Sequence record: NC_073085.1
Source of the DNA: Escherichia phage vB_EcoS_011D5
Reading direction: 5' to 3' (one strand)
DNA length: 45,204 nt
This document shows, in pieces, positions 1-45,204 of the stretch; position 1 is the first letter of the stretch; every line of letters starts with the position of its first letter. Made by a program: the position numbers and the translations under genes. The notes beneath the pieces are model-generated. The model was given only the letters and a program-made list of their open reading frames with translations. It did not search any database and had not been told where the DNA came from.

Positions 1-115
1 ACCCATCGCTACGCCGTGCGGGAATTTCTTCTTGAGACGCGCCAGATCATGCTTGTACTGGTATGCGACGAGCAACGGCGCGCCGTTCAACTCCTCCACG
101 ATACTTTCCAGCGCG
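1..115. repeat. Terminal overlap: 1-115 identical to 45090-45204 (circular closure or terminal redundancy)
   Basis: Exact sequence identity of the window ends; helicase ORF is continuous across the junction. Confidence 0.9.
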
Positions 116-1083
116 TCCAGTTTAGCGTCGTGAATTTTCACCCATTCGTCGGTGCGCTCGCCGTCTTCGTCGACTTTATACACGGCCCCGGAAGCAAGCT
201 GAAGGCACTTAATAGTCTTCGACGCAGCGTTCGCCGCCTCCACAGTTCCGCTTTCCAGTTCCGCAAATAGCTCCGCTTCGAACTGGTCATAAATCTTGCG
301 GGCTTTCTTCGGCAGGTCCACTACAACCGGCGTATAGATTGGCTTGTCACATCCGAAGTATTCAGCCGCATCAACGGTGAGCGATACGTCAGACAGGCGT
401 TGTTGTATTTCTTTCTCGGAGTTCTTGAGCGGGGCGTGCTGCATAGTGAAGCTGCCAGGCTTAACAGGCTTGCTAATAAACCAGCGATCCGTAAATGCCT
501 TATAGCTACTGCCGAGGCGTTCGCCACCATCGACAAACCACGTCTGACCCCATAGATCTTTCAGTCCGTTTGGTGCGGGTGTTCCGGTTAGGTTAATCCA
601 GCGCTTGACGTGCTTATGTGCGATCGCCGCCAGCGCACGGGCGCGCTTACTTCCCTGCTTGCTTCGATAGCCTTTCAGCTTAGTCGATTCATCGGCAACC
701 ACGACCGTAAAGGGCCACTCGTCGCCGCAATACTCGACAAGCCACTCGACCACATCATAGTTAACACAAACCACGTTAGCGTCGCTCTCAAGCGCAGCGA
801 TGCGGTCCTTCTCTGGCCCGGTGCCGTCTACTACCAGCAAGGCTGGGAAGCGCCATTTCTCCTGTTCTGGGGGCCATGTACCGGACGCAACGCGCAGCGG
901 GGCCAGCACCAGTACGCGGTCCTCCTGGTTGGACAGGATACCGGTCTGGAACATTTTATTCAGTGCCCACATGGTCGCGCCGGTTTTACCCGACCCCATT
1001 GTCGCCCATATATTGCATCGCTTATGCTTGAGGATGAACGCGGTTATCAACTTCTGATATTCGCGGCGTCGGAATCGTGCCAT
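1..1083 (-). CDS. SNF2/DEAD-like helicase, N-terminal part (gene crosses the linearisation point, continues at 45089 down to 44748; ~474 aa in total)
   Basis: Minus-strand frame open from ATG ~1083 to window edge; Walker A ...ATMGSGKTGAT... (~970-1011); DExx-like box VVVADESTKLKGY (~700-780); frame matches C-terminal ORF 44748-45188. Confidence 0.8.
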   Translation of the reverse strand, partial: MARFRRREYQKLITAFILKHKRCNIWATMGSGKTGATMWALNKMFQTGILSNQEDRVLVLAPLRVASGTWPPEQEKWRFPALLVVDGTGPEKDRIAALESDANVVCVNYDVVEWLVEYCGDEWPFTVVVADESTKLKGYRSKQGSKRARALAAIAHKHVKRWINLTGTPAPNGLKDLWGQTWFVDGGERLGSSYKAFTDRWFISKPVKPGSFTMQHAPLKNSEKEIQQRLSDVSLTVDAAEYFGCDKPIYTPVVVDLPKKARKIYDQFEAELFAELESGTVEAANAASKTIKCLQLASGAVYKVDEDGERTDEWVKIHDAKLDALESIVEELNGAPLLVAYQYKHDLARLKKKFPHGVAMG

Positions 1084-1087
1084 ATCT

Positions 1088-1312
1088 CTATTCCGCCTTT
1101 TTCCAGACTTCGGTTTCACTGTTCCAGTTCTTCTTTTTGGCATCATGGTTGGTGTGGTGTCCTACGTGCACGCCGGTCGCCCGGAATCTCTTAAATTTTT
1201 GCCAGCACACCGTCAACGGCAGCGGGTAGTTCATGCCCGCGATAAACCATACGCGATCGCCCGGTTTGCATTCGCCCAGCTTGGTGAGTCGGTAATGTTC
1301 TTTCATCGTCAT
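1088..1312 (-). CDS. Hypothetical protein (~74 aa)
   Basis: ORF-track 1088..1321, ATG at index 3; 4 nt downstream of helicase start. Confidence 0.45.
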   Translation of the reverse strand: MTMKEHYRLTKLGECKPGDRVWFIAGMNYPLPLTVCWQKFKRFRATGVHVGHHTNHDAKKKNWNSETEVWKKAE

Positions 1313-1349
1313 GTCTCCCAAAAATGGCGGGACAAGCCCGCCGTATTAA

Positions 1350-1523
1350 TTATTCTTGCGCTGCGCGGTAACGGCGCTGCCGTTCACGCTCTTTCTTATT
1401 GCGGCATGATTTGCACTCGGCCCGATACCCGTCCGGGCTGCGCGCAGTCTTGCCGGTGTATTTGTGGAACTGGGATAGCGGTTTAACGCAGCCGCAATTA
1501 CTGCAGCGTTTTTCTTCAATCAT
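1350..1523 (-). CDS. Small zinc-ribbon protein (CxxC...CxxC, basic C-terminus)
   Basis: MIEEKRCSNCGCVKPLSQFHKY...AECKSCRNKKERERQRRYRAAQE; start chosen at internal ATG. Confidence 0.5.
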   Translation of the reverse strand: MIEEKRCSNCGCVKPLSQFHKYTGKTARSPDGYRAECKSCRNKKERERQRRYRAAQE

Positions 1524-1563
1524 TTCTAAAATCCTCGTTAGTGCTAACCTGCTCACTATACTG

Positions 1564-1842
1564 TTAAGCGACCAATTCAGCAACCAATAAATTGCAGTCG
1601 GCTATGTTGTCGATAACGCGAACGTCCGCACCGCGGCGGGCCATTCGCTCATGTTCTCGTACCTGGTGCGGCTTAGGTTTGCCGCCTGGGCGCTTCACTT
1701 CGACGAACACTATCTTGCCGTTGATGATGATTATCAGGTCGGGCGCACCTGCGCGCCCCTCCCATGCCACTTTACGGCAGAATCCGCCGACGGCTTTAAC
1801 CAACTTCATAAGGTGACTTTGAATCTTGCCTTCTGGTGTCAT
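1564..1842 (-). CDS. VRR-NUC domain nuclease
   Basis: GAPDLIIIINGKIVFVEVKRPGGKPKPHQ matches the VRR-NUC PD-(D/E)xK signature. Confidence 0.8.
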   Translation of the reverse strand: MTPEGKIQSHLMKLVKAVGGFCRKVAWEGRAGAPDLIIIINGKIVFVEVKRPGGKPKPHQVREHERMARRGADVRVIDNIADCNLLVAELVA

Positions 1843-2030
1843 TTGGTTTGCAATTCCACGTTACGCAGGCGGAGGTCTACCGGCACATCCGATCGACCGG
1901 TTAGCGCCAGCGCCAGGTTTTCAGGAGTAACAAGTGCCGTAATGGTCTTGCCACGTTCCAGTCTAATGACGATTCGAATCTCGTCATTGTCCGTCGCGCC
2001 CGCGCGCATTATGCTCATTTCTGCTTTCAT
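1839..2030 (-). CDS. Small hypothetical protein
   Basis: ORF-track 1839..2075 trimmed to internal ATG so it does not overlap the polymerase stop. Confidence 0.35.
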   Translation of the reverse strand: MKAEMSIMRAGATDNDEIRIVIRLERGKTITALVTPENLALALTGRSDVPVDLRLRNVELQTK

Positions 2031-2034
2031 AATA

Positions 2035-4326
2035 TTATTTCCTGTACCTGTACATAATGTCGCCTTCCGCGGCAAGCGGGAAGCCTTTCGCCCAAATAGG
2101 CAGGTCGCACATCAGCGCGCATAGCTCCTCGGTCGTGTAATCGTCAGTATCCGGCACTTCGGTGATCAGTTCATCGTGTACGGACAGTACGATCTCATAT
2201 CCCGCAGCTTCAACGCCCGGCATGGACCATGCGAGGATATCGCGACACAGCGCCTGCACGATGTTTTCCGTGAGTTTTCCGCCGTAGGTGTACTGGGATC
2301 CCCACTGGCGCGTCGTCTGATTCTCACCCTGATATTTAATGCGGGTGCTGGTGCGTTTCTTGCCGGTATCTTCGTCGATCTCGGTCGTCACTGACAGCGC
2401 AATGCCTGGATAACTCATAATACGCCCCGACGGCAACTCAATTTTCAACCACCACCCCGCGGCGTTCGGGTCGTCGCGTTCCTCGTCGAAGGTTGGGTCA
2501 TGCTTCGCCTTCGTGCGGACTATCTTGAGCGCTTTCTTACCATCCGGGCGAACGTTCGCGCCAGCCCAGTACGCTTTGCCAGGATTGCGGATTGCACACA
2601 ACACCGCGTCCTCAAGCTCGGCCCAAAAGGCTACCGTCTTCGGGTGAGCCTCGCGCCACATGCGTTTAATCGCATCACACGTAAGCCATACGTTTTTCGG
2701 CAGTATGTAAGTCGGGCGCTCGTCCTTCTTGCCCGGCTTCGGCGGTCGCTTCGCTTCGTTAATGCGGGCATATTCATAACCACGTTTCGCCGCCGCCCAA
2801 ATGTGATCGGGGAATGTGCCCTTCATCACGTCAGCCATCGCATAAAGGTCGAGGCCCAGGTTTTTAGCGAACTGCAAGAACGCAGCCACGCCGCCGCCGT
2901 AGCCCAGGCCCAACTCACACGCCTTACCAATCTGGCGTAAGTCCTTGCGGTTGGCTTTAATGTATTCCGGGTCAAGGCCAAACATCTTACCGGCAGTTTC
3001 ACAATAAATATCGCGACCGGCCCTAAACACCATGAGCGCTGTTTTCTCGCCAGCGATCCAGGCAAGGCCGCGCCCTTCCACGTTGGAGTAGTCCGCAACG
3101 ACAAACTTCTTGCCCTTCGCCGGAATAATGCACCCGCGAACGGTCGAGGCCGTTAGCTTCGATATGTCATACGCCCAGTGTGCGGTCCCGCGTAACAGGG
3201 AGTTGATGCCGTTGGTGAGCATGTGCGACCGCACCCAAAAAGATATATCGCTCTCGCCCTCGCGGCGCTTAATCTTCCCTTCGTGGTCGTCGCTATACTC
3301 GCCACGCGCCAGGTTTTGCGGCTGGAAGCCTTTACCGGCCCAGCGTAGCGTGCGCTTTGCCCCACCATACTGAAGACAACCACGGCGGCGACCATCGGCG
3401 GACAGGCCATTTACGAGCGGATTGTACTTAGTCGATGCCGTTGATGACGCTCCGAGGCGCATCTCGATAAGCACTTTGCCTTCATCGGGGAAGTCTGGAT
3501 CTTCCAGCAGGTCGTTAAGCGTGGATTTCTGCGCGTTGTGGATTGTGAACGCAGGCGCGAGGTCACGCAGCGCTGGCAGGAAGTCATTGCCGGTCAGCTT
3601 ACCGCCGAAGCGCTCCCATGCTTCTTCCTTCAATTCTTCCTTATGCGCCTGTACCGCTTTGATCGCAGCGCGCGCCAGGTCGACGTCTACATAGAAGCCG
3701 CGGTCATTAATCAACTGGTCAATAAGCAGGATTTCGTCTTCCTTCGGCGTGTTACCCCAGTCCGGTATGCGCCAATAGACTTCACGCATCGCGACAATAT
3801 CCAGCGCAGCATAGCGCAGGAATTTAGCCCACTCCTCTGGGTGCGTCTCGCGCGTGTAGCGTCGGATTTTGTAGGTCCTAGGGGTAGGCTTACAGAATCG
3901 TTTAATCAGCGCCTTGCCTGCCTTATCCTTCGCGTGCTCTGCATCAACGCCCAGCACCTGGCACTGCATATCGAGGCTACCAGGCAACGCGTGTCGGAAG
4001 GCCATAACCATGGTGTCTTCGATCTGGCACACTGGCAAGTCAATACCCCACTTTTCGCGAATAACCAGGCGGTCAAACAGGAGGCCGTTAGCCATCACGA
4101 TTTTTGCTTTCTTGCGGGATACCTGGCGGAGCGCCTTGCGCAGTTCACGCGGCATTGTAGGGGATTCGGTGCAATCCCATGTCTGTACGCGGCCCTCGTC
4201 GATGGCGTAGGTGCAGATCATAATCTCGGTTGTCGGGTGCTCCGCGTAGGCGTATGCGCCCACTTTCTTCAGGTCTACCCCGCTAAATGTCTCGGTATCG
4301 AGAAACAGGCGTTCGAAGTCTTTCAT
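2035..4326 (-). CDS. Family A DNA polymerase with N-terminal 3'-5' exonuclease domain (T7 gp5-like)
   Basis: Exo I FLDTETFS; motif A VVADYSNVEGRGLAWIAGE; motif B RKDLRQIGKACELGLGYGGG; motif C VLSVHDELITEVP; start set at MKDFERLF (ATGA overlap with upstream small ORF). Confidence 0.9.
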   Translation of the reverse strand: MKDFERLFLDTETFSGVDLKKVGAYAYAEHPTTEIMICTYAIDEGRVQTWDCTESPTMPRELRKALRQVSRKKAKIVMANGLLFDRLVIREKWGIDLPVCQIEDTMVMAFRHALPGSLDMQCQVLGVDAEHAKDKAGKALIKRFCKPTPRTYKIRRYTRETHPEEWAKFLRYAALDIVAMREVYWRIPDWGNTPKEDEILLIDQLINDRGFYVDVDLARAAIKAVQAHKEELKEEAWERFGGKLTGNDFLPALRDLAPAFTIHNAQKSTLNDLLEDPDFPDEGKVLIEMRLGASSTASTKYNPLVNGLSADGRRRGCLQYGGAKRTLRWAGKGFQPQNLARGEYSDDHEGKIKRREGESDISFWVRSHMLTNGINSLLRGTAHWAYDISKLTASTVRGCIIPAKGKKFVVADYSNVEGRGLAWIAGEKTALMVFRAGRDIYCETAGKMFGLDPEYIKANRKDLRQIGKACELGLGYGGGVAAFLQFAKNLGLDLYAMADVMKGTFPDHIWAAAKRGYEYARINEAKRPPKPGKKDERPTYILPKNVWLTCDAIKRMWREAHPKTVAFWAELEDAVLCAIRNPGKAYWAGANVRPDGKKALKIVRTKAKHDPTFDEERDDPNAAGWWLKIELPSGRIMSYPGIALSVTTEIDEDTGKKRTSTRIKYQGENQTTRQWGSQYTYGGKLTENIVQALCRDILAWSMPGVEAAGYEIVLSVHDELITEVPDTDDYTTEELCALMCDLPIWAKGFPLAAEGDIMYRYRK

Positions 4327-4493
4327 TGCTGAATCCTCACTACGGCGTCGGCGCTGCCGATCATGGAGAAGATACCGTCGGAAAGGGTAATCTCCCCGCC
4401 GTTGTTGCGAATCTCGGCAACGATGAAATACTCGCCCAGCATTTTGGACCATACTCGCATTCCGACTTTTACTTCGCTGGCTTTAATACGCAT
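4323..4493 (-). CDS. Small hypothetical protein (~56 aa), translationally coupled to the polymerase
   Basis: Read by eye: MRIKASEVKVGMRVWSK...; RBS AGGA upstream; stop overlaps polymerase ATG. Coordinates approximate. Confidence 0.4.
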   Translation of the reverse strand: MRIKASEVKVGMRVWSKMLGEYFIVAEIRNNGGEITLSDGIFSMIGSADAVVRIQQ

Positions 4494-4507
4494 TTTTCAT
4501 TGTCCTA

Positions 4508-4533
4508 TTAAAAAGCCCGCATTAAGCGGGCTT
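4508..4533 (-). terminator. Intrinsic terminator/attenuator after SSB-like gene
   Basis: Hairpin AGCCCGC-atta-GCGGGCT followed by a T-run on the minus strand. Confidence 0.5.
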
Positions 4534-4551
4534 GAATAGTGGGCTTTGCCC

Positions 4552-5337
4552 TTAACGGCGGCGACGTTTACGTGGTGCTTCGTCTTCGTCGTCTTCGTCC
4601 TCATCTTCGTCATCGCGTGGCTTACGACGTTTACGAGGTTTCTCATCTTCGTCGTCTTCGTCGTCATCGCGGCGCTTGGACTTTTTGGACTTGCGCGGCT
4701 TGTCGTCTTCGTCATCGTCATCACGACGTTTTGACTTTTTGGACTTGCGCGGGCTTTCATCTTCGTCATCATCGCCCAGGTCTTCGTCGGAGCAAGAAGA
4801 ACCGCCACCGCCGAAGGATTCACCATCATCGCGGAAGCGAAGACCCAGCAATCCCGCACCGAGGCCTTTACCGTTGGTATTATTCCACGCCCAAATATCC
4901 AGGGACACGTTGCAATAACAACCGGAGTAGATCTCCTGGCCTTCGATCTCGTCGCCTTCTATGGTCAGACCTTGTTCCGTCTGCTTCTCGCCGAGTGACG
5001 TTTGAATGATCGGCTGTTTGAACGATTTGGCGTTGATGTACAACATGCCTTCGAATTCTTCGGTTACTTCGTCGCGCTCGTCACCGTCGCGAACTGCGCA
5101 TTCCTTAGAATCCTGAGCGTAGTGACGGTCCATCCACTTATCAGCATTCTTCTCGGATTTCAGCTTGTCGGTGAGCACTGCGCGCGCTGCCGCTTCCACT
5201 TTGTCCACCTGCGGATCTTCTTTATCAAGAAGAATCACTGCACGGTATGCCGGTTTTTGTCCATCCTGTTTAGGGGTATCACGTTCCCAGATTTTCAGGA
5301 AACATACGCGCACATTTTTCAGGTTGACTTTAGCCAT
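4552..5337 (-). CDS. Putative single-stranded DNA-binding protein with mixed-charge repetitive C-terminal tail
   Basis: N-terminus MAKVNLKNVRV...YRAVILLDKEDP resembles phage SSB N-termini; C-terminal tandem repeats DDDEDE..PRKSKKSKRR; RBS GAGGA. Confidence 0.5.
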   Translation of the reverse strand: MAKVNLKNVRVCFLKIWERDTPKQDGQKPAYRAVILLDKEDPQVDKVEAAARAVLTDKLKSEKNADKWMDRHYAQDSKECAVRDGDERDEVTEEFEGMLYINAKSFKQPIIQTSLGEKQTEQGLTIEGDEIEGQEIYSGCYCNVSLDIWAWNNTNGKGLGAGLLGLRFRDDGESFGGGGSSCSDEDLGDDDEDESPRKSKKSKRRDDDDEDDKPRKSKKSKRRDDDEDDEDEKPRKRRKPRDDEDEDEDDEDEAPRKRRRR

Positions 5338-5427
5338 TTTCCAATTCCTCATTTTCACATGTATCGGGGTTATTATGAGCCACCCCGTTCGGCTTGGTTG
5401 CTAATCTACTTGGTTGCACCTAAGCGG

Positions 5428-5670
5428 TCAAGCACTTTTATTAAAAAGATTTCTGGTCACGTAGTTGGTAGCGTTCTCGACCCAGCTTAACGGCGGTCGG
5501 TCGATGTTCTTCTCCACCCAGTCGACGGCAGCGTCACTATATCCGTCGTCAAGCCAGCGGGTCGGATGGCGAATCATCCACGCCACCATTAACACGCCCT
5601 GCACGCAATGCAGGATAAAGCCCAGCGCGCCGAGCAAAAACATCAATAAGATCGCAAATACTTTACTCAT
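5428..5670 (-). CDS. Small membrane protein (one TM helix)
   Basis: Hydrophobic stretch FAILLMFLLGALGFIL; start overlaps exonuclease stop. Confidence 0.5.
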   Translation of the reverse strand: MSKVFAILLMFLLGALGFILHCVQGVLMVAWMIRHPTRWLDDGYSDAAVDWVEKNIDRPPLSWVENATNYVTRNLFNKSA

Positions 5671-7093
5671 TGCTTAAGTCCTCGTCAGTGGCCTCCGACC
5701 ACGCAGGGCGCGGGTCGTCGATGGGTGCTAATACCGGTTTAGCCGGTGCGCGAGTGATTTTAGCACACAGCTTCGCCCACACTTTCGGTTTTTCGTCCTT
5801 CAGTACCTTCTCGGCATCGGTAGGGCTGAGCAATGTTTCTTTGTACATCACATCGCGCTTGATCCGGGCCTTCGTGAATATTTCAATCACTTCGCTCTCG
5901 TCCGCCCACTTCCGGATCCCTTCCTTACCGGCAACCATCTTGAGGCCCAGCGATTCGCCATCCCCCGCCATTACCGCTTTGAATACCGCGGACTCGATAG
6001 CTTTGATGTGCTGGCGCATTGCGTCCAGACCTTCATACGCCTTGCGCAGTTCCGCCGCGCTCATAGCGCCGGGGGCCGATTCCTTATTGCCACGCTTCGC
6101 ACGTCGGGCTGCCTTCCGGGCTTCGCGGGCCATATTGCGGTCGTGGTTGGCGCATTCTTCCTCTGTCGCAATACTCACGTCATCGCCCAGGTCTTCGTCG
6201 GTTGCCGTCGGTGGGGTCATCGTGTCGATTGCGGCCTTAGCGCGGGCACTACACTGATCCGCAAATCTGCACCACTGGCACGCATCGACGCTGGGCCGGA
6301 AGTCCGCGCGGGTGAGTCCCTTCTTGCCTCGGGAATACGCTTCCAGTGCGGCGATAGCGCGCTTGGATGCAAACTTCGCGAATATCTCCAGGGCTTCTAC
6401 CGAAATATCCCACTCCGACGCCCCACCGCAATACGGCTGGAAGATAACCAGGCGAACGGTCGTAATGTCGTACATGGTTTGCAGCTTGCGCAGCAGGCCT
6501 AGCGCGTACAACATAAGCTGTTTGTTTTCTTTTGCCTCGACCTTATGTCGCCCGGTCTTCAGGTCGCCAACAATCAGCATGTACGTGCCGTCGGTCTTCT
6601 TCATGACCATGACCATATCAGCAGTGCCGAACGTCTTAACCTTGTTGCCGTCGATCTCGAAGCCCGAGTGAAGGACACGGGTAAGATCGGCGCGCATCTC
6701 AAGCTGGACAAACTCCGCCACTTCGAGGAGCGGTCGCCAGTGGTCGATGTATGCATCGCACTGTTTCACCATATCATCATTGACCAGTACGCCGCCTTTC
6801 GGCGCTTTCGGGTGTGCCTTTACTGGCCCCTTTCCTTCGTTCTCGACGTAGCACCCTTTATACGTCTTCGCGGTTATTTTCTTCTCACCGGCGATAATGC
6901 GGTTTAGCAACACTTCAGATACGGTGTGCATACTCGTACCGTTAATCGCGGCTTGCCCGGATTCGTTCGGGATATCTTTTTCCACCACCAGGGCGGCAGG
7001 GCAACCCATCCATTTTTTAGCACCGGACGGTCCGAGTAATGAGTGTTCCGTATTACTACCGGATTGCGTTTTACGTTTTGGTTTAATCGCCAT
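5663..7093 (-). CDS. RecB/Cas4-family PD-(D/E)xK exonuclease with C-terminal Cys cluster
   Basis: N-terminal GPSGAKKWMGCPA; IVGDLKTG...QLMLYALGL (D/ExK and QxxxY); C-terminal CQWCRFADQC. Confidence 0.75.
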   Translation of the reverse strand: MAIKPKRKTQSGSNTEHSLLGPSGAKKWMGCPAALVVEKDIPNESGQAAINGTSMHTVSEVLLNRIIAGEKKITAKTYKGCYVENEGKGPVKAHPKAPKGGVLVNDDMVKQCDAYIDHWRPLLEVAEFVQLEMRADLTRVLHSGFEIDGNKVKTFGTADMVMVMKKTDGTYMLIVGDLKTGRHKVEAKENKQLMLYALGLLRKLQTMYDITTVRLVIFQPYCGGASEWDISVEALEIFAKFASKRAIAALEAYSRGKKGLTRADFRPSVDACQWCRFADQCSARAKAAIDTMTPPTATDEDLGDDVSIATEEECANHDRNMAREARKAARRAKRGNKESAPGAMSAAELRKAYEGLDAMRQHIKAIESAVFKAVMAGDGESLGLKMVAGKEGIRKWADESEVIEIFTKARIKRDVMYKETLLSPTDAEKVLKDEKPKVWAKLCAKITRAPAKPVLAPIDDPRPAWSEATDEDLSNE

Positions 7094-7281
7094 TATTCCA
7101 CCCTTGAAAACTGAGCAATGTAATATTCATGTTTAACACCGGCCCGCTTCGCGGCTTCGTTCATGGTAGCCGCCAAACCTCTGGCTTGAGTCCAGCAGCA
7201 ATTCCAGTTCTGATTCATAACGATTTCGGGTTGCTCATCGCCGGTAATACGGCAGCGAAATAAAACGAAAAATATAGCCAT
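7093..7281 (-). CDS. Hypothetical protein (62 aa)
   Basis: ORF with ATG; start directly follows stop of upstream gene (TAAATG). Confidence 0.4.
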   Translation of the reverse strand: MAIFFVLFRCRITGDEQPEIVMNQNWNCCWTQARGLAATMNEAAKRAGVKHEYYIAQFSRVE

Positions 7282-7533
7282 TTATTTTGTCTCCCAGCGG
7301 TCAATTGTTTTTGCTTCGGATGCAACGGCGAAGCGAACAAATTCCAGATTGGAATCCGCCCAAATATAAAAGTCGGGGTTAGTAAAAGTGGTGCGCTTAA
7401 TTTGCGCGGGTGTGTTGCGGCGTTTGTCTATTACGGCAACGCGGGACTGAAAATTGCCGATGCGTTCGAATAGCCAATAATATGGGCGCTGGTCGCGGGA
7501 GTCCACCGCCTCGATTAGCGTGAAACGTGCCAT
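7282..7533 (-). CDS. Hypothetical protein (83 aa)
   Basis: ORF-track, ATG start, operon context. Confidence 0.45.
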   Translation of the reverse strand: MARFTLIEAVDSRDQRPYYWLFERIGNFQSRVAVIDKRRNTPAQIKRTTFTNPDFYIWADSNLEFVRFAVASEAKTIDRWETK

Positions 7534-7544
7534 TGTCTCGTCCT

Positions 7545-7573
7545 CTAAAAAGAGGCCCGCAGATTAGCGGGCC
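7545..7573 (-). terminator. Intrinsic terminator-like hairpin
   Basis: GGCCCGC-agatta-GCGGGCC followed by a T-run on the minus strand. Confidence 0.45.
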
Positions 7574-7581
7574 GGATAATA

Positions 7582-7707
7582 TTAGTCTTCTCCGCCGAGT
7601 TGTTTATAAACTTCGTCCGGGTCGTCGCCTCTTTCTTCGCAGAAGGCGGTGAATGCCGCCCAGTTTTCTGCTATGAAATCGAGCGTGATTCTCATTTCAT
7701 AGTCCAT
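7582..7707 (-). CDS. Small acidic hypothetical protein (~41 aa)
   Basis: Read by eye: MDYEMRITLDFIAENWAAFTAFCEERGDDPDEVYKQLGGED; not in ORF track (<60 aa). Confidence 0.35.
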   Translation of the reverse strand: MDYEMRITLDFIAENWAAFTAFCEERGDDPDEVYKQLGGED

Positions 7708-7711
7708 GATA

Positions 7712-8221
7712 TTAGTCTTCCAGTTCGAAATAGGTTTCGACGATTTCTTTCAGATCTTTGTGGAAATCTTCCACGTCGTCATCTTCCAGCTTGGCGATTG
7801 ATTTGATCTCGAACGCTTCCAGCAGGTCGTCAAATTCGTCGTTCGCATCGTCATCATCACCGCCTGCGATAATCGCGGCATACTGTTTGATTTCGTCGCG
7901 CATCTCTGCCAGCGGGTCGGCATCTTTCTTACCTTTGCCTTTCGCTGGTGCTTTTTTACCCTTCGCCGGTTTTTCGTCTTCGGCTTCATCGTCGTCATCT
8001 TCTACGACTTCTTTTTTGGCCTTACCTTTCGCCGTGGCTTTTTTACCTTTCGCCGGTGCTTCGTCTTCAGCGTCGTCATCTTCTACGACTTCTTTTTTGG
8101 CCTTAGCTGGCTTTTTATCTTCCTGCTTACCAACGGCAGCGCCCACGGTTTCATAATGTTTTGCGATGATTTCCAGTGCTACTACGCCGCGAGTGATCAG
8201 GTTTACGATTTGCTCAAACAT
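7712..8221 (-). CDS. Acidic early protein with tandem KKEVVEDDD-AEDE-PAKGKKA-AKGK repeats; first gene of the leftward operon
   Basis: ORF-track 7712..8449 trimmed to MFEQIVNL; RBS GGAGA; ~84 bp tandem DNA repeat at ~7970-8140; acidic C-terminus DEFDDLLEAF...EDDDVEDF. Confidence 0.6.
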   Translation of the reverse strand: MFEQIVNLITRGVVALEIIAKHYETVGAAVGKQEDKKPAKAKKEVVEDDDAEDEAPAKGKKATAKGKAKKEVVEDDDDEAEDEKPAKGKKAPAKGKGKKDADPLAEMRDEIKQYAAIIAGGDDDDANDEFDDLLEAFEIKSIAKLEDDDVEDFHKDLKEIVETYFELED

Positions 8222-8456
8222 GGTGTATCTCCGATTGGTTAAGTTTAGGTGTCGACCATTAACTTCGTCGGTGGCCTTAACATAGTGCCCGGTTGCGCGT
8301 TCTCCCTTTCGGGTAGTGGACCGGGTTATATAATCACGGTTGGGAATCCTGACACTTCGATCCGGCCCCTGCGTTGCCCCTCTCCAGTTTGCTTCCTGCA
8401 TCCTGTCGACGAGGTGAATATTAGATTGGTTGCAGAAGGGAGTCAACAACTAATTT

Positions 8457-8491
8457 AAAAAAAAAGCGCCGAAGCAAAATGCGACGGCGCT
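8457..8491 (-). terminator. Intrinsic terminator-like hairpin in the divergent early control region
   Basis: AGCGCCG...CGGCGCT hairpin followed by a T9 run on the minus strand. Confidence 0.5.
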
Positions 8492-8561
8492 AACCAATAA
8501 GAGACAATGAGACGGGAATTATTATTACACGCGTGCGCGCCCGTTTCAATATCCAAAGGAT

Positions 8562-8590
8562 TTGACACCGTGCAGTTTTGGGTGTAGTTT
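8562..8590 (+). promoter_or_regulatory. Sigma70-like rightward early promoter
   Basis: TTGACA - 17 nt - TAGTTT, ~30 nt upstream of the 8622 gene. Confidence 0.5.
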
Positions 8591-8621
8591 CGTTGGTCAT
8601 TAGCCAACAGGAGACTGAATT

Positions 8622-8951
8622 ATGAATATCAAAGAAGCAATTGAAGTGTTATCTAATGCAATCCGCGGCGAAGCGGGTAAATCCTGGTATTACACAAATG
8701 CGGTGGATACTCTGTTATTTGAAGTGTCCAGATTATCGCGTGCTGAGAAGGAGCTTACCGCGAAGCTGGAATTACTCAACGGCACGGCAGCAAGCAAGCT
8801 GCAAAAGCACAATGAAGAAATGGAAGAATACAAAAAACAGGTTATCCGTTTGCGCGCCGAGGGCAAATCCTGGGCAATGATCGCTGAGTTGACAGGAATT
8901 AATCAGAGCACCGTGCGCTCCTGGGTACGCAATAATAAAACTTCGAAGTAA
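8622..8951 (+). CDS. HTH DNA-binding protein (putative early transcriptional regulator)
   Basis: C-terminal HTH-like SWAMIAELTGINQSTVRSWV; first gene of the rightward operon. Confidence 0.6.
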   Translation: MNIKEAIEVLSNAIRGEAGKSWYYTNAVDTLLFEVSRLSRAEKELTAKLELLNGTAASKLQKHNEEMEEYKKQVIRLRAEGKSWAMIAELTGINQSTVRSWVRNNKTSK

Positions 8952-8961
8952 GGCAACGGCA

Positions 8962-11226
8962 ATGAGCTTAATTAAATTCGCGGTAACACGACCCGCTAAA
9001 AAAGGCGAAAAAGCCAGGGCGGAAAACTTCCAGATGACCACCGATGAATTTTTCGAATTTATCAATGACGCGAAAGAAATCTCCTCGGTGCATATCAACA
9101 AGACGGAAGATAAAGCCGAGTATGCGCGCCGCAAGCGTAAGGCCGATGGCATCGTAGCTTATACCAGTGACGGCCTGCGCCGCAAGACCAGTGCGGTGGA
9201 CCGCTCGATCCTGTTCTTCGATATTGACCGCACCGACACTCGCACCCTACGCCGCTGCCGTAAGGCTTTCATCGACGCGGGGCTGGAGCACGTATTCCAC
9301 ACAACCACCGGCGACCGCCACCCGCTGAAAGGCGGCACGCGTTGCGCCCGTTTCCTGGTACTCACTGACAAGCCTGTACCGGCGGAAGACCTGGGCCGTG
9401 TCCAGTATGCGCTATTACACCAACTTGGCCTGTCAGATGTGGACTTCGACGATTGCACGAAAGACACAAACCGCCTGATGTACCTGCCGCACCAGCAGTC
9501 TGTCATTAAGTGTCACTACGGCAAACGTGCCCGCGTCCGTCGTCTGCTCCGCCTGGCGGATACGCTTGGCGTGGAGAAGGAAGAAGTACGCCGCGAGCTT
9601 ACCCAGGGCGACGACGCAGTGGCAGACGGCATTCTGGACTGGTGCTTCCAGGCAGGATTCGAGGAGTTATCTTCCGGTCGCGGTTATGAAGTGCCGTGCC
9701 CGAACGAACATCTGCACAGCGGCGAAGGGTCGACGGCTATCATGGTCAAGGATGGCGAGATCCGTTTCAAGTGTATGCACACCGGAAACGAGTGTTGCTC
9801 GGAGCTAAATAGACACCAGCACCTGGCGCTACGTCTTATCGGGATACCGGACCACCTGAACGTCGAGCCGCACAACATGTCACGTAAGCAAATCGCCGCC
9901 ATCCTCCCAGGGCTGGACGACGAGGAAGTCGAATCCTTATATGAACATATTGTTGATGCGGTTGGCGACGGCGAAGAATACGGCGTGTGCACCGATGCGG
10001 ATCTGGATAACGAGCCGGTCGCACTATTCAGTAAGCACGACCCGATCATCGAAGGGCTGATTAACTTTAAATCGACCTGGTATATGGCGGGCGAGTCGAA
10101 TATAGGTAAGTCCTTCTACGTGCTGGGGCAGATGGGCGCGGTTGCCGCGGGTATCCCGTTTGGCGGTGCGAAGGTCGTCCAGTCTCATTGCTTCTATTTC
10201 GACGCGGAAGGTGGCGAAGCCTCCAACCAGCGTAAAGAAGCATTGCAGATTAAATATGAGCACGACCTGGACAAGCTGCACATTATAGACCTGCAGTCCC
10301 GCGGCTGGGATATCACCAGCAAGTCCGGTTTGCGCGAAGTTATCAGTTTTATCAACCGCACCGCTAACGGCGAACCGGTTGGCCTGGTGGCGTTCGACTC
10401 ACTCAACCAGACTGTTGCGCTGCGGTCCGCCGATGCTAAACCGTTTGACGAGAACAACGCCAGCGATATGGGTGAAGTGGTCAAAGCGCTGAAAGCCATT
10501 GCGGAAAACACAGGTGGCAGTGCGGGCGTCATCCACCACCCGGCGAAGGGTGCAAACGGCAGCAGATCTCCCCGTGGGTCCGGCGCACTGCATGGCGCTG
10601 TCGATTCTGCGTTCTTCCTGGAACAGCCGGACGACAACCAGCCGGGACAACTCAACCTGTATCACGAAAAATCACGTAACGGCATCAAGCAAGCGCCGCG
10701 TGGCTTCGTCCTGCTCAAGTGCAAGGTGAAGGTGGATCTCCGCAAGTCAGAAGCGTTCGCGTCGCACCAGTCCACCAGCACCGGGCCAGACTTCGGCGAC
10801 GTTGTTGCCGGTTGGGACGTCAAACCAATTGCATCCACGCCACGCGATGAGACTCTGTACCTCGTACCGGTCGCCCTGGCACCGTTCGCTATAGAACAGG
10901 CGAAGGCGGCGGGCAAAGCCGCAGTTAAGGAAGAGAACACCGCCGGTCCGCGCAACGAAAAAGAGAAAGTGCTTTATGCGGCCCTGGAAAAACTGATGGA
11001 AGATAACCCGAGCCACACTGGATTCAGTAAATCGGCAATTGTCCGCCAGGCGGGACTCGCGAAGGGAGGCACTTCGACGAAGGCAATCGACGATATGGTC
11101 GAGCGCGGCGTGATTGGTTTTTATACAGACCCGCACACCGGGGCCATCTATGGGTCGTCGAATTTGGTCATCAAATCGGATATTCCCATAACGCTTTCGG
11201 CGACCGATGATGACCTGAAAGATTAA
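8962..11226 (+). CDS. Bifunctional primase/helicase (AEP-type prim-pol N-domain, zinc-binding linker, RecA/DnaB-like ATPase)
   Basis: ILFFDIDR...FHTTTGDRH (AEP motifs); CPNEHLHS...CMHTGNECC; Walker A GESNIGKS; Walker B VAFDSLNQ. Confidence 0.8.
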   Translation: MSLIKFAVTRPAKKGEKARAENFQMTTDEFFEFINDAKEISSVHINKTEDKAEYARRKRKADGIVAYTSDGLRRKTSAVDRSILFFDIDRTDTRTLRRCRKAFIDAGLEHVFHTTTGDRHPLKGGTRCARFLVLTDKPVPAEDLGRVQYALLHQLGLSDVDFDDCTKDTNRLMYLPHQQSVIKCHYGKRARVRRLLRLADTLGVEKEEVRRELTQGDDAVADGILDWCFQAGFEELSSGRGYEVPCPNEHLHSGEGSTAIMVKDGEIRFKCMHTGNECCSELNRHQHLALRLIGIPDHLNVEPHNMSRKQIAAILPGLDDEEVESLYEHIVDAVGDGEEYGVCTDADLDNEPVALFSKHDPIIEGLINFKSTWYMAGESNIGKSFYVLGQMGAVAAGIPFGGAKVVQSHCFYFDAEGGEASNQRKEALQIKYEHDLDKLHIIDLQSRGWDITSKSGLREVISFINRTANGEPVGLVAFDSLNQTVALRSADAKPFDENNASDMGEVVKALKAIAENTGGSAGVIHHPAKGANGSRSPRGSGALHGAVDSAFFLEQPDDNQPGQLNLYHEKSRNGIKQAPRGFVLLKCKVKVDLRKSEAFASHQSTSTGPDFGDVVAGWDVKPIASTPRDETLYLVPVALAPFAIEQAKAAGKAAVKEENTAGPRNEKEKVLYAALEKLMEDNPSHTGFSKSAIVRQAGLAKGGTSTKAIDDMVERGVIGFYTDPHTGAIYGSSNLVIKSDIPITLSATDDDLKD

Positions 11227-11319
11227 ATTTTGCGCGCATTGGTTGCCATTTTGAGTGTTTTTAGCTGGTCGCATTGGTTGCCGTGTGGTGTAAATATAGT
11301 GAATAGTTATGCAATAAAA

Positions 11320-11490
11320 CTGCATAAAGTAAGCGGGACAAAAAGCGGGACAGACCAGGGGCGGGACAAAGCGGGACAGCACCCCTGTCCCACCCCGGAT
11401 GACGCGGCCTGGCGGGGAGCGGGACAGGCGGGACAAACCCCAGTCTTTCAGACTAGACGGGGGTCAGTTGGCCCCCTCGTCTGAGACTGC
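11320..11490 (+). repeat. Composite repeat element copy A: 6 direct GCGGGACA(R) units, an inverted TGTCCC and a conserved GC hairpin block
   Basis: Direct reading; ~85-90 percent identical to 28560-28730. Confidence 0.85.
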
Positions 11491-11705
11491 ATAAAATCCG
11501 GGATTGCATAATACACGGCAGCATATTGGAAATCGCGGTCGTCGCTGAACTAGGCAACCAATGCGAGTTGCAGAATGGTGGGTGGGGAATGCAGTTTGCA
11601 GTTACAGCAGATAGCGATCAACTTTTTCATGCGCATGATTAATATTGGTTGCATTCGTGCCAGCACCCTGCTAGATTGGTTGCACACCAACAAGAGGACT
11701 GAACA

Positions 11706-12032
11706 ATGAAAAAATTAATCTGGAATTACGCAATGGCTATGGCGAAGGCACAAGAAGCGGCGGAGTTCGCCGGTGAGGGGGTGGAAGCAGTAGAAAGACT
11801 ATCGGCAGCGTGGGCCGTTGTGCGGGTGATGCGGCGGGCCATCGCCGTTATGCTTGAGCGCCGCTTCGACACGATGGAAGAGATCCAGCCACTGGCGAAC
11901 GCCATCCAGGACTACGCGCTTGCATTCTCCCGTGAGCGCCTGGCGTATCGCTTCGGGATCGGTGAGACGGCAGTGACAAACGTCGCCCGGATTAAAGCAC
12001 AGCGCGAACTATTTGCCCAGCTTGCGAAATAA
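11706..12032 (+). CDS. Hypothetical protein (108 aa)
   Basis: ATG with RBS AGAGGA; TTGGTTGCA motifs upstream. Confidence 0.55.
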   Translation: MKKLIWNYAMAMAKAQEAAEFAGEGVEAVERLSAAWAVVRVMRRAIAVMLERRFDTMEEIQPLANAIQDYALAFSRERLAYRFGIGETAVTNVARIKAQRELFAQLAK

Positions 12033-12040
12033 GGGCCAAA

Positions 12041-12310
12041 ATGGTCCGCAGACGAGCTAAACAGCTTTCGTGGCATATTCCACTGCATTGTATACGCATA
12101 TGGGCTAAGAATGCGACTGAGGGCGATTCTGTGTTCTGGAGCTATCGCGACGATGTGAAGCCGTTGACGCAGACACGCTACTTGCACCAGTTCGCAGCAA
12201 AACACGATTTCAGGGTGCGGACCTCCTTGCAACCAATGGGAATCCGTATTACATTACGCCGGAAGCCCGCCGTTGAGCGGGTAGGCAAACACTGGAGACT
12301 AAGCAAATGA
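12041..12310 (+). CDS. Hypothetical protein (89 aa)
   Basis: ORF-track; operon context. Confidence 0.45.
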   Translation: MVRRRAKQLSWHIPLHCIRIWAKNATEGDSVFWSYRDDVKPLTQTRYLHQFAAKHDFRVRTSLQPMGIRITLRRKPAVERVGKHWRLSK

Positions 12311-12459
12311 CCAAAGTCGAGAGTAAGGCCACCGGTCTGATCTATCTTGTGGTGTGGGAGGGGAACGGGTGTGTTACGCTCATGTACCCAAAAACAAAAG
12401 AGCGCCACACTATCAGCCAATTTACCCTGAACAAAAACTACAGGAGACTGAGCAAATGA
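12307..12459 (+). CDS. Small hypothetical protein (~50 aa)
   Basis: Read by eye: MTKVESKATGLIYLVVWEGNG...; ATGA overlaps on both sides. Confidence 0.35.
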   Translation: MTKVESKATGLIYLVVWEGNGCVTLMYPKTKERHTISQFTLNKNYRRLSK

Positions 12460-13073
12460 AATTACTATTCCGCCGCAAATCGGACGGCAAAATACTTAGA
12501 CCAATACAGACCCTTTCCGCCTACGTGCGCCTACACCACGCCGCAAGCGATCGTGTCTGGTGGGCAACAAAAGCTAAACTTCCGGAGAAATACGATATTG
12601 TCACGCATGATATTGAGCGCGGCGATGTGCTGCGTGATATTCGCGACGGCAGTATGTGGATCGTCGAGTATGTCGGGCTTCATGGCCTGCGTATGCAAAA
12701 CCGCAAGGATGGCGTCGCCGGTATGACTTACTTCGGCCTTGTCAACTACGAGCGAGTAGGCCGCAAATACTGCATTCGTGACCGCCAGCCGCATGAGCGA
12801 TCGAGCGCCATAGCGGACGCAGTTAACCGCGTAACGCATGACGTGGCGCAGAAGACGCGTGTGGAGTTCCGCAAGTCGCAGCCCGCCTACGCGACCTACG
12901 ACTCCCACCAGGTGCAAGCGAAGATGGGCAACGCAGTACGCCAAATCGTCAATCGCTTTGATGCCGTGACGAACGCACAGCGCCATGCGCAGGAGTATGG
13001 CGTTGGATTCATCCGGGTGGAACGAGACGGCAGCGTGAAAGCCATCGACCCGCGCTCGGTGATTCTGAAATGA
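12456..13073 (+). CDS. Hypothetical protein (~206 aa)
   Basis: ORF-track 12354..13073 trimmed to MKLLFRRK with RBS CAGGAGA. Confidence 0.55.
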   Translation: MKLLFRRKSDGKILRPIQTLSAYVRLHHAASDRVWWATKAKLPEKYDIVTHDIERGDVLRDIRDGSMWIVEYVGLHGLRMQNRKDGVAGMTYFGLVNYERVGRKYCIRDRQPHERSSAIADAVNRVTHDVAQKTRVEFRKSQPAYATYDSHQVQAKMGNAVRQIVNRFDAVTNAQRHAQEYGVGFIRVERDGSVKAIDPRSVILK

Positions 13074-13210
13074 GTGCGACTATCCGTGATATGCTTCAGC
13101 ATAACCGCTTCGAGATAGGCGGTCGGGTATTTCGCAATTACTTCGTGGCGCGTGCATGGGCGCGCCATATTGGCAAACCGGAAGGGGCAATTCGATGCTA
13201 CACGACGTGA
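13070..13210 (+). CDS. Small hypothetical protein (~46 aa)
   Basis: ATGA overlap with upstream stop; read by eye. Confidence 0.3.
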   Translation: MSATIRDMLQHNRFEIGGRVFRNYFVARAWARHIGKPEGAIRCYTT

Positions 13211-13482
13211 TTTATTGGTTTGGTTTGATCTGCGGGATGTGCCTGCTTACCGCGGTGCTGTTGGGTGTCCTGATGTTCGTAGTATGGCCTGCAGTGGAAG
13301 CCGCCAGCATTACCCGCATGACGTTCGAGATCTACAAGCGCCGTGGAATCACGGAGCACCCGACCAGGTTGCGCATGTGGTGGCTGTGGTATCGGGATAT
13401 GATAGGCGGTCGAACATTCGAAGCCGTCCGCTCATCCGGGTGGGAGTGGAAAGGCGTCGGCAAGTGGTCCGTTTTCGATTAA
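13195..13482 (+). CDS. Small membrane protein
   Basis: MLHDVIYWFGLICGMCLLTAVLLGVLMFVVW; RBS GAAGGGG. Confidence 0.5.
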   Translation: MLHDVIYWFGLICGMCLLTAVLLGVLMFVVWPAVEAASITRMTFEIYKRRGITEHPTRLRMWWLWYRDMIGGRTFEAVRSSGWEWKGVGKWSVFD

Positions 13483-13498
13483 TTATGCAAGCGTGATA

Positions 13499-13536
13499 TA
13501 GTCCCAGTGAGATAAAACTTACTGGGACTTTTTTTA
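13499..13536 (+). terminator. Hairpin plus T-run abutting the start of the lysis cassette
   Basis: AGTCCCAGT...ACTGGGACT followed by TTTTTTT directly before the ATG at 13536. Confidence 0.55.
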
Positions 13537-13826
13537 TGGATAAGCTAAACGAGTGGCTATTCGCCCTGGCATGTCTGGCGGGTGGCTTCGTAGGCGCACG
13601 CATTCATGGCGAGGCTACGAAGGGGCCGCTAAACTTCGTTTTGTATGTCGTAGTTGGCTTCCTGTGTGCCATATTTGGCGCACCGGCTATTGCCGAGTGG
13701 GCTGGTTTGTCGGGGGAGCGCACTGTCGCCGGTTTGGGCTTCGTGACCGCAATTTTCTGGATGCCAATCGCCGACCGGATCAGGGAGACTATTGCGTCGT
13801 TCCGACTTCCGGGGGGTGCAAAATGA
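13536..13826 (+). CDS. Holin-like membrane protein (2-3 TM segments)
   Basis: Hydrophobic segments LFALACLAGGFVGA, FVLYVVVGFLCAIFGAPAI, GLGFVTAIFWMPI; immediately upstream of endolysin. Confidence 0.6.
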   Translation: MDKLNEWLFALACLAGGFVGARIHGEATKGPLNFVLYVVVGFLCAIFGAPAIAEWAGLSGERTVAGLGFVTAIFWMPIADRIRETIASFRLPGGAK

Positions 13827-14068
13827 TTATCTCCGTCCTGTTGTTTGTTATCATCGGGGCTTCGTCCCTGTTTAACGTGTATGCGCCGTCCGTCCAGGAT
13901 GGCATTTTCGGTCGGGTGCTGTATCTGTTAACGGCAATGGTCTGTATTATCGGACTGTTGCAAACAGGAGACGTATCTGATACCACCTGGACCGCGTTAA
14001 TATGGCTGTTTGCATTGCGCACACTGCGTAATGCTGTTTTGAATGGGGTAAAACATGCGATTCAGTGA
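13823..14068 (+). CDS. Second holin/antiholin-like membrane protein
   Basis: MIISVLLFVIIGASSLF...VLYLLTAMVCIIGLL...ALIWLFAL; overlaps neighbours. Confidence 0.55.
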   Translation: MIISVLLFVIIGASSLFNVYAPSVQDGIFGRVLYLLTAMVCIIGLLQTGDVSDTTWTALIWLFALRTLRNAVLNGVKHAIQ

Positions 14069-14546
14069 CAACGGTCTAAGATTTACGGCAGCATGGGAGG
14101 CTTTCAGCCCGGTGCCGTATTTCGCGACCAAGAAAGAGCAGGCCCGCGGCCTGTACACCTGGGGTTATGGTCATACCGGCACTAATCCGCCTCGAAGCAT
14201 TACCCGAGAAGAAGCGCTGGCACTGCTCAAGCGCGATGTGGCGTATGCCGAGGATTGGGTGAACAAATACGCTCATAAGAGCATTAACCAGGCGCAATTT
14301 GACGCGCTGGTGGACCTGGTAATCAATGCCGGTCCGGGTCCGATCGTACCGGATGACGTCGCGAATGATTTCGATGACGCTGTGCGGTTGGGCGACTGGG
14401 CGAAGGTCCGTGCTACGCTGCCGCTGTTCCGCAAGCAAGGCGGGGAAGTGCTTAAGGGTCTGGTACGCCGTGCAATCGGCAGACAGGCGTTGTTTGATGG
14501 TAAGCAGTGGGACGTTGCCGAGCGAATCGGTCGTAACGCAGCATAA
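14055..14546 (+). CDS. Endolysin, GH24/T4-lysozyme-like
   Basis: Catalytic-region pattern AAWEAF...YTWGYGHTG; 163 aa; follows holin-like genes. Confidence 0.8.
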   Translation: MRFSDNGLRFTAAWEAFSPVPYFATKKEQARGLYTWGYGHTGTNPPRSITREEALALLKRDVAYAEDWVNKYAHKSINQAQFDALVDLVINAGPGPIVPDDVANDFDDAVRLGDWAKVRATLPLFRKQGGEVLKGLVRRAIGRQALFDGKQWDVAERIGRNAA

Positions 14547-14562
14547 TACGAGGGGACACGAT

Positions 14563-14964
14563 ATGTTAGATTCGATCTTGCGACGTAAAGAACGCATTAT
14601 CAAGACACTGCCCGCAGTGCAGAACCCAGAAGCGCGCCGCATCCTGGCGGGCGATATGAATATTTCAGGAGTCTTTGACAAGGCGGTGCCTGAAGGGACG
14701 CCGGTGGCGAGCGCTACCGTTACCATCACGCCAGCTACCGCCGCAGTTGGTGAGACAGCCGCCGCGACTGTTGCCATCCTGCCATCCGGCGCTACCAACA
14801 AGGCCGGGTCGTGGGTGTCTGCTAACCCTAACCGCGCCTCAATCAATCCGACTACCGGCGAAATCACCGCGAAAGCTGCGGGTAACGTCCGCATCGTTTG
14901 GGTGGCGTCAGACGGTAGCGGGGTGCAGGCTGACGCAGGCTTCACAGTAACGGCAGCAGAGTAA
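14563..14964 (+). CDS. Bacterial Ig-like (Big_2-like) domain protein
   Basis: C-terminal Ala/Thr-rich beta-sandwich-like ATVTITPATAAVGE...NVRIVWVASDGSGVQADAGFTVTA. Confidence 0.5.
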   Translation: MLDSILRRKERIIKTLPAVQNPEARRILAGDMNISGVFDKAVPEGTPVASATVTITPATAAVGETAAATVAILPSGATNKAGSWVSANPNRASINPTTGEITAKAAGNVRIVWVASDGSGVQADAGFTVTAAE

Positions 14965-14970
14965 ACCAAC

Positions 14971-14996
14971 AAGCCCGGTTAATTCCGGGCTTTTTA
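14971..14996 (+). terminator. Intrinsic terminator
   Basis: AGCCCGG-ttaatt-CCGGGCT followed by TTTTT. Confidence 0.7.
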
Positions 14997-15059
14997 TTGC
15001 TTGACTTGCAACCAACATAGACGCCATACTGCGACCAATCAACGAGAGGAGTAATCACG

Positions 15060-15140
15060 ATGGCACGTAAAGATATTTGGGTATTAGCGATCTGGACCAC
15101 CGCGGCTTTTATCGGCATGGTTATTTGCGAATTGATATAG
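15060..15140 (+). CDS. Small hydrophobic peptide (26 aa)
   Basis: RBS GAGAGGA 9 nt upstream; MARKDIWVLAIWTTAAFIGMVICELI. Confidence 0.3.
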   Translation: MARKDIWVLAIWTTAAFIGMVICELI

Positions 15141-15201
15141 CCCGCCGCCATACGGACCGTGGTATATTGTCCACGGTCCACTAATCAGGAATTAATTAAA
15201 T

Positions 15202-16344
15202 ATGCACCCGCAAACTAAAATTACCGATGAGCAATTGATCGCAGAAATTCAGGCAGGGACTACGGTTAGAGAGATCGCGAAGAAATACGGCATTGCACTT
15301 CGAAACGTCTACATGCGCAAAGCCCGCCTATCGAAAAAGGGGATTGGTCACGGCAATGATGCCGTAATCCGTAAGCGCGTTGCCGATGGCTTTGGGGTTA
15401 AGCGCGTATCGGCCCTGGTGCGCGGCAATGGCGAAGAGGTCATGTCGTGGGTCATCACTGAGCAGGACAAGGAGCGCCAACTCGAAGCTATGCGCGCTGT
15501 TGTCGAGGGTATGAACAGCGAAATCACACCGGCAGCGCCAGTAAACGCCCCGCCAGTCCCTACCCAGGCGCTCGACTTGCTAAACCTGTACACGGTGTCG
15601 GACTTCCACCTGGGTATGCTGGCATGGGGTGAGGAGACTGGCGAAGACTGGGATATGGCTATTGCGGAAGACCTGTTCTACCGCTGGTTTGTCGAAGCCT
15701 TCGCCCGCGCGCCGGACGCAGGCACTGCCGTCATCAATATCCTCGGTGATATGGCACACTTTGATAGCCTTGATGCCGTCACCCCCGCCAGCGGGCACGT
15801 ACTGGATGCAGACACTCGATACCAGAAGTTGGTCCGCTATATGATACGCATGGTGCGCAACGTCGTAGACCTGGCGCTGCAAAAACACCATAAAGTAAAA
15901 CTGCTAATCGTCCAGGGTAATCATGACGAATCGGGTATGATTTGGCTTGCTGAGATGTTCAGCACCCTGTATGAGAACGAGCCGCGCGTCGATGTGGATA
16001 CGTCCCCGGACGTCTACAAAATGGTGCAGCACGGTAAGACCACGCTGTTTTTCCACCACGGGCACAAAGCGCGATTCGATGCTATCGAGCAGGTTATGAT
16101 CGCCAAATTCAGACAGGCGTTCGGGTCGAGCGAATACAGCTACGCGCACGTAGGTCATTTGCACCACCAGAAGATTGTCGAGTCTCGCAACATGATTGTT
16201 GAACAGCACCGGACGCTCGCAGCGAAAGACGCCTACGCCAGCCGCGGCGGCTGGATGAGCGGTCGCAGTGCCAACGTCATTACCTACAGCGCCAACTACG
16301 GCGAAGTAGCGCGCTTAACCATTAGCCCGGAAATGTTGAAATGA
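15202..16344 (+). CDS. HTH domain fused to a calcineurin-like metallophosphoesterase
   Basis: N-terminal HTH TTVREIAKKYGIALRNVYMRKARL; phosphoesterase motifs SDFHLG, ILGDMAHFD, VQGNHDE, FFHHGH, VGHLHH. Confidence 0.7.
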   Translation: MHPQTKITDEQLIAEIQAGTTVREIAKKYGIALRNVYMRKARLSKKGIGHGNDAVIRKRVADGFGVKRVSALVRGNGEEVMSWVITEQDKERQLEAMRAVVEGMNSEITPAAPVNAPPVPTQALDLLNLYTVSDFHLGMLAWGEETGEDWDMAIAEDLFYRWFVEAFARAPDAGTAVINILGDMAHFDSLDAVTPASGHVLDADTRYQKLVRYMIRMVRNVVDLALQKHHKVKLLIVQGNHDESGMIWLAEMFSTLYENEPRVDVDTSPDVYKMVQHGKTTLFFHHGHKARFDAIEQVMIAKFRQAFGSSEYSYAHVGHLHHQKIVESRNMIVEQHRTLAAKDAYASRGGWMSGRSANVITYSANYGEVARLTISPEMLK

Positions 16345-16553
16345 TCAGACAAGTATTCATGAGCACGCAGGCCGCACGCCTGAAAGAACTACGCAAACAA
16401 CTGGAAGGATTGCGCCGATTCGAACGAACGGCAGCGGCAGTCGGTATGTCGATGGATGAGCGAATCGAGATACTGTCGCAAATACGCTACACAGAGGGCG
16501 CTATACGCGAAGTACAAAGCATGTTAACCCGATACTACGGGCGCGACGTTTAA
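16341..16553 (+). CDS. Small coiled-coil hypothetical protein
   Basis: ATGA overlap with upstream gene; 70 aa. Confidence 0.45.
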   Translation: MIRQVFMSTQAARLKELRKQLEGLRRFERTAAAVGMSMDERIEILSQIRYTEGAIREVQSMLTRYYGRDV

Positions 16554-16649
16554 ACCGCATAGCCTGCCGATTTGGTGGGCTTTTTTGTGCCTGTTATAAT
16601 CCCCCTTAGATGGCAGGGCCGTCTCCTATGTTGCCGATGGTCGGCGCAT

Positions 16650-17222
16650 ATGAACAAAAGGGCTTATATCATGGCAGAAATCAAAGTTAAGGGCCGACGC
16701 GCCAAACTGGACGGACGAGTAGCAGTAACCCCGCGCCGTAAACCAGGCGAGCAAACCGAGCACACCAATCTCGGACCTGAAATAGAGTACGGAAAGCGCC
16801 GTAAAGGCGGCAAATGTGGACGCCCTACTGACTACAGATCCGTCTACTGCGACCAGCTTCGCCGCTATTTTGCCGACGCCGACGCCTGGCAGGTCAACTA
16901 CTCAGATAAAGGCGCTGCGCAAGTAATCCCCCGCAACAAAATGCCAACCTTCGGGCGATTTGCCGCGGAAATAGGCGTGGGTGTAGCTTGCCTGTATCGC
17001 TGGGCGCGTGCGCATGAGGAGTTCGCCGAGGCGATGGCTGACGCTATGGAGTTGCAGAAAACCTTCCTGATGGAAGCTGGCGGTGTGACCATCGCGGCGG
17101 GCTTCGCTACATTCCTGCTTAAAGCAAACCACGGCGTCCGCGACGATGTGCCGCTGGATGACGACGAAGATGATAACGGCGACGTCGTTGTGGAACCTAC
17201 CGGCAAAGGCCAGGGCGAATAA
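16650..17222 (+). CDS. Terminase small subunit
   Basis: HTH-like MPTFGRFAAEIGVGVACLYRWARAHEEFAEAM typical of TerS; directly upstream of TerL; acidic C-terminus. Confidence 0.7.
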   Translation: MNKRAYIMAEIKVKGRRAKLDGRVAVTPRRKPGEQTEHTNLGPEIEYGKRRKGGKCGRPTDYRSVYCDQLRRYFADADAWQVNYSDKGAAQVIPRNKMPTFGRFAAEIGVGVACLYRWARAHEEFAEAMADAMELQKTFLMEAGGVTIAAGFATFLLKANHGVRDDVPLDDDEDDNGDVVVEPTGKGQGE

Positions 17223-18607
17223 TGCGTAACTATGCGGCAGAACACCGCGCACTGGAGCGCGCGATCGCAAAGCGCAACCGACCGCCACGCCCGACACGCG
17301 TTGCGCAGGCCGTCCGCCTTTACCAGCCTGATTGCTTGCCGCACCAGGTTGAACTACTGCGCGACACGAAGACTAAAATCCTCGGCCTGTGTTCCGGCTT
17401 CGGTGGCGGAAAGTCGTGGGTCGCTGCGCGTAAGGTCATCCAGCTTTTAACCCTGAACCCCGGTCATGACGGCATCGTTACAGAACCGACTATTCCCCTC
17501 CTGGTTAAAATCATGTACCCGGAATTGGAAAAGGCGTTTGATGAGGCTGGATTCCGGTGGAAGTTCAATAAGCAGGACAAGATCTATAACGTGCTGGTGA
17601 AAGGGAAATGGACCCGCGTTATCTGTGAATCAATGGAGAACTATACCCGCTTGATCGGGGTTAACGCCGCGTGGATTGTTGCCGATGAATTCGACACTAC
17701 TAAGCAAGACGTCGCGCTGGCGGCATATCACAAATTGCTCGGTCGTCTGCGTGCTGGCTTCGTCCGCCAGTTCGTCATCGTGTCAACGCCTGAAGGCTAC
17801 CGGGCGATGTATCAAATTTTCGAGGTGGAGAAAGACAACCAGAAACGCTTGATCCGGGCGAAGACCACGGACAACCACCATTTACCGGCAGACTTTATCG
17901 ACACGCTGCGTAGTCAGTACCCAGCTAACCTGATCGACGCGTACCTGAACGGCCTGTTTGTTAACCTTACGTCGGGCGCGGTGTACAAGATGTTCAACCG
18001 CGAGGAGAACGCCAGCACCGAAGAAGTGCAGCCGGACGACACGCTGATTATCGGTATGGACTTTAACGTTACGAAGATGGCGGCGGTTGTGTACGTCAGA
18101 CGGCAGCGAGTCACCGAGAACAAGGAGTTCCGAGACGAGATTCACGCGGTGGATGAATTTGTGGACCTGTTTGATACCCCGGCTATGATTGAGGCGATCG
18201 AGGAGCGCTACCCGGATCATTGTGCTGCCGGTCGTGTTGTCGTTTACCCGGATAGCAGCGGCAAATCACGCAAGACGGTCAACGCGTCGTCGTCCGATAT
18301 CGCGCAACTGGAAGACGCAGGCTTTGATGTGGAGTATGACAGCGTTAACCCGCCTGTTAAAGACCGATTGATCGCGATGAATACGATGATGTGCAACTCG
18401 AAGGGCGTGCGCCAGTATTTTGTCAACCTGGATAAATGCCCTACACTAGCGAAATGTCTGGAACAGCAGGTGTACGACCTGAAGAAAGGCGAACCGGATA
18501 AAACTGCCGGTGTGGACCACATGAATGACGCGGCGGGCTACCCTATTGCGCACTTGTTCCCTGTGATTCGTCCGATCGCCGTTGTTCCAGCCGTAGACTT
18601 CTACTAA
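17222..18607 (+). CDS. Terminase large subunit
   Basis: Walker A LGLCSGFGGGKSW; Walker B WIVADEFDT; 461 aa; precedes portal. Confidence 0.85.
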   Translation: MRNYAAEHRALERAIAKRNRPPRPTRVAQAVRLYQPDCLPHQVELLRDTKTKILGLCSGFGGGKSWVAARKVIQLLTLNPGHDGIVTEPTIPLLVKIMYPELEKAFDEAGFRWKFNKQDKIYNVLVKGKWTRVICESMENYTRLIGVNAAWIVADEFDTTKQDVALAAYHKLLGRLRAGFVRQFVIVSTPEGYRAMYQIFEVEKDNQKRLIRAKTTDNHHLPADFIDTLRSQYPANLIDAYLNGLFVNLTSGAVYKMFNREENASTEEVQPDDTLIIGMDFNVTKMAAVVYVRRQRVTENKEFRDEIHAVDEFVDLFDTPAMIEAIEERYPDHCAAGRVVVYPDSSGKSRKTVNASSSDIAQLEDAGFDVEYDSVNPPVKDRLIAMNTMMCNSKGVRQYFVNLDKCPTLAKCLEQQVYDLKKGEPDKTAGVDHMNDAAGYPIAHLFPVIRPIAVVPAVDFY

Positions 18608-18618
18608 GGAAACCGACC

Positions 18619-20139
18619 ATGACCGTTAACGTTGACAACCAGCACCCGCTCTATGCGCGCATCGCGCCAGAGTGGAAAATGATCCGTGATTGTGTAGCAG
18701 GGGAGCGCGCCGTGAAGGCGTGCGGCCCCTTGTACCTGCCACACCCCGCCAGCGGCGACACCACCGACCCGAAATCACGGGCACGCTATAAGGCATATAA
18801 GCAACGCGCTGTCTTCCTGAACGCCACCGCACGCACACTGAATGCACTGTTAGGCGTGGCCTTCGCCAAGCCGGTGAGCATGGACCTTTCCGGGGCAATG
18901 GCTGACCTGATTGATGACGTAGACGGCAGCGGGATGCCACTGGCGCAACTCCTGCGCGGCGCTATGTCGGAAGTGCTGCAATCAGGCCGCGCTGGCTTTA
19001 TGGTGGACTACGACCGCCAGGCTAACTTTGATGAACTGGGTAACGTAGTGCCGCAGACAGCCGCTGAAATGGCGACACATCGCCCGCTTATCCGCCTGTA
19101 TACGGCTGAGCAGATCATTAACTGGCGGCAGACCCACGGGGTCGACACGCTAATCGTGCTGAAGGAGACGGATGAAATCAGCACCGAAGACCCTGACGAC
19201 TTCGCAAACCACGAAGTAACGATCTGGACTGAGCTTCGCATGATTAACGGTGTTGCGCATGGTCGCCGCTGGTTTTACAACGCGGACACGTCCGAAGTGC
19301 AAATGGACTTGCCGCGTGGCTTCACCCGCACCGACCTTGTGCCGCTGGTGGATGCCGACGGTAATGCGCTTACTCAACTGCCATTTTGCTGGTGTGGTGC
19401 TGTGGACAACAACGCGACGCCGGACGCCGCACCGCTGGCGGATATTGCATCCATCAACATTAAGCACTATAACGCCGAAGCAGACGTCGCCGAGATTGCG
19501 CACATTGTGGGACAGCCTACTCTTATCGCGACTGGGCTAACCCAATCATGGGCGGATAAAAACCTGAAGGGCGGCATCGCGCTCGGGGCAACTAAGGGCG
19601 TTATCCTGGGCCAGAACATGGACGCTAAACTGCTTCAGGCCGAAGAACGAAACCTATCGGTCGCACTGTGTGAGCGCCGAGAATTGCAAATGGCTAAACT
19701 AGGCGCGGCCCTGGTCGAAAAGGGGACCGCACCTAAGACGGCAACTGAAGCGGCCTACGATGCGCAGACTGATAACAGTATCCTGTCACTGATTGCCGGT
19801 AACGTTGAGAAGGCTTTCAACCGTGCGCTGCAAATCGTCAAGCTGTTCACGGGAGACACCGCAGATCAACGTGTAACGCTGAATAAGTTCTACACCGAGA
19901 TCACGGTTGACGCACAGCTTATGACCGCGATGATGGCTGGTGTGCAGACCGGTACGGTCCGTCTGGCGGACTTTATCAAGTGGATGATGGCCCAGGGCGT
20001 CATTGATGACTCGCAAACCGTTGAGCAGGTGGAAGACGAATTGCGAAATCAGAATCCATTGCCTCAAATGTCCCCGGATGCGGTAGAATCTACCGAAGAA
20101 GACCCGGACAAGGTAGCGGACAATGGCGAAGACAATTAA
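18619..20139 (+). CDS. Portal protein
   Basis: 506 aa directly after TerL; acidic C-terminus; synteny. Confidence 0.7.
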   Translation: MTVNVDNQHPLYARIAPEWKMIRDCVAGERAVKACGPLYLPHPASGDTTDPKSRARYKAYKQRAVFLNATARTLNALLGVAFAKPVSMDLSGAMADLIDDVDGSGMPLAQLLRGAMSEVLQSGRAGFMVDYDRQANFDELGNVVPQTAAEMATHRPLIRLYTAEQIINWRQTHGVDTLIVLKETDEISTEDPDDFANHEVTIWTELRMINGVAHGRRWFYNADTSEVQMDLPRGFTRTDLVPLVDADGNALTQLPFCWCGAVDNNATPDAAPLADIASINIKHYNAEADVAEIAHIVGQPTLIATGLTQSWADKNLKGGIALGATKGVILGQNMDAKLLQAEERNLSVALCERRELQMAKLGAALVEKGTAPKTATEAAYDAQTDNSILSLIAGNVEKAFNRALQIVKLFTGDTADQRVTLNKFYTEITVDAQLMTAMMAGVQTGTVRLADFIKWMMAQGVIDDSQTVEQVEDELRNQNPLPQMSPDAVESTEEDPDKVADNGEDN

Positions 20140-21226
20140 TCAATATATGGCGGATCGAATGATTCGCCGACACATTTTCACCCAGCGCCTGAGTAATGAC
20201 CAGGCGCGAAGGGTGCTGTCCATGTGGGAGAAGTTCCGGCCTACATTACTGGGGAAGCTGACCGAGTTGCTTGATGGCAAATCGTCAATGAATAACCGGG
20301 CACTTTCCACCCTGCTAACGCAAATCGACAAGACCGTAAAAACGGAACTGCGCACCGAGTTTAAGGCGTTGGCTGAAAGCCTTCAGGAGTTTGCAGACAC
20401 GGAGGCTGATTATCTCGCCGACACATTAACGGCAGCGATCCAGCCGGTGGTCGCAGTACCTGCGATCGAGGTGGTGGGTGTAGTGACCGGTGCGCAGATC
20501 GCAGCGACTGCGATGAAAAACCCGTTCCAGGGAAATACCATGATGCAATGGCCTGACTCACTTTCTGAGTGGACCAGGACGCAGATCGGTAATCAGGTGC
20601 GAGCGGGATTCATCCAGGGCAAGCCGACGATGGAAATTATCGCGGACGTGAGGCGCGCGCTAGGTGGTCGTAGTGCGCAAGCTATCTCGAGCGTTGTTAA
20701 GTCCGCAGTCAATCACTATGCGGCTACCGCCCGAGAACTAATGGTAAAAGCAAATGACGATATTCTCGAAGGTCGCCAATGGTTATCTACATTGGACACG
20801 CATACTTCTCCCATGTGCCAGCTACGCGATCGCCTGTTTTATCCGGTTGATGTTACTCCCGACACCAAAGGAAAGCGCGGCGGGAAAATGGTGGCTGGGT
20901 CACAATATGGCGCTGGTCCGGGCAAGTTGCATTATTGTTGCCGGTCTACGGAGACGTGGAAGGTTAAAGGCATGGAAGATTGGCCCAGTGGTAAGCGTCC
21001 GGCGCTGAAGGCTGACGCGGGTCGATTGCTGAGTGAGCAGGTCGACGCGCAGACTGATTTCTTCTCATGGGTGCGGCGCCAGCCGCGCCATATCCTGGAA
21101 GAATTATACGGAGTGCAACGCGCCGACCAGATTATGCGCGGCGTGAAAGTGCCGAAGATGTTTACCGATTCTGGCGAACTGATGACTATCGCACAGCTTA
21201 AAAACCGGGGGTTATGGCGTGATTAA
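20123..21226 (+). CDS. Head morphogenesis / minor capsid protein (Mu F / SPP1 gp7-like position)
   Basis: 367 aa following portal with slight overlap; synteny. Confidence 0.6.
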   Translation: MAKTINQYMADRMIRRHIFTQRLSNDQARRVLSMWEKFRPTLLGKLTELLDGKSSMNNRALSTLLTQIDKTVKTELRTEFKALAESLQEFADTEADYLADTLTAAIQPVVAVPAIEVVGVVTGAQIAATAMKNPFQGNTMMQWPDSLSEWTRTQIGNQVRAGFIQGKPTMEIIADVRRALGGRSAQAISSVVKSAVNHYAATARELMVKANDDILEGRQWLSTLDTHTSPMCQLRDRLFYPVDVTPDTKGKRGGKMVAGSQYGAGPGKLHYCCRSTETWKVKGMEDWPSGKRPALKADAGRLLSEQVDAQTDFFSWVRRQPRHILEELYGVQRADQIMRGVKVPKMFTDSGELMTIAQLKNRGLWRD

Positions 21227-21548
21227 ATATGCAGCGATTGGACTGGTTATCGGTCTGGCGGTAGGATTCTGGCTAGGTGACTCCTATCGCGCTGGCGTAG
21301 TGGCGGAGGCGGCGCAAGAAGCGCAAGCCAAAGCCCAACGGCAGCAAACTAAAGTTGTGGAGCGCTCCGTGCAGGCCGAACAGGCCCGCGACGTGGAATA
21401 CCGGACTATCACGAAAGAGGTTGTTAAATATGTTACGCGCCCTAACCGCCCTGATTGTAGTTTTGATGCTGAGCGCGTGCGGATCAAGCAACGCGCCGTT
21501 GATGCCGCTAACGGAGTCGGCACTGCGACCGCCGTGCAAGTTCGATAG
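21219..21548 (+). CDS. i-spanin (Rz-like): N-terminal TM helix plus coiled coil
   Basis: MIKYAAIGLVIGLAVGFWLG then charged helical region; GTG start. Confidence 0.6.
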   Translation: MIKYAAIGLVIGLAVGFWLGDSYRAGVVAEAAQEAQAKAQRQQTKVVERSVQAEQARDVEYRTITKEVVKYVTRPNRPDCSFDAERVRIKQRAVDAANGVGTATAVQVR

Positions 21549-21660
21549 CCCGTCCGCAGACCCCGACGAGGATTTGATGATTGACGTGAAAAATATGGAA
21601 TGCGGGGCGAAGCTAAGGGCGCAGGTGCTGGAGTTGCAGCAAATAATTAAGGGGCCGTAA
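21430..21660 (+). CDS. o-spanin (Rz1-like) lipoprotein, +1 frame overlapping the i-spanin 3' end
   Basis: MLRALTALIVVLMLSAC lipobox LSAC; Pro-rich mature region; overlapping-gene architecture. Confidence 0.6.
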   Translation: MLRALTALIVVLMLSACGSSNAPLMPLTESALRPPCKFDSPSADPDEDLMIDVKNMECGAKLRAQVLELQQIIKGP

Positions 21661-21672
21661 TGGCCCCTTTTT
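21650..21672 (+). terminator. Intrinsic terminator between convergent genes
   Basis: GGGGCC-gtaa-GGCCCC followed by TTTTT. Confidence 0.65.
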
Positions 21673-21674
21673 CG

Positions 21675-22439
21675 TTAGCGCGGAATACCGCAAATCTCGT
21701 TGAGAGTTTTCACATCCAGCGCCACCGCCGTGGATTTTGGCTTATCCGGGTAAGGGATGAATTGCTCAACTTCAGGCCATGCCTTAATCAGCTTCTTATC
21801 GGTATTGTGCATGTCCAGCACACCGGTAACGGTAAACTTGAATGCGTCATACTTAGCACGCAACTCACGGCGGGCCTTGTCGTTACGGTCAAGGCGCTTG
21901 CAGAAGTCATGATCTGCCGGGAAATCCGCACGGCAGCGTGGCTTATAGATCGGCAGCGATTTTCCGTCCTCGTCCACTTCACACACTGAAGCCAACATAA
22001 CTGTCTCGAACCCCGGAACGATATCTCCGAGATCAGGCGAGAGCGTATTCATATATTTCTCTTCCCAGTATCCGCGATGTACGCGGTATTGGCGACCGTC
22101 ACCGCTCAAGGACAAGATGCGAACATTGCCGCCTGCGTTGATTTCAAAGGTGGCGTCGTAAACGCTGCCGATACCCTTCGGGCGATCTGTGTCATAGCGA
22201 TATGTTGCCTTGTTGGTGTATACGCTGACGTTGTACATCTGCGACTGGTCGTCGCGGATTGCCTTGATATGCTCGCGGAGCGCTGCGAACGTGCGAATGC
22301 CTTCCGGCATACAGTCCAGCGTGATTGCGTACGCCAGGTCGCGAGAGTCCATCATGATTGTTTTGGCTTCGGTAGCGATTTCGTGGTCGCGCAGGATGTT
22401 AGCCAGGATCTGATTTTTAATGTCTTTCGTCAGTCTCAT
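21675..22439 (-). CDS. Hypothetical protein (254 aa) in a minus-strand cassette inside the head module
   Basis: ATG start, opposite strand to flanking structural genes; no motif recognised. Confidence 0.6.
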   Translation of the reverse strand: MRLTKDIKNQILANILRDHEIATEAKTIMMDSRDLAYAITLDCMPEGIRTFAALREHIKAIRDDQSQMYNVSVYTNKATYRYDTDRPKGIGSVYDATFEINAGGNVRILSLSGDGRQYRVHRGYWEEKYMNTLSPDLGDIVPGFETVMLASVCEVDEDGKSLPIYKPRCRADFPADHDFCKRLDRNDKARRELRAKYDAFKFTVTGVLDMHNTDKKLIKAWPEVEQFIPYPDKPKSTAVALDVKTLNEICGIPR

Positions 22440-22478
22440 TTTTATGTCCTCATTTTAGGGGCTTTCGCCACGATTGGT

Positions 22479-22793
22479 TTAGTTGAATTTGATGTTGCCA
22501 CCGGTGGAAGTTAAGCGGGCACATACAGCTTCAACGGCATCGACGCACATGAAATCGTTAAAGGCTTCGACCAGGGCGTTTATGAAAGATGCCGGAACCA
22601 GGCCGCAAGCCGGATTATCGAATATCGCGGAGTTGATCGCCGCTTTTGCCGCTTCAGAAGCATTCATGCTCTGGCACAGATTCAGCGCTTCCGCGTTACG
22701 CATTGCGTGAAAGGTAAAGGTATTAGCTACGGTAGCTTTATTGAAACGGGCCATTGCGGCGTCTACTGGAGTTGCTACGGTCATGTTAGTCAT
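22479..22793 (-). CDS. Hypothetical protein (~104 aa), first gene of the minus-strand cassette
   Basis: RBS AAGGAAG 7 nt upstream of ATG; preceded by two TTGGTTGCA motifs. Confidence 0.5.
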   Translation of the reverse strand: MTNMTVATPVDAAMARFNKATVANTFTFHAMRNAEALNLCQSMNASEAAKAAINSAIFDNPACGLVPASFINALVEAFNDFMCVDAVEAVCARLTSTGGNIKFN

Positions 22794-22947
22794 TTTGTCT
22801 TCCTTCATATCTCTGTTGGTGTGCAACCAATATACTGCAACCAACATTCGCAATGCAAGCGAATTTTGCGATTATTTTTATCGCTGATAATATTAAGGCG
22901 TGAAGTCAAGCGGGTGGCCCGCTTTGCCACAATCCCAGGGGGATAGC

Positions 22948-23649
22948 ATGAAACTTACTAAAGCAGAATATGACGCGTTGCCGGAAGGCATGAAGGCGCT
23001 TTTTGTTGCCGATGGTGACGGGTATAAATCCACGTTCATGACCGCCGAAGAAGTACAGGCGGAGATCAAGGGTCTGAAAGACAACAACGCGAAGCTGGTT
23101 AGCGAAAAGAAAGCAGAAGCCGAACGCCGCGCCGAAGCCGAGCGCCTTGCGAAAGAGAAAGAGGAAGCCGCCGCGCGCAAAAATGGCGACCTCGAAGCGA
23201 TCGACAAGTCCTGGAAAGATAAGTTTGCGAAACACGAAGCAGACACATCGGGAAAAATCGAAGCCTACCGCAAGCAGATCCACGATCTAACCATCGGCAG
23301 CGCTGCCAAAGACCTGGCGTCGAAGCTATTCGGTAAGAATGCCGGGATCATGCAACGCCACGTTATGGACCGCCTGACGCTGGAAGACGGCGAAGACGGC
23401 AGCTTGAAAGTGCGTGTCTTGCAGGATGGCAAACCGTCCGCGCTGACTATGGAAGAGCTTGAAAAAGAGTTCCGTAATAACGCCGATTTTGCATCCGTCC
23501 TGGCTGGCACGCCAGCCGGTGGTGCGCCGAGCAAACCGACGCATGTTGTCGAAGATGTGAAGTCGAAAATCTCTATGGGCCACAGCTTCGGCATCACCGA
23601 TCTGACGAAACAGGCTGGTGAAATCATCGCTAAAATGGGCGACGAGTAA
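22948..23649 (+). CDS. Scaffolding protein
   Basis: Helical charged protein (AEAERRAEAERLAKEKEEAAARK) immediately upstream of the major capsid gene. Confidence 0.65.
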   Translation: MKLTKAEYDALPEGMKALFVADGDGYKSTFMTAEEVQAEIKGLKDNNAKLVSEKKAEAERRAEAERLAKEKEEAAARKNGDLEAIDKSWKDKFAKHEADTSGKIEAYRKQIHDLTIGSAAKDLASKLFGKNAGIMQRHVMDRLTLEDGEDGSLKVRVLQDGKPSALTMEELEKEFRNNADFASVLAGTPAGGAPSKPTHVVEDVKSKISMGHSFGITDLTKQAGEIIAKMGDE

Positions 23650-23653
23650 GCAC

Positions 23654-23680
23654 ATTGCCCGCGAAAGCGGGCAATTTTGC
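23654..23680 (+). terminator. Weak terminator/attenuator hairpin
   Basis: TTGCCCGC-gaaa-GCGGGCAA followed by TTTT. Confidence 0.35.
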
Positions 23681-23746
23681 GAGCGCGTAAATCTAAGGTA
23701 ACATTAACGGTACTGGGCGAATGCTCACAACTCAAAGGATTTCGAT

Positions 23747-24841
23747 ATGTCTTTAACAGTGTTCCAGCGTAAACTCGTCACCGCGGTTACGCAAATGATC
23801 CCCGATAACCTGAACGTGTTCAACGCTGCCGCTAACGGTGCTGTTGTTCTCGGCACGGGTGAAGTGCTGAAGGACGTTGTGGAAAAAATGTCCGTAGGCT
23901 TGATCGCTAACCTCGTTACCGATCGTAACGCCTATGCCCCTGTCGGTACTCCGGCGACCGCAAAAGTGCTGGCGCGTATGCTGACCAACTCCGTTAACCT
24001 GTCCGCGAAAGTGGGTCCGGTAGCAATCACTAAGGCCATGATGGCTAAGATCGAAACCAACGTTAACAGCGTTGCGGCTGAGATTGCGGCACAGGCTACT
24101 CAAGCGATTATGCTGCATTACCTGAAAGCAGGTATCGGCGCAAGTAAAGCGGCGATCGAGAGCAACGCAGCGGCAAAATACACCCAACCGGCGCGCGTTG
24201 ACGGCGTTGGCGGTCGAACCTTCCCGACCCTCGCAGACTTCCCGCTGGCGGCGTCCAAGTTCGGCGATCAGGCGTCTTTAATTAAATCCTGGTTTATGGA
24301 CGGCGTTACCTGGGCAAACTTCATTGCATACCAGGCGCTCCCGTCTGCCGAGCAGGTATTCGCGATCGGCGACCTGCAGGTAATGGGCGATGGCTTGGGC
24401 CGTCGTTTCATTATTTCCGATGCCGCTGCCGATGCTATGGGTGCTGGCACGATGCTTGGTCTTGTCCCTGGCGCGGTTGCAGTTACGACCAATGGCCTCG
24501 ATATGCTGGCGCAGGAAAAAGGCGGCAACGAGAACATTGAGCGCTGGTGGCAGGGCGAGTTCGACTTCAACGTGGCTGTTAAAGGCTATCGACTGAAGGC
24601 GTCCGCACGTACTCCGGTCGAAGGTGTTCGCTCGTTCAAACTGTCCGACATCACCACTTCCGATAACTGGGAACTGGACCAGGGCCAGGTAGACAACGCA
24701 CCGGCAACCGTGCAGGACGTTGGAGGCGATAGCGATACTAAAGGCCGCCGCCGTACGCAGACCGCGCAGGCAGTGCCGACCCGTCACATCAAGGAAACGG
24801 CTGGCGTACTGGTTACGCTGACTGCGACTACCGCGTCTTAA
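23747..24841 (+). CDS. Major capsid protein
   Basis: 364 aa after scaffold; RBS AAGGA; followed by a strong terminator. Confidence 0.7.
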   Translation: MSLTVFQRKLVTAVTQMIPDNLNVFNAAANGAVVLGTGEVLKDVVEKMSVGLIANLVTDRNAYAPVGTPATAKVLARMLTNSVNLSAKVGPVAITKAMMAKIETNVNSVAAEIAAQATQAIMLHYLKAGIGASKAAIESNAAAKYTQPARVDGVGGRTFPTLADFPLAASKFGDQASLIKSWFMDGVTWANFIAYQALPSAEQVFAIGDLQVMGDGLGRRFIISDAAADAMGAGTMLGLVPGAVAVTTNGLDMLAQEKGGNENIERWWQGEFDFNVAVKGYRLKASARTPVEGVRSFKLSDITTSDNWELDQGQVDNAPATVQDVGGDSDTKGRRRTQTAQAVPTRHIKETAGVLVTLTATTAS

Positions 24842-24857
24842 CAGGCGCAAATCCCAA

Positions 24858-24886
24858 AGGGGCGGGCTTATGCCCGCCTTTTTTTA
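24858..24886 (+). terminator. Intrinsic terminator after the major capsid gene
   Basis: GGCGGGC-ttat-GCCCGCC followed by T7. Confidence 0.8.
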
Positions 24887-24900
24887 TAGGAGTGAATGAA

Positions 24901-25401
24901 ATGTATGGCGACCCGCAAACATTTGTCGATTATGCCGCGGCGCGAGGCGTTGAAGTCACGCTGAGCGATGCAACGCGACACCTTACCGTAGTTAATGACT
25001 TCCTTAACGGCATCAACTGGATCGGAGAACCCGCAGACCAGACAGGCATCGACGCATGGCCCCGCATAAATTACCCATCGGACGGTAAGCCGGTGCGCGA
25101 CACGCTCACTGAAGTTGTGGCCGTAGTGCCTGCAGGGCAGATCGTAGATTTTGCATCAATCCCCATTGCCGTCGAGCAAGCCGTTTACAGGTTAGCGATG
25201 TTGGTGGCGGACGAGGTCGATATTTCTCCTGTTGGCAGTGGTAAGGAGACTATCCGCGAAACTGTTGGCCCGATCACGATGGAATATGACCCTGCGACGA
25301 TTGGTAGCGGTGTCTCGTTCCCGTGGTGGGATGGCTTGCTGGGCCACTGGATTGACTCCGACGGCAACGCAGCGGGTAATTTTGACGTATTCCGGGGGTG
25401 A
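24901..25401 (+). CDS. Putative head-tail connector/adaptor protein
   Basis: Position between capsid and tail genes; RBS AGGAG. Confidence 0.45.
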   Translation: MYGDPQTFVDYAAARGVEVTLSDATRHLTVVNDFLNGINWIGEPADQTGIDAWPRINYPSDGKPVRDTLTEVVAVVPAGQIVDFASIPIAVEQAVYRLAMLVADEVDISPVGSGKETIRETVGPITMEYDPATIGSGVSFPWWDGLLGHWIDSDGNAAGNFDVFRG

Positions 25402-25505
25402 TATGAATCCTGCATTACTGGCGGCTATTATCGCCGCAAATACTAAACGCCAACCGGAACAGGAACCAGCGCCAGAACCGGAACCACCGGTACAGGAGGA
25501 TGAAA

Positions 25506-25859
25506 ATGGCGGGATTTAATTACACGGGCTTAAAGCGGAAAGTCAATCCGCTGATTAAAAAGTTTGGCATTACGGCTACTGTGACGCGTCCTGGCACCGT
25601 AGACCGCATAGACGGCGACGAAGTGATCATCCCTGCGACCTCGTTTGACGTCATCGGGCTTCGCGAGGAGTACAAGCCGAGCGAGATCGACGGGACGCGT
25701 ATCGTTGCCGGGGATGTGAAGTTTTTGTGCCAGGCCGTCAAGCAGGTAAAGGTCGGTGATTTGGTTAGCCTGAACAATACAGACTACCGGGTTATCAATC
25801 CCAACCCCCTGCAACCAGCGGGCCAGACCATGCTGTTTCAACTACAGCTAAGGGGCTAA
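25506..25859 (+). CDS. Putative head closure / neck protein
   Basis: Synteny; RBS GGAGGA. Confidence 0.45.
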   Translation: MAGFNYTGLKRKVNPLIKKFGITATVTRPGTVDRIDGDEVIIPATSFDVIGLREEYKPSEIDGTRIVAGDVKFLCQAVKQVKVGDLVSLNNTDYRVINPNPLQPAGQTMLFQLQLRG

Positions 25860-25860
25860 C

Positions 25861-26454
25861 GTGGCTGAAGTCTACTCATTCGCCGCCACTATTGCTACGT
25901 GGGTGGATAAGACGAAGGAGAACAACGATAAGGCGGTGCGGGCGTACGGGATGCAAATACTCGGACGCCTTATTGAGATCTCACCGGTGGGCGACCCTCG
26001 CCGGTGGAAAATTAACAGGGCTTACGCGCTGGCCCGCCAGCACGCGAACAATGTGAACGCCGCGCAGCGTCGCAAGAATGGCGGCAAACTGAAGCGCGGG
26101 CAGAAAAAGCACGCCAGCGTGCTGGTGTCATTCAAGACTAAAAACGGCAACGTCACGTTCCGCCAGCGTGGCTGGGCTGCGAAGAATTACACCGGCGGAC
26201 GCTTCCGGGGAAACTGGCAGGTGACGTTCGACCGCCCGGCTGTTGGCGCTATTGACCGCGTGGACAAGGCCGGAACGGCAACATTAGCCGCTGGGCGTGA
26301 AGTGTTGGCGCACTATGATTCGAGTGAATACGGGTCGATCTGGTTTACTAACAACGTGCCATACGCGCAGCGACTTGAGTATGGCTGGAGTAAACAAGCG
26401 CCAGCGGGGATTGTTCGCGTCGTAGCGGCAGAAATTAATTCGAAGGTGAAATAA
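25861..26454 (+). CDS. Putative neck / tail completion protein
   Basis: Synteny; GTG start with RBS AAGGGG. Confidence 0.45.
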   Translation: MAEVYSFAATIATWVDKTKENNDKAVRAYGMQILGRLIEISPVGDPRRWKINRAYALARQHANNVNAAQRRKNGGKLKRGQKKHASVLVSFKTKNGNVTFRQRGWAAKNYTGGRFRGNWQVTFDRPAVGAIDRVDKAGTATLAAGREVLAHYDSSEYGSIWFTNNVPYAQRLEYGWSKQAPAGIVRVVAAEINSKVK

Positions 26455-26876
26455 TGAGCAATACCGCAATCCGCAAAGCGCTTAACAGCGTGGTTGAAGA
26501 GTTATCGGCAAGCCTGAGCACAAGCCAGCGTCCGATTAGGGTTAACTGGGAGAACGTGAGCGGCGACCACGCAAACGGCAGCGGTGTCTACCTGGAGCCG
26601 TACCTGCTACCGGCCCCGACCCAGTTTGTGGGCTTACAGCAGAAGGGTCGGATCTATGCTGGCGTATATCAGGTTGCCGTGGTGTTTCCCGCAGGAACTG
26701 GAACACAGTACGCGAGCGAACTGGCGGACGCCATCGCTACGTCTGATAAGTGGCTGGCGGTGAAGATTTCCGGTGCGTCATTTCAGCTTCAGGACGCGCC
26801 ATACACCAGTTCAGTGATTGAAGACGTTGATCGCGCCCGCATCGTGGTTACAGTACCCTACACCTGTTGCGCCTGA
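26454..26876 (+). CDS. Putative tail terminator protein
   Basis: Synteny immediately upstream of the major tail protein gene. Confidence 0.45.
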   Translation: MSNTAIRKALNSVVEELSASLSTSQRPIRVNWENVSGDHANGSGVYLEPYLLPAPTQFVGLQQKGRIYAGVYQVAVVFPAGTGTQYASELADAIATSDKWLAVKISGASFQLQDAPYTSSVIEDVDRARIVVTVPYTCCA

Positions 26877-26937
26877 TTTGGCGCTATTCTGCGCGTGCTG
26901 TATCATTAAACCGTATATCTAAACAGGAGCGTTCATT

Positions 26938-27663
26938 ATGGGTTATCAACTTCCTAACGGGTCTAGCGTCCAGATTGGGTCCGTACTGGGCAACGGTATC
27001 GCTGTTACGGCAGCTACCAACGCCGCCGCGTCGATCTCTGATCTTACGAAAGGTTGCGTTATCACCTGCGCGGCTTCTCATGGCCTGCAAGTTGGTGACG
27101 TGGTTATGTTCACTAAAACCCCGTGGGTACGTGCGCTGAACCGCGCGTTTATCGTGGGTAAAGTGGCGACTAACGACGTTACACTGGCGCGCTTCGACAC
27201 CTCGGACGTTACCAAATATCCTACCGGTGCTTTCGGCGTAGGCACACCAGGCGAGGTGGTGAAGGTGTCGAGCTTTATCGACTTCCCGTTTATCACTAAC
27301 GTCGCCGTGTCTGGTGGCGACCAGCAGACTACTACCTTCCAGCCGTTGCAGGTGAATACCGCGATCAGTCTGAACACCACGAAAAACCCGTTGGTCCAGA
27401 CCTACACTTTCACCCACGACGAAGAAGACCCGATCCGCCCGATTCTGGAAGACCTGGACGACACACAGAAAACCACTGTGATTAAGTTCACCAACCCGGC
27501 AGCGGCAAGCGGCAAAGGTGAGATCCGCATTTACCCGGCTAAGGTGTCTTTCCAGAAGATTCCATCTGCTGAAGTAAACAACGTGGAGACGGTGGAGTCC
27601 ACCCTCACTATGCAGTCCGATATGGTTATTTACCGTAAGGATTTGGTCGAGGCGCTGTCGTAA
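26938..27663 (+). CDS. Major tail (tube) protein
   Basis: 241 aa; RBS CAGGAG; followed by strong terminator and G/T chaperone genes. Confidence 0.7.
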   Translation: MGYQLPNGSSVQIGSVLGNGIAVTAATNAAASISDLTKGCVITCAASHGLQVGDVVMFTKTPWVRALNRAFIVGKVATNDVTLARFDTSDVTKYPTGAFGVGTPGEVVKVSSFIDFPFITNVAVSGGDQQTTTFQPLQVNTAISLNTTKNPLVQTYTFTHDEEDPIRPILEDLDDTQKTTVIKFTNPAAASGKGEIRIYPAKVSFQKIPSAEVNNVETVESTLTMQSDMVIYRKDLVEALS

Positions 27664-27691
27664 TTTGGTCGCTTAAATAGCGGGTGTTAAT

Positions 27692-27717
27692 ATGGGGCCA
27701 GTACGGCCCCTTTTTTA
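27692..27717 (+). terminator. Intrinsic terminator after the major tail gene
   Basis: GGGGCC-agta-CGGCCCC followed by T6. Confidence 0.75.
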
Positions 27718-27732
27718 TTGGAGAATTACATA

Positions 27733-28095
27733 ATGGCTAAATCACCACTCTTCACACTTGACCCTAAACCGACCTTTAAGCTGCCGATTGAGATCCCGCG
27801 CCCTGGTGAGAACGAACCGGGCAAAATGACGTTTACCGTGCGCCACCGCCCTATCGACGAATTTTCGCAGACCATGCAGGACACTGAGCGCAAATTGTCG
27901 GAGTATGACGACAATGACCCGGAAGGATTTAACGTTATGGTCGAGGCCATCATGCACGTCGCTGAAGGCTGGAATTTGCCGGACGAATTTAATGCTGCCA
28001 ACGTCCGCCGCCTGGTAGTCAACTACCCGCGCGCGTTCGGCGTGTTCCATACGTCATACTACCTCGAATTGATGGGGTTGCGTGAAAAAAACTAA
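27733..28095 (+). CDS. Tail assembly chaperone (gpG-like)
   Basis: Acidic ~120 aa protein between major tail and tape measure genes; ends at slippery run. Confidence 0.7.
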   Translation: MAKSPLFTLDPKPTFKLPIEIPRPGENEPGKMTFTVRHRPIDEFSQTMQDTERKLSEYDDNDPEGFNVMVEAIMHVAEGWNLPDEFNAANVRRLVVNYPRAFGVFHTSYYLELMGLREKN

Positions 28096-28409
28096 TTGAG
28101 GCGGCGCGGCGCTTTTATGGCCCGCCGCCACCCTCCGAAGATTTAGCCGCAAGTTTATGGGGCGCGACACCTGAAGACGTGTGTCCACCCGTTGCGCTGT
28201 GGCCCGACAACGCGAAGGTAGTCGCAGTCTTCACAGATTGCTCCACGCAATGGCGTACCGGATTTGGTGGCGCATACGGCATCGACTACGGCGTACTGGA
28301 ATGGTTATTTAAGATGCACGGCATCGAAAACGCGCAACGTGCGTTTAAAGATATCAAGCTAATGGAACGCGTTGCGCTGGATGAGATGGCGCGGCAGAAC
28401 CCCGCATAA
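27733..28409 (+). CDS. Tail assembly chaperone frameshift fusion (gpGT-like), joined by -1 shift at ~28086-28092
   Basis: Downstream ORF 28179..28409 lies in the -1 frame of the G-like gene and has no start or RBS of its own. Confidence 0.6.
28086..28092 (+). other. Candidate -1 programmed frameshift slippery heptamer A_AAA_AAC
   Basis: Heptamer 3 nt before the G-like stop; -1 frame open from 28086 to 28409. Confidence 0.65.
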
Positions 28410-28730
28410 CGAAGCGGGACAGGCGGGACGTCCCGTTTTGTCCCGCCACCATTAAACCGCATATATACTCACTTTCATTGCATAAACTAAAAGCGGGACA
28501 GGGGTGCTGTCCCGATCTGTCCCGCCCCTCAAAAGTGAATGGCTATGCGGTTTTTCTGCATAAAACAAACGGGACAGAAAGCGGGACAGAATGAGGCGGG
28601 ACAAAGCGGGACAGCACCCCTGTCCCAGTCAGTGCTGCCGCTGGTTTTAGCCGATCGGGACAGGCGGGACAAAGCCCAGTCTTTCAGACTAGACGGGGGT
28701 CAATGGCCCCCCTCGTCTGAGACTGAATAA
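28410..28730 (+). repeat. Composite repeat region copy B: ~12 GCGGGACA/TGTCCCGC units in both orientations, GGGACGTCCC palindrome, conserved hairpin block
   Basis: Direct reading; 28560-28730 is ~85-90 percent identical to 11320-11490. Confidence 0.85.
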
Positions 28731-28793
28731 GGTTTGTTTTAAATTCGCTGATACAATGACCGACGGCAACTGCATAAAAAGGGGGACTGCATA

Positions 28794-31436
28794 ATGGCAG
28801 ATCAGGCAGCGGGCATCACGCTCAAGGCGGACGTCGCGCAAATTAAAACGGCTAATACTGTGCTGGACACATTCGCGCAGAAATCCGAGAACACAGAACA
28901 GAAAGTAAAGAAATTAAACGACACACTCGGCAAGTCGAAAAAGGTTACTGGCGACGCCGCGGGCGGAATGGAAAAGTTAGCGACTGAATCGCAGCGCGCC
29001 GCCGACGGCATGACGAAACAGGAGCGACTAGCCAGCCGATTAGGCATGTCGACCAAAAACCTGGGATTTGCTTCACGGAACGCGGCATTCCAGTTACAGG
29101 ATATTGCGGTAACGCTTGAGATGGGTATGCCGGTGCACCGCGTCATGCTTCAGCAGTTACCACAGCTAACCGGCGCATTCGGCGGATTAGGTAACACGCT
29201 GCGTTATGTTGCGGGCTTCCTCGGCCCAGTAGGGATCGGACTTGCGGCAGTAACGGCGACATTAGGCGTGGGCGTGGCAATCACGTCACGGGCAGAGAAC
29301 CAGGTAGCCGCGCTTAATAAGACGCTGGCGCTGTCCGGTAATATTTCAGGCCTCACAGCTAACCAGATCCTTGTGCTGTCCGAGAACGCTGAGCGCATGG
29401 GCGGGTCATTTCGCAAGACGCGTGACACAATCCAGGCGCTGGCGGCGGCGGGTGTGAAAGCGGGTGGTGACTTCGGCGCATTGGCTAAGGTAGTTAATGA
29501 CTTTGCGAAGGTGTCCAGCCAGCCGATCGAGGATGTGGTGGCGGCGGTGGCGAAGCTGTCAACCGACCCCGTTGGCGGACTGCGTGCGCTGGCGGATAAG
29601 TATCACGTCGTAAACGAAGCGCAGATCCAGCAGGTACAGTCGCTCGTTGATGCGGGTCGTGAGACAGACGCAGTTGCGTTGGCTAACAAAACAGCCGCTG
29701 CGTCGTTCACCAGTATGACCAATGAGATCAAGGCGAACATGGGTACGCTTGAGCGATCTATGAACGTCGTCACATCGGCAGCCAAATCAATGTGGGATGC
29801 CATCCTGGATGTGGGCCGCGCGCAGTCCTCCAATGAGTCCGAGATGAAAGCGCGCGAATCACTACAGCGCATGACCACGGCTTACTATGCCGAGATGAAA
29901 GCGGTAAACGCTGCCGGTGGGGTAATGACTGAAGCGCAGAAAGCACGTATTAACATGCTTTACAGCGAACTGGTCGCCCAGGAAAAAGTGGTGGCGTCGC
30001 TCACCCTGCGTAACCGTGCTGAGCGAGACAACGCCCGCGCCGCAGACGAATCCGCAAAGGCGAACGAGGAGGCCAACCGCACTGCCCGTGACCGCGCCGC
30101 GTTCGAGAAGGAATACGCCACCAACGCTAAGAAGCGCGCCGACGAGATCGCCCGCCTCAATTTGCTGAATAAGCGCGGCGTTATTGATGAGAAAGAACTA
30201 GCCGAGGCGGTGAAGCAGGTAAACGAGCGGTACAAAGACCCAGCCCCGAAAAAGGCCGCGGCTGTTCGCGTGGATGCCGGTATGAAAATGCTGGAAGTCG
30301 CACGGAGCGAACTGGCCCAGCTTCGAGAATCCGGCAAGCAGATCGAAGCCAACGCGTCTACGCAGACCCGCACGCAACGCGCTCAAGCGGCCTTAAACAA
30401 GCTGATCGCCGACAATGAGCAGTTAATCGCTGCGAGCAAAGAAAGAGCGCTAACGGCAGCAGAAAAGCAGCAATTAGTCGAGTTCGGGCGCGTGAAGGAA
30501 GTCCGCGAGCAGATCGTCGAAGAAGCCAAATTGCTGGATGCGAAAGAGCAGCAGGTTAAGGCGCACGCGCAGATCGATGCCTTCGTTAAGAACCAGAACG
30601 CCGAACTAAAAGCCACCGCCGCGGGGTATGCGCTTTCCACTCGCGAAGCGGCAAACCTGCGCGAAGAATTGCAGCTAATTGACCGCCTGAAGCGGGTTGG
30701 CGCTAACGATACCGATATTGACAAGGCGGTGTCTAAGCTGCGAGAAGTGCAGGAAGCACAGACCGGCGCTAACGCCTCGTTATGGGATGGATTCAGTCGC
30801 GGGCTTAAGGATAGCGTGGATGAAATGGGTAACGGATATACGCAGATGGCGTCGCTCACGAAATTTACATTCAGCGCTATGCAGGACACGATGAACGAGT
30901 TTTTCGAGACTGGTAAGCTGAACGCAAAGGATATGGTTAAGTCCATCCTGAGCGAATTAATCAAGCTGGCTACCTCGCAGGCGTTCAAGTCCATCGTTAG
31001 CGCTTTCGGTGGTGACGGCGGCAAAAACGGATTGTTCGGCGCTATCTTCTCTGGCCTCACTAAGAATGCGGACGGCGGAGCGTACACAGGCGGCAATCTC
31101 GCGGCCTATTCGGGGAAAGTGGTAAGCCAGCCTACCTTTTTCAGTTATGGCGTCCAGGCGTTCGCTAAGGGCGCTGGGTTGATGGGTGAGGCTGGACCCG
31201 AGGCCATCATGCCACTGAAGCGCGGGCCGGACGGGAAACTGGGCGTTGCCGCGTCTGGCGCAGGCGGTGGTATGGTCGTGACGACTAACGTTTACACGGG
31301 GACCGGTAAGACGGACACCAGTGTTAGCGGGCCAGACCCACGTACCGCGCAGGCGTTCGGCAAGCAAATCACCGAGGCGGTGAAGTCCGAGATCGTGAAA
31401 GCGACTAAACCAGGTGGTGTACTTTACAAACGATGA
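28794..31436 (+). CDS. Tail tape measure protein
   Basis: 880 aa Ala/Gln-rich helical protein downstream of G/GT; Gly-rich segments. Confidence 0.85.
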   Translation: MADQAAGITLKADVAQIKTANTVLDTFAQKSENTEQKVKKLNDTLGKSKKVTGDAAGGMEKLATESQRAADGMTKQERLASRLGMSTKNLGFASRNAAFQLQDIAVTLEMGMPVHRVMLQQLPQLTGAFGGLGNTLRYVAGFLGPVGIGLAAVTATLGVGVAITSRAENQVAALNKTLALSGNISGLTANQILVLSENAERMGGSFRKTRDTIQALAAAGVKAGGDFGALAKVVNDFAKVSSQPIEDVVAAVAKLSTDPVGGLRALADKYHVVNEAQIQQVQSLVDAGRETDAVALANKTAAASFTSMTNEIKANMGTLERSMNVVTSAAKSMWDAILDVGRAQSSNESEMKARESLQRMTTAYYAEMKAVNAAGGVMTEAQKARINMLYSELVAQEKVVASLTLRNRAERDNARAADESAKANEEANRTARDRAAFEKEYATNAKKRADEIARLNLLNKRGVIDEKELAEAVKQVNERYKDPAPKKAAAVRVDAGMKMLEVARSELAQLRESGKQIEANASTQTRTQRAQAALNKLIADNEQLIAASKERALTAAEKQQLVEFGRVKEVREQIVEEAKLLDAKEQQVKAHAQIDAFVKNQNAELKATAAGYALSTREAANLREELQLIDRLKRVGANDTDIDKAVSKLREVQEAQTGANASLWDGFSRGLKDSVDEMGNGYTQMASLTKFTFSAMQDTMNEFFETGKLNAKDMVKSILSELIKLATSQAFKSIVSAFGGDGGKNGLFGAIFSGLTKNADGGAYTGGNLAAYSGKVVSQPTFFSYGVQAFAKGAGLMGEAGPEAIMPLKRGPDGKLGVAASGAGGGMVVTTNVYTGTGKTDTSVSGPDPRTAQAFGKQITEAVKSEIVKATKPGGVLYKR

Positions 31437-31443
31437 TAAAATG

Positions 31444-31473
31444 GCCCTCACAACCATCGTGGGGGTTTTTTTT
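31444..31473 (+). terminator. Terminator-like hairpin with T8 run after the tape measure gene
   Basis: CCCTCAC...GTGGGGG followed by TTTTTTTT. Confidence 0.4.
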
Positions 31474-32073
31474 ATGTCACAAGGTACAATCACACTAACG
31501 AAAGGAAGTAAGACCGTCACGGGCGCGGGAACGGCGTTCTTGAGCGGGGTCGGGAAGGTACGCGTATTCGCCCGCATCGAAGGCAACGACTACACCGGAA
31601 AAATTGCGGCATTCAACTCTAACACCGTCATCACCCTGGCGGATAACTGGGCCGGTCCAACGAAATCCGGTGCGGTGTATGAGCTAATCGAAGCACACGA
31701 CCCGCGATCAAACGAATGGCCCTATTACTGGCACATGCAATTGCAAGGAGGCGGCGACGTGCAGTTAGCTTTCCGGTCGGAGGAATTGCAATTCGGTAAT
31801 GGCTACGGTCAGAACATCGCGGACGGCCCGAACGCCGAAACGAAACAGTTCCCCGTGCAATTCGTCGGGCTGACTACTGACAAATGGTGCGACCCTAAGC
31901 TGGTTTACAACTTCCTTCGCGGGCACTTTGTAAAACCGTTCATCGTCACCGCGCCGGATGGCGAGACAGGTTTATTCGTGGTCGAGCGTTCGAGCTTGTC
32001 GTACACTGACAACGGGCACTACACGGCAACGGTATCCGCCACCCTTAAAACAGCTATTGGATTCGTAAGATGA
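31474..32073 (+). CDS. Minor tail protein (gpM-like position)
   Basis: Synteny after tape measure; ORF-track 31414..32073 trimmed to MSQGTITL. Confidence 0.55.
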   Translation: MSQGTITLTKGSKTVTGAGTAFLSGVGKVRVFARIEGNDYTGKIAAFNSNTVITLADNWAGPTKSGAVYELIEAHDPRSNEWPYYWHMQLQGGGDVQLAFRSEELQFGNGYGQNIADGPNAETKQFPVQFVGLTTDKWCDPKLVYNFLRGHFVKPFIVTAPDGETGLFVVERSSLSYTDNGHYTATVSATLKTAIGFVR

Positions 32074-32858
32074 ATAAACTCTATCGTGAAGCAACGCGCT
32101 TTGACCCATCGGGCCGCGTTCGCCTGATTCACATTGACGCGCAGGACGTGGAACCCGGCGACGGCGCGATCGGCGCGGGGCACCACTATTTTCACTACTG
32201 CTTTATTCCGCACACTGCCGAGGATATTGCTGCCGCTGGGGGTGACGAAGATAAGCTAAAACCTAAATCAATCTTCTTCGGCGGGCAGGAGTTCGAATTT
32301 TGGCCCTTCGATTTGTCCGGCCTCAACTTCTCCACATCAACGGCAGCAGAACCGCGGCTGACCATTGTCGATATTGGCGGAATTATCACCCGGCTGTCGC
32401 TGAACCACGACCAGCTACTGGGGGCGAAGGTTGAGATCATTGATACGTTCGCGAAGTTCCTGGATAACGGGACAGACCCAGACCCGACGCAGAAACGAGT
32501 TCAGGAGTATTACATCGACTCGCAGGTCGGGCGCAATCCGGGCAAGCAAATCACCTTCGCACTATCCTCACCTGCGGATATGGAAGGGCAGGTCGTTCCA
32601 CGTCGCCAAATCATGAACATGTGCGAATGGGCGCTCAACGGGAAGTACGCCAGCGGGGACGGTTGCACTTGGAACCTTGCGCAGCCAGGCATCAAGTATT
32701 ACGACGAACGCGGAAACGAAGTCATCGCAATGAATATGGACCGATGCGGCGGCTGTTTGTCTGATTGTTATCTTCGTTTCGGGCAAGGGCTTGCGGACCC
32801 TAAAGCTGCGGTGCTGGACTTCGGTGGTTTTCCTGGGTCCAAATTAATCAAGGGGTAG
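32070..32858 (+). CDS. Minor tail protein L-like with C-terminal Cys cluster
   Basis: CEWALNGKYASGDGC...DRCGGCLSDC as in gpL-like proteins; synteny. Confidence 0.65.
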   Translation: MNKLYREATRFDPSGRVRLIHIDAQDVEPGDGAIGAGHHYFHYCFIPHTAEDIAAAGGDEDKLKPKSIFFGGQEFEFWPFDLSGLNFSTSTAAEPRLTIVDIGGIITRLSLNHDQLLGAKVEIIDTFAKFLDNGTDPDPTQKRVQEYYIDSQVGRNPGKQITFALSSPADMEGQVVPRRQIMNMCEWALNGKYASGDGCTWNLAQPGIKYYDERGNEVIAMNMDRCGGCLSDCYLRFGQGLADPKAAVLDFGGFPGSKLIKG

Positions 32859-32860
32859 CC

Positions 32861-33601
32861 ATGTTAACGCAAAAGGTTAAAAGCGATATCGCCGCGCACG
32901 TTGCGGCATGTCTGCCTGAAGAAGCCTGTGGGCTGGTCGTCATGGTAGGCCGCAAACAAGTATTCGTCCCATGTCTGAACGTATTCGAAGACCCGACCGG
33001 CGTGCGCTCACGCAAAGACGCGTTCACGATTAGTGATATGGCCTGGATGGATGCGGAGGATATGGGCGACGTCGTGCGCGTAGTCCACTCTCATCCGGGC
33101 CAGCGCGAGCTTACCCCATCACTGGGCGACGTTAATGGATGCAACGGCAGCGGCGTAGTCTGGACCATCACTAACGAATATGGCGACTTTATCGAGATCG
33201 ACCCTGAAGACCCGCCGCTGGTAGGGCGTCGATTTGTTCTCGGAATTACGGATTGTTACGGCCTCGTCATGGACTGGCACAAAAAGCAGGGAGTAAACCT
33301 GCCAGACTTCCGCGTGCCATATAACTGGTGGGAGACAGGCGAAAATCTGTATATGGATAATTGGTACGGCGCGGGCTTCAGGGAGTGTGAGGAAAATACG
33401 CCGGGGGCGATGGTCATCATGCAGATTAGCGCGCCAGTGCCTAACCATGCCGGAATCTACCTTCCGGGCAACCAACTACTACACCACATCTACGGCAGCC
33501 TGTCGAGCGTGGTCCCCTTCCGGGCAGGATTTTTCCGGGACAATGTGGTTAAATGGGTACGTCATAAAGACCTACCGGGGAATATCACAGAATGGCAATG
33601 A
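32861..33601 (+). CDS. Tail assembly protein K-like (MPN/JAMM plus NlpC/P60)
   Basis: VVHSHPG JAMM-like motif; DCYGLVMDWH Cys-His; synteny. Confidence 0.7.
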   Translation: MLTQKVKSDIAAHVAACLPEEACGLVVMVGRKQVFVPCLNVFEDPTGVRSRKDAFTISDMAWMDAEDMGDVVRVVHSHPGQRELTPSLGDVNGCNGSGVVWTITNEYGDFIEIDPEDPPLVGRRFVLGITDCYGLVMDWHKKQGVNLPDFRVPYNWWETGENLYMDNWYGAGFRECEENTPGAMVIMQISAPVPNHAGIYLPGNQLLHHIYGSLSSVVPFRAGFFRDNVVKWVRHKDLPGNITEWQ

Positions 33602-34209
33602 CAACGTTTAAATTGTACGGCGTCTTGGGGCGTCGATTCGGTAAAGTGCATAAGCTGGACTGCTTCACTCCGGGCGAGGGTATCACCGGCCTGTGTGTGA
33701 AGTTACCCGGCTTACAGGACTTTCTAATGTCGGCCCACCTGGACAATATGATGTTCAAAGTGCGCAAGGGCAACCACACAATGACCGGTTATGATGAGCT
33801 TGGAGAGTTCCACGGCAACCGCGTAGTTACCATCGCTCCGGTTATGACTGGCGCAAAAAGAGGATTGGGCCAATTGCTGGCGGGTGTCGCGATCGTAGTG
33901 GCGTCGTTCTATACGGGCGGACTTGCTACTGCCGCTTTCGGGGCTTCGGCGGCAACCGCTGCCGCTATCGGTACGGCTACATTTTCGTTCGGCATGTCAC
34001 TTGCGCTGGGCGGTGCTATGCAATTGCTGTCCCCACAGCCGAAAGGATTGCAGACACGGCAGGACGTGGATAACAAAGCGTCGTATGCGTTCGGCGGGCC
34101 GGTAAACACGACCGCGCAAGGTACGGCACTTGGTGTATTATGGGGTGAGCGTGAGATCGGCGGCGCTATTATTTCAGCCGGAATCGTAACCGAGGATTTG
34201 AACGAATGA
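33592..34209 (+). CDS. Tail assembly protein I-like
   Basis: Gly/Ala-rich hydrophobic C-terminal half; between K-like and J-like genes. Confidence 0.6.
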   Translation: MAMTTFKLYGVLGRRFGKVHKLDCFTPGEGITGLCVKLPGLQDFLMSAHLDNMMFKVRKGNHTMTGYDELGEFHGNRVVTIAPVMTGAKRGLGQLLAGVAIVVASFYTGGLATAAFGASAATAAAIGTATFSFGMSLALGGAMQLLSPQPKGLQTRQDVDNKASYAFGGPVNTTAQGTALGVLWGEREIGGAIISAGIVTEDLNE

Positions 34210-37200
34210 CGATTGTCTATGACGTCACAGGCCATAAAGGCGGCGGTGGCAAACAGCACACCCCACAGGAGACACCCGATAGCCTGCATTCGCTGGCTAA
34301 AATCCGCATCTTGCTCGCGCTGGGAGAAGGTGAGTTCGAAGGTATTCCAGACCCTAACGAATTACGGCGGCGCGTATATCTGGACGGAACACCGATCCAG
34401 AATGCAGACCTGTCTGAAAACTTCCCTGGGGCGCGTGTGGAGTTCCGCCCCGGAACACAGCACCAGGATGTGATCCACGGATTTTCAGCGGTGGAAAGTG
34501 AGCAATCTGTCGGTGTAAAACTGGAAAACGGTACGCCGTGGGTGCGCCAGATTAACGATACCAGTCTGGACGCCGTGCGCATTCGTATCGGTATTCCGGC
34601 CCTGTACACTAACGAAGATAATGGCGACCTGGTGGGTGGGCGCATCGACTATAAGTTCGTTGTGTATACGGATAACGCCGACCCGCGTGAGTTTACCTTC
34701 GCTGCCGTTGGTAAAACAATGTCTCTATACGAGCGCGATCACCGCATCGAGCTACCGCCGAACGTTAACACCGGCTGGCGCGTGGAGGTGCACCGCATAA
34801 CGGCGAACTCCACATCGGCAAAAGTGGTTAACGATATCCAGGTGCAATCTATTACTGAGATTATCGACGCCCGTCTTCGCTACCCGCTAACCGCGCTGTT
34901 GTTCGTGGAGTTCGACGCTAAAGCGTTCCAGAACATCCCGCGCGTGTCCATCAAGTGCAAAGGCCGCAAAGTTCTAATACCGAACAACTATGACCCGATT
35001 AATCATACCTATTCGGGGGACTGGGACGGCACGTTTAAACGCGCATGGACGGATAACCCTGCGTGGCACTGGTACGATATTTGTATTACGGAACGCTTCG
35101 GCCTCGGTCGCCGGATCAAACCGCAAATGCTGAACCGGTACGCGCTCTACCAGATTGCGCAGCGCTGCGATCAACTGGTCAGCGACGGCAACGGTGGTCG
35201 AGAAATCCGCTTTAAGAATGATATGTACATTCAGTCACAGACGGATGCCTGGACCGTGCTTAAGGATTTGGCTGCCATCTTCGCCGGAATGACCTGGTGG
35301 GGTAACCAGATGTTGAATATCGTCAGTGACCAACCGGTAGCCGCGGTGTCACACACTATCACCAACGCATCTGTTATTGATGGGCGATTCGACTACGCAT
35401 CTGGAAGCCAGAAAACGCGGTATTCCACTTTCGCGGTAGCCTACGGCAACCCGAAAAACCACTATGATGATGCCATCGCAACGGGCCAACGTGTCGAACT
35501 GGTACGCCGCCATAAGATTAACCGTCTTGATATCACGGCGATCGGCTGTACGCGCGAGTCAGAAGCGCAACGCCGGGGGCACTGGGCGCTAATATCCAAC
35601 CAGCTTGACCAGCAGGTCAGCTTCAAGGTTGGCATGGAAGGTCTATTCTTTATTCCGGGTAGCGTAGTCGCGATCGCAGATACTAATATTTCTGGCGGAT
35701 TCGAGACTCGCGGCGGTCGCCTGTTGTCAGACCCTGGCACGCGTACCGTGCTTAACACAGACAGCGAAATCACATTCCGCCCTGGTGATAAGTTCCTGGT
35801 ACGCACCGATAGCGGAAATGTGGAGACTCGCGAGATCGCCAGCGTCAACGGCAACAAGGTCACTCTAAAAACCGCACTGGATGCCGACCCGATTCCAGAC
35901 CAACCGTTTTGCGTTGATGGCGATGATATCCAGTTGCAGAAATTCCGCATCACCGATCTGGAATATGACGACTCTACCAGCACTTTCTCGGTGCGCGGGA
36001 TTGAATACAACGATAGCAAGTATGATGCCGTTGATAATGGCGCTCGCCTTGATCCTGGTATCTTCACGCAAGTGCCTGATGGTGTAATGAAGGGGCCGGA
36101 ATCCGTGACCATCACCACGTCGCAGATTTCATCGCAAGGACAGCTAATCACCAACGTGGATATTGTTTTCCCGCCGGTGAAAGATGCCGTGGTGTATGAA
36201 ATCCAGTGGAGGCGTACTAGCCTGCAGAATATGGCGATCCAGTGGGGTAACGACTGGGTGAATATCCCACGCACGGCGTCGAATGGGGCACACATCCCTA
36301 ACGTGTTCTCCGGTAACTATCAGGCACGCGTCCGCGCAATTGGCATGGGCGAGATATCATCCCCGTGGGTGTCTTCCGCGATCACGCCGGTGGAAGGTCG
36401 CCTCGGCGGGCTTAACGCACCAATCATCACCAGCGCGATTTCGGGTCTGCATCAAATTCTATGGAAGTGGAACCACAACAACGCCGCTACGGATATCTCA
36501 TACACCGAGCTTGAAGTGCGCAAGACGGGTGAGGCAGAATGGAAATTCTTAACAAACGTCCCATACCCTGGCGCGGAGTATGCGCAAACGTCGCTGGAGT
36601 TCGGAATTTACCAGCAGTTGCGCGCCCGTGTAGCGGATAAAATCGGCAACCTGTCGGACTGGTCGGCCCCGTTTGAAGGGCAGGTGAGCGACAAAGTTGA
36701 CGAGTACATGAAGGGGCTTGATGACGAGTTCTTGACTTCCGAGGATGGTAAACACTTCCAGGAAGCAATCGACACCATTCCTCAAGGCATTTATGAGTCT
36801 ATGCTAACGGACGCACAGCAATTGATTAACGCCCGCTCCGAGTATCAAGGGATTTATGCGGAAATCAAGGTGGCGTATAACGTTGCCACGGACGCCCACA
36901 AGGCAGTAGCGCAACTGGAAACGTTGATCGGCACACGACTTGATGATGCGGAGGCGTCAATCCACACGTTGCAGACAGCGCAAAGCACGCACGAACAAGC
37001 GTTCGCCCAGTACCAACAAACTGTCGCCGCTAAGTTTGGGGAACAGGAAGCCGCCATCCAGCAGGTACAAACGGCAACGGCAGACGTAGCTGGCGCACTG
37101 GCGGAGTACAAGACCCAGGTCGCGGCACAGTTCGGTCAGCAGTCTGCCGCTATCGAGCAGAAGATGACGTCTTCGTTTAACCATGCTGGTGGCAGCGCCA

Positions 37201-37652
37201 CATATAGCCTTAAGGCTGGCGTGACGTATAACGGGGCTTACTACGATGCCGGTATGCAGCTTTCAGTTGTTGCGGAAGGTGGCGCGGTTAAATCCCGCAT
37301 CGCGTTCAAGGCGGACCAGTTCTACATCATGCACCCATCTAATGGGTCGCTTTCGTCCGCGTTTATCGTTGACGGCGGTCAGGTGTACATTGACACCGCA
37401 CGCATCAAGAACGCGTCTATCAACTTCGCGCAGATCACGGACACGCTGCAGTCGAATAACTGGAATCCAGGCAACAGTGGCTGGCGTATCGCGAAGGATG
37501 GCGGGGCGGAGTTCAACAACGTAACGGTACGAGGCAACTTGTTCGCTACTACTGGTAACTTCGGATTCTCTGGAGGGTCGGTACAGATCGACGCCACCGG
37601 CATTAACGTGCCATTGCCTGGCGGGGGTAGGGTGAAAGTGGGGACGTGGTAA
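34206..37652 (+). CDS. Central tail fibre / host specificity protein (gpJ-like)
   Basis: 1148 aa after I-like gene; canonical lambda-like order M-L-K-I-J. Confidence 0.8.
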   Translation: MTIVYDVTGHKGGGGKQHTPQETPDSLHSLAKIRILLALGEGEFEGIPDPNELRRRVYLDGTPIQNADLSENFPGARVEFRPGTQHQDVIHGFSAVESEQSVGVKLENGTPWVRQINDTSLDAVRIRIGIPALYTNEDNGDLVGGRIDYKFVVYTDNADPREFTFAAVGKTMSLYERDHRIELPPNVNTGWRVEVHRITANSTSAKVVNDIQVQSITEIIDARLRYPLTALLFVEFDAKAFQNIPRVSIKCKGRKVLIPNNYDPINHTYSGDWDGTFKRAWTDNPAWHWYDICITERFGLGRRIKPQMLNRYALYQIAQRCDQLVSDGNGGREIRFKNDMYIQSQTDAWTVLKDLAAIFAGMTWWGNQMLNIVSDQPVAAVSHTITNASVIDGRFDYASGSQKTRYSTFAVAYGNPKNHYDDAIATGQRVELVRRHKINRLDITAIGCTRESEAQRRGHWALISNQLDQQVSFKVGMEGLFFIPGSVVAIADTNISGGFETRGGRLLSDPGTRTVLNTDSEITFRPGDKFLVRTDSGNVETREIASVNGNKVTLKTALDADPIPDQPFCVDGDDIQLQKFRITDLEYDDSTSTFSVRGIEYNDSKYDAVDNGARLDPGIFTQVPDGVMKGPESVTITTSQISSQGQLITNVDIVFPPVKDAVVYEIQWRRTSLQNMAIQWGNDWVNIPRTASNGAHIPNVFSGNYQARVRAIGMGEISSPWVSSAITPVEGRLGGLNAPIITSAISGLHQILWKWNHNNAATDISYTELEVRKTGEAEWKFLTNVPYPGAEYAQTSLEFGIYQQLRARVADKIGNLSDWSAPFEGQVSDKVDEYMKGLDDEFLTSEDGKHFQEAIDTIPQGIYESMLTDAQQLINARSEYQGIYAEIKVAYNVATDAHKAVAQLETLIGTRLDDAEASIHTLQTAQSTHEQAFAQYQQTVAAKFGEQEAAIQQVQTATADVAGALAEYKTQVAAQFGQQSAAIEQKMTSSFNHAGGSATYSLKAGVTYNGAYYDAGMQLSVVAEGGAVKSRIAFKADQFYIMHPSNGSLSSAFIVDGGQVYIDTARIKNASINFAQITDTLQSNNWNPGNSGWRIAKDGGAEFNNVTVRGNLFATTGNFGFSGGSVQIDATGINVPLPGGGRVKVGTW

Positions 37653-37657
37653 AGGAG

Positions 37658-37682
37658 AAGGGGCCGGATGGCCCCTTTTTAA
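37658..37682 (+). terminator. Intrinsic terminator between convergent genes
   Basis: GGGGCC-ggat-GGCCCC followed by TTTTT. Confidence 0.7.
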
Positions 37683-38644
37683 TAGATGTTAGGAATTACG
37701 AGTAACGGGGTGGGTACTGCAATGTTTTTACCCGGCATTTGGAATTGCTGCCGTGAATAGTTGCCGATTACCCGGTTTTTGGCGATGCGCACATTACCGC
37801 CTGCCATTCGAATCCCGTTCATTCGAACGTGATTGTAGCCGCCGTTGTTCTCAATGAGCGCGCCGGTATACGAAAGCTGGACCAGGCTATTGCCTATGTA
37901 CTGATCGCCGCCGCCGATATAGATAAGGCGGTCATAAACAAATGGCTTATTCACTGTTGAGAACGTGACCTGACCCTGGTTGTTTGTCATGGTGATGCCG
38001 TTTCCGGGGGTGGGTGGCGTATTGTTGAATATAACCAGGTCCATTTCAACGGCAGCGCCTACGTCGTCAATCCCACCATAGGACGCATTACGGACGATAA
38101 TACTTCCGCCATCGAAGCCGACCGACACGTTTCCGTCGTCCCAGCGCGCGAATGGGACACCGCCTACAGGTAACGGCATACTTCCGTTCACCCACACGCG
38201 CTGCGCATATTGGCAGGTCATTAGCCTGGATACATTTGATATGGCGGTAAAGTCCGTCGAGTTCGCCACCAGTAACCCTGCGTTGCGCGAACCCACCGGC
38301 AACACTTCCATGATCACCCCGCCCCATGTTGGAAGCCCGCTATATGCGCCATATGCGTCTTCACCTCGCAAGGTGATTCCGCCATCCCCGTTACGTTGTA
38401 CTGAGGTGACGTAGAAAGGGTCGGGCAAGACCAGTGTCTGGTCGAATACTTCTATAACTTCAACGGGGCTTGTGAGCGCGACGACCAGATCTGACCCTGG
38501 CGTTAGCTGAGTGTTAATAGTAAGCGTCTTATCAGACTGGCAGCGCTGATAGAATGAGGTACAGAATGACGGAGCGCGAAGTCCGGCTGTTATCTCCATC
38601 ACCGGCCTTCCGTCGTTGTAGTCTATAAGTATTCCAGCGCCCAT
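37679..38644 (-). CDS. Hypothetical Gly/Asn-rich protein (possible beta-solenoid), co-transcribed with the lipoprotein
   Basis: Repetitive G/N/V-rich motifs (GGGDQYIGN, NNGGYNH, GGNVRIAKN); start coupled to lipoprotein stop. Confidence 0.55.
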   Translation of the reverse strand: MGAGILIDYNDGRPVMEITAGLRAPSFCTSFYQRCQSDKTLTINTQLTPGSDLVVALTSPVEVIEVFDQTLVLPDPFYVTSVQRNGDGGITLRGEDAYGAYSGLPTWGGVIMEVLPVGSRNAGLLVANSTDFTAISNVSRLMTCQYAQRVWVNGSMPLPVGGVPFARWDDGNVSVGFDGGSIIVRNASYGGIDDVGAAVEMDLVIFNNTPPTPGNGITMTNNQGQVTFSTVNKPFVYDRLIYIGGGDQYIGNSLVQLSYTGALIENNGGYNHVRMNGIRMAGGNVRIAKNRVIGNYSRQQFQMPGKNIAVPTPLLVIPNIY

Positions 38645-38646
38645 AA

Positions 38647-38868
38647 TTACCACTCCCGAGATTTAACTGATACCGTACCAGAGAAGTTGCCGTCACTATC
38701 CGCGGACAGGCCGGTGAAGCGCATGTCGACCTCCCCGGCAGGGACTTTTTGCCCGTCAACGTAGCGCAACATGCAGCTTCCGTAAGCTACCGTAATGCAA
38801 TCGCCGTTGTTACGCTCTACCGCGCAGCCGGACAGAAGAACCGCACAAATCACAATTAATGTTTTCAT
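38647..38868 (-). CDS. Small lipoprotein (73 aa precursor), Llp/Cor-like superinfection-exclusion candidate
   Basis: Signal peptide MKTLIVICAVLLSGC with lipobox LSGC; RBS AGGGGA; next to receptor-binding genes. Confidence 0.6.
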   Translation of the reverse strand: MKTLIVICAVLLSGCAVERNNGDCITVAYGSCMLRYVDGQKVPAGEVDMRFTGLSADSDGNFSGTVSVKSREW

Positions 38869-38948
38869 GGTATCATCCCCTATATTTGGTTGAGTTTTAG
38901 TATTGCACCGCTCAACCAAGAATGCAACCAATTTATGAGGATTCAGCT

Positions 38949-40589
38949 ATGGCAGCGGGTACACTATCCGTAACGAATAACAGCAAGGCGGTTGTCGGGG
39001 TAGGCACGACGTTTACCACGTTTACCGCTGGCGACTTCTTAACTCTGGTGGTGGGGCAAGTGCCTTACACTGTTGCTATCGCGTCCGTCGAAAGCGACAC
39101 CGCGATTACGCTTGTGCTTCCGTTCGACGGCCCCACGGCAACCGGCCTCGCGTGGGATGGCGTTAAGCGCGATACCATGTCGCTGGCAACGATGGGCGTA
39201 ACAGTACAGGCACAGAAAGCGTTGCGCTTGATGATCGCTGACGAAAACAACTGGCGTGCAATCTTCGGAGACGAAGAAGAAGTCACGGTAACGCTGCCGA
39301 ACGGGCAAGTTATGCAAGGTATGTCCTGGGGCTACCTGTCACAATTGATGAATCAGATCGACCCCGTTGAAATGCGCAACCTGCAACAACAAGCCGCGGC
39401 ATCTGAAGCAGCAGCGCAAGGATTTCGCAATGAGGCCGAAGGCTTCAAGACTGAGACGGCGGGGATCCGCGACGCCACCAACCAGATTAAGGCGGATACG
39501 CAGGCTATCCACGACGCCACCAATACCATCAAGACGCAGACGGCCCAGATTAAGACTGACACGCAGGCCATCAAGGGCCAGACGGACCAGATTAAGACAG
39601 ACACCGGCGTTATTCGCGATGAGGCCAATGCCGCGAAGGCTGAAGCGCAAGCCGCCAGCACTGCCGCGCTTGGATATCGGAACGAGGCCGAACAATTCAA
39701 GAATGAGATTGACCCGTCTAACTTTCTGGCAAAGGGTGGCAACCTGGCTGGGTTAACTGACTTGCCCGAGTCGCGGGATAACTTGGGTTTAGGAGCGTTG
39801 GCGACTAAAGATTCGGCGGCGCTAAACTCCACAGATACGACCGGTATTCTGCCCTTAGATAAGGGCGGTTTAGGCGCTGGTACCATCCCTGGCGCACGGG
39901 AGACGATGCATATTTATGGTCATGACGCTACGTTCGGGACCATAAATAATATCCTCACATACTTCAACAATATTGCGGGTAACGGCGGACTCTTCTCGTT
40001 TCGAGATGGTGCCGTTGACGCCACGAACACCTACAAATTCGGCTCAGCAATACTGTTTCGCACAGCCGACACCTACGGACTGTTAAGTGTTGACCACAAC
40101 AGCGGAAACGTTAGAGCATCCGGTGGTACAGTTTCTGGTGGGATCGCGGCCACAGCATACATCAACAACCTGTGGGGTACGCGTAACACCACCGTAGACG
40201 GTAACGGGTTTATTAAAACCGCGTCGCCCATCGTCAAGATCTTCAGTGACGGTGCCGCGGAGACTAACGACGAGGCCGAAGGCGTTACGGTGACTCGCAT
40301 ATCTGCGGGGGTGTATGTTGTGGAGGGGTGTCTAGGCCTCAACTCAGACCCATCCTGGGGCGGGCCTGACGGCGGGATTGAGATTCCGACGGACGTGAAC
40401 AAGCAGCCTCGTTTATGGGTTGATTATAAAGTGCGCGCTGACGGCTCTGTGGAGGTACGCACATACCACCGAACACACCCACACGCTCCAGCATTCGCAA
40501 GAAATGAGATAGAAGGTGTGGCGGAAGGGGACCCGGTTGATATACCGCGTGGCACGTTCATATCTGTTCGGGTTAATATGCCTGAGTAA
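38949..40589 (+). CDS. Tail fibre protein with 11-residue periodic helical repeats
   Basis: RBS GAGGA; repeats IKADTQAIHDA / TNTIKTQTAQ / IKTDTQAIKGQ / TDQIKTDTGV (33 nt periodicity ~39460-39620). Confidence 0.7.
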   Translation: MAAGTLSVTNNSKAVVGVGTTFTTFTAGDFLTLVVGQVPYTVAIASVESDTAITLVLPFDGPTATGLAWDGVKRDTMSLATMGVTVQAQKALRLMIADENNWRAIFGDEEEVTVTLPNGQVMQGMSWGYLSQLMNQIDPVEMRNLQQQAAASEAAAQGFRNEAEGFKTETAGIRDATNQIKADTQAIHDATNTIKTQTAQIKTDTQAIKGQTDQIKTDTGVIRDEANAAKAEAQAASTAALGYRNEAEQFKNEIDPSNFLAKGGNLAGLTDLPESRDNLGLGALATKDSAALNSTDTTGILPLDKGGLGAGTIPGARETMHIYGHDATFGTINNILTYFNNIAGNGGLFSFRDGAVDATNTYKFGSAILFRTADTYGLLSVDHNSGNVRASGGTVSGGIAATAYINNLWGTRNTTVDGNGFIKTASPIVKIFSDGAAETNDEAEGVTVTRISAGVYVVEGCLGLNSDPSWGGPDGGIEIPTDVNKQPRLWVDYKVRADGSVEVRTYHRTHPHAPAFARNEIEGVAEGDPVDIPRGTFISVRVNMPE

Positions 40590-40599
40590 AGCATAATGC

Positions 40600-40625
40600 G
40601 AAGGGGCCATTCGGCCCCTTTTTAA
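40600..40625 (+). terminator. Intrinsic terminator after the tail fibre gene
   Basis: GGGGCC-attc-GGCCCC followed by TTTTT. Confidence 0.7.
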
Positions 40626-41197
40626 TTTGAGTTTTCCCAGTCCATTTTGCGCCGCACAAGCGGGCTTTCGTAGTATTCCTTACCTTCCACTTCCACTAAA
40701 TGCCAGTCATTCACAATCACGTATGGCTCTGCTATATCCTCAATCACGCCGTGCGCGCTATGCTGCCCGAACGACACGCCAACCAGAATAACACCGGCAA
40801 CCCGACGGGAAAGATACTCGCGGGCACAACGGGCCTCAACCAGACCGCGACGGATGCCGCTGGTGGCTTTGACCTCATATGTCCAGACGGCATCAATCAT
40901 GTGCTCTTTGTAGTCAGGACCGGATTTTACCTTGCGCTTGCCGACCATGATAATATCGCCTCGGTCGATAGTGTTAGCGCTAAACAGGCCGGTACGCATT
41001 AGCAAACCTTGCGGGATACAGCTACGCCCGCCCGCCTGCCCTTCGAGGTACATTCCCGCAAACATCTCACCCAGCACACCGACAAGGCGGCTTTGCTTGC
41101 ACGCGTCAGACTTTAAGCGCCACTGTTCAAATTCGATGCTGGCTAACATTGCCGCCAGGTGGAATTGTTTACCGGTTATTTCATATTCGCCGTACAT
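40622..41197 (-). CDS. Hypothetical protein, possible PD-(D/E)xK nuclease
   Basis: GDIIMVG ... IDAVWTYEVKAT is compatible with a D...ExK motif; weak. Confidence 0.4.
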   Translation of the reverse strand: MYGEYEITGKQFHLAAMLASIEFEQWRLKSDACKQSRLVGVLGEMFAGMYLEGQAGGRSCIPQGLLMRTGLFSANTIDRGDIIMVGKRKVKSGPDYKEHMIDAVWTYEVKATSGIRRGLVEARCAREYLSRRVAGVILVGVSFGQHSAHGVIEDIAEPYVIVNDWHLVEVEGKEYYESPLVRRKMDWENSN

Positions 41198-41238
41198 TGT
41201 GCATCCCTCATTGATGCGGGCCGAAGCCCGCGATTAAA

Positions 41239-41730
41239 TTATTTAAGTGCGCTGCGTACCAATTTCTTTTCCATGTTACGGAAATCTTCCTGCGTCATGC
41301 AGATTTTCGATCCGTCCTCGCCAGTTAGCAGGACCATAGGCTGCACATCTTGCGCTACAACCCCAAAATCGCGGGCATTCACCGTCTTGCCCGCGGAAGA
41401 ATGCCCGCCTTTTAGGCTGTCGAATTGTGCTGCCGTTGTATCGATCTGAATCTCGTCATGCACGGTCATGTAAGACTCGCCCAGCAGGGCGGCATACGCC
41501 ACCAGATCCACGATGTTATCTTCCTGGTGCTTACGGTGCTGGCGCACCAGCTTCAGGCAGATCAGGAAGGTCCAGGCTTCTTGCTCGGTAAGGTCGCGCC
41601 CGGTAAGCGCGTTAAACACGGCGGCGACCTGTTTAGCGCTGCGTTCTTCTTTCGCGTTGTCATAGCCGTTTTCTTTCCCGCGCTGTTCCATAGTGGTGGC
41701 GGCGTTTTTGCAGTATTCGTATGCTTTCAC
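41239..41730 (-). CDS. Hypothetical protein (163 aa)
   Basis: ORF-track with GTG start; RBS-like AAAAGGG upstream. Confidence 0.4.
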   Translation of the reverse strand: MKAYEYCKNAATTMEQRGKENGYDNAKEERSAKQVAAVFNALTGRDLTEQEAWTFLICLKLVRQHRKHQEDNIVDLVAYAALLGESYMTVHDEIQIDTTAAQFDSLKGGHSSAGKTVNARDFGVVAQDVQPMVLLTGEDGSKICMTQEDFRNMEKKLVRSALK

Positions 41731-41794
41731 AGTATTACCCTTTTTAGTGAGGGGGCTTTATTGCCCCCGACACGTTTAATATAGTGCAACCAAC

Positions 41795-42265
41795 CTATTG
41801 GTTGCAAGTGAATTTTGCAACGTTTATTGCGTAAATTTTCGGGACCAAATCACCACACGCCCGACGAATTGCCGCGATGTTCTTCTCGCAATCTTCAATG
41901 ATGACCAGTTCCGACACGTCCGCATAGCAGACCATTTTGAACACGGCGCACGCCTTAAACTCTGGCGGCGGGGTGTCGTCCAGCATGTGGCGCATAAACA
42001 ACCGGCCTACCGGGAAGACCTCCAATTGCTCGGCGGTGGTGTCCCAGCATTCTCGCTGCCGGTTGGTCAGATACGCGATCTCGAAGCCTCGCTCTTTGTA
42101 CATGCGCAGCAACGGCAGCATATCCATATTCAGGTCTTCGCGTACGTGCGCCTTGTGCCACTTCGCCCAAAAGGTGGATTTAGTTTTTATACCAGGCACC
42201 AGGTCGGCGCGCGCATCGCTTGAACCGTTAATAACTCCATCCAAATCGCAAATCAGTAATTTCAT
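41795..42265 (-). CDS. HAD-superfamily phosphatase / nucleotidase-like
   Basis: Motif I LICDLDGVI; motif II YLTNR; C-terminal acidic motif IIEDCEKN. Confidence 0.7.
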   Translation of the reverse strand: MKLLICDLDGVINGSSDARADLVPGIKTKSTFWAKWHKAHVREDLNMDMLPLLRMYKERGFEIAYLTNRQRECWDTTAEQLEVFPVGRLFMRHMLDDTPPPEFKACAVFKMVCYADVSELVIIEDCEKNIAAIRRACGDLVPKIYAINVAKFTCNQ

Positions 42266-42486
42266 TTTAGGCTCTCAATAAGGGTGGCTCGGGCGCTACG
42301 CGCGGTGTAAGAGTTGCACACGAAATGACAACGTCGGGTCATGACAAGCCAACCGGTGAGGTCAAGGCCCAGGATGTATTCGGGGCGAGACGCGCGCACC
42401 ACACGATCGCGGCGTGGGTCGATGTTATAGTCTTTTTGCATTTGGTCTACGACCGCGTGGTCGCGGTCAACGATTAAGATATTCAC
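42262..42486 (-). CDS. Small hypothetical protein
   Basis: ORF-track; GTG start overlapping the 3' end of the Dam-like gene. Confidence 0.3.
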   Translation of the reverse strand: MNILIVDRDHAVVDQMQKDYNIDPRRDRVVRASRPEYILGLDLTGWLVMTRRCHFVCNSYTARSARATLIESLK

Positions 42487-42952
42487 GTAGTTCTCCTTCG
42501 CTCATTATTTCAATTTGTGCGCTGCCGATGGGCGGCGCTTCGTCAAAGATTATCAATTGCTGGCACTTGTTATTGCTCGGCCCGACTTCACCGGTTACAG
42601 CATGTATGAATCGGATCCGCCAGTCCAGAAGAATTATCAGGTTTGCAGTCTTCCGGGCCAGCTTCGCCCACTTAGTCGACGTGTCCTGATTCAGTAGCAT
42701 GACGGTCCGGCGTCCGTGCGCTGCGCACTCGACCCACGGCAGCGGATCGGAATACGGCGGATTGCACCACTTCCACCCTTTCAACTCCGACCAGTCCGCA
42801 TCGAGCGCGCTGTGCTCTGCCGTGAAGTAACGCGGCAGCAGGTGGTTTGCGTCGCTCGCCGCCATATCGTAACGGAATCGGTACTTCCGGCGCAGTGGTT
42901 TAAATAAAGCTGGCGGTGTGCGCCAGCTATCTTTTTGCTCATTCTCCGTCAT
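42467..42952 (-). CDS. Phage Dam-type DNA N6-adenine methyltransferase
   Basis: WRTPP...FRYDMAASDANHL...WCNPPYS (NPPY catalytic motif). Confidence 0.8.
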   Translation of the reverse strand: MTENEQKDSWRTPPALFKPLRRKYRFRYDMAASDANHLLPRYFTAEHSALDADWSELKGWKWCNPPYSDPLPWVECAAHGRRTVMLLNQDTSTKWAKLARKTANLIILLDWRIRFIHAVTGEVGPSNNKCQQLIIFDEAPPIGSAQIEIMSEGELREYLNR

Positions 42953-43397
42953 AGTCTGGATCTATCGCATACAGGGCGGTTTTCTTGCCGCTAGACAGCA
43001 CACGTTGGACTCGGGATATCTCCGCCCTACTGAGCGGTCTGCTATCGGAATAGTAGCTGCCGTTTGCACGCCACGCTATACGCACCAGTCCTTCCCGCGG
43101 GATCGAAGACTGGCGGCCTTTGGGGCGCACGTACTCCTCCGCGCGTTTACAATGCTCCCGCAGACCGTCGGCAGTGATGCGGTTTAGCGCCACGCTGGTT
43201 GTGTATCCGGTGCGCTGCATAATACCCATCAACTCATACAGCAGATCGAAGCGCTCCTCTAATTCCTTGCGCGCCTTCTCCTCGCCTTCATAGCTCGCCA
43301 GGTAGGTGTCCGCCAGCGCGTTCGCGCGTTCGGCCTGTTCGCGGGCTTCGAGGCATTGCGCGGCCCAGTAATTTTTTTCTTCTTGTAAAATTTTCAT
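42939..43397 (-). CDS. Coiled-coil hypothetical protein
   Basis: ORF-track, ATG start; helical charged sequence. Confidence 0.45.
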   Translation of the reverse strand: MKILQEEKNYWAAQCLEAREQAERANALADTYLASYEGEEKARKELEERFDLLYELMGIMQRTGYTTSVALNRITADGLREHCKRAEEYVRPKGRQSSIPREGLVRIAWRANGSYYSDSRPLSRAEISRVQRVLSSGKKTALYAIDPDYDGE

Positions 43398-43640
43398 CTA
43401 TTTAGTCTCCGTAGTGCGGATTTCATCGCGTGGAATAAATTTGCCGTCCATCTCCACCCAGCAGACTCCGTATCGCCATTGGGTGTTACGGCCTGTTTGC
43501 TCGGCATACACGGTCTTGCATTCGTAGCGTTCCGTGTAGTAAATAGCCGTCGAAGGTATGCCAATACAACCGGCAATCATGAGGGTGAGTAGCACCCAAA
43601 ATCGAAGGTCGCCGTCGTAGTCGAAAAATAATGATTTCAT
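43398..43640 (-). CDS. Small membrane protein (possible lipoprotein)
   Basis: MKSLFFDYDGDLRFWVLLTLMIAGCIGI; RBS GGAGA; two TTGGTTGCA motifs upstream. Confidence 0.45.
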   Translation of the reverse strand: MKSLFFDYDGDLRFWVLLTLMIAGCIGIPSTAIYYTERYECKTVYAEQTGRNTQWRYGVCWVEMDGKFIPRDEIRTTETK

Positions 43641-43720
43641 CGTGTTGTCTCCGGGTATTAAAAAGGGCGTCCAACCGGACACCCTTAAGATAATGCAACC
43701 AATATGATTATGCAACCAAT

Positions 43721-44044
43721 TTACGAATAAAAATTTGGGTCGCGCGCTACGTCTACCAGATACAGATTGCTCATGCGGTTGCCGTAGTGCCCTGGTGTGC
43801 GCTGGCGGCACACAACGGCGAAGCCTGGGGGAATTGTATTGCCCGTCTCGATAATCCACGCCACGCGTGCGCCAGACAGCGTCTTGCCGTTGTATTCGAT
43901 GCGCGTGCCACCATCGGCAGTGTTAAGGTTGCCAATCTTACAGCCTGTGGACTTCAGGCGAATGACACCGGTCTTGCTGTCGTAGGAAAAAAGCTGATTG
44001 GTCATTGCCACTGAAAAGTCGATTGCGTCGAATGCAGTATTCAT
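43721..44044 (-). CDS. HNH-endonuclease-like protein with substituted catalytic residues
   Basis: Scaffold YDSKTGVIRLKS...GTRIEYNGKTLSGARVAWIIETG resembles phage HNH homing endonucleases, but the usual HRVAW / VDHING positions read ARVAW / VVCRQR. Confidence 0.5.
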   Translation of the reverse strand: MNTAFDAIDFSVAMTNQLFSYDSKTGVIRLKSTGCKIGNLNTADGGTRIEYNGKTLSGARVAWIIETGNTIPPGFAVVCRQRTPGHYGNRMSNLYLVDVARDPNFYS

Positions 44045-44751
44045 TTTAAATTTTCCTCGTTAACCGCTATCGCGAAGCCGCGCGGGGTGAGTGAGCGGAT
44101 TAATTTTGTACGAGCGGATTTACCACCGAGGCGACTATACTGCTTCGAGTACCCATTTTCAACGAAAACAGGTTTCTTCTCTGGCATACGGAAGCCGTTG
44201 CCGGTCCATAAGCAGGTCAGCTTCGGATATGAATCGCGGGCGTTGATGTATTCCGGGAATAACGGGTGCACGTCATCCTCCGGCAGATATCCACCATACT
44301 CCCACGGGTTAAACGAGTGGTCCGGCTTGCGCCATTGGGTCGATAGCACGCTGCGCGGATTCTCAATCATATATGGCACTTCGAAGAAGTCCCCCAGGTA
44401 AGCGGCGATCTTCGCGGTGCGCACCGCCTTAAGCTGAAAGGCCGGGTCTTTGGCCCGCTTGCGCGGGAAAGCTGGCGCACCGCTAACTGCCAGATCCGTA
44501 CACAGCGGGAACGCATATATGATATCCGGCGTACCGAAATCGCCATTCATCGCGCGGTCTACAAAGTCCAGATCGATAAACTCATTGCGATATCGGATCC
44601 CGCGACCATAAATCCGGTAGTCTAGGTACGACCCGTGGTCGGCTTCGGAGTAGTTGAAGCAATAACACTTATGCCCCATCTCGGCAGCACGCTCAATCAT
44701 CAAGCCGCTGCCGTCAAACAATGACCAGATTGTCATTTTAGCAATAGTCAT
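44041..44751 (-). CDS. DNA cytosine-C5 methyltransferase-like protein (short, divergent)
   Basis: Motif I-like LFDGSGLM; motif IV-like AFPLCTDLAVSG (PLC instead of PCQ); motif VI-like MIENPRS; LTPRGF near C-terminus; ATGA coupling to helicase stop. Confidence 0.65.
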   Translation of the reverse strand: MTIAKMTIWSLFDGSGLMIERAAEMGHKCYCFNYSEADHGSYLDYRIYGRGIRYRNEFIDLDFVDRAMNGDFGTPDIIYAFPLCTDLAVSGAPAFPRKRAKDPAFQLKAVRTAKIAAYLGDFFEVPYMIENPRSVLSTQWRKPDHSFNPWEYGGYLPEDDVHPLFPEYINARDSYPKLTCLWTGNGFRMPEKKPVFVENGYSKQYSRLGGKSARTKLIRSLTPRGFAIAVNEENLK

Positions 44752-45204
44752 TTGCGCGCCTTTTTAGCTTTCATGTATTCCATCAAGTCGTCCTGAATAT
44801 CTCGCTTACTGTCGCGACGTTCGGCGACCAGTTCATCCAGTGTCCCGCGCGCCTGGATAATGTAGACGAATACCGGACGAGGGTGTCCGGCTTGCATCTG
44901 GCGAACCGGCCCTATACGCTCCACAATCTGCGAAAAGTGCTCATAGTTCCAGGTGTCTGAGAAGATAGCAAGGTGGTGCCCCCCATCCTGCAGGTTAAGT
45001 CCGTGACCCGCTGACGCTGGGTGTGCAAACATGATGGGGATCTCGCCCCTGTTCCACGCTTCCATATCCTTATTTCCTTGCTTACCCTTACCCATCGCTA
45101 CGCCGTGCGGGAATTTCTTCTTGAGACGCGCCAGATCATGCTTGTACTGGTATGCGACGAGCAACGGCGCGCCGTTCAACTCCTCCACGATACTTTCCAG
45201 CGCG
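44748..45204 (-). CDS. SNF2/DEAD-like helicase, C-terminal part (helicase motif VI-like HPASAGHGLNLQ)
   Basis: ORF-track 44748..45188 has no true start (GTG in-frame) and continues upstream into the duplicated end. Confidence 0.8.
   Translation of the reverse strand, partial: ALESIVEELNGAPLLVAYQYKHDLARLKKKFPHGVAMGKGKQGNKDMEAWNRGEIPIMFAHPASAGHGLNLQDGGHHLAIFSDTWNYEHFSQIVERIGPVRQMQAGHPRPVFVYIIQARGTLDELVAERRDSKRDIQDDLMEYMKAKKARK

Follow-up and report, generated by a model that had tools for sequence, protein, structure and literature searches.

The window, which is the whole stretch of DNA analysed in this study, comprises 45,204 nucleotides of Escherichia phage vB_EcoS_011D5 (sequence record NC_073085.1). 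An ORF check of the window confirmed that two minus-strand genes lie between the o-spanin and scaffold genes, as an earlier note on this DNA had claimed: a 254-aa gene at 21675-22439 (-), referred to below as nmad5, and a 104-aa gene at 22479-22793 (-), referred to as p104. The same note had placed the pair inside the head-morphogenesis module. This is correct with regard to position, but the pair does not interrupt a single operon; it lies where two rightward transcription units meet, one extending from the terminase to the spanins and the other from the scaffold to the tail. A promoter-like region and a hairpin terminator, both of them conserved, flank the pair, and both ORFs are under purifying selection, with dN/dS of ~0.115 for nmad5 and 0.05-0.1 for p104. 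The window shares 99.3% identity with phage vB_EcoS_L-h 1M and 100% with EC115 over this region. Scanning the whole window against Rfam and for tRNA genes gave no hits. Judged by this setting, the two genes appear to be a real, separately transcribed unit.

Control region, intercistronic spacer and shared terminator

A conserved divergent control region occupies positions 22794-22947, between the start codons of p104 and the scaffold gene. The ribosome-binding site of p104, GAAGGAAG (22799-22806, -), precedes the ATG at 22793 by 5 nt and is kept in loci carrying either p104 or a 135-aa cargo gene. The promoter-proximal element ATTGGTTGCACACCAACA (22814-22831, -) is invariant in nine loci whatever their cargo, and the cargo junction lies directly downstream of it. 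This 18-mer includes the second of two copies of the motif TTGGTTGCA (22822-22830) and an imperfect palindrome, TTGGT-N5-ACCAA, and it recurs identically at 11675-11692 (+), upstream of the gene at 11706-12032, giving two exact copies against 0.02 expected. The proposed -10 hexamer, TATATT (22829-22834, -), falls in columns that are invariant across the nine loci, and its final two T double as the opening bases of the second TTGGTTGCA copy. The first copy (22836-22844, -) lies in the promoter spacer, and TTGGTTGC is invariant among the nine loci compared. The proposed -35 hexamer, TTGCAT (22853-22858, -), is separated from the -10 by an 18-nt spacer, and its TTGC is invariant across loci. The rest of the control region (22859-22947), up to the scaffold start codon at 22948, is near-invariant in the nine loci; on its + strand, TTGCGA-16-TAATAT is a candidate promoter for the scaffold gene, and a short GC hairpin lies at about 22909-22923. 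The promoter region is invariant in the nine loci, and the sequence right after ...CACCAACA varies by cargo.

A sigma-70 consensus scan returned no promoter at threshold within 20500-24000, the proposed -10 falling under the threshold because the -35 is weak. The promoter proposed here is based on invariance across the nine loci and on motif sharing, not on a consensus score. The promoter-like region with two motifs and a strong ribosome-binding site described in the earlier note is only partly recovered: both TTGGTTGCA copies and GAAGGAAG are present, but the region scores below the scan threshold. A weak sigma-70-type promoter is proposed, overlapped by the two TTGGTTGCA copies, the first within the spacer and the second spanning the -10/+1 segment. 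A TTGACT hexamer at about 22905 was rejected as a -35, being not conserved (CTCGACT in other loci) and having no properly spaced -10, and inspection of the sequence ruled out a sigma-54 reading of TTGGTTGCA because of the GG/GC spacing. The 41-aa ORF annotated in L-h 1M (22805-22930, -) was regarded as a by-product of conserved regulatory DNA, not as a gene.

The window contains 13 exact copies of the motif TTGGTTGCA, where 0.47 would be expected; this number was never reached in 100 shuffles. The copies always lie within gene-free gaps, and one of them is adjoined by a candidate HTH protein of 109 aa (8622-8951). The motif marks most non-structural intergenic regions of the phage and is common to about 10 intergenic regions besides this one; within the long late operon (16650-37652), its copies occur only at the promoter of the nmad5 operon. 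The orientation of the copies relative to genes is mixed, and the motif may act as an operator, as a -35-like promoter element or in some other way. Because TTGGTTGCA is a phage-wide intergenic element, the unit seems to be wired into the phage's own non-structural regulation. The operon would then be switched together with the non-structural (early or middle) genes of the phage, and not with the surrounding head genes. The independent transcription suggested in the earlier note agrees with a conserved promoter region and terminator facing against the late genes, but the promoter motif is genome-wide and not private to the pair.

At the other end of the unit, the earlier note had claimed a terminator at 21650-21672, and a bidirectional intrinsic-terminator hairpin, AAGGGGCC-GTAAT-GGCCCCTT, was indeed found at 21649-21669. 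Its 9-bp stem is GC-rich with T-runs on both strands (MFE -23.2 kcal/mol, z = -2.76). It is situated between two convergent stops, with the o-spanin stop in the loop and the nmad5 stop 5 nt off. The hairpin is kept in 11 of 11 Dhillonvirus loci, including a compensatory change of a stem pair from A:T to G:C, and is predicted to end transcripts arriving from either side, the rightward one of the spanins and the leftward one of nmad5. The 39-nt intercistronic spacer (22440-22478, -) carries the nmad5 ribosome-binding site GAGGA (22451-22447, -) and contains no hairpin or terminator-like site; p104 and nmad5 therefore form one operon. Transcription would proceed from the control region through the cargo slot and nmad5 to the hairpin terminator, which would be held in common with the convergent spanin genes.

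Resident nmad5 and the variable slot upstream

The earlier note had found no recognisable motifs in either protein, which holds for the 104-aa protein only. The 254-aa protein matches Pfam PF18757 (Nmad5) over its full length (E=1.6e-60; 205.2 bits against a cut-off of 27; profile positions 1-206 of 206) as well as phrog_1965 (E=1.6e-62), and its gene is the orthologue of PhiSMA8 CDS7; NCBIfam gave no match for Nmad5 or p104. The protein is 86% identical to PhiSMA8 Nmad5 over 254 aa without gaps. Alignments with distant members showed that it carries the family motifs, namely, an N-terminal M-R-L-T-K/N-D/E-I-K, a central G-G and a C-terminal T..L...WP(E/D) ... LN...G.P. Residues G104, G113, P167, L217, W221, A240, L246, N247 and G251 are invariant in 30 sequences reaching down to 24% identity. 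Lys216, which is kept from PhiSMA8, lies within the most conserved C-terminal helical motif.

The gene nmad5 was found in about 146 of 157 Dhillonvirus phage records (~93%), always in the same position, and at the same site in all 11 metagenomic (IMG/VR) Dhillonvirus loci. The site is also occupied in L011, the most divergent member sampled (64% identity), and phage Teewinot represents a natural loss. The GC content (52.5%) and GC3 (0.64) of nmad5 are indistinguishable from those of its neighbours (GC3 0.60-0.64). Since the gene is near-universal in the genus and always in the same position, it is best regarded as a resident, genus-conserved gene and not as a recent or variable moron.

The gene directly upstream behaves differently in such comparisons: the 104-aa slot is variable across related phages, whereas nmad5 is fixed in place. 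The orphan p104 (phrog_24635) starts at the ATG downstream of GAAGGAAG, and its homologues begin at the same Met. The protein is mostly alpha-helical, with invariant His29, Cys63, Cys83 and Cys91. Only four representatives were found among 1.84 billion proteins in a full HMMER scan, the AF2 model was poor (pLDDT 51.8), a PDB profile search yielded no match, and a Pfam match to Mis12 (E=0.2) was attributed to chance. The GC content of p104 is 50.2%, and its GC3 of 0.54 deviates slightly from that of the neighbours.

The slot holds p104 in 59 of the 157 records, a sliding-clamp-like gene in 16, a 135-aa family in ~7 and a 53-aa gene in 4, and is empty or otherwise filled in the rest. The slot between the invariant promoter and nmad5 has at least five alternative occupants or states. 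About 60% of Dhillonviruses carry nmad5 without p104, the slot then being empty or holding unrelated genes. Each slot cargo has homologues in unrelated phages; a Pantoea phage, Aglimvirinae and metagenomic contigs carry those of p104, in each case without Nmad5. The promoter and terminator are those of the resident nmad5 unit, not of p104. The evidence supports moron-like behaviour of p104, which is patchy, replaced and represented by homologues in unrelated phages; we picture it as a horizontally exchanged orphan that may borrow the promoter of nmad5.

On these grounds, the segment is read as a leftward two-gene operon of a Dhillonvirus coliphage in which a resident nmad5 is combined with swappable cargo, with a probability of about 0.7. 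The accessory operon was largely known already, and the cargo hotspot is newly described.

The concept of morons and accessory-gene hotspots in tailed phages was defined for lambdoid phages. p104 resembles morons in being an extra gene that is absent or replaced in close relatives, with a fixed junction by the promoter and a terminator beyond. It differs in that the slot cargo brings no promoter or terminator of its own and is placed between a conserved promoter and a resident gene. In addition, the phage is virulent, so there is no prophage expression. The earlier note had taken the pair as an accessory moron cassette, a description that suits the 104-aa gene but not the 254-aa gene. In its classic form, this explanation holds that the promoter, both genes and the terminator were acquired recently as an autonomous unit with a defence or anti-defence function. 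The opposite orientation, the separate promoter region and terminator, and the patchy, mobile p104 are in keeping with it, as is the dispensability of nmad5 indicated by the deletion reported in a published study (PMC11846954) and by the deletion in Teewinot. The faster evolution of nmad5 relative to its neighbours (dN 0.059 versus 0.008 for the scaffold gene) points the same way. However, nmad5 occupies the site in ~93% of the genus, including L011, with GC and GC3 equal to those of its neighbours, and moron-like behaviour is seen only in the p104 slot. The promoter motif is moreover common to about 10 other intergenic regions, and the unit is therefore not autonomous. A recently acquired two-gene moron is thus considered unlikely.

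Nmad5, Tmn and the question of DNA modification

The gene nmad5 has been linked to the Tmn defence by Yamashita et al. 2025 (Commun Biol; PMC11846954). In that paper, nmad5 is CDS7 in PhiSMA8 and CDS6 in PhiSMS22, the latter protein being reported with an N-terminal 80-aa extension. The changes K216E/K296E are reported to confer escape from Tmn, K216E being that of PhiSMA8 Nmad5. Deletion of nmad5 in PhiSMS22 is described there as viable; the phage remains Tmn-sensitive, and the deletion neither sensitises nor rescues it. Cloning of nmad5 was toxic according to the same paper. By analogy, these phenotypes should transfer to the nmad5 of the window, where the gene, its neighbours (a p104 homologue, the scaffold and the spanin) and Lys216 are the same. 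Charge reversal of Lys216 would thus let the phage escape the Tmn KAP-NTPase defence, whereas deletion of nmad5 would not. The promoter/operator, the shared terminator and the variable cargo slot are features of the present analysis that do not appear to be described in that paper (PMC11846954). The suggestion in the earlier note that the cassette carries host-interaction, defence or anti-defence genes gains from this published Tmn link. Searches of PADLOC-DB at E<=0.01 returned nothing for Nmad5 and p104 or for three alternative cargo proteins.

Nmad5 is called a "DNA modification enzyme" in the Tmn paper, on the family name only (PMC11846954), and this corresponds to a further explanation of the locus, in which Nmad5 is a base-modification enzyme, the cassette modifies phage DNA and Tmn senses the modification. 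Several neighbourhoods outside Dhillonvirus are consistent with such a function. The M6 protein gp056 is encoded between aGPT-Pplase1 and a thymidylate-synthase-like gene (PMC9476957). In several other phages, Nmad5 lies directly upstream of, or close to, MT-A70 or N6_N4 methyltransferases. The family owes its name to an association with hypermodification genes, the source of the name reportedly being Iyer et al. 2013.

The context in the window is different. A Pfam search of 20 non-structural proteins revealed no hydroxymethylase, 5-hmdU-producing thymidylate-synthase homologue, 5-hmdU kinase, aGPT-Pplase, rSAM or PLP enzyme, which means that the partner enzymes for hypermodification are absent. 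The only modification gene in the window, 20 kb away at 42467-42952, encodes a Dam-like methyltransferase. The Nmad5 proteins of M6 (gp056, E=2.2e-33) and Sphaerotilus phage SN1_019 belong to the same Pfam family as that of the window and share the C-terminal T-x3-L-x3-W-P-E ... L-N-x3-G-x-P motif. However, they are encoded inside aGPT-Pplase/kinase/rSAM/PLP clusters beside a hydroxymethylase, of which the window has none, and they are 186 aa long and lack the Dhillonvirus-specific insert (about residues 127-165). The temperate-phage copies (Stx phages, HK542 and DUF4406-Nmad5-MT-A70 triads) are likewise members of the family (E=3e-71) and share a setting of small non-structural genes, a regulated early promoter and an accessory-gene region. 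They are found in the pL/immunity region and run in the same direction as recombination or methyltransferase genes there, whereas the Dhillonvirus gene is isolated, reversed and inside the late region.

Further observations argue against a base-modifying role. Dhillonviruses are sensitive to restriction-modification systems (PMC11990801), and the M6 hypermodification pathway was reconstituted in vitro without its Nmad5, gp056 (PMC8989533). Nmad5 has no enzyme-like fold match; Cas8f-HNH, its best match in the PDB profile search, was not significant (E=0.13). The residues invariant in 30 Nmad5 homologues, drawn from a few subfamilies, are mostly G, P, L, W and A and include no conserved set of acidic, His or Cys residues of a catalytic type. 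Moreover, the phage without nmad5 is still sensed by Tmn, which argues against a modification made by Nmad5 as the trigger (PMC11846954). A base-modifying cassette sensed by Tmn is therefore judged improbable, and a hypermodification role for Nmad5 in this phage is unlikely. We infer that Nmad5 is not a base-hypermodifying enzyme here, and it may instead be a non-catalytic or accessory factor whose targets would be phage DNA during replication or the proteins that modify or replicate DNA. In other phages, besides its places next to methyltransferases, it heads DUF2800-SSB-PolA operons, and in Stx phages and HK542 it follows N as the first gene (lambdoid pL operon). The recurrent adjacency to methyltransferase and hypermodification genes would still fit a modification-linked role.

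The reported toxicity of nmad5 cloned alone (PMC11846954) and the layout of the operon, in which a small gene precedes nmad5 by 39 nt and would be co-transcribed with it, would also suit a toxin-antidote pair in which Nmad5 is toxic and the small upstream protein neutralises it. Such a pair is very unlikely, because obligate co-occurrence fails in both directions, with ~60% of Dhillonviruses carrying nmad5 without p104 and the p104 homologues mentioned above occurring without Nmad5; a PADLOC match is also absent. A structural or assembly role in head morphogenesis, suggested by the position between the portal/MuF/spanin and scaffold/capsid genes, can practically be dismissed in view of the opposite strand, the separate promoter, the viable deletion in the Tmn study (PMC11846954), the natural deletion and the location of Nmad5 homologues in other phages, which is always a region of early, replication or immunity genes and never a head module. 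The non-structural nature of the pair is supported because nmad5 can be deleted and Teewinot naturally lacks the gene.

Within the preferred reading of a resident nmad5 with swappable cargo, p104 would most likely serve host takeover or counter-defence. A broader proposal is rather doubtful: that the slot is a dedicated exchange site for counter-defence or host-takeover genes; that p104, with its invariant His-Cys3 set, is a novel inhibitor of a bacterial protein involved in immunity or DNA metabolism; that Nmad5 is a non-enzymatic hub on replicating DNA, monitored indirectly by defences such as Tmn; and that the clamp-like, 135-aa and 53-aa occupants are similar effectors.

Implications for Dhillonvirus biology

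Of the coliphages isolated for therapy, Dhillonviruses are some of the most common, and nmad5 is so far the only phage gene with changes known to defeat Tmn. A gene that is genus-wide, separately regulated, dispensable and probably not hypermodifying here narrows what Tmn could sense, and the label "DNA modification enzyme" should be copied into annotations with caution. The slot provides a short list of small genes for screening for anti-defence or host-takeover activity, namely, p104, the sliding-clamp-like fragment and the 135-aa and 53-aa proteins, and a natural insertion site for engineered cargo under native regulation. The phage-wide TTGGTTGCA motif, together with the neighbouring candidate HTH protein, offers a way into gene regulation in Dhillonvirus.

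Locus organisation and control region

The rightward genes run from the terminase through the portal (18619-20139), a MuF-like head morphogenesis protein (20123-21226), the i-spanin (21219-21548) and an embedded o-spanin (end at 21660) to the scaffold (22948-23649) and the major capsid protein (23747-24841), with the tail genes next. Two leftward genes lie between the spanins and the scaffold. Both had been proposed in the earlier note and were upheld, namely, nmad5 (21675-22439, minus strand; 254 aa) and p104 (22479-22793, minus strand), whose 104 aa are counted from an ATG preceded by GAAGGAAG, the same Met that opens its homologues. Purifying selection among Dhillonviruses was evident for nmad5 (dN/dS 0.115, 55 pairs) and p104 (0.05-0.1); the comparison value for the scaffold gene was 0.03. 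The proposed terminator was also recovered, as a hairpin at 21649-21669 that lies between the convergent stop codons; its 9-bp stem includes six G:C pairs, and T-runs occur on either strand. All 11 related loci retain this hairpin, in which a stem pair has undergone a compensatory change from A:T to G:C. Across 21200-23000, the window shares 100% identity with Escherichia phage EC115 and 99.3% with vB_EcoS_L-h 1M, a 45,204-bp Dhillonvirus in which the coordinates are equal.

The control region was aligned in nine loci representing five different states of the slot, the stretch between the conserved promoter region and nmad5. Starting at the scaffold start codon, approximately 135 bp were nearly invariant as far as ...TATATTGGTTGCACACCAAC, and divergence began directly beyond. 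The invariant part contains a sigma-70 fit (TTGC(A/G)N, 17-18 nt, TATATT) with a weak -35. This candidate cassette promoter (minus strand; -35 at 22858-22853, -10 at 22834-22829) is proposed from its conservation in the nine loci, and was not picked up by a consensus promoter scan at its threshold. The two copies of the 9-mer TTGGTTGCA claimed at the promoter were confirmed on the minus strand: one (22836-22844) lies within the promoter spacer, and the other (22822-22830) starts inside the -10 and spans the likely start site, where it forms an imperfect palindrome, TTGGT-N5-ACCAA. The L-h 1M record annotates a 41-aa ORF (22805-22930, minus strand) that overlaps this region; it is probably not a gene, given nucleotide-level conservation at all positions. 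The scaffold 5' leader holds a short GC hairpin, aGCGGGtggCCCGCt with TTTG after it (about 22909-22923, plus strand), ~25 nt ahead of the start codon; it was conserved in 9/9 aligned loci.

Exact copies of TTGGTTGCA numbered 13 in the window against 0.47 expected, with first bases on the plus strand at 5410, 8426, 11645, 11676, 12228, 15007, 22822, 22836, 38923, 41785, 41798, 43694 and 43711. All 13 fall in gene-free gaps and are often paired, 14-35 bp apart. The copy at 8426 lies in a divergent region, the gap upstream of gene 11706 is another such place, and 38923 is upstream of a lipoprotein gene; a perfect palindrome, TGCAACCAA-TAGG-TTGGTTGCA, spans 41785-41806, and 43694 and 43711 form a pair. 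An identical 18-mer, ATTGGTTGCACACCAACA, is common to the upstream regions of gene 11706-12032 and p104. TTGGTTGCA is likely an operator or (phage-specific) promoter element of non-structural genes. The two copies at the cassette promoter are the sole ones in the long rightward late block (16650-37652), from which we infer that the cassette operon would be regulated together with the non-structural genes of the phage. A 109-aa helix-turn-helix protein (8622-8951, plus strand; HTH_23 and sigma-70 region-4-like Sigma70_r4_2 matches) is a candidate TTGGTTGCA-binding regulator because its gene is the first after a TTGGTTGCA site; a related record calls it a 'DNA recombination nuclease inhibitor', contrary to these matches.

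Identity and possible role of Nmad5

The earlier note had seen no recognisable motifs in either protein and had recommended profile and structure searches. These searches overturned that description for the 254-aa protein, which is an end-to-end match to Pfam PF18757 (nucleotide modification associated domain 5; E=1.6e-60), and left p104 unassigned. No relative of the Nmad5 model was found among solved structures, and its BFVD matches were other phage Nmad5 proteins only. In escape mutants of PhiSMA8 and PhiSMS22 from Tmn, a bacterial KAP-NTPase defence, nmad5 has a Lys-to-Glu substitution at equivalent positions (K216E and K296E, respectively); reversion brought Tmn sensitivity back, an nmad5 deletion phage was viable and Tmn-sensitive as before, and cloning of nmad5 failed with apparent toxicity (PMC11846954). 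The PhiSMA8 locus resembles that of the window (spanin, nmad5, p104 homologue, scaffold), and Lys216 of the window protein corresponds to the PhiSMA8 residue because the two proteins are 86% identical without gaps. Lys216 falls within T213-x3-L217-x3-W221-P222, where conservation in the family is highest, and its region (residues 170-230) has a pLDDT >90 in the AlphaFold model.

DNA modification is what the family name implies. The Tmn paper labels Nmad5 a modification enzyme (PMC11846954), a role that is possible at low probability. In this phage, a hypermodifying activity of Nmad5 is not supported by the evidence: the window lacks genes for a hydroxymethylase, a DNA kinase and an aGPT-Pplase, the sole modification gene there encodes a Dam-like methyltransferase 20 kb from nmad5, and Dhillonviruses are reported to be sensitive to restriction-modification systems (PMC11990801). 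In phage M6, Nmad5 (gp056) sits within a hypermodification cluster, and the pathway was reconstituted with gp51-gp54 and without gp056 (PMC8989533). The residues invariant over 30 homologues are mainly G, P, L, W and A, a set that is not catalytic-looking.

Across phages, Nmad5 is associated with DNA-transaction genes. In several siphoviruses it is first in an operon with a DUF2800 nuclease, an Enc34-type SSB and PolA. The window carries the same module at 2035-7093 on the minus strand (DUF2800 PD-(D/E)XK nuclease, 5663-7093; SSB, 4552-5337; PolA, 2035-4326), which Nmad5 heads in the distantly related loci L013, L033 and L041, whereas Dhillonvirus nmad5 is detached from it and located in the late region. 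In temperate phages, Nmad5 shows translational coupling to MT-A70 or N6_N4 methyltransferases or lies near them, and in Stx phages and HK542 it immediately follows N in the pL operon. In temperate contigs (L038-L040), DUF4406, Nmad5 and an MT-A70 methyltransferase recur as a triad whose genes overlap by 4 nt. The best reading is that Nmad5 may be an early accessory factor acting on replicating DNA, or on proteins modifying or replicating DNA, which would account for the toxicity of nmad5. K216E may change an interaction surface without abolishing function, in line with the failure of deletion to phenocopy the mutation (PMC11846954).

Conservation of nmad5 and exchange in the slot

Full-length Nmad5 was present in ~146 of the 157 Dhillonvirus-like records found with scaffold and capsid DNA. 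In 11/11 fetched metagenomic Dhillonvirus loci, nmad5 lay between o-spanin and scaffold on the opposite strand, its position unchanged even in the most divergent (L011, 64% identity). The observation in the earlier note is real, and its reading of an accessory cassette was half right. In Dhillonvirus, nmad5 is a gene already known, with a name and a partial characterisation. Comparison of the locus across related phages revealed variability for p104, which fills the slot in 59/157 records (including the window, L003, L004, L007 and SM_A8). Other phages carry a 172-aa protein with a DnaN/sliding-clamp-like segment (16/157 at >=80% identity; EP23, L002), a 135-aa family (about 7/157; HK578, Zar3M and SM_W22, 172 aa in the last) or a 53-aa protein (4/157; EK99P-1, Dru_SM5), and the slot is an empty 149-bp gap in L009-L012. 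A moron comprising the whole cassette is contradicted by the genus-wide conservation of nmad5 and its native composition (GC3 0.64; neighbours 0.60-0.64). A toxin-antidote pair of p104 and Nmad5 is contradicted by their independent distribution. A structural role is contradicted by the genomic contexts of the homologues and by dispensability: Escherichia phage Teewinot, a natural isolate (OK499993; L023 about 2500-2640), has a clean internal nmad5 deletion that starts at ~codon 37 and spares the final five codons, leaving ~37 codons with promoter/operator and terminator intact. A further exception to full-length Nmad5 is SM_S24, in which the protein is truncated to 184 aa.

Every slot occupant has homologues in unrelated phages. 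The 172-aa protein (L002 7401-7919, plus strand; Shigella phage EP23 5929-6444; Pantoea phage AAM37 gp42, L020 401-967) has homologues in many Salmonella and Klebsiella siphoviruses and is found widely among enterobacterial siphoviruses, in 248 phage records, variously annotated 'DNA pol III beta' or 'RusA-like'. From its short, below-threshold likeness to the conserved DnaN segment RYYLNGV...SDGHRL (TIGR00663, E=2.4e-5; phrog_3007), it appears to be a single-domain clamp fragment. The 135-aa protein has homologues in Serratia and Erwinia phages.

p104 belongs to a very small family, with 10 clusters at 90% identity and 4 representatives in 1.84 billion proteins, and the GC3 of the gene (0.54) is somewhat below that of its neighbours. 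Homologues occur in Pantoea phage AAM37, Aglimvirinae and two metagenomic contigs; outside Dhillonvirus they always lie amid early, replication or superinfection-immunity genes, without Nmad5. In L036, the homologue (5374-5589) is immediately upstream of a superinfection-immunity (Imm_superinfect) gene. The 47-kb metagenomic contig L035, which carries a p104 homologue, also encodes early-region adenylosuccinate-synthetase-like and HD-domain (YfbR-like) proteins (344-2287), a pair that we take to resemble genes making 2-aminoadenine (Z) genomes. The p104 protein is mostly helical, and its invariant His29, Cys63, Cys83 and Cys91 could form a metal site. Because p104 is patchily distributed and mobile, and sits in a cargo slot downstream of a regulated promoter, it most likely belongs to the class of accessory genes for host takeover or counter-defence; this assigns a class and not a mechanism.

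The cassette falls entirely within known kinds of phage genome organisation. New here are p104 as an orphan occupying a hotspot of gene exchange, and the conserved promoter/operator architecture with a shared terminator; the slot supplies concrete candidate genes to test.

What the first reader, a model, noticed from the sequence alone, without database searches (positions are those of the whole stretch)
28080..28100. Candidate -1 programmed frameshift (A_AAA_AAC) producing a G-T-like tail chaperone fusion
The G-like ORF (27733-28095) ends three codons after the slippery heptamer A AAA AAC (28086-28092). The -1 frame is open from 28086 to 28409 and encodes a T-like domain with no start codon or RBS of its own. 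This matches the conserved chaperone frameshift of long-tailed phages, normally immediately upstream of the tape measure gene; here the noncoding repeat region intervenes.
Basis: partly seen in the sequence, partly recalled or inferred. Interest (0 to 1): 0.35.

Follow-up and report, generated by a model that had tools for sequence, protein, structure and literature searches.

The report
Tail chaperone G/GT -1 frameshift site
This is the usual programmed -1 ribosomal frameshift that lets a long-tailed phage make a short tail-assembly chaperone and a rarer extended version from one gene; it is real and strongly conserved, though missing from the five annotated records of this phage genus that I opened, and it is biologically ordinary.

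Summary
The window is a Dhillonvirus, an E. coli siphophage 99.9% identical to phage EC115.

- **The two reading frames.** ORF 27733-28095 is a tail assembly chaperone (Pfam PF08748, E 2e-23). The -1 frame, open only from 28086 to 28409, encodes a DUF1799 domain (PF08809, E 3e-21).
- **The shift window.** It is 10 nt long. It is bounded by a -1-frame TGA (28083-85) and the G stop TAA (28093-95), and holds exactly the in-phase heptamer A_AAA_AAC.
- **Conservation.** Across 80 distinct junction contexts from 112 related loci (27-100% protein identity), 78 carry A_AAA_AAC or G_GGA_AAC directly followed by the stop, and T lies in the -1 frame in 79.
- **Coding without a start.** In 21 Dhillonvirus sequences, the 29 codons before the first possible start vary 6/0/16 by codon position. 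That GTG start is present in only 5 of 21.
- **Extra constraint.** Synonymous diversity across G-T is lowest at the slip site plus a GC hairpin 7 nt downstream.
- **Status elsewhere.** The homologous frameshift is already annotated in a related Webervirus.

The only unusual feature is a 384-nt repeat module separating T from the tape-measure gene. Low novelty: an unannotated member of a known kind.

The parts
27694..27716 (+). Intrinsic terminator-like hairpin plus T-run between the tail tube gene and G
   Evidence: GGGGCCAGTACGGCCCC followed by TTTTTT. Terminators are annotated at the same position in relatives Motto and Snyder.
27721..27724 (+). Shine-Dalgarno GGAG for G
   Evidence: Read directly from the sequence; 8 nt before ATG 27733.
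27733..28095 (+). G-like tail assembly chaperone ORF (120 aa, 13.9 kDa), the zero-frame product
   Evidence: PF08748 Phage_TAC_4, E 2.2e-23, full length. phrog_569, E 9e-40. Variable sites by codon position 11/7/84. Mass.
28083..28085 (+). TGA stop in the -1 frame, the 5' limit of the shift window
28086..28092 (+). Slippery heptamer A_AAA_AAC, in phase with G
   Evidence: Invariant in 21 Dhillonvirus sequences. A_AAA_AAC or G_GGA_AAC in 78 of 80 distinct homologous contexts.
28093..28095 (+). G stop codon TAA, immediately 3' of the heptamer; possibly part of the signal
   Evidence: A stop (TAA or TGA) lies at this exact position in 79 of 80 contexts. The overlapping -1-frame codon always starts with A (Ile, Lys, Thr, Arg, including rare AGG, AGA and ATA).
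28100..28129 (+). Candidate stimulatory hairpin (GGCGGCG...CGCCGCC), 7 nt after the heptamer
   Evidence: -20.6 kcal/mol. Synonymous-site diversity is lowest at 28080-28131. A hairpin lies at the same position in T1-like relatives, with compensatory changes. Absent or weak in several other clades.
28092..28409 (+). T-like extension in the -1 frame (105 codons plus stop), with no start of its own
   Evidence: PF08809 DUF1799, E 3e-21. phrog_680. Variable sites by codon position 24/9/74, and 6/0/16 in the 29 codons before the first possible start.
27733..28409 (+). Predicted GT fusion: 27733..28092 joined to 28092..28409 (225 aa, about 25.6 kDa)
   Evidence: phrog_17368 covers residues 1-223 against profile positions 1-212 of 213. 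The fusion aligns colinearly, without gaps at the junction, across 10 divergent fusions. Mass.
28410..28793 (.). Noncoding repeat module separating T from the tape-measure gene (context, not part of the frameshift signal)
28794..31436 (+). Tape measure protein gene (880 aa)
   Evidence: PF06791, E 2.6e-43, and PF09718.

Best explanation
A programmed -1 ribosomal frameshift at A_AAA_AAC (28086-28092) lets a minority of ribosomes translating the chaperone gene G avoid the TAA at 28093. These ribosomes continue in the -1 frame to 28409.

**Products.** The gene yields two proteins with the same N-terminus. One is abundant G (120 aa). The other is rare GT (225 aa), which is G plus a DUF1799 'T' domain.

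**Function (inferred).** By analogy with lambda gpG/gpGT, both products coat the tape-measure protein. The T domain then recruits the tail tube protein, and neither ends up in the virion.

**How the shift occurs (inferred).** tRNA-Lys on AAA and tRNA-Asn on AAC re-pair on AAA_AAA. This happens either as a classical P/A-site tandem slip or as an E/P-site slip while the stop codon waits in the A site. Both routes give the junction ...REKN|LIEAARR.... A P-site-only slip before Asn-tRNA arrives would give ...REKK|LIE.... The GC hairpin 7 nt downstream (28100-28129) probably raises the efficiency.

**Expected level (inferred).** A few percent or less. In E. coli AAC is a poorer A-site slip codon than AAG, and IS1 uses the same heptamer at a low level. 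This suits the roughly 30:1 G:GT ratio needed in lambda.

**Shown here:** the sequence architecture, the homology, the conservation and the coding signature. **Inferred:** the fusion itself, its level, the role of the hairpin and of the stop codon, and the protein interactions.
For: - **Domain identity and placement:**
- **Shift window:** 10 nt, holding only the in-phase heptamer.
- **Census of 112 loci, 80 distinct contexts:** 74 A_AAA_AAC plus stop, 4 G_GGA_AAC plus TGA, 1 A_AAA_G; T in the -1 frame in all 79.
- **Distant relatives:** sequences at 27-43% identity align colinearly across the junction.
- **Wider library:** 149 of the 150 best cluster representatives, out of 1.8 billion proteins, match only the G part (ending at residue 119-120) or only the T part.
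- **Coding signature without a start:** variable sites 6/0/16 by codon position in 28092-28178. GTG 28179 is present in 5 of 21; the only universal in-frame ATG is at codon 75 of 105.
- **Extra constraint:** synonymous diversity is lowest at the slip site plus hairpin, pi 0.04 against a mean of 0.22, the lowest of 208 windows.
- **Hairpin:** conserved in two clades, 86% of cells paired against 55% or less in slid controls.
- **Annotation:** a homologous frameshift is annotated in phage Snyder.
- **Literature:** A_AAA_AAC is a proven -1 site in an E. coli IS cluster (PMC4066793). [quoted passage not shown]
Against: - No protein-level data exist for this phage or genus; no paper was found.
- In E. 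coli A_AAA_AAC is markedly less shift-prone than A_AAA_AAG (PMC5009743, PMC4066793), so the efficiency could be very low.
- The hairpin is not significant against shuffles over a 95-nt stretch (z -0.28).
- In most Dhillonviruses the hairpin has an inner A.C mismatch.
- The hairpin is absent or weak in several clades, and its covariation amounts to one between-clade event.
- No conserved upstream Shine-Dalgarno-like stimulator was seen.
Confidence: 0.9

Rival explanations
1. Transcriptional slippage. RNA polymerase adds one extra A in the A7 run (28085-28091), producing a minority mRNA in which G and T are in frame. The ribosome does not shift.
For: The window has seven consecutive A residues. 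Only a few percent of fusion is needed. Public contigs show length variation at this run: A8 in L038 and A5 instead of A6 in four T1-like contigs.
Against: - Homologues with G_GGA_AAC have no homopolymer run yet keep the same architecture.
- T1-like relatives have only six A residues.
- The motif is always in the X_XXY_YYZ phase and at the very end of G, even where the overlap is 50-200 nt. Slippage by the polymerase would not require this.
- The length variants in L038, L115 and L124 are accompanied by other frame breaks in the same contigs, so they look like sequencing errors. L131 and L143 show only the A5 change.
- From established knowledge, efficient slippage by E. coli RNA polymerase needs runs of about nine or more.
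Confidence: 0.04
2. T is made as a separate protein, either from its own start (GTG 28179 or an internal ATG) or by termination-reinitiation at the G stop. No fusion is formed.
For: The window has an in-frame GTG at 28179. Gene callers annotate short ORFs inside T in GenBank records. phrog_14875 is a family of such 38-aa fragments.
Against: - GTG 28179 is GTT or ATT in 16 of 21 relatives and has no Shine-Dalgarno sequence.
- The only conserved in-frame ATG is at codon 75, after the invariant TQWR and G-x-DY motifs.
- The 29 codons upstream of 28179 evolve as coding sequence (6/0/16).
- The codon next to the stop (ATT, AAA, ATA, AGG, ACA) is not a conserved start-like codon.
- The annotated fragments differ from record to record.
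Confidence: 0.03
3. The -1 ORF is a decaying remnant, or the frame break is a sequencing error, with no function.
For: Nothing specific. It is listed only because most database records call the pieces 'hypothetical protein'.
Against: The same break is present in 156 of 157 matching phage records at full length and in 79 of 80 distinct contexts. T is under purifying selection (24/9/74).
Confidence: 0.01

Closest known systems
Bacteriophage lambda gpG/gpGT programmed -1 frameshift (Levin, Hendrix & Casjens 1993; Xu, Hendrix & Duda 2004, 2013, 2014, as cited in PMC5009743)
   Same: - Two overlapping ORFs lie between the tail tube and tape-measure genes.
- There is an X_XXY_YYZ heptamer at the end of the first ORF.
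- The second ORF is in the -1 frame and has no start of its own.
- The expected outcome is a low level of fusion alongside an abundant short product.
   Different: - There is no detectable sequence relationship. Only PF08748 and PF08809 are hit at E up to 1. From my knowledge of Pfam, lambda G and T belong to other families.
- The heptamer is A_AAA_AAC, not G_GGA_AAG.
- In this family the stop codon directly abuts the heptamer.
- Here T is separated from the tape-measure gene by 384 nt of repeats.
Tape-measure chaperone frameshift of T1-like phages (Drexlerviridae), e.g. Klebsiella phage Snyder CPT_Snyder_14/15, annotated as 'frameshift product'
   Same: - The protein families are homologous (30-38% identity over the whole fusion).
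- The junction position is the same.
- Tlsvirus, Warwickvirus and Guelphvirus use the same A_AAA_AAC plus stop.
- The T1-like loci examined (several Drexlerviridae genera) have a hairpin at the same distance downstream.
   Different: - Webervirus (the Snyder type) shifts on A_AAA_G one codon earlier.
- In all these phages the T stop overlaps or abuts the tape-measure start, with a median gap of -1 nt.
- The hairpin arms differ in sequence.
IS1 InsA/InsAB' -1 frameshift in E. coli (cluster A_AAA_AAC_1 in PMC4066793)
   Same: The heptamer is the same, it is read by the same host ribosomes, and the output is a low-efficiency fusion product.
   Different: It is a transposase, not a phage chaperone. 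No stimulator has been established for IS1, whereas here a hairpin and an abutting stop codon are candidates.
g-t frameshift of haloarchaeal tailed viruses HCTV-1, HCTV-2 and HCTV-5 (PMC5009743)
   Same: [quoted passage not shown] The first two are the same pair of alternative heptamers found in this family.
   Different: The hosts are archaea. No sequence homology was tested here.

Membership tests
G/GT-type tail assembly chaperone with programmed -1 frameshift (Xu et al. 2004 class) | Two consecutive ORFs located between the major tail (tube) gene and the tape-measure gene | tested here: met
   Tube protein 26938-27663 (PF08813). G 27733-28095. T to 28409. Tape-measure 28794-31436 (PF06791). 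Caveat: there is a 384-nt gap before the tape-measure gene.
G/GT-type tail assembly chaperone with programmed -1 frameshift (Xu et al. 2004 class) | The second ORF overlaps the end of the first, lies in the -1 frame, and lacks its own start and ribosome-binding site | tested here: met
   10-nt overlap. T in the -1 frame in 79 of 80 contexts. No conserved start before codon 75.
G/GT-type tail assembly chaperone with programmed -1 frameshift (Xu et al. 2004 class) | In-phase slippery heptamer X_XXY_YYZ within the overlap, conserved among homologues | tested here: met
   A_AAA_AAC at 28086-28092. 78 of 80 contexts carry A_AAA_AAC or G_GGA_AAC.
G/GT-type tail assembly chaperone with programmed -1 frameshift (Xu et al. 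2004 class) | The -1 extension is under protein-level selection from the shift site onwards | tested here: met
   Variable sites by codon position 6/0/16 for 28092-28178 and 24/9/74 for all of T. Gap-free alignment across the junction.
G/GT-type tail assembly chaperone with programmed -1 frameshift (Xu et al. 2004 class) | A fusion protein is actually made, at a low and fixed ratio to G | not testable with these tools
   Needs a western blot, mass spectrometry or a reporter assay.
G/GT-type tail assembly chaperone with programmed -1 frameshift (Xu et al. 2004 class) | G and GT bind the tape-measure protein, T binds the tube protein, and both are absent from virions | not testable with these tools
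   Inferred from lambda only (PMC5009743).
Pfam PF08748 Phage_TAC_4 (G part) | Score above the curated gathering cut-off over the full model | tested here: met
   83.3 bits against a cut-off of 21.1; residues 1-120 against model positions 1-124 of 124.
Pfam PF08809 DUF1799 (T part) | Score above the curated gathering cut-off over the full model | tested here: met
   75.9 bits against a cut-off of 26; model positions 1-80 of 80.
Stimulated -1 frameshift signal (heptamer plus downstream RNA structure at 5-9 nt) | A stable structure at the right spacing, conserved with covariation | tested here: inconclusive
   - The hairpin lies 7 nt downstream and folds at -20.6 kcal/mol.
- Synonymous-site diversity is lowest there.
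- It is present in the Dhillonvirus and T1-like clades, with 1-2 covarying pairs.
- It is weak or absent in other clades.
- It is not significant against shuffles over 95 nt.
Stimulated -1 frameshift signal (upstream Shine-Dalgarno-like element, dnaX or IS911 type) | A conserved SD-like sequence about 7-14 nt 5' of the heptamer | tested here: not met
   Only the GGG of a Gly codon lies there. The fourth base varies (G, A or C) among relatives.

The most novel reading that the evidence does not exclude
In this chaperone family the stop codon may be a working part of the frameshift signal. The heptamer X_XXA_AAC is a poor A-site slip sequence in E. coli. It is followed at once by TAA or TGA in 79 of 80 contexts, and the overlapping -1-frame codon is forced to begin with A, even at the cost of rare AGG, AGA or ATA codons.

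This would fit a termination-coupled slip: the heptamer sits in the E and P sites while the ribosome waits for a release factor. The GT level would then respond to release-factor activity.

In addition, Dhillonviruses have broken the ancestral stop-start coupling of T to the tape-measure gene. They have inserted a 384-nt module that is duplicated next to the helicase-primase gene. This could place the chaperone and the tape-measure gene under separate control.
Probability: 0.2. Interest if true: 0.4.

Novelty: new member of a known kind. Interest (0 to 1): 0.15.

Why it matters
The main value is better annotation. The five annotated Dhillonvirus GenBank records I opened (YD-2008.s, Kenya-K19, EE09, Bas85 and Shigella phage 1b) split the T region into arbitrary 'hypothetical' fragments. 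They often label G 'tail length tape measure protein', a name that comes from PHROGs. The correct description is one chaperone gene with two products.

The family-wide census is a small but clean comparative dataset for people who study frameshifting in bacteria. It covers an invariant stop next to the heptamer, the exchange of A_AAA_AAC for G_GGA_AAC, and a hairpin present in some clades only. None of this changes how tail assembly is understood.

Tried and rejected
- **Structure prediction.** I did not pursue it because the Pfam matches are already decisive.
- **First protein search.** The word-indexed search returned only 3 hits. It was replaced by tblastn against phages, locus scans and the exhaustive HMMER search.
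- **No relative found.** There was no solved structure by sequence and no NCBIfam model. Rfam gave only sub-threshold microRNA-like hits on the long inverted repeat downstream and nothing at the slip site.
- **Upstream Shine-Dalgarno-like stimulator.** Considered and rejected, because the G-run is not conserved.
- **Sigma-70 promoter scan of 27500-28900.** It found nothing, so I make no claim about a separate promoter for the tape-measure gene.
- **Apparent in-frame fusion in L038.** It comes from an A8 run in a contig with a second frame break, and is best explained as sequencing error.
- **P0011.** It is a single 206-aa in-frame protein lacking the C-terminal end of G. It is one case among 150 and was not followed up.
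- **Literature.** Searches found no paper describing this frameshift in Dhillonvirus.

Full report
**What the window is.** The 1.2 kb around the finding is 99.9% identical to Escherichia phage EC115 and 90-98% identical to about 150 other Dhillonvirus genomes, including YD-2008.s, JL1, SSL-2009a and EK99P-1. The local gene order is:

- tail terminator, 26454-26876, PF13554
- tail tube protein, 26938-27663, PF08813
- the two ORFs in question
- tape-measure protein, 28794-31436, PF06791 and PF09718
- minor tail protein

**Checking the observation.**

- ATG 27733, with GGAG 8 nt upstream, opens a 120-codon ORF ending ...CGT GAA AAA AAC TAA, with the TAA at 28093-28095.
- The heptamer A_AAA_AAC at 28086-28092 is therefore in the X_XXY_YYZ phase.
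- The -1 frame reads ...GCG TGA AAA AAA CTA ATT GAG.... It is closed by TGA at 28083-28085 and then open to TAA at 28407-28409.
- A ribosome can therefore pass from G into the downstream frame only within a 10-nt window, and that window is exactly the heptamer plus the stop.

The stop follows the heptamer directly, not three codons later. AAAAAAC is rare in the window, with 3 copies against 7.2 expected.

**What the two frames encode.**

| Part | Best Pfam match | Score |
|---|---|---|
| Zero-frame product | PF08748 Phage_TAC_4, full length | E 2.2e-23 |
| -1 frame | PF08809 DUF1799 | E 3e-21 |

In PHROGs the conceptual fusion matches phrog_17368 over positions 1-212 of its 213-position profile. 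Full-length fusions of this kind therefore already exist in annotated phages. PHROGs labels all of these families 'tail length tape measure protein'. That label is a misnomer, and it has spread into many GenBank records.

**Evidence from close relatives.** I aligned the window with 20 other Dhillonvirus loci (83-98% identity) without gaps across the coding region.

- The heptamer, the flanking TGA and the TAA are invariant.
- Variable sites by codon position are 11/7/84 in G and 24/9/74 in the T frame.
- They are 6/0/16 in the 29 T-frame codons (28092-28178) that lie before the first possible start codon.
- In the noncoding DNA after 28409 the pattern is flat, at 12/14/13.

The stretch directly after the slip site therefore evolves as protein-coding sequence in the -1 frame. 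The window's in-frame GTG at 28179 is GTT or ATT in 16 of 21 sequences. The only universally conserved in-frame ATG is codon 75 of 105, downstream of the invariant TQWR and G-x-DY motifs. GenBank annotators place different short 'hypothetical' ORFs here, some of them in the wrong frame.

**Evidence from distant relatives.**

- tblastn with the conceptual fusion finds 1154 phage records. In nearly all rows listed the match comes as two pieces in different frames.
- In ten hand-checked lineages the junction is the same:

| Lineage | Junction |
|---|---|
| Dhillonvirus, Yanchengvirus, Tlsvirus, Warwickvirus, Guelphvirus | A_AAA_AAC, then TAA |
| Ralstonia, Pseudomonas and Stenotrophomonas phages | G_GGA_AAC, then TGA |
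| Webervirus | A_AAA_G, one codon earlier |

  The fusions align colinearly, with no gap at the junction, at 27-43% identity to the window's fusion.
- A census of 112 loci gave 80 distinct junction sequences:
  - 74 with A_AAA_AAC plus a stop
  - 4 with G_GGA_AAC plus TGA
  - 1 with A_AAA_G
  - 1 in-frame case, L038, whose A8 run sits in a contig with a second frame break and is probably a sequencing error
- In an exhaustive HMMER search of 1.8 billion cluster representatives, 149 of the best 150 hits match only the G part (ending at residue 119-120) or only the T part.
- Swapping one canonical heptamer for another, in the same phase and at the same position, is what a ribosomal slip predicts. 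A polymerase slip does not predict it.

**The stop codon.** A stop lies immediately 3' of the heptamer in 79 of 80 contexts, although it alternates between TAA and TGA. The -1-frame codon that overlaps its last base always begins with A. The residue there varies (Ile, Lys, Thr, Arg), and it is sometimes encoded by the rare codons ATA, AGG or AGA (read). The position of the stop is therefore under selection. This may be because G needs an exact C-terminus. It may also be because a slowly decoded stop in the A site promotes the slip. The sequence cannot separate these two possibilities.

**Possible stimulators.** A GC hairpin (GGCGGCG-C-GGC ... GCC-CGCCGCC, 28100-28129) begins 7 nt after the heptamer.

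- It folds at -20.6 kcal/mol in the window and -15.6 kcal/mol in the commoner variant, which has an inner A.C mismatch.
- Pairwise diversity at third codon positions across G-T is lowest at 28080-28131. It is 0.04 there against a mean of 0.22, the lowest of 208 windows of that size. This shows constraint beyond the protein code.
- T1-like relatives have a hairpin at the same place with different arms (GGGCGGUUU ... AARCCGCCC).
- On a gap-free alignment of 26 distinct sequences from the two clades, 86% of cells pair, against 55% or less when the 3' arm is slid. The base pairs at alignment columns 20/39 and 21/38 covary between the clades.

Against a stimulatory role:

- The covariation is essentially one event.
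- The fold is not significant against shuffles over 95 nt.
- Several other clades show no convincing structure.

I rate a stimulatory role as plausible, at roughly even odds. No conserved upstream Shine-Dalgarno-like element was found.

**Mechanism and expected level.** In E. coli the A-site shift from AAC to AAA is tolerated less well than the shift from AAG. A_AAA_AAC is therefore much less shift-prone than A_AAA_AAG (PMC5009743, PMC4066793). It is nonetheless a proven natural -1 site in an E. coli IS cluster (PMC4066793); from my own knowledge this cluster is IS1. A low-efficiency site fits the biology. Lambda needs about 30 G per GT, and phage chaperone sites of the HK97 type measured 6-7% (PMC5009743, PMC3711429).

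The predicted products are G (120 aa, 13.9 kDa) and GT (225 aa, about 25.6 kDa).

- With a tandem slip or an E/P-site slip, Asn is incorporated before the shift. The junction is then ...REKN-LIEAARR....
- With a P-site-only slip before Asn-tRNA arrives, the junction is ...REKK-LIE....

**Rivals.**

- *Transcriptional slippage on the A7 run.* It is unlikely to be the designed mechanism. G_GGA_AAC homologues have no homopolymer run, T1-like relatives have only six A residues, and the phase and position are conserved even where the overlap is long. A small contribution in this phage cannot be excluded.
- *Independent initiation, or termination-reinitiation.* Neither has a conserved start-like codon to work from.
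- *A pseudogene or a sequencing error.* The conservation excludes this.

**How it differs from the usual arrangement.** In 80 non-Dhillonvirus relatives the T stop and the tape-measure start overlap or nearly touch (median gap -1 nt). In Dhillonviruses the gap is typically 382-394 nt. The insert at 28410-28793 shows no coding signature and is packed with CGGGACA repeats. About 190 nt of it are duplicated, at 82% identity, at 11.3 kb, just after the helicase-primase gene. The chaperone genes of this genus are therefore no longer translationally coupled to the tape-measure gene. I did not establish what the module does.

**Novelty.** The mechanism class has been known since 1993 and its generality since 2004. 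The same protein family already carries an annotated frameshift in Klebsiella phage Snyder. I found no paper and no GenBank annotation describing it in Dhillonvirus. This is an unannotated member of a known kind and of low interest to a specialist.

Noticed in passing
window 28410-28793 and window 11290-11500: The 384-nt noncoding gap between T and the tape-measure gene holds 11 copies of CGGGACA on both strands and a 32-nt inverted repeat (28495-28526 / 28595-28626, 94% complementary). A second cluster of 6 copies lies at 11334-11435, just after the helicase-primase gene (8962-11226). About 190 nt of the two regions are 82% identical, including a shared hairpin AGACGGGGGTCA..CCCCCTCGTCT and CTGCATAA motifs. 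The window has 22 CGGGACA copies against 6.2 expected. This could be an array of protein-binding sites (regulator- or origin-like); its function is unknown.
   Followed up: partly
window 27694-27716: A strong intrinsic-terminator-like hairpin with a T-run lies between the tail tube gene and the chaperone gene. Terminators are annotated at the same place in relatives Motto and Snyder (L025, L113). It may lower expression of the chaperone and tape-measure genes relative to the tube protein.
   Followed up: no
window 27733-28409; L001, L019, L020, L023: Public annotation is inconsistent. PHROGs names the G, T and GT families 'tail length tape measure protein', and GenBank records copy this. The T region is cut into arbitrary short ORFs, some in the wrong frame. 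One of these fragments has become its own 38-aa family, phrog_14875.
   Followed up: yes
L038 1820-1827; L115, L124, L131 and L143 near position 905: Some public contigs have a different A-run length at the slip site: A8 instead of A7 in L038, and A5 instead of A6 in four T1-like contigs. L038, L115 and L124 also carry other frame breaks, so these are probably homopolymer sequencing errors rather than natural in-frame variants.
   Followed up: partly
protein P0011: P0011 is a single 206-aa predicted protein that spans both the G and T parts in one frame but lacks the C-terminal end of G (...VYLL-RAAVRAIY...). It may be a natural in-frame GT fusion made by a deletion. It was the only such case among the 150 best hits.
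   Followed up: no
window 28092-28097 and the homologous positions in L026-L112: Because the zero-frame stop must be kept, the first -1-frame codons after the shift are often rare in E. coli: CTA here, and ATA, AGG or AGA in relatives. I did not examine whether slow decoding there matters.
   Followed up: no

What the first reader, a model, noticed from the sequence alone, without database searches (positions are those of the whole stretch)
28410..28793. A ~385 bp repeat-dense noncoding insert separates the tail chaperone (G/G-T) genes from the tape measure gene
In lambda-like tail modules the chaperone and tape measure genes are normally contiguous and co-translated. Here 28410-28793 has no credible ORF (the one track ORF, 28539-28730, is a translation of the repeats) and holds about 12 GCGGGACA/TGTCCCGC units in both orientations. 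These include a perfect palindrome GGGACGTCCC (~28417-28430) and an everted pair GCGGGACAGGGGTGCTGTCCCG...TGTCCCGCC, in addition to copy B of the composite element. The tape measure ATG sits in ...AAAAAGGGGGACTGCATAATG, so the element reaches the ribosome-binding region. This could be a late-gene regulatory array, a structured RNA leader controlling tape measure dosage, a second origin or packaging-related site, or an inserted selfish element.
Basis: partly seen in the sequence, partly recalled or inferred. Interest (0 to 1): 0.75.

Follow-up and report, generated by a model that had tools for sequence, protein, structure and literature searches.

The report
Second replication-origin-like repeat array before tape-measure gene
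The 384-base gap before this phage's tail tape-measure gene is a conserved array of short protein-binding repeats, a twin of one beside the phage's replication helicase-primase gene, and is most likely a second replication-origin-like site with its own transcription signals, a layout known from phage SPP1.

Summary
Window 28410-28793 is non-coding, lies between the tail chaperone G/GT and the tape-measure gene, and carries 12 GGGACA units in both orientations, A+T-rich spacers and a conserved 49-nt hairpin. Its 3' two-thirds duplicate a module at 11298-11522, directly after the helicase-primase gene.

The window is a complete Dhillonvirus genome (99.9% to phage EC115). The gap is present in all about 157 Dhillonvirus records, in Edwardsiella Eiauvirus, and in several uncultivated lineages. 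It is absent from outgroups with a homologous chaperone.

The repeat word changes between lineages (GCGGGACA, GTGTGGCA, CGGTGCCA, TCGCCCCG, GCWGCCAAC, TTGCGAGT). Wherever both sites could be read, the word is the same at both. [quoted passage not shown]

Best reading (0.55): iterons for the phage initiator, forming a second origin-like site like SPP1 oriR or P4 crr, bracketed by a terminator-like hairpin and an extended -10 promoter-like site. No binding or replication was tested. The Sodalis phage SO-1 GenBank record already flags both repeat regions. I class it as a new member of a known kind, of moderate interest.

The parts
27733..28409 (+). Tail assembly chaperone G (27733-28095) and its -1 frameshift extension T (to 28409). 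This is the left boundary of the gap.
   Evidence: Pfam Phage_TAC_4 E=2e-23 and DUF1799 E=6e-20. Slippery heptamer A AAA AAC at 28086-28092, read.
28410..28447 (.). Repeat unit 1: CGGGACA (+, 28415), palindrome CGGGACGTCCCG (28424-28435) followed by TTTT, then CGGGACA (-, 28439-28445).
   Evidence: D12. The HK578 record annotates the homologous site as a rho-independent terminator. Relatives L031 and L087 carry a canonical terminator at this position. RNA fold -24.8 kcal/mol, z -4.2.
28448..28492 (.). A+T-rich spacer (71% A+T) containing TGCATAA. Candidate DNA-unwinding element.
   Evidence: 99.5th percentile of all 40-bp windows. Genome A+T is 45.5%.
28493..28526 (.). Repeat unit 2: CGGGACA (+, 28494) and two inverted copies (28508-28514, 28518-28524). 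Inverted copy of 28595-28626.
   Evidence: D12, I2.
28527..28569 (.). Second A+T-rich spacer (63% A+T). Homology with copy A starts at 28534. Holds TGCATAAA just before the array.
   Evidence: (D7).
28570..28627 (+). Core array: four direct CGGGACA (28570, 28582, 28597, 28607) ending in the palindrome GGGACAGCACCCCTGTCCC (28608-28626).
   Evidence: D11 is 100% identical to 11360-11392. The repeats are invariant in 15 relatives while the spacers vary.
28656..28671 (+). Two further direct CGGGACA copies (28656, 28665).
28677..28725 (+). Conserved hairpin / imperfect palindrome CAGTCTTTCAGACTAGACGGGGG-loop-CCCCCCTCGTCTGAGACTG.
   Evidence: RNA fold -28.4 kcal/mol, z -3.9. The stems are invariant and the loop is free to vary in 24 distinct Dhillonvirus copies. 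Compensatory changes occur in L087 (A-T to G-C), L155 (G-C to T-A) and the outer stem of eiAU.
28749..28757 (+). TGATACAAT, an extended -10 promoter-like site with no -35.
   Evidence: Invariant in 15 typical relatives and in L160. The canonical -35/-10 scan found nothing in 27600-29000.
28763..28770 (+). ACGGCAAC, a one-mismatch copy of the genome-wide oriented octamer ACGGCAGC. Copy A has an exact copy at 11515.
28781..31436 (+). Shine-Dalgarno-like GGGGGA (28781-28786), ATG at 28794, and the tape-measure gene. This is the right boundary of the gap.
11298..11522 (+). Copy A of the composite module: A+T-rich lead (11283-11333, 71% A+T), 4 direct + 1 inverted + 2 direct CGGGACA, hairpin 11441-11489, then CATAAT and ACGGCAGC.
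8962..11226 (+). Helicase-primase of 754 aa. It has an N-terminal primase-like region, an AAA_25 RepA/DnaB-like helicase domain (residues 357-531), and a C-terminal winged helix (about residues 666-737, nt 10957-11172). It is the candidate repeat-binding initiator.

Best explanation
The gap is one of two arrays of binding sites (iterons) for the phage's own replication initiator, most probably the helicase-primase acting through its C-terminal winged-helix domain.

Copy A, directly after the helicase-primase gene, would be the primary origin. Copy B, the finding, is a derived second origin-like site that was placed between the chaperone and tape-measure genes in an ancestor of Dhillonvirus, Eiauvirus and related lineages.

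Proposed steps, all inferred:
1. The initiator occupies the GGGACA repeats.
2. The adjoining 45-50 bp A+T-rich stretch opens.
3. The conserved hairpin and the neighbouring ACGGCAGC-like word mark where helicase loading or priming starts.

Copy B could fire as a second origin. It could act in cis with copy A, as P4 crr does with ori. Or it could hold bound initiator as a fork barrier, as proposed for SPP1 oriR.

Because the insert splits an operon, it also carries its own transcription punctuation. A terminator-like hairpin follows GT, and an extended -10 site (TGATACAAT) with a Shine-Dalgarno sequence re-starts tape-measure expression.

Shown here: the anatomy, the conservation, the duplication, the lineage-specific repeat word shared by both sites, the predicted winged-helix fold, and its co-variation with the word. 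Inferred: binding, origin activity, and promoter and terminator activity.
For: 1. Repeat density is far above chance and sits next to some of the most A+T-rich 40-bp stretches of the genome.

2. The same composite follows the helicase-primase gene.

3. Both regions are conserved at about the level of the flanking genes in about 157 Dhillonvirus records.

4. The repeat word switches between lineages while the architecture stays the same. It is identical at both sites in every genome where both could be read:
- GCGGGACA in typical Dhillonvirus and in the L153/L087 contig
- GTGTGGCA in contig ERR11172925_9173 and in L155
- TCGCCCCG in eiAU-183
- GCTGCCAAC with GGGAT in L157/L159
- GCAGCCAAC with AAGGGA in L163/L162

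5. The small HTH protein next door has an identical recognition region in lineages with different words, so it is not the binder.

6. The helicase-primase ends in a predicted winged helix. Its helix 2 and helix 3 residues group with the word: GFSKSAI/GGT.T.AI with GGGACA, GFSRRAI/GGSSTKPI with GTGGCA in two separate clusters, and GFSKAAI/GGSTTTAI with GGTGCCA.

7. This C-terminal domain is more conserved than the rest of the protein within the GGGACA group (94-99% against 78-85% in three of four clusters). It is less conserved between groups (53-65% against 68-72%).

8. In Cornellvirus PhiSTP1, whose winged helix resembles that of the GCWGCCAAC lineages, the only three GC[AT]GCCAAC sites in 44 kb lie within 330 bp at the 3' end of its helicase-primase gene.

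9. Precedents exist. In SPP1, gp38 binds direct repeats at oriL, inside its own gene, and at oriR. oriR interrupts the late structural genes between transcription signals and sits with moron genes (PMC6316719). Primase-helicase-winged-helix initiators are known from P4 alpha and pRN1 ORF904, and the pRN1 origin is a stem-loop downstream of the gene (PMC2777425, PMC4234260).

10. Relatives L087 and eiAU carry reverse-strand extra ORFs inside the gap, and L031 and L087 carry canonical terminators after GT.
Against: - No binding, replication or transcription data exist for any member of the group.
- Cumulative GC skew has its minimum at 8403, at the divergent early promoters, and shows no inflection at either array. 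Skew here follows gene orientation, so this neither supports nor refutes an origin.
- The co-variation rests on about eight lineages and is confounded with overall divergence. Another variable, unidentified protein could be the binder.
- Kagunavirus relatives of the helicase-primase have no array downstream.
- Both copies keep the orientation of late transcription and end in -10-like hexamers. That fits a purely transcriptional role equally well.
- Repeat spacing (9-16 bp) is irregular.
Confidence: 0.55

Rival explanations
1. The gap is a transcription control module for late and tail genes. The repeats are upstream binding sites for a phage activator or repressor, possibly the same winged-helix protein acting as a regulator. 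That protein switches on a -35-less promoter in front of the late block (copy A) and again in front of the tape-measure and tail-tip genes (copy B), downstream of the strong terminator that follows the major tail gene.
For: - Copy A sits at the boundary between the early genes (HTH, helicase-primase) and the lysis, packaging and structural block. Copy B sits after three intrinsic terminators of the late operon (21652, 24864, 27695) and directly after a terminator-like hairpin.
- Both copies keep the orientation of + strand transcription in every lineage.
- Both end in -10-like hexamers lacking a -35. B has TGATACAAT, which is invariant. A has CA(A/T)AAT.
- The distance from hairpin to -10 differs by about 10 bp between A and B, which is one helical turn (read).
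Against: - The repeat word co-varies with the replication protein, not with the dedicated small HTH regulator.
- Arrays of 7-12 sites flanked by A+T-rich blocks are more typical of origins than of activator sites.
- TGNTANAAT is not enriched in the genome (6 found against 3.9 expected), and the consensus promoter scan finds nothing in the gap.
- A separate ordinary promoter (TTGCAT-17-TAGATT at 11648-11676) already precedes the first convincing gene after copy A.
Confidence: 0.25
2. The gap acts as RNA. It would be a structured leader or processing site, for example an RNase III-type hairpin or a processive antitermination element like HK022 put or lambda nut. Such an element would set the stability or read-through of tape-measure mRNA. 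Two copies per genome would match putL/putR or nutL/nutR.
For: - The region folds far better than shuffles (-169 kcal/mol, z -7.2).
- The 49-nt hairpin has invariant stems, a freely varying loop and three compensatory changes in distant relatives.
- It lies 69 nt upstream of the ATG and would be transcribed if upstream transcription reads through.
Against: - No Rfam family reaches threshold. Only generic hairpin models appear, far below their cut-offs.
- Five of the 12 repeats are inverted. In Eiauvirus the repeats are C-rich on the sense strand where Dhillonvirus is G-rich, so no common RNA motif is kept.
- Symmetric changes in a palindrome are equally expected for a DNA hairpin or a dimer-binding site.
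- The high fold score is an automatic consequence of the inverted repeats.
- If the TGATACAAT promoter is real, the hairpin lies upstream of the transcript.
Confidence: 0.08
3. The gap is a packaging recognition site (pac or cos accessory), with the repeats bound by the small terminase subunit.
For: Repeated short motifs flanking a cut site are known for P1 pac, SPP1 pac and lambda cosB (own knowledge). Several public records start or end inside this gap.
Against: - The record ends fall at different positions (window 28297, 28620, 28688). They are explained by assemblies breaking at the A/B repeat. Contig ERR11172925_9173 starts in B and ends in A with a 27-nt identical overlap.
- The terminase genes are 12 kb away (16572).
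- The window's own ends are a 115-bp overlap inside a gene, as expected for a circularly assembled or permuted genome.
- The repeat word tracks the helicase-primase, not the terminase.
Confidence: 0.04
4. The gap is an inserted selfish repeat element (MITE-like) or decaying junk with no function for the phage.
For: It interrupts an otherwise contiguous gene pair, it is present in two copies, and it is rich in inverted repeats.
Against: - It is fixed at the same two positions in about 157 genomes and across genera. It is conserved about as well as the neighbouring genes, and the repeats are more conserved than the spacers.
- There is no copy in 5,426 complete E. coli genomes or 72,556 plasmids.
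- There is no presence/absence polymorphism, and no terminal inverted repeats with target duplications.
Confidence: 0.02

Closest known systems
Bacillus phage SPP1 oriL / oriR with initiator gp38
   Same: SPP1 is a virulent siphovirus with two similar repeat-plus-A+T-rich regions bound by one initiator. One region is at the initiator gene. The other interrupts the conserved order of late structural genes, is bracketed by transcription signals and is accompanied by moron genes. oriR has been proposed as a barrier that triggers the theta-to-sigma switch (PMC6316719).
   Different: - The initiator family differs. gp38 works with a separate loader and a DnaB-type helicase, whereas here the candidate is a single primase-helicase-winged-helix protein.
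- SPP1 oriL lies inside the initiator gene, whereas copy A here lies just downstream of it.
- SPP1 oriR sits between head genes, not between the chaperone and the tape measure.
- Binding and replication are shown for SPP1 and for nothing here.
Satellite phage P4 ori / crr with alpha protein
   Same: P4 uses octamer iterons in both orientations at two separated cis sites, both bound by one multifunctional protein with primase, helicase and a C-terminal winged-helix origin-binding domain. The domain order is cited in PMC2777425. The ori/crr details are from my own knowledge of Flensburg & Calendar 1987 and Ziegelin et al. 1993-95.
   Different: - P4 alpha has a DnaG-type primase and an SF3 helicase, whereas here the helicase is the RecA-fold AAA_25 (RepA/DnaB-like) type.
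- There is no sequence similarity to solved structures.
- The P4 sites are 4.5 kb apart and neither splits a structural operon.
pRN1 ORF904 and its downstream stem-loop origin; RSF1010 oriV (iterons plus ssi hairpins)
   Same: The pRN1 origin lies just downstream of a primase-helicase-winged-helix gene, and a conserved stem-loop is essential there (PMC4234260). RSF1010 combines iterons, an A+T-rich block and hairpins recognised by its primase, and its RepA helicase is of the AAA_25 type (own knowledge).
   Different: pRN1 has no iterons. In RSF1010 the three activities are on separate proteins and the hairpins come as a pair on opposite strands. Homology of the hairpins was not tested and is not apparent.
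'Region A' and 'region B' repeat_region features of the Sodalis phage SO-1 GenBank record (NC_013600.1)
   Same: This is the same element in a congeneric phage. Feature 11214-11597 lies between gp16 and the tape-measure gene, and 40178-40657 lies after the helicase-primase.
   Different: This is an annotation only. The record says nothing about co-variation or a binder.

Membership tests
Iteron-type replication origin | Several copies of one short repeat clustered in non-coding DNA | tested here: met
   12 GGGACA in 256 bp, and 7 in copy A. No shuffle reaches the observed genome count.
Iteron-type replication origin | An adjoining A+T-rich stretch that can serve as an unwinding element | tested here: met
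   28448-28492 is 71% A+T (99.5th percentile). 11283-11333 is 71% A+T (99.9th percentile). Composition only; melting was not tested.
Iteron-type replication origin | A cognate initiator with a sequence-specific DNA-binding domain, encoded in the same genome and usually next to the origin | tested here: met
   The helicase-primase ends 72 bp before copy A. Its C-terminal winged helix was predicted (pLDDT 78-90) and matched only winged-helix domains.
Iteron-type replication origin | Initiator specificity region and iteron sequence change together between relatives | tested here: met
   About eight lineages were compared. The number is small and the result is partly confounded with phylogeny.
Iteron-type replication origin | The initiator binds the repeats, and the region supports initiation of DNA synthesis | not testable with these tools
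   Needs EMSA or footprinting, and marker-frequency, 2D-gel or plasmid amplification assays.
Iteron-type replication origin | Strand-composition switch at the origin | tested here: inconclusive
   The cumulative GC skew minimum is at 8403 and there is no inflection at 11.3 or 28.6 kb. Skew follows gene orientation in this genome.
SPP1-type second origin in the late region | A second repeat set resembling the first, placed among structural genes and bracketed by transcription signals | tested here: inconclusive
   The duplication and the position are met. The signals are only consensus-level. CGGGACGTCCCG-TTTT was not called by the terminator scan on the + strand. Canonical terminators are present in relatives L031 and L087. 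TGATACAAT is invariant.
Sigma-70 promoter (canonical -35/-10) | Two hexamers with 16-18 bp spacing | tested here: not met
   No site was found in 27600-29000. Only an extended -10-like site is present.
Known RNA family (Rfam 15) | A score at or above a family's gathering threshold | tested here: not met
   No hit in the whole window. Only miRNA-type hairpin models appear, far below threshold, at E up to 10.
Protein-coding gene in the gap | An open frame and start codon kept in relatives, or a family match | tested here: not met
   The start codon is lost in 11 of 15 relatives, with stops and frameshifts in 5. No Pfam hit.
Mobile repeat element (MITE-like) | Dispersed copies, presence/absence polymorphism, and occurrence outside this phage group | tested here: not met
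   The element is fixed in 157 records at two positions. It has no match in E. coli genomes or plasmids.

The most novel reading that the evidence does not exclude
Copy B is not a firing origin. It would be a programmed roadblock or coupling device. Initiator bound in front of the tape-measure gene stalls forks coming from copy A, triggering the switch to concatemer synthesis. The same bound initiator would tie expression of the tail-tip genes to replication.

The 33 oriented, selectively conserved ACGGCAGC octamers, one of which closes each module, would then be an unusually long strand-specific priming or end-protection signal of this phage group. Together these would form a replication grammar not described for E. 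coli siphoviruses.
Probability: 0.15. Interest if true: 0.7.

Novelty: new member of a known kind. Interest (0 to 1): 0.45.

Why it matters
Dhillonviruses are common E. coli and Shigella phages used in therapy and defence-system studies. As far as I could find, nothing is known about how they start replication or time their late genes.

If the reading is right, it gives a concrete origin and initiator pair to test. It supplies a natural set of specificity swaps, with at least six repeat words paired with matching winged-helix variants. It also explains why the otherwise near-universal chaperone/tape-measure junction is split in this group.

There is a practical point too. The two near-identical modules break short-read assemblies, which explains records that start or end here.

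Tried and rejected
- Rfam, at gathering threshold over the whole window and at relaxed threshold over the gap, gave nothing usable.
- A PDB sequence search with the helicase-primase gave no hit. The small HTH gave only weak generic HTH hits.
- A protein search with the C-terminal 194 residues alone returned nothing. The full-length query was needed.
- A pattern scan for the hairpin core in IMG/VR returned 58 loci. The non-Dhillonvirus and non-Eiauvirus hits were chance matches: tRNA arms, ordinary terminators, and sites in coding DNA of microviruses and inoviruses.
- The 355-bp gap before the tape-measure gene of Cornellvirus PhiSTP1 is not repeat-dense. It is probably the frameshift T segment.
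- GC skew was uninformative.
- I did not use the count of structure pairs on the hairpin. The MAFFT alignment (A4) shifts the divergent rows out of structural register, so I read the compensatory changes directly from the sequences.
- The SO-1 feature note is cut off after 'possible ...' and I could not recover the rest. Three literature searches found no paper describing these regions.
- I considered TGCATAA pairs spaced 17 bp apart as -35/-10 elements. I dropped this because the second copy overlaps the tape-measure ATG and the motif is not kept in copy A of most relatives.
Full report
**What the window is.** The 45,204-base window is a complete phage genome whose first and last 115 bases are identical. 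It is 99.9% identical over the tested stretch to Escherichia phage EC115, genus Dhillonvirus, the HK578-like siphoviruses. Genes run leftward from about 8.4 kb and from about 45 kb to 38.6 kb; these are the replication genes. They run rightward from 8.6 to 38.6 kb in this order: a small HTH protein, a 754-residue helicase-primase, small genes and lysis genes, terminase, head, tail.

**Checking the observation.**
- The gap 28410-28793 lies between the tail chaperone and the tape-measure gene. The chaperone is Phage_TAC_4 at 27733-28095 with its -1 frame DUF1799 extension to 28409. The tape-measure gene starts at 28794.
- CGGGACA occurs 22 times in the window against 6.2 +/- 2.3 expected. Eleven copies are in the gap and six are in a second cluster at 11334-11435.
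- GGGACA occurs 12 times in the gap, seven forward and five reverse.
- From 28534 to 28730 the gap repeats the sequence at 11298-11494. One 33-base block is identical.
- The only sizeable ORF (28539-28730) has no family match. It loses its start codon in 11 of 15 relatives and is interrupted in five.

**Anatomy.** From left to right the gap holds the following elements.
- Two 34-36 bp units, each made of a forward repeat, a small palindrome and reverse repeats (28412-28447 and 28491-28526).
- A 45-bp stretch of 71% A+T between these units (28448-28492).
- A second A+T-rich stretch (28527-28569).
- Four direct repeats ending in the palindrome GGGACAGCACCCCTGTCCC (28570-28627).
- A 28-bp spacer, then two more direct repeats (28656-28671).
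- A 49-nt hairpin (28677-28725; -28.4 kcal/mol as RNA).
- The sequence TGATACAAT (28749-28757), then ACGGCAAC, a Shine-Dalgarno-like GGGGGA, and the ATG.

Copy A has the same order from its A+T-rich lead onward. [quoted passage not shown]

**Distribution.**
- The gap is present in all about 157 Dhillonvirus records, at 84-100% identity in nearly all of them. This is similar to the flanking genes.
- In alignments of 15 region B and 14 region A sequences, the repeats, the hairpin stems and TGATACAAT are invariant or nearly so. The spacers and the hairpin loop vary.
- Two outgroups with a homologous DUF1799 chaperone have the chaperone and tape-measure genes 39 bp apart or overlapping. These are Aeromonas phage pAEv1818 and Pectobacterium phage Ymer. 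So the insert is a derived feature.
- It is old, though. It is present in Edwardsiella phage eiAU-183 (Eiauvirus; gap about 1.1 kb including a reverse-strand ORF), in a divergent Dhillonvirus-like contig (L087; tape-measure protein 58% identical), and in uncultivated lineages whose tape-measure proteins are 51-62% identical.
- The region has no match in 5,426 complete E. coli genomes or in 72,556 plasmids.

**The key comparative result.** The architecture is kept across lineages: A+T-rich lead, direct repeats, palindrome, spacer, two repeats, hairpin. The repeat word itself changes between lineages.

| Lineage | Repeat word | Sites read |
|---|---|---|
| Typical Dhillonvirus; L153/L087 contig | GCGGGACA | A and B |
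| L155 | GTGTGGCA | A only |
| Contig ERR11172925_9173 (L160/L161) | GTGTGGCA | A and B |
| L156 | CGGTGCCA | A only |
| eiAU-183 | TCGCCCCG | A and B |
| L154, L158 | TTGCGAGT-like | A only |
| L157/L159 | GCTGCCAAC with GGGAT | A and B |
| L163/L162 | GCAGCCAAC with AAGGGA | A and B |

Wherever both sites of one genome could be read, they carry the same word. There are five such lineages. That pattern calls for a sequence-specific binder that evolves together with its sites.

**Which protein binds.** The small HTH protein encoded just upstream (8622-8951) has an identical recognition region, GKSWAMIAE-TGIN-STVRSWVRN, in lineages whose words are GGGACA, GTGGCA and GGTGCCA. It cannot explain the switches. 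It fits instead the invariant motif ATTGGTTGC, which is found near promoters in all these phages.

Within this domain the second and third helices group with the repeat word.
- GFSKSAI...GGT(S/N)T(K/T)AI occurs in both GGGACA lineages.
- GFSRRAI...GGSSTKPI occurs in two separate GTGGCA clusters.
- GFSKAAI...GGSTTTAI occurs in the GGTGCCA lineage.
- eiAU and the TTGCGAGT and GCWGCCAAC groups have unrelated sequences at these positions. The two TTGCGAGT lineages resemble each other there.

The domain is more conserved than the rest of the protein inside the GGGACA group, at 94-99% against 78-85% in three of four clusters. It is less conserved between groups, at 53-65% against 68-72%. That is the behaviour expected of a specificity determinant.

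In Cornellvirus PhiSTP1 the winged helix resembles the GCWGCCAAC type. The only three GC[AT]GCCAAC sites in its 44 kb lie within 330 bp at the 3' end of the helicase-primase gene, next to a G/C-rich hairpin. About 0.7 sites are expected by chance in the whole genome.

**Most likely mechanism.** These facts fit an initiator and its iterons. I propose that the helicase-primase recognises the repeats through its winged helix, opens the adjacent A+T-rich stretch, and loads and primes nearby. Copy A would be the primary origin and copy B a second origin-like site.

The hairpin core (GACGGGGG...CCCCTCGTC) is kept across lineages whose repeat words differ. Compensatory changes occur in L087, in L155 and in the outer stem of eiAU. 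This suggests that the hairpin is read by a conserved part of the machinery rather than by the variable domain. All steps beyond sequence anatomy, fold prediction and co-variation are inference.

**Transcription.** The insert splits an operon, so it must also handle transcription.
- The homologous start of the gap is annotated as a rho-independent terminator in the HK578 record. Two relatives carry canonical terminators at that spot. The window's own version (CGGGACGTCCCG-TTTT) is weak and was not called by the scan on the + strand.
- TGATACAAT is an extended -10 match with no -35. It is invariant in relatives and lies 37 nt before the ATG. As a class, such matches are not enriched in the genome.
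- I therefore treat 'terminator plus restart promoter' as plausible but unproven. A mainly transcriptional role for the array is the main rival explanation (0.25).

**Comparison with known systems.**
- The closest functional parallel is phage SPP1. Its initiator gp38 binds direct repeats next to A+T-rich elements at oriL, inside gene 38, and at oriR. oriR interrupts the conserved late-gene order, lies between transcription signals and is accompanied by moron genes. It has been proposed to stall forks and trigger the switch to rolling-circle synthesis (PMC6316719). Relatives of the present phage also carry extra reverse-strand ORFs in the gap.
- The protein architecture parallels P4 alpha and pRN1 ORF904: primase, helicase, then C-terminal winged helix. 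The pRN1 origin is a stem-loop just downstream of the gene (PMC2777425, PMC4234260). P4's two cis sites (ori and crr) with octamer iterons, lambda's palindrome beside its iterons, and RSF1010's iterons with primase-recognised hairpins are recalled from my own knowledge. I did not test them here.
- No homology to any of these initiators was detected. The claim is therefore 'works like', not 'is a member of'.

**Novelty.** The two repeat regions were already noticed by the annotators of Sodalis phage SO-1 (a Dhillonvirus). They recorded them as 'region A' and 'region B' with a 'possible ...' function that the tool cut off. The record for phage 'rolling' also marks a repeat_region. I found no paper that analyses them. 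The element is thus known as a feature, and its kind (an iteron array with a distal second copy) is known. What this analysis adds:
- the breadth of conservation;
- the lineage-specific word shared by both sites;
- the exclusion of the small HTH protein as the binder;
- the link to a winged helix on the helicase-primase.

**Verdict.** The finding is real, conserved and functional-looking. It is best explained as a second origin-like iteron array with built-in transcription punctuation (confidence 0.55). I class it as a new member of a known kind, with interest 0.45.

Noticed in passing
whole window; e.g. 11515, 14950, 30453, 32340 (+) and 1383, 9261, 34708 (-): The octamer ACGGCAGC occurs 33 times against 2.6 +/- 1.7 expected, 26 on the + strand and 7 on the - strand, inside genes of both orientations and with unrelated flanks. 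All 17 copies between 11.5 and 33.5 kb are on the + strand. The 7 reverse copies all lie in the half-circle to the left of region A, and the same holds in EC115 and HK578. The word is fully conserved in 25/29, 26/31 and 25/31 aligned sites in HK578, SO-1 and KarlBarth, against 14-18 expected from flank identity. It is also frequent in related phages, including Cornellvirus PhiSTP1. It is not E. coli Chi. One copy closes each composite module. It could be a strand-oriented priming or end-protection signal, but it remains unexplained.
   Followed up: partly
8425; 11238/11273; 11554; 11644/11675; 12229; 22823/22837; 38924; 41786/41797; 43695/43712: A second motif, ATTGGTTGC, has 13 exact copies, mostly in pairs or palindromes in intergenic regions. 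It often supplies a TTGCAx -35 hexamer 17 nt before a -10-like hexamer. It is conserved as TGCAACCAA(C/T) in Eiauvirus and the uncultivated lineages. The small HTH protein (8622-8951) has an invariant recognition region across lineages and is the obvious candidate binder.
   Followed up: partly
1-115 and 45090-45204: The window ends are identical over 115 bases and lie inside a reverse-strand gene. This is an assembly overlap of a circular or circularly permuted genome, not a biological terminal repeat.
   Followed up: no
L160 1-27 and L161 3844-3870; records listed: Short-read assemblies break at the A/B duplication. Contig ERR11172925_9173 starts in region B and ends in region A with a 27-nt identical overlap. 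Several GenBank records (UAE_MI-01, EcoIv6a_Kente, vB_EcoS_PNS1, eiAU-183) start or end inside the gap at differing positions.
   Followed up: yes
21652, 24864, 27695, 37660, 40603: A family of near-identical intrinsic terminators (GGGGCC-N4-5-GGCCCC followed by T5-6) punctuates the late operon, including one right after the major tail gene. Downstream genes therefore need read-through or fresh promoters.
   Followed up: no
L087 2680-3044 (reverse strand); L011 968-1321 (eiAU gp54): In two relatives the same gap also houses a reverse-strand ORF. In L087 it encodes a small protein with a hydrophobic N-terminus, and in eiAU a 117-aa hypothetical protein. The gap is thus a tolerated landing place for extra genes.
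   Followed up: no
L155 4880-4905, L156 4858-4880, L157 7868-7890, L087 3343-3368, eiAU 27037-27060 and 43105-43128: The short element TGATTTATAAGGA(G/A) sits in the spacer between the palindrome and the last two repeats in most lineages, whatever their repeat word. In typical Dhillonviruses, including this window, it is replaced by unrelated G+C-rich spacers. Its function is unknown.
   Followed up: no
4578-4782 and 7978-8108: CTTCGTC-type tandem repeats lie inside reverse-strand genes, where they encode acidic Asp/Glu runs. They are coding repeats unrelated to the finding.
   Followed up: no

What the first reader, a model, noticed from the sequence alone, without database searches (positions are those of the whole stretch)
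37679..38900. Reverse-oriented lipoprotein plus Gly/Asn-rich protein cassette next to the receptor-binding genes
A 73 aa lipoprotein precursor (MKTLIVICAVLLSGC, lipobox LSGC) is translationally coupled to a 321 aa Gly/Asn-rich protein. The pair is transcribed divergently from the tail fibre gene and convergently with the J-like gene. Small lipoproteins encoded beside receptor-binding genes, such as T5 Llp and the Cor proteins of T1-like phages, block the phage's own outer-membrane receptor, so this is a good superinfection-exclusion candidate. The 321 aa partner lacks a signal peptide and its role is unclear.
Basis: partly seen in the sequence, partly recalled or inferred. Interest (0 to 1): 0.55.

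Follow-up and report, generated by a model that had tools for sequence, protein, structure and literature searches.

The report
Phage receptor binder plus exclusion lipoprotein
The two genes are an already characterised phage module: the 321-residue protein is the tail-tip protein that most likely binds the bacterial LPS exporter LptD, and the small lipoprotein most likely blocks that receptor from inside infected cells.

Summary
A 73-aa lipoprotein precursor (38647-38868, minus strand; lipobox LSGC) sits 2 nt upstream of a 321-aa ORF (37679-38644). The pair is divergent from the lateral tail fibre gene and convergent with the J-like gene.

The window is Escherichia phage vB_EcoS_L-h 1M, a Dhillonvirus.

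The partner called "unclear" is the phage's terminal receptor-binding protein (RBP). It is 88% identical over its full length to the RBP of phage Oekolampad, solved by cryo-EM bound to the LptDE lipopolysaccharide translocon (PDB 9RQI; E 2.9e-187).

The lipoprotein is 96% identical to Oekolampad's named superinfection-exclusion (SE) lipoprotein. It belongs to the same Pfam family (PF24052) as Rtp45, whose complex with LptDE is also solved (9RPS; E 5.8e-9). The lipid-anchor cysteine and the disulfide pair are conserved.

So the exclusion idea is right in kind. However, the lipoprotein is not a Cor or Llp homologue, the predicted target is LptD, and the cassette is the receptor-binding locus itself rather than a neighbour of it. 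This locus type was defined in 2021 and explained structurally in 2025.

Verdict: already known, low interest. The function in this phage is inferred from homology only.

One side lead: Gordonclarkvirinae podophages carry homologues of both genes at separate loci.

The parts
38647..38868 (-). Superinfection-exclusion lipoprotein gene. The precursor is 73 aa: signal peptide residues 1-14, lipobox LSGC, lipidated Cys15, Ala at +2. The mature protein is 59 aa, about 6.4 kDa, pI 4.7.
   Evidence: ORF and sequence. Pfam PF24052 Phage_lipoprotein E 6.5e-22. 96% identical to Oekolampad bas18_0026 and 41% to Rtp45 in a MAFFT alignment; Cys24/Cys32 align with the Rtp45 Cys30-Cys38 disulfide, and the VPAGEVD.R motif is invariant. 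PDB 9RPS_D E 5.8e-9.
37679..38644 (-). Terminal receptor-binding protein gene (321 aa, 34.4 kDa, DUF6453). It is predicted to bind the LptDE translocon. The first ~14 residues (MGAGILIDYNDGRP) are largely conserved in Rtp44 and are the probable adaptor to the J tip.
   Evidence: Pfam DUF6453 E 5.5e-120. PDB 9RPT/9RPW/9RQI chain C E 2.9e-187 over residues 1-321. 88% identical to RBP-Oeko and 35% to Rtp44. Gln299, named in the paper as an LptD Ser350 contact, is conserved. No TM segment.
38645..38657 (-). Junction between the two genes: GGGAG Shine-Dalgarno (38653-38657) inside the 3' end of the lipoprotein gene, its TAA stop (38647-38649), then a 2-nt spacer (38645-38646) before the RBP ATG.
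   Evidence: Oekolampad has the same junction with one base changed. Rtp has an overlapping TAATG.
38869..38948 (.). 80-bp divergent control region between the lipoprotein gene and the lateral tail fibre gene. It contains a 9-bp perfect inverted repeat TTGGTTGAG-N16-CTCAACCAA (38886-38919) and the AGGGGA Shine-Dalgarno of the lipoprotein gene (38876-38881). Read by eye, a weak extended -10-like element TGcAATACT lies 17 nt after TTGCAT on the minus strand.
   Evidence: The inverted repeat is unique in the window, with 0 of 100 shuffles matching. Its RNA fold is only z = -2.0. The region is 75/80 identical in Oekolampad. The consensus scan found no strong minus-strand promoter here, so the promoter assignment is inference.
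37653..37678 (.). Bidirectional intrinsic terminator between the convergent J-like and RBP genes: hairpin GGGGCC-GGAT-GGCCCC (37660-37675) with T-rich tracts on both strands.
   Evidence: Folds at -19.3 kcal/mol (z = -4.0) on the plus strand and -15.7 kcal/mol (z = -4.5) on the minus strand. The motif occurs only twice in the window, both times at a convergent gene junction.
34206..37652 (+). J-like central tail fibre/hub protein (1148 aa). Context: the structure to whose distal end the RBP is thought to attach non-covalently.
   Evidence: Pfam FNIII-A_GpJ, Phage-tail_3 and Phage_Tail_Tip; PHROG 'central tail fiber J'. 95% identical to Oekolampad J overall, but only 77.9% in residues 1081-1148. 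The attachment model is from Maffei 2021.
38949..40589 (+). Lateral tail fibre gene. Context: it is divergent from the cassette, and the BASEL papers propose it as the O-antigen/primary-receptor fibre.
   Evidence: Pfam Phage_tail_C_2 E 1.3e-59 and PHROG tail fibre families. Similarity to Oekolampad stops at 39698. GAGGA lies 7 nt upstream of the 38949 ATG, while no Shine-Dalgarno precedes 38922.

Best explanation
The cassette is the LptD-type receptor-binding locus of a small siphophage (Dhillonvirus). It is a two-gene operon on the minus strand, running from the 80-bp divergent control region to a bidirectional terminator shared with the J gene.

The second gene encodes a 34-kDa monomeric receptor-binding protein. 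It is made in the cytoplasm and docks through its conserved N-terminus onto the distal end of the J-like central fibre. [quoted passage not shown]

The first gene encodes a 59-residue mature lipoprotein. [quoted passage not shown] There it is predicted to bind LptD from the periplasmic side, between LptE and LptM. It would push a beta-hairpin up the barrel lumen and displace extracellular loop 4. LptD could then no longer adopt the conformation that the RBP needs.

The effect would be to stop superinfection and, above all, to stop progeny virions from being wasted on the debris of lysed cells.

Shown here: gene structure, family membership, and 88% and 96% identity to the Oekolampad proteins. 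Shown by others: RBP-Oeko bound to LptDE, Rtp45 bound to LptDE, and lptD-mutant resistance to Oekolampad. Inferred: that the same holds for this phage, the docking of the RBP on J, and co-expression of the two genes.
For: Identity of the window: Dhillonvirus phage vB_EcoS_L-h 1M.

RBP:
- PDB 9RQI/9RPT/9RPW chain C, E 2.9e-187, aligned 1-321 to 1-321; 87.9% amino-acid identity.
- DUF6453 for this protein, RBP-Oeko and Rtp44 alike.
- Gln299, an LptD contact, is conserved.
- 96.6% identical to the RBP of Bas84, which the BASEL authors predict to target LptD.

Lipoprotein:
- PF24052 for this protein, SE-Oeko and Rtp45.
- PDB 9RPS_D, E 5.8e-9.
- 96% identical to SE-Oeko; the anchor Cys, the disulfide pair and the VPAGEVD motif are conserved.

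Synteny: the same order, lipoprotein then RBP and convergent with J, in Oekolampad and Rtp.

Literature:
- Maffei 2021 matched alleles of this locus to receptors 'without exception' and showed that lptD mutants resist Oekolampad.
- Dunbar 2025 gives both cryo-EM structures and the mechanism.
- Black et al. 2025 confirmed LptD dependence for a 41%-identical RBP.

Operon signals: Shine-Dalgarno sites, the 2-nt gap and the terminator.
Against: Nothing was tested in this phage; every functional step rests on homology.

SE-Oeko, the 96%-identical protein, could not be expressed by Dunbar et al. Direct binding data therefore exist only for Rtp45, which is 35-41% identical. I could not read the primary paper on Rtp45's exclusion phenotype (Wietzorrek 2006).

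The RBP differs from RBP-Oeko at 39 positions spread along the whole chain. I could not map these onto the interface because the contact tables are images.

No consensus sigma-70 promoter was found upstream of the lipoprotein gene, so the timing of expression is unknown.

In 76 of 80 sampled IMG/VR loci, which look like prophages, the DUF6453 gene follows J on the same strand with no PF24052 lipoprotein nearby. The pairing is therefore not obligatory for the RBP family.
Confidence: 0.88

Rival explanations
1. Same module, different receptor. The 12% divergence of the RBP and the diverged J tip have retargeted this phage to another outer-membrane protein, or to an LptD variant of different hosts, and the lipoprotein blocks that target instead.
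For: There are 39 amino-acid differences from RBP-Oeko. The RBP gene is the most diverged gene of the region at 78.9% nucleotide identity, against 87-89% for its neighbours, and the last 68 residues of J are only 77.9% identical. Single LptD point mutations abolish binding, so small changes at this interface matter.
Against: Rtp44 is only 33-35% identical to RBP-Oeko, yet Rtp is assigned to LptD through its 96%-identical relative AugustePiccard, whose resistant mutants map to lptD. OzMSK, whose RBP is 41% identical to this one, was shown experimentally to depend on LptD. Maffei 2021 found that locus type predicts the receptor without exception. The SE lipoprotein is 96% conserved.
Confidence: 0.06
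2. The lipoprotein is a lysis protein, an outer-membrane spanin subunit, rather than an exclusion factor.
For: It is a small outer-membrane-sorted lipoprotein of typical o-spanin size.
Against: The holin and lysozyme genes lie at 13536-14546, about 24 kb away. No i-spanin partner is adjacent; the downstream gene is the RBP. It belongs to PF24052 together with Rtp45, which is solved bound to LptDE.
Confidence: 0.02
3. The 321-aa protein is a host-conversion 'membrane protein' (a moron), as PHROG 1265 and many RefSeq records label it, and not a virion protein.
For: PHROG 1265 carries the description 'membrane protein' in the category 'moron, auxiliary metabolic gene and host takeover'. Many records repeat that label.
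Against: It has no signal peptide and no hydrophobic segment; the maximum KD19 is 1.27. [quoted passage not shown] In temperate relatives the gene sits inside the tail operon, directly after J.
Confidence: 0.02

Closest known systems
Oekolampad (Bas18, Dhillonvirus) RBP-Oeko (bas18_0025; PDB 9RQI/9RPT/9RPW) and SE-Oeko (bas18_0026)
   Same: Same genus, same gene order and orientation, and the same 2-nt junction. Identities: RBP 88%, lipoprotein 96%, J 95%, control region 75/80.
   Different: There are 39 RBP substitutions, and the J C-terminal 68 residues are diverged (77.9%). The lateral fibre has a different distal half, with no similarity after 39698. No experiments exist for this phage.
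Rtp44/Rtp45 of phage Rtp (Drexlerviridae); Rtp45-LptDE-LptM complex, PDB 9RPS
   Same: Same two Pfam families and the same operon layout: lipoprotein first, coupled stop/start, convergent with the J homologue. The lipid-anchor Cys, the disulfide pair and the VPAGEVD hairpin motif are conserved.
   Different: Identity is only 35% (RBP) and 37-41% (lipoprotein). Rtp belongs to a different family of phages. Rtp45 lacks the 5-residue DSDGN insertion found here and has a longer signal peptide.
T5 pb5 / Llp and the T1/phi80 Cor lipoproteins (FhuA blockers)
   Same: The same logic applies: a dedicated tail-tip RBP plus a small periplasm-facing outer-membrane lipoprotein with an internal disulfide, which disables the phage's own receptor from inside.
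   Different: No detectable sequence homology. The target is FhuA, a TonB-dependent transporter, and blocking works by long-range allostery; Rtp45 instead displaces LptD loop 4 physically.
DUF6453 genes of temperate lambdoid phages, for example Salmonella phage SPN3UB gp38
   Same: Same RBP family at 54% identity, with the gene immediately downstream of J.
   Different: The gene is on the same strand as J, inside the tail operon. No PF24052 lipoprotein lies within 3 kb in 76 of 80 sampled loci. The receptor is unknown.

Membership tests
LptD-type 'bona fide RBP locus' of small siphophages (Maffei 2021) | Located directly downstream of the gpJ homologue | tested here: met
   The RBP stop at 37679 lies 26 nt from the J stop at 37652, in convergent orientation. 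The layout is the same in Oekolampad and Rtp.
LptD-type 'bona fide RBP locus' of small siphophages (Maffei 2021) | An RBP ORF of about 930-960 bp homologous to Rtp44, AugustePiccard and Oekolampad RBPs | tested here: met
   The ORF is 966 bp. DUF6453 E 5.5e-120; PDB 9RPT_C E 2.9e-187; 88% and 35% identity to RBP-Oeko and Rtp44.
LptD-type 'bona fide RBP locus' of small siphophages (Maffei 2021) | A cognate small lipoprotein gene adjacent to the RBP gene | tested here: met
   A PF24052 lipoprotein lies 2 nt upstream on the same strand.
LptD-type 'bona fide RBP locus' of small siphophages (Maffei 2021) | Infection depends on LptD: resistance maps to lptD loop mutations, and the RBP binds LptDE | not testable with these tools
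   This is known for Oekolampad. It requires plating and binding assays for this phage.
PF24052 / Rtp45-type superinfection-exclusion lipoproteins | Type II signal peptide with a lipobox and outer-membrane sorting (no Asp at +2) | tested here: met
   MK, then a 10-residue hydrophobic core, then L-S-G-C15 with Ala16, by rule-based reading. No dedicated predictor was available.
PF24052 / Rtp45-type superinfection-exclusion lipoproteins | Sequence membership above the curated threshold | tested here: met
   77.7 bits against a cut-off of 27. Rtp45 scores 128 bits and SE-Oeko 76.3 bits in the same family. PDB 9RPS_D E 5.8e-9.
PF24052 / Rtp45-type superinfection-exclusion lipoproteins | An intramolecular disulfide pair (Rtp45 Cys30-Cys38) and the hairpin motif | tested here: met
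   Cys24 and Cys32 align with Cys30 and Cys38. V42-P-A-G-E-V-D48 and R50 are identical to Rtp45. Actual disulfide formation was not tested.
PF24052 / Rtp45-type superinfection-exclusion lipoproteins | Binds periplasmic LptDE and prevents adsorption | not testable with these tools
   A structure exists for Rtp45 only; SE-Oeko could not be expressed.
Cor family (T1, phi80, N15, HK022) | Sequence homology to Cor beyond the signal peptide | tested here: not met
   PHROG 1119 (Cor) scores E 0.0074 over residues 2-29 only, which is the signal peptide. No Cor-type Pfam hit appears at E<=0.1.
T5 Llp | Sequence homology to Llp | tested here: inconclusive
   A phmmer search of all PDB chains at E<=10 returned 9RPS_D and three chance hits, none of them named Llp. 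I did not confirm that an Llp chain is in that copy of the PDB, and no Llp sequence was compared directly.
o-spanin (lysis) | Encoded in the lysis cassette, next to or inside an i-spanin gene | tested here: not met
   The holins and lysozyme are at 13536-14546. The cassette is about 24 kb away, among tail genes.

The most novel reading that the evidence does not exclude
The exclusion lipoprotein may be more than a receptor mask. In the Rtp45 structure its hairpin occupies the LptD barrel lumen and LptD is held in a closed form with loop 4 displaced. This family could therefore also shut down LPS export in the infected cell, making it a natural protein inhibitor of the essential LptDE machine.

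Two points are compatible with this. Dunbar et al. failed to express SE-Oeko, which is 96% identical to this protein, in E. coli. Their paper contains no test of LPS transport.

A related extension is that the same two families occur in Gordonclarkvirinae podophages, for which no protein receptor is known. The LptD-targeting and LptD-blocking pair may therefore be used well beyond siphophages.
Probability: 0.2. Interest if true: 0.6.

Novelty: already known. Interest (0 to 1): 0.15.

Why it matters
It matters mainly for annotation. GenBank labels the two genes of this phage 'hypothetical protein' and 'putative lipoprotein'. Pfam still calls the RBP family DUF6453, and PHROGs calls it a 'membrane protein' moron.

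The evidence here assigns both genes a function by homology. It predicts that this phage uses the essential, conserved LptD as its terminal receptor, which is relevant to host-range prediction, phage engineering and resistance forecasting.

It adds nothing new to biology beyond what Maffei 2021 and Dunbar 2025 established. The exception is the side lead on podophages and the untested question of whether the lipoprotein impairs LPS export.

Tried and rejected
An 88%-identical protein has an experimental structure. The predictor also accepts only window sequences or homologous-protein hits, so a useful alignment would have cost a very large database search for no gain.
- **Mapping the 39 RBP substitutions onto the LptD interface** failed. 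The contact tables of Dunbar 2025 (Figs S7 and S16) are held only as images. Only Gln299 could be checked.
- **Wietzorrek 2006**, the primary paper on Rtp45, is not held. The Rtp45 exclusion phenotype is therefore cited only through later papers.
- **NCBIfam** gave no family for either protein.
- **The consensus promoter scan** found no convincing minus-strand promoter upstream of the lipoprotein gene. It also missed the obvious terminator hairpin, which I confirmed by folding instead.
- **My first lipobox regular expression** on the IMG/VR loci produced false positives: internal starts within J, and later spurious downstream ORFs. I replaced it with an HMM search of all ORFs.
- **The o-spanin, Cor, Llp and 'membrane protein' readings** were considered and rejected; see the rival explanations and the membership test.
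- **The Citrobacter phage HCF1 hit** (76% identity over RBP residues 1-34) is only a 34-codon remnant next to a longer J gene in an unverified assembly. I did not pursue it.

Full report
**What is in the sequence**

The window is Escherichia phage vB_EcoS_L-h 1M (OM262540.1, 45,204 bp, genus Dhillonvirus). The record has the same length and the same gene coordinates as the window.

Two minus-strand ORFs occupy the reported interval.
- The first is 38647-38868, 73 aa, beginning MKTLIVICAVLLSGC.
- The second is 37679-38644, 321 aa from its ATG.

The first has a textbook type II signal peptide. It starts Met-Lys, continues with a ten-residue hydrophobic core, and ends with the lipobox L-S-G-C15. 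Ala at +2 predicts Lol sorting to the outer membrane.

The genes are joined as TAA-tt-ATG. A GGGAG Shine-Dalgarno lies inside the end of the first gene.

The pair is bounded upstream by an 80-bp region (38869-38948) shared with the divergent lateral tail fibre gene. Downstream it ends at a GGGGCC-GGAT-GGCCCC hairpin, which sits between the stop of the 321-aa gene and the stop of the convergent J-like gene. The hairpin folds at -19.3 and -15.7 kcal/mol on the two strands (z = -4.0 and -4.5) and has T-rich tracts on both sides. The same motif occurs at only one other place in the window, also a convergent gene junction, at 40603-40618.

The anatomy is that of a compact two-gene operon.

**What the two proteins are**

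The 321-aa protein matches Pfam DUF6453 at E 5.5e-120. A sequence search of the PDB gives a single hit, chain C of 9RPT/9RPW/9RQI, at E 2.9e-187 and aligned end to end. This chain is the receptor-binding protein of the Dhillonvirus Oekolampad (Bas18). Dunbar et al. [quoted passage not shown]

Identity is 87.9%. Gln299, which the paper names as a hydrogen-bond partner of LptD Ser350, is conserved.

The protein has no signal peptide and no transmembrane segment; the maximum 19-residue hydropathy is 1.27. The PHROG label 'membrane protein / moron' is therefore a mis-annotation.

The 73-aa protein matches Pfam PF24052 (Phage_lipoprotein) at E 6.5e-22. It hits PDB 9RPS chain D at E 5.8e-9. That chain is Rtp45, the exclusion lipoprotein of phage Rtp, solved bound to LptDE-LptM.

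The 73-aa protein is 96% identical (70 of 73 residues) to bas18_0026, which Dunbar et al. call SE-Oeko. It is 41% identical to Rtp45 in a MAFFT alignment. The anchor cysteine, the pair aligning with the Rtp45 Cys30-Cys38 disulfide (Cys24 and Cys32 here) and the VPAGEVD.R motif are all conserved.

Rtp45, SE-Oeko and this protein fall in one Pfam family. Rtp44, RBP-Oeko and the 321-aa protein fall in another.

Gene order and orientation are identical in Oekolampad and in Rtp. In Rtp the stop and start codons overlap as TAATG.

**How it most likely works**

Maffei et al. (PLoS Biol 2021, PMC8594841) showed that small siphophages carry dedicated receptor-binding proteins. These are thought to attach non-covalently to the distal end of the J-like protein. 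They are encoded directly downstream of gpJ together with cognate exclusion proteins. Allelic types of this locus predict the terminal receptor 'without exception'. Oekolampad and six other phages with this allele are blocked by small deletions in lptD.

Dunbar et al. added the structures.
- The RBP buries almost 1,700 square angstroms in LptD loops 3-5 and 11.
- Single LptD changes (D352Y, Y671N) abolish binding.
- Rtp45 sits at the periplasmic side between LptE and LptM and sends a hairpin up the barrel lumen.
- Rtp45 displaces loop 4 by up to 20 angstroms, so the RBP-competent conformation cannot form.

By homology, I conclude two things. The 321-aa protein is this phage's terminal RBP for LptD. 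The lipoprotein is its exclusion factor, protecting infected cells and above all progeny released among cell debris.

Several steps remain inferred for this phage: LptD dependence, docking of the RBP on J, the lipoprotein's binding, and co-transcription.

The best-conserved stretch shared with the 35%-identical Rtp44 is the N-terminus, MGAGILIDYNDGRP against MAQGIYIDLNDGRK. This fits the view of Black et al. 2025 (PMC13035648) that the base containing the N-terminus connects to the tail.

**Local evolution**

Against Oekolampad, the RBP gene is the most diverged gene of the region.

| Gene | Nucleotide identity | Amino-acid identity |
|---|---|---|
| RBP | 78.9% | 87.9% |
| SE lipoprotein | 86.9% | 95.9% |
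| J (whole) | 88.9% | 95.3% |

Within J the last 68 residues drop to 77.9% amino-acid identity, against 92-99% elsewhere. The J tip and the RBP thus diverge together while the lipoprotein stays conserved. This fits an outward-facing RBP under diversifying pressure and a lipoprotein that contacts conserved periplasmic surfaces. That interpretation is mine and was not tested.

**Rivals**

- *An o-spanin.* This is excluded by position: the lysis genes are at 13536-14546. Family membership also argues against it.
- *Cor membership.* Not met. The only Cor signal is a PHROG hit of E 0.0074 confined to the signal peptide.
- *Llp homology.* No Llp-named chain appeared in the PDB search at E<=10. I did not compare an Llp sequence directly, so this test is inconclusive. 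The resemblance to Llp and Cor is best treated as functional.
- *Retargeting to another receptor.* This cannot be excluded without experiments, but it is unlikely. RBPs only 33-41% identical to RBP-Oeko or to this protein are assigned to LptD or shown to depend on it.

**Wider distribution**

tblastn finds RBP homologues in 435 phage records and lipoprotein homologues in 336. In virulent small siphophages the two genes are adjacent.

A scan of IMG/VR returned 80 loci. Four are Dhillonvirus-like and carry the lipoprotein immediately upstream. In the other 76 (49-55% identity) the upstream gene, where one was detected (75 of the 76), is J on the same strand. Many of these contig names carry isolate-genome-style IMG identifiers, so I take them to be mostly prophages; this was not checked further. 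An HMM search of all ORFs found no PF24052 ORF within 3 kb in any of the 76. Salmonella phage SPN3UB is an annotated example, with the order J, DUF6453, tail fibre, integrase.

The reverse-oriented, lipoprotein-led operon is therefore the form seen in virulent phages. It is not a universal property of the RBP family.

**Verdict**

It is wrong about homology to Cor and Llp, and it missed that the partner is the receptor-binding protein itself.

The module is already described genetically (2021) and structurally (2025) in a sister phage at 88-96% identity. Its value here is correcting the annotation. Interest is low.

Two leads go beyond the literature I could search. The first is whether this lipoprotein family also blocks LPS export; the paper contains no such test, and SE-Oeko could not be expressed. 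The second is the presence of both families at separate loci in Gordonclarkvirinae podophages.

Noticed in passing
L005:3662-4696 and L006:2968-3267 (Escherichia phage KBNP1711, NC_023593.1 20728-21762 and 66062-66361): Gordonclarkvirinae podophages (KBNP1711; tblastn hits also in SU10, NJ01 and several of the BASEL isolates Bas88-94) carry homologues of both cassette proteins at separate loci.

A 344-aa DUF6453 protein (Pfam E 1.3e-23; PDB 9RPT_C E 2.4e-8) sits right after the gene that by position corresponds to the SU10 tail needle gene, and before the transglycosylase and ejection-protein genes. A 99-aa PF24052 lipoprotein (E 3.4e-34) sits among small genes on the far side of the genome.

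The BASEL paper credits these phages with only long and short tail fibres as receptor binders. The SU10 cryo-EM paper never mentions gp19. No paper I could search links these phages to LptD. They may use LptD at the outer-membrane step and exclude with an Rtp45-like lipoprotein.
   Followed up: partly
window 31437-31472, 37653-37678, 38869-38948, 40590-40621, plus scattered single bases: The copy of OM262540.1 held in the 'phages' collection differs from the window in each of the four longer intergenic stretches checked between 30000 and 45204, and at about a dozen single bases. Its replacement text looks like coding sequence; the 38869-38948 stretch appears to echo part of the tail fibre gene.

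The window's version carries proper terminators and ribosome-binding sites. It matches phage Psq-1 at 99% across 37600-39000, which includes two of these stretches. The database copy therefore looks altered and the window natural. This is why the self-hit scored only 98.4% over 91% of the query.
   Followed up: yes
L011-L086 (IMG/VR loci) and L087 (Salmonella phage SPN3UB 24866-25825): In prophage-type relatives (49-55% identical RBP) the DUF6453 gene follows J on the same strand, inside the tail operon. No PF24052 lipoprotein lies within 3 kb in 76 of 80 loci. How, or whether, these temperate phages block their receptor, and what that receptor is, remains open.
   Followed up: partly
window 38886-38919: A perfect 9-bp inverted repeat, TTGGTTGAG-N16-CTCAACCAA, lies in the 80-bp divergent region between the lipoprotein and lateral fibre genes. 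It is unique in the window and 8 of its 9 bp are kept in Oekolampad. It overlaps the only promoter-like elements I could read for the cassette, so it may be an operator or a 5'-UTR hairpin. The RNA fold is weak, z = -2.0.
   Followed up: partly
window 38922-38951: The mechanical ORF list starts the lateral tail fibre gene at ATG 38922. The GenBank start at 38949 is more likely: it has GAGGA 7 nt upstream, while 38922 has no Shine-Dalgarno and lies inside the inverted repeat region.
   Followed up: yes
window 39699-40592: Similarity to Oekolampad breaks off in the distal half of the lateral tail fibre gene and resumes at 40593. This fits the known swapping of the fibre tip that the BASEL papers propose as O-antigen-binding in Dhillonvirus.
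   Followed up: no
L088:4501-4602 (Citrobacter phage HCF1, MN545971.1 29341-29442): A 34-codon remnant, 76% identical to the RBP N-terminus, lies between a small ORF and a longer (1238-aa) J-like gene in an unverified assembly. It may be a scar left when the RBP locus was replaced by a J C-terminal extension, as described for TolC-targeting phages.
   Followed up: no
OR532805.1 (Klebsiella phage RCIP0011) 19707-20660 and 30262-30486: In this Klebsiella phage the RBP homologue (31% identity) and the lipoprotein homologue (45% identity) lie about 10 kb apart rather than adjacent.
   Followed up: no

What the first reader, a model, noticed from the sequence alone, without database searches (positions are those of the whole stretch)
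41785..41806. Dispersed 9-mer TTGGTTGCA / TGCAACCAA in about ten intergenic regions, including a perfect inverted repeat
The motif appears as a palindrome at ~41785-41806 (TGCAACCAA-ccta-TTGGTTGCA), as direct pairs at ~5393/5410, ~11645/11676, ~22822/22836 and ~43694/43711, and singly at ~8426, ~11554, ~15007 and ~38923. Nearly all sit 20-70 bp upstream of the first gene of an apparent transcription unit, on either strand. Two sites share an extended 23-mer, TTGGTTGCACACCAACA-AGAG (11676 and the reverse complement near 22810), running into the ribosome-binding site. The inverted and direct arrangements suggest an operator for a dimeric phage regulator; alternatively the TTGCA core is a -35-like element of a phage promoter class.
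Basis: seen in the sequence. Interest (0 to 1): 0.6.

Follow-up and report, generated by a model that had tools for sequence, protein, structure and literature searches.

The report
Conserved operator word in phage promoters
A 9-base word repeated about 19 times in this E. coli phage sits inside the core of at least ten host-type promoters, is conserved in at least four phage genera, and travels with a tiny uncharacterised zinc-ribbon protein that is probably its reader, which points to an apparently undescribed phage gene-control circuit.

Summary
TTGGTTGCA occurs 13 times (0.47 expected) and is the top 9-mer; the core is (A)TTGGTTGC (19 copies). Twelve of 13 exact copies are intergenic. All nine Dhillonviruses examined keep 10-13 copies at orthologous places.

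Footprinting shows invariant copies separated by freely varying bases. Each of ten clusters overlaps a gene-directed sigma70-like promoter. Copies sit in either orientation in three registers: supplying the -35 (TTGCAT/TTGCAA), in the spacer next to the -10, or from the end of the -10 to +1. So it is an operator, not one promoter element or a dyad site.

The favoured reader, the HTH protein (8622-8951), is probably wrong. Edwardsiella phage eiAU, Klebsiella phage VLCpiS11a and Serratia phage Smarc3 carry the word but no HTH homolog. The 57-aa Zn-ribbon protein (1350-1523) is in every motif-positive complete genome and no motif-negative one. Its gene is preceded by the motif in seven lineages (24 of 27 loci). 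In an unrelated contig it co-occurs with a variant word.

Best model: a self-regulated Zn-ribbon regulator occluding about ten promoters. Binding and sign are inferred. No description was found.

The parts
41785..41806 (.). The flagged inverted repeat: two motif copies (41798-41806 + strand, 41785-41793 - strand) inside leftward promoter P41785 (-35 TTGCAA 41807-41802, 18-nt spacer, -10 TATATT 41783-41778). The reverse copy supplies the -35; the forward copy fills the spacer, 1 nt from the -10.
   Evidence: The arms are invariant in 8 genomes while the 4-nt loop varies (tagg/ccta).
43687..43719 (-). P43694: copy 43711-43719 supplies the -35 (TTGCAT 43715-43710); copy 43694-43702 lies in the spacer, 1 nt from the -10 TATCTT (43692-43687).
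   Evidence: The 8 nt between the copies varies freely among genomes while the copies do not.
38899..38931 (-). P38923: a single copy (38923-31) supplying the -35 TTGCAT, then a 17-nt spacer and -10 AATACT; upstream of the lipoprotein/cor-like gene 38647-38868.
22822..22858 (-). P22822: -35 TTGCAT (22858-22853, itself a 7/9 degenerate copy); copy 22836-44 in the spacer; copy 22822-30 overlaps the last TT of the -10 TATATT and runs to +1. The extended 17-mer is TTGGTTGCACACCAACA. The pair also lies about -62/-76 from the start of the divergent head-gene promoter (TTGCGA 22866-71, TAATAT 22888-93).
   Evidence: JL1 has lost one copy through a 14-bp deletion.
15001..15038 (+). P15007: -35 TTGACT; reverse copy 15007-15 directly after it; -10 CATACT; degenerate reverse copy 15030-38 (TGCGACCAA) from the end of the -10 to +2. 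Upstream of the phosphoesterase/terminase block.
   Evidence: The whole module is replaced in Envy and YD-2008.s.
12227..12255 (+). P12228: an internal promoter inside a gene (12041-12310). The reverse copy 12228-36 supplies the -35 TTGCAA, then a 17-nt spacer and -10 TACATT.
   Evidence: The copy is invariant in 8 genomes although the surrounding coding sequence belongs to divergent alleles.
11645..11684 (+). P11676: copy 11645-53 supplies the -35 (TTGCAT); the 17-nt spacer is variable; -10 TAGATT; copy 11676-84 runs from the end of the -10 to +1 (17-mer TTGGTTGCACACCAACA), 22 nt before the ATG of 11706.
11235..11566 (.). Region B, just 3' of the primase-helicase gene: three copies of CGCATTGGTTGCC (11235-47 and 11269-82 direct; 11553-66 inverted) bracket an array of GCGGGACA(G/A) iterons.
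   Evidence: annotated as a repeat region in the SO-1 record
8418..8446 (-). P8426: proximal leftward early promoter (TTGACT-17-TAATAT) with reverse copy 8426-34 in the spacer, 2 nt from the -10.
   Evidence: Bases between the -35 and the copy vary; the copy is invariant.
5394..5431 (-). P5410 (TTGACC-17-TAGATT), upstream of the SSB-like gene: reverse copy 5410-18 in the spacer, 1 nt from the -10; degenerate reverse copy 5394-5402 from the -10 to +3.
   Evidence: The same architecture lies upstream of the orthologous gene in VLCpiS11a.
1555..1587 (-). P1579: internal promoter directly upstream of the Zn-ribbon gene. Copy 1579-87 (TTGGTTGCT) supplies the -35 TTGCTG; copy 1567-75 (TTGGTCGCT) lies in the spacer; -10 TATAGT 1560-55.
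   Evidence: conserved in all Dhillonviruses and in div1/div2
1350..1523 (-). Candidate reader: a 57-aa Zn-ribbon protein (CxxC...CxxC) with a basic C-terminal helix (RNKKERERQRRYRAAQE). Records label it HNH endonuclease, Lar-like or KilA; no curated family matches above its cut-off.
8622..8951 (+). The HTH protein (109 aa; long helix 21-79 plus a C-terminal HTH), first gene of the motif-free rightward early operon.

Best explanation
(A)TTGGTTGC(A) is the operator of a phage-encoded transcription regulator and is built into the core of at least ten host-RNA-polymerase (sigma70-type) promoters of the phage. The promoters head the replication, DNA-modification, lysis, packaging and accessory operons. 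Further copies flank the iteron array next to the primase-helicase gene. Each promoter carries one or two (in one case three) asymmetric copies, in either orientation, in one of three registers: over the -35 hexamer, in the spacer against the -10, or from the end of the -10 to +1. A protein bound at any of these registers would compete with RNA polymerase, so the likeliest action is repression: a timed shut-down or damping of these operons. The early rightward promoter (P_R) and the head-gene promoter carry no copy in their cores. The most likely reader is the 57-aa Zn-ribbon protein with a basic helix, encoded at 1350-1523. It has its own motif-bearing internal promoter (P1579), which would give negative autoregulation. 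Shown: enrichment, conservation, promoter-embedded geometry, and co-occurrence with the Zn-ribbon gene. Inferred: that these promoters fire, that the Zn-ribbon protein binds the word, and that the effect is repression.
For: Enrichment and location: 13 vs 0.47 copies; top 9-mer; 12 of 13 intergenic, P = 4e-12. Conservation: 10-13 copies in all nine Dhillonviruses, 0-1 in a Jerseyvirus and a Kagunavirus. Copies are invariant while the bases between paired copies vary. An intragenic copy is kept across divergent coding alleles. Promoter geometry: all ten clusters overlap a gene-directed sigma70-like site in the top 0.16% of genome-wide scores; 8 of 8 intergenic clusters overlap a top-0.2% footprint (permutation p = 0.001 within intergenic DNA). 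16 of 19 TTGGTTGC copies lie within -45..+8 of such a site (P = 3e-10); VLCpiS11a 10 of 13 (3e-6); eiAU 10 of 23 (2e-3). Copy centres cluster at -36/-30, -24..-18 and -4..+2 and avoid the -10 hexamer. Reader: Zn-ribbon profile hits (E <= 3e-24) occur in every motif-positive complete genome (Dhillonviruses, eiAU, Smarc3, VLCpiS11a) and in none of the motif-negative ones (SETP3, phiWAO78-1, Golestan). VLCpiS11a belongs to the same subfamily as the motif-negative phages. The TGGTTGC core lies within 200 bp upstream of the Zn-ribbon gene in 24 of 27 loci with >=50% identity, and in 0 of 24 with <50%. P1579 is conserved with two copies. Contig L159 has the Zn-ribbon (69% identity, altered basic helix) but no primase-helicase, SNF2, SSB, VRR-NUC or Dam homolog within +/-10 kb; it carries the variant TATGGTTGC 4 times vs 0.19 simulated, including an inverted pair directly upstream of the Zn-ribbon gene. 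The AF2 model shows a zinc knuckle plus a 19-residue basic helix.
Against: No binding, transcription-start or expression data exist for any of these phages, and no paper in the library maps them. The promoters are consensus predictions only. The motif-positive clades may share ancestry, so any clade-specific gene would correlate; the Dam-type methylase has the same profile among complete genomes. In Smarc3 only 3 of 13 copies are promoter-associated and most lie inside genes. Arrays of the same word occur in contigs L102 and L026, and promoter copies in L019, with no Zn-ribbon in the 10-13 kb available. The Zn-ribbon has no significant structural or family match to any known DNA-binding protein. 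Copies over the -35 could equally serve an activator, so the sign of regulation is open.
Confidence: 0.5

Rival explanations
1. The reader is the 109-aa HTH protein (8622-8951), the first gene of the early rightward operon. It would bind as a coiled-coil dimer with flexibly linked HTH domains, acting as a Cro-like early regulator.
For: It is the only recognisable HTH among 20 small proteins scanned. Its C-terminal 60 residues are almost invariant while the N-terminus varies. HK578's allele is only 45% identical but keeps RLRAEG-SW--IAE-TGIN-ST-R-W and has the same word. Relatives with V95 instead of Q95 shift base 9 from A towards G (G7/A3 and G5/A2 vs A13/G0). The Dhillonvirus-specific A at position -1 coincides with the Dhillonvirus-specific presence of this protein. 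The long helix 21-79 would allow a flexible dimer.
Against: The protein is confined to Dhillonviruses and close metagenomic relatives. The same word is top-ranked in eiAU, VLCpiS11a and Smarc3, with the same promoter architecture in eiAU and VLCpiS11a, and none of them has a homolog even by profile HMM at E <= 1. Those phages have an unrelated Cro/XRE protein at that position, which motif-negative phages share. The A-to-G shift could instead follow changes in the Zn-ribbon helix of the same genomes.
Confidence: 0.12
2. The word is an initiator-binding site in the manner of DnaA boxes. It would be read by the primase-helicase (8962-11226) or a replication partner, clustered at an origin next to that gene, and dispersed at promoters to couple transcription to replication.
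For: The densest clusters lie immediately 3' of the primase-helicase gene in every clade: window region B plus P11676; Smarc3 39411-39525 (4 copies); eiAU 26870-27635 (9-10 copies); VLCpiS11a 4793-5323. In 65%-GC contig L102, ten copies with a 10-bp period follow a VapE-type primase-helicase. An N-terminal domain (residues 67-176) is shared by the window, eiAU and L102 proteins despite different helicase domains.
Against: Golestan and Shemara have the N-terminal region at the same 35-39% identity but lack the word. L159 has the variant word and the Zn-ribbon but no primase-helicase homolog within +/-10 kb. The C-terminus is no more conserved between the window and Smarc3 than between the window and motif-free outgroups. 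In the window, 16 of 19 copies sit in core promoters rather than in a regular array. Region B and region A hold a separate iteron family, GCGGGACAG.
Confidence: 0.12
3. No dedicated factor exists. The word is a promoter element read directly by host sigma70 RNA polymerase, a phage promoter class with a TTGCA -35.
For: In seven copies TTGCA(T/A/G) sits exactly where a -35 should, 17-18 nt from a conserved -10. The forward register centred at -36 is the single commonest class across clades (9 cases).
Against: The other ten promoter copies lie in the spacer or at -8..+3, in both orientations, where no -10 follows at promoter spacing. The invariant TTGG 5' of TTGCA is not needed for a -35. Promoters with good TTGAC(T/C) -35 hexamers still carry the word (P5410, P8426, P15007). 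Co-occurrence with a phage gene would be unexplained, because motif-negative phages use the same hosts.
Confidence: 0.08
4. The word is bound by a conserved host protein of Enterobacterales that these phages exploit.
For: All four characterised motif-positive clades infect Enterobacterales: Escherichia/Shigella/Sodalis, Edwardsiella, Serratia and Klebsiella.
Against: I could not match the word to any E. coli regulator site I know (own knowledge, not a database test). Phages with the same replication module and the same hosts lack it. It also occurs in contigs of 41% and 65% GC whose hosts are unlikely to be enterobacteria. The variant word in L159 tracks a variant Zn-ribbon.
Confidence: 0.08

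Closest known systems
Phage P1 C1 repressor and its dispersed asymmetric operators (own knowledge)
   Same: One phage protein controls many operons scattered around the genome through an asymmetric operator. The operator occurs singly or in pairs, in either orientation, overlapping promoters.
   Different: P1 is temperate and C1 is a large immunity repressor with a 17-bp site. Here the phages are described as strictly lytic with no recognisable repressor, the site is 9-10 bp, and the candidate reader is a 57-aa Zn-ribbon. No homology was tested.
Mycobacteriophage L5 gp71 'stoperators' (own knowledge)
   Same: Tens of copies of a short asymmetric word concentrated in short intergenic regions of a siphophage.
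   Different: Stoperators keep one orientation relative to transcription and block elongation downstream of promoters. Here the copies take both orientations and sit within -45..+3 of promoters.
DnaA boxes (own knowledge)
   Same: An asymmetric 9-mer, in either orientation, clustered next to a replication gene and also dispersed in promoters.
   Different: The sequence is unrelated (TTATCCACA shares 4 of 9 positions). There is no AAA+ initiator homology. Most copies in the window are in promoters rather than in an origin array.
Small Zn-binding phage transcription factors (P2 Ogr / P4 Delta) and the Zn-ribbon repressor NrdR (own knowledge)
   Same: Precedents for a very small Cys4 zinc protein (Ogr, 72 aa), or a zinc-ribbon domain (NrdR), reading promoter-proximal DNA sites. 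NrdR boxes come in pairs overlapping promoters.
   Different: Ogr/Delta are late-gene activators that bind a dyad near -55. NrdR has an ATP-cone and 16-bp palindromes. No sequence or fold similarity to either was detected: Pfam, NCBIfam and Foldseek gave nothing significant.
NarL/LuxR-type heptamer sites and the flexible operators of AraC or CytR (own knowledge)
   Same: Short asymmetric recognition units used in variable number, orientation and spacing at different promoters.
   Different: Those readers are HTH proteins. The only HTH protein here resembles that fold, but it does not co-occur with the word outside one genus.

Membership tests
sigma70 -35 promoter element | A TTGACA-like hexamer 16-18 nt upstream of a TATAAT-like hexamer, oriented towards the gene | tested here: inconclusive
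   Met by 7 of the 17 promoter-associated copies (11645, 38923, 43711, 1579 forward; 12228, 41798 reverse; the 7/9 copy at 22853-58). Not met by the 10 copies in the spacer or at +1. True of a subset only, so it is not the defining role.
Dyad-symmetric operator of a dimeric HTH repressor (lambda/Cro type) | Two inverted half-sites at fixed spacing | tested here: not met
   Only 41785-41806 is an inverted pair. The other pairs are direct, with start-to-start spacings of 12, 14, 16, 17, 23 and 31 bp, and three clusters have a single copy.
Dyad-symmetric operator of a dimeric HTH repressor (lambda/Cro type) | A cognate HTH protein encoded wherever the operator occurs | tested here: not met
   The HTH profile hits only Dhillonviruses. 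eiAU, Smarc3 and VLCpiS11a have the word but no hit at E <= 1.
Stoperator-type elongation blocks (L5 gp71) | A single orientation relative to the direction of transcription; located downstream of promoters | tested here: not met
   The 16 promoter-associated TTGGTTGC copies scored split 11 forward and 5 reverse, and all lie within -45..+3 of predicted starts.
Replication-origin iterons | Tandem direct repeats at regular, helically phased spacing in one non-coding region next to the initiator gene | tested here: inconclusive
   Not met in the window: region B has only 3 irregularly spaced copies, and the regular array there is a different word, GCGGGACAG. Met in unrelated contig L102 (10-bp period). 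Partly met in eiAU (9-10 irregular copies).
Intrinsic terminator (for the 41785-41806 hairpin) | A GC-rich hairpin followed by a U-run on the transcribed strand | tested here: not met
   The scan flags it only on the + strand, which is antisense to the local genes. On the - strand the stem is followed by CTATATTAAAC.
Known structured RNA families (Rfam) | A match at or above a family's gathering score | tested here: not met
   No Rfam family reaches its threshold anywhere in the window. Mixed orientation relative to transcripts also argues against an RNA-level element.
Lar restriction-alleviation / HNH endonuclease (labels attached to the Zn-ribbon protein) | A significant match to the Lar_restr_allev or HNH profiles | tested here: not met
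   Pfam Lar_restr_allev scores E = 0.065 for 1 of 7 members, below its cut-off, and there is no HNH domain. NCBIfam gives nothing above cut-off. Only PHROG remote clustering gives the Lar-like label.
Autoregulated phage transcription factor with a dispersed regulon (the functional class assigned) | The factor's gene carries its own operator; factor and operator co-occur and co-vary across genomes | tested here: met
   The operator lies upstream of the Zn-ribbon gene in 24 of 27 loci and seven lineages. The presence/absence split among complete genomes is perfect. A variant protein pairs with a variant word in L159.
Autoregulated phage transcription factor with a dispersed regulon (the functional class assigned) | Sequence-specific DNA binding and an effect on transcription | not testable with these tools
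   This needs EMSA or footprinting, reporter assays, or a phage mutant with RNA-seq.

The most novel reading that the evidence does not exclude
A previously unrecognised family of about 55-90-aa Zn-ribbon-plus-basic-helix proteins, currently mislabelled Lar-like, HNH or KilA, are sequence-specific transcription regulators. Through a 9-bp asymmetric operator written into the -35, spacer or +1 of about ten sigma70 promoters, and through sites flanking the probable origin, one such protein runs the temporal programme of supposedly regulator-less virulent siphophages in at least four genera (Dhillonvirus, Eiauvirus, the VLCpiS11a group, the Smarc3 group). It would also couple transcription to replication, as DnaA does.
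Probability: 0.35. Interest if true: 0.72.

Novelty: new variant of a known kind. Interest (0 to 1): 0.6.

Why it matters
Dhillonviruses are widely used model and therapy-candidate coliphages (the BASEL and SECphi collections), yet genome papers call them lytic phages with no repressor, and no promoter map exists. This analysis supplies a testable promoter map: ten promoters with predicted -35, -10 and +1 positions. It also identifies a genome-wide cis-regulatory code conserved across several genera and names a specific 57-aa candidate regulator. If that regulator is confirmed, it would add a minimal Zn-ribbon DNA reader to the known types of phage transcription factor. It would correct a widespread misannotation. 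It would give phage engineers a compact, orthogonal operator/regulator pair, and it would flag sites that should not be disturbed when editing intergenic regions.

Tried and rejected
(1) HTH protein as reader: followed in depth (Pfam, family alignment, AF2, Foldseek, allele comparison, base-9 covariation). Demoted when eiAU, Smarc3 and VLCpiS11a proved motif-positive but HTH-negative.
(2) Cro/XRE protein at the syntenic position in non-Dhillonviruses: homologous in motif-positive and motif-negative phages alike, and its recognition helix shows no discriminating pattern.
(3) Primase-helicase C-terminal or N-terminal domain as reader: no discriminating conservation; the N-terminal domain is also present in the motif-negative Golestan and Shemara.
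(4) Pair scan of viral contigs (TTGGTTGCA-N3-30-TTGGTTGCA): mostly unrelated tandem coding repeats, but it yielded L102, L026 and L019.
(5) The search for homologous proteins with the primase-helicase N-terminus and with the Zn-ribbon gave almost nothing. The search for related loci with an alignment replaced them.
(6) RNA-level element: rejected on mixed orientation and the absence of any Rfam hit.
(7) Terminator reading of the palindrome: rejected.
(8) sigma54 and host transcription-factor sites (NtrC, CytR, PdhR/GntR, FNR, DnaA, IHF, Tus): considered from memory and none fits. This was not a database test.
(9) Golestan's alternative 'iteron' is only a (GAGT)n microsatellite.
(10) Literature: nine searches and six papers found no description of the word, of Dhillonvirus transcription, or of the Zn-ribbon family. 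The original SO-1 and EP23 papers were not in the library.
(11) Structure searches for both proteins returned no significant whole-protein neighbour.
Full report
IDENTITY OF THE WINDOW. The 45,204-bp window is a Dhillonvirus, an HK578-like virulent E. coli siphophage. 120 phage records cover at least 80% of a 20-kb query at about 92-94% identity. It shares its length and nearly all gene coordinates with Escherichia phage vB_EcoS_L-h 1M (OM262540.1), but differs at 3,173 positions arranged in mosaic blocks. I used that record's annotation as a gene map. The blocks are: leftward replication genes 1088-8221; rightward 8622-21660 (HTH, primase-helicase, small genes, lysis, packaging); leftward 21675-22808; rightward structural genes 22948-37652; leftward 37679-38868; rightward 38949-40589; and leftward DNA-metabolism genes 40622-45179.

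TTGGTTGCA occurs 13 times against 0.47 expected, and none of 100 dinucleotide shuffles reached 13. In an unbiased scan against a third-order Markov background it is the best 9-mer. The conserved core is (A)TTGGTTGC: 19 copies of the 8-mer and 13 of ATTGGTTGC. Twelve of the 13 exact copies lie in the 9.1% of the genome that is intergenic (P = 4e-12). The perfect inverted repeat at 41785-41806 is as described.

CONSERVATION. All nine Dhillonviruses examined, including Sodalis phage SO-1, have 10-13 exact copies (simulated mean about 0.5) at orthologous places. A Jerseyvirus and a Kagunavirus with a related replication module have 0 and 1. Alignments of each region across eight genomes show the classic footprint. 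The copies are invariant while the bases between paired copies drift; for example, the 8-nt gap in the 43694 region reads taatcata / taaccgta / taattaga / gtacggga. -10-like and -35-like hexamers are conserved as well. The copy at 12228 lies inside a gene whose flanking codons belong to divergent alleles, yet the copy and a downstream TACATT are untouched.

WHAT THE COPIES ARE PART OF. I scored every position on both strands with an approximate E. coli sigma70 model; the frequencies come from my own knowledge and are approximate. Each of ten clusters overlaps a promoter-like site that points at the downstream gene and ranks in the top 0.16% genome-wide. Eight of the top 25 sites in the genome overlap a copy, and a ninth overlaps the one-mismatch copy at 1579. 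All eight intergenic clusters overlap a top-0.2% footprint (permutation p = 0.001 within intergenic DNA). Sixteen of 19 TTGGTTGC copies lie within -45..+8 of such a site, against 17% background (P = 3e-10).

The copies occupy three discrete registers in either orientation:
- Class A: the word supplies the -35, as TTGGTTGCAT or, in reverse, TTGCAACCAA, 17-18 nt before the -10. Copies: 11645, 38923, 43711, 1579, 12228, 41798.
- Class B: the word fills the spacer and ends 1-2 nt (7 nt for 1567) before the -10, as in TTGGTTGCA-n-TATAnT. Copies: 22836, 43694, 41785, 5410, 8426, 1567.
- Class C: the word starts in the last bases of the -10 and runs to about +1, as in TAnATTGGTTGCA. Copies: 11676, 22822, 5394, 15030.
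- The copy at 15007 follows the -35 directly.

No copy covers the -10 itself. Most promoters combine A+B, A+C or B+C. The flagged palindrome is one such case: the reverse arm gives the -35 TTGCAA, the forward arm fills the spacer, and TATATT follows (P41785). Three predicted promoters have no copy in their cores: the rightward early promoter (TTGACA-17-TAGTTT, 8562-8590), a distal leftward promoter (8549-8521), and the perfectly conserved head-gene promoter (TTGCGA-16-TAATAT, 22866-22893). All promoters are predictions, because no transcription-start data exist.

A word that appears at -35, in the spacer and at +1, in both orientations, cannot be one RNA-polymerase contact element; the '-35-like' idea is right for class A only. 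A dyad operator is not the rule either: there is one inverted pair, and the direct pairs are spaced 12 to 31 bp apart. The pattern is that of an asymmetric operator for a separate DNA-binding factor. Because nearly every promoter has a copy in class B or C, inside the polymerase footprint, repression is the more natural effect. This is inference.

WHO READS IT: THE HTH PROTEIN LOOKED GOOD AND THEN FAILED. Among 20 small proteins scanned, only the 8622-8951 product has a DNA-binding domain; it scores above the curated cut-offs for HTH_23, Sigma70_r4_2 and HTH_28 over residues 65-105. Its C-terminal 60 residues are nearly invariant across homologs while the N-terminus varies. HK578's 45%-identical allele keeps the recognition-helix signature and the same word. 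Relatives with V95 instead of Q95 prefer G over A at base 9. The AF2 model (pLDDT 83) is a 59-residue helix leading into an HTH, and only the HTH has structural neighbours, none of them significant.

However, the protein exists only in Dhillonviruses and their close metagenomic relatives, and the word does not stop there:
- Edwardsiella phage eiAU-183 has 23 TTGGTTGC copies (14 with A), its top-ranked word, with the same architecture: TTGGTTGCAT-17-TATAG|TTGGTTGCA at 18148/18116, and TTGCAT-17-TATAGT at 42946/42934.
- Klebsiella phage VLCpiS11a has 13 copies, 10 of them in promoter footprints. One is TTGACA-tc-TGCAACCAA-ctaaat-TAACGT upstream of its SSB gene, which mirrors the window's P5410.
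- Serratia phage Smarc3 has 13 copies.

None of the three has an HTH homolog, even by profile HMM at E <= 1. They carry an unrelated Cro/XRE protein at that position. Motif-negative phages share that protein, and its recognition helix shows no discriminating pattern.

THE ZN-RIBBON PROTEIN FITS. A presence/absence profile of all window proteins singled out two non-structural proteins found in motif-positive but not motif-negative genomes: the 57-aa product of 1350-1523 and the Dam-type methylase. The 57-aa protein reads MIEEKRCSNCGCVKPLSQFHKYTGKTARSPDGYRAECKSCRNKKERERQRRYRAAQE. AF2 (pLDDT 79) predicts a Cys4 zinc ribbon followed by a 19-residue basic helix. Its family core is CxxC-..KP...(F/Y)H(K/R)(Y/F)...DG.R..CK.CR plus a basic tail.

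Both a signature search and a profile HMM find it in every motif-positive complete genome (Dhillonviruses, div1/div2, eiAU, Smarc3, VLCpiS11a) and in none of the motif-negative ones (SETP3, phiWAO78-1, complete Golestan, partial Shemara). There were no false positives in 120 unrelated loci. VLCpiS11a is classified in Guernseyvirinae together with the motif-negative Jersey-, Kaguna- and Cornellviruses, so the split is not simply one deep clade against another.

The gene sits in the middle of the replication operon, yet it has its own motif-bearing promoter in every lineage:
- Window: P1579, TTGGTTGCTG-17-TATAGT with a second copy in the spacer; conserved in div1/div2.
- Smarc3: TTGACA-17-TATAGT-ca-TGCAACCAA-...ATG.
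- VLCpiS11a: TTGGTTGCAG-17-TAGTAT-g-TTGGTTGCT-aaggagg...ATG.
- eiAU: the 18148/18116 promoter, one small gene upstream.
- L161/L162: TTGGTTGCT-N18-TAAGCT-a-TTGGTTGCAACCA.

Across 51 viral contigs recovered with the family alignment, 24 of 27 loci with at least 50% identity have the TGGTTGC core within 200 bp upstream of the gene, and 0 of 24 with lower identity do. Chance is about 0.02 per locus.

The most telling case is L159. Its Zn-ribbon is 69% identical with a different, less basic helix. There is no primase-helicase, SNF2, VRR-NUC, SSB or Dam homolog within +/-10 kb. The shifted word TATGGTTGC occurs four times (0.19 simulated), with an inverted pair directly upstream of the gene. That separates the Zn-ribbon from the methylase and from the primase-helicase, and it looks like protein-site covariation.

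No curated family or solved structure matches the protein significantly, so the labels 'Lar-like', 'HNH endonuclease' and 'KilA anti-repressor' found in records are unsupported.

WHAT REMAINS UNEXPLAINED. In all clades the densest cluster of copies lies immediately 3' of the primase-helicase gene: window region B, where three CGCATTGGTTGCC copies bracket a GCGGGACAG iteron array; Smarc3; eiAU; and VLCpiS11a. The unrelated 65%-GC contig L102 has ten copies at a 10-bp period in that same position. This keeps a DnaA-box-like link to replication alive, either through the same reader or through the primase-helicase. In Smarc3 most copies are intragenic and not promoter-associated. L102, L026 and L019 show the word without a Zn-ribbon in the 10-13 kb available. 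The Dhillonvirus preference for A at position -1 (G elsewhere) and the base-9 shift are compatible with either protein.

COMPARISON WITH KNOWN SYSTEMS AND NOVELTY. Functionally this resembles dispersed asymmetric operator networks (P1 C1, L5 stoperators) and, in its 9-mer, two-context distribution, DnaA boxes. It fails the defining features of stoperators (orientation, position), of dyad operators, and of a pure -35 element; see the membership table. Small zinc proteins that regulate phage promoters are known (Ogr/Delta), and NrdR shows that a Zn-ribbon can read paired promoter boxes, but no similarity to either was detected. Nine literature searches and six papers found no mention of the word, of Dhillonvirus promoters, or of this protein family. 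Genome papers describe these phages as lytic with no repressor. I class the finding as a new variant of a known kind, with moderate-to-high interest: the cis-element network is solid, and the identity and sign of the regulator are testable inferences.

VERDICT. Best explanation (confidence 0.5): a promoter-embedded operator for a phage-encoded, self-regulated factor, most probably the 1350-1523 Zn-ribbon protein acting mainly by occlusion. Rivals: HTH reader 0.12, replication-initiator sites 0.12, direct RNA-polymerase element 0.08, host factor 0.08.

Noticed in passing
window 11330-11440 and 28411-28670: A second dispersed repeat family, GCGGGACA(G/A) (AAAGCGGGACAG 5-7 times vs 0.01-0.03 expected), forms two arrays of at least 8 copies. 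One lies in the 369-bp gap after the primase-helicase gene and one in the 384-bp gap before the tape-measure gene. The second array has 32-nt inverted repeats. The SO-1 record annotates both as repeat regions. They may be origins or regulatory hubs.
   Followed up: partly
window, genome-wide (e.g. 1216, 5525, 10556, 18100, 30453): The octamer GCTGCCGT/ACGGCAGC occurs 33 times vs about 3 expected, with a 26:7 strand bias concentrated in the rightward gene block. Related words are top-ranked in relatives (GCTGCCGTG in Smarc3; GTTGCCGTT in eiAU and Kagunavirus). It could be a Chi-like or polarity signal, or a coding bias.
   Followed up: partly
window 8448-8549 (- strand): The strongest-looking leftward promoter (TTGAAA-17-AATAAT with TG, 8549-8521) runs within about 30 nt into a strong intrinsic terminator (GCGCCG...CGGCGC + T9, about 8485-8452) that sits just upstream of the motif-bearing P8426. 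That suggests a short (about 60-nt) RNA or an attenuator.
   Followed up: no
window 43651-43675 (- strand): A conserved hairpin plus T5 (GGGTGTCC-ggtt-GGACGCCC-TTTTT, with compensatory changes in Envy) begins at the predicted +1 of P43694. Read-through RNA from upstream would terminate there, while promoter-initiated RNA would lack the 5' arm and escape.
   Followed up: no
window 8594-8610: The 5' UTR of the HTH gene carries the dyad TTGGTcatta(A/G)CCAAC, the same TTGGT-N5-ACCAA geometry as the extended class C sites (TTGGT-TGCAC-ACCAA at 11676 and 22816). It is absent from HK578, which has the divergent HTH allele. It may be a separate operator for the HTH protein.
   Followed up: partly
whole window vs OM262540.1 (L001): The window has exactly the length and gene coordinates of phage vB_EcoS_L-h 1M but differs at 3,173 positions. 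Blocks of 0% and about 8-10% divergence (mostly third codon positions) alternate, and a block at about 27000-28900 is out of register. It is a mosaic relative, not the deposited record.
   Followed up: partly
window 44748-45204 + 1-~1085 (- strand): The linearisation point of the sequence splits the SNF2-family helicase gene. The first about 1,085 bases, unannotated in the related record, are its N-terminal part on the minus strand.
   Followed up: partly
window 11596-11709 and 22805-22930: Two small ORFs annotated in the related record lie entirely over promoter/operator DNA (P11676, P22822). They are probably not genes.
   Followed up: no
window 21675-22439 (-): A 254-aa protein with a full-length Nmad5 (nucleotide-modification-associated) domain, E = 1.6e-60, is driven by the motif-bearing P22822. 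It hints at DNA or nucleotide modification in this phage.
   Followed up: no
L102 6313-6626; L026 2754-3174; L019 169-474: Unrelated viral contigs use the same word. L102 (65% GC) has ten cTTGGTTGCAc copies at a 10-bp period between a VapE-type primase-helicase gene and VRR-NUC/SNF2 genes. L026 has twelve ctaATTGGTTGCAtcc copies in 420 bp. L019 has TTGGTTGCAG-17-TATAAT twice. No Zn-ribbon gene is seen in the fragments available.
   Followed up: partly
window 8230-8380: The leader between P8426 and the first leftward gene contains an insertion of about 150 nt. It is present in the window, HK578, EP23, JL1 and SO-1 but absent from Envy, YD-2008.s and rolling.
   Followed up: no
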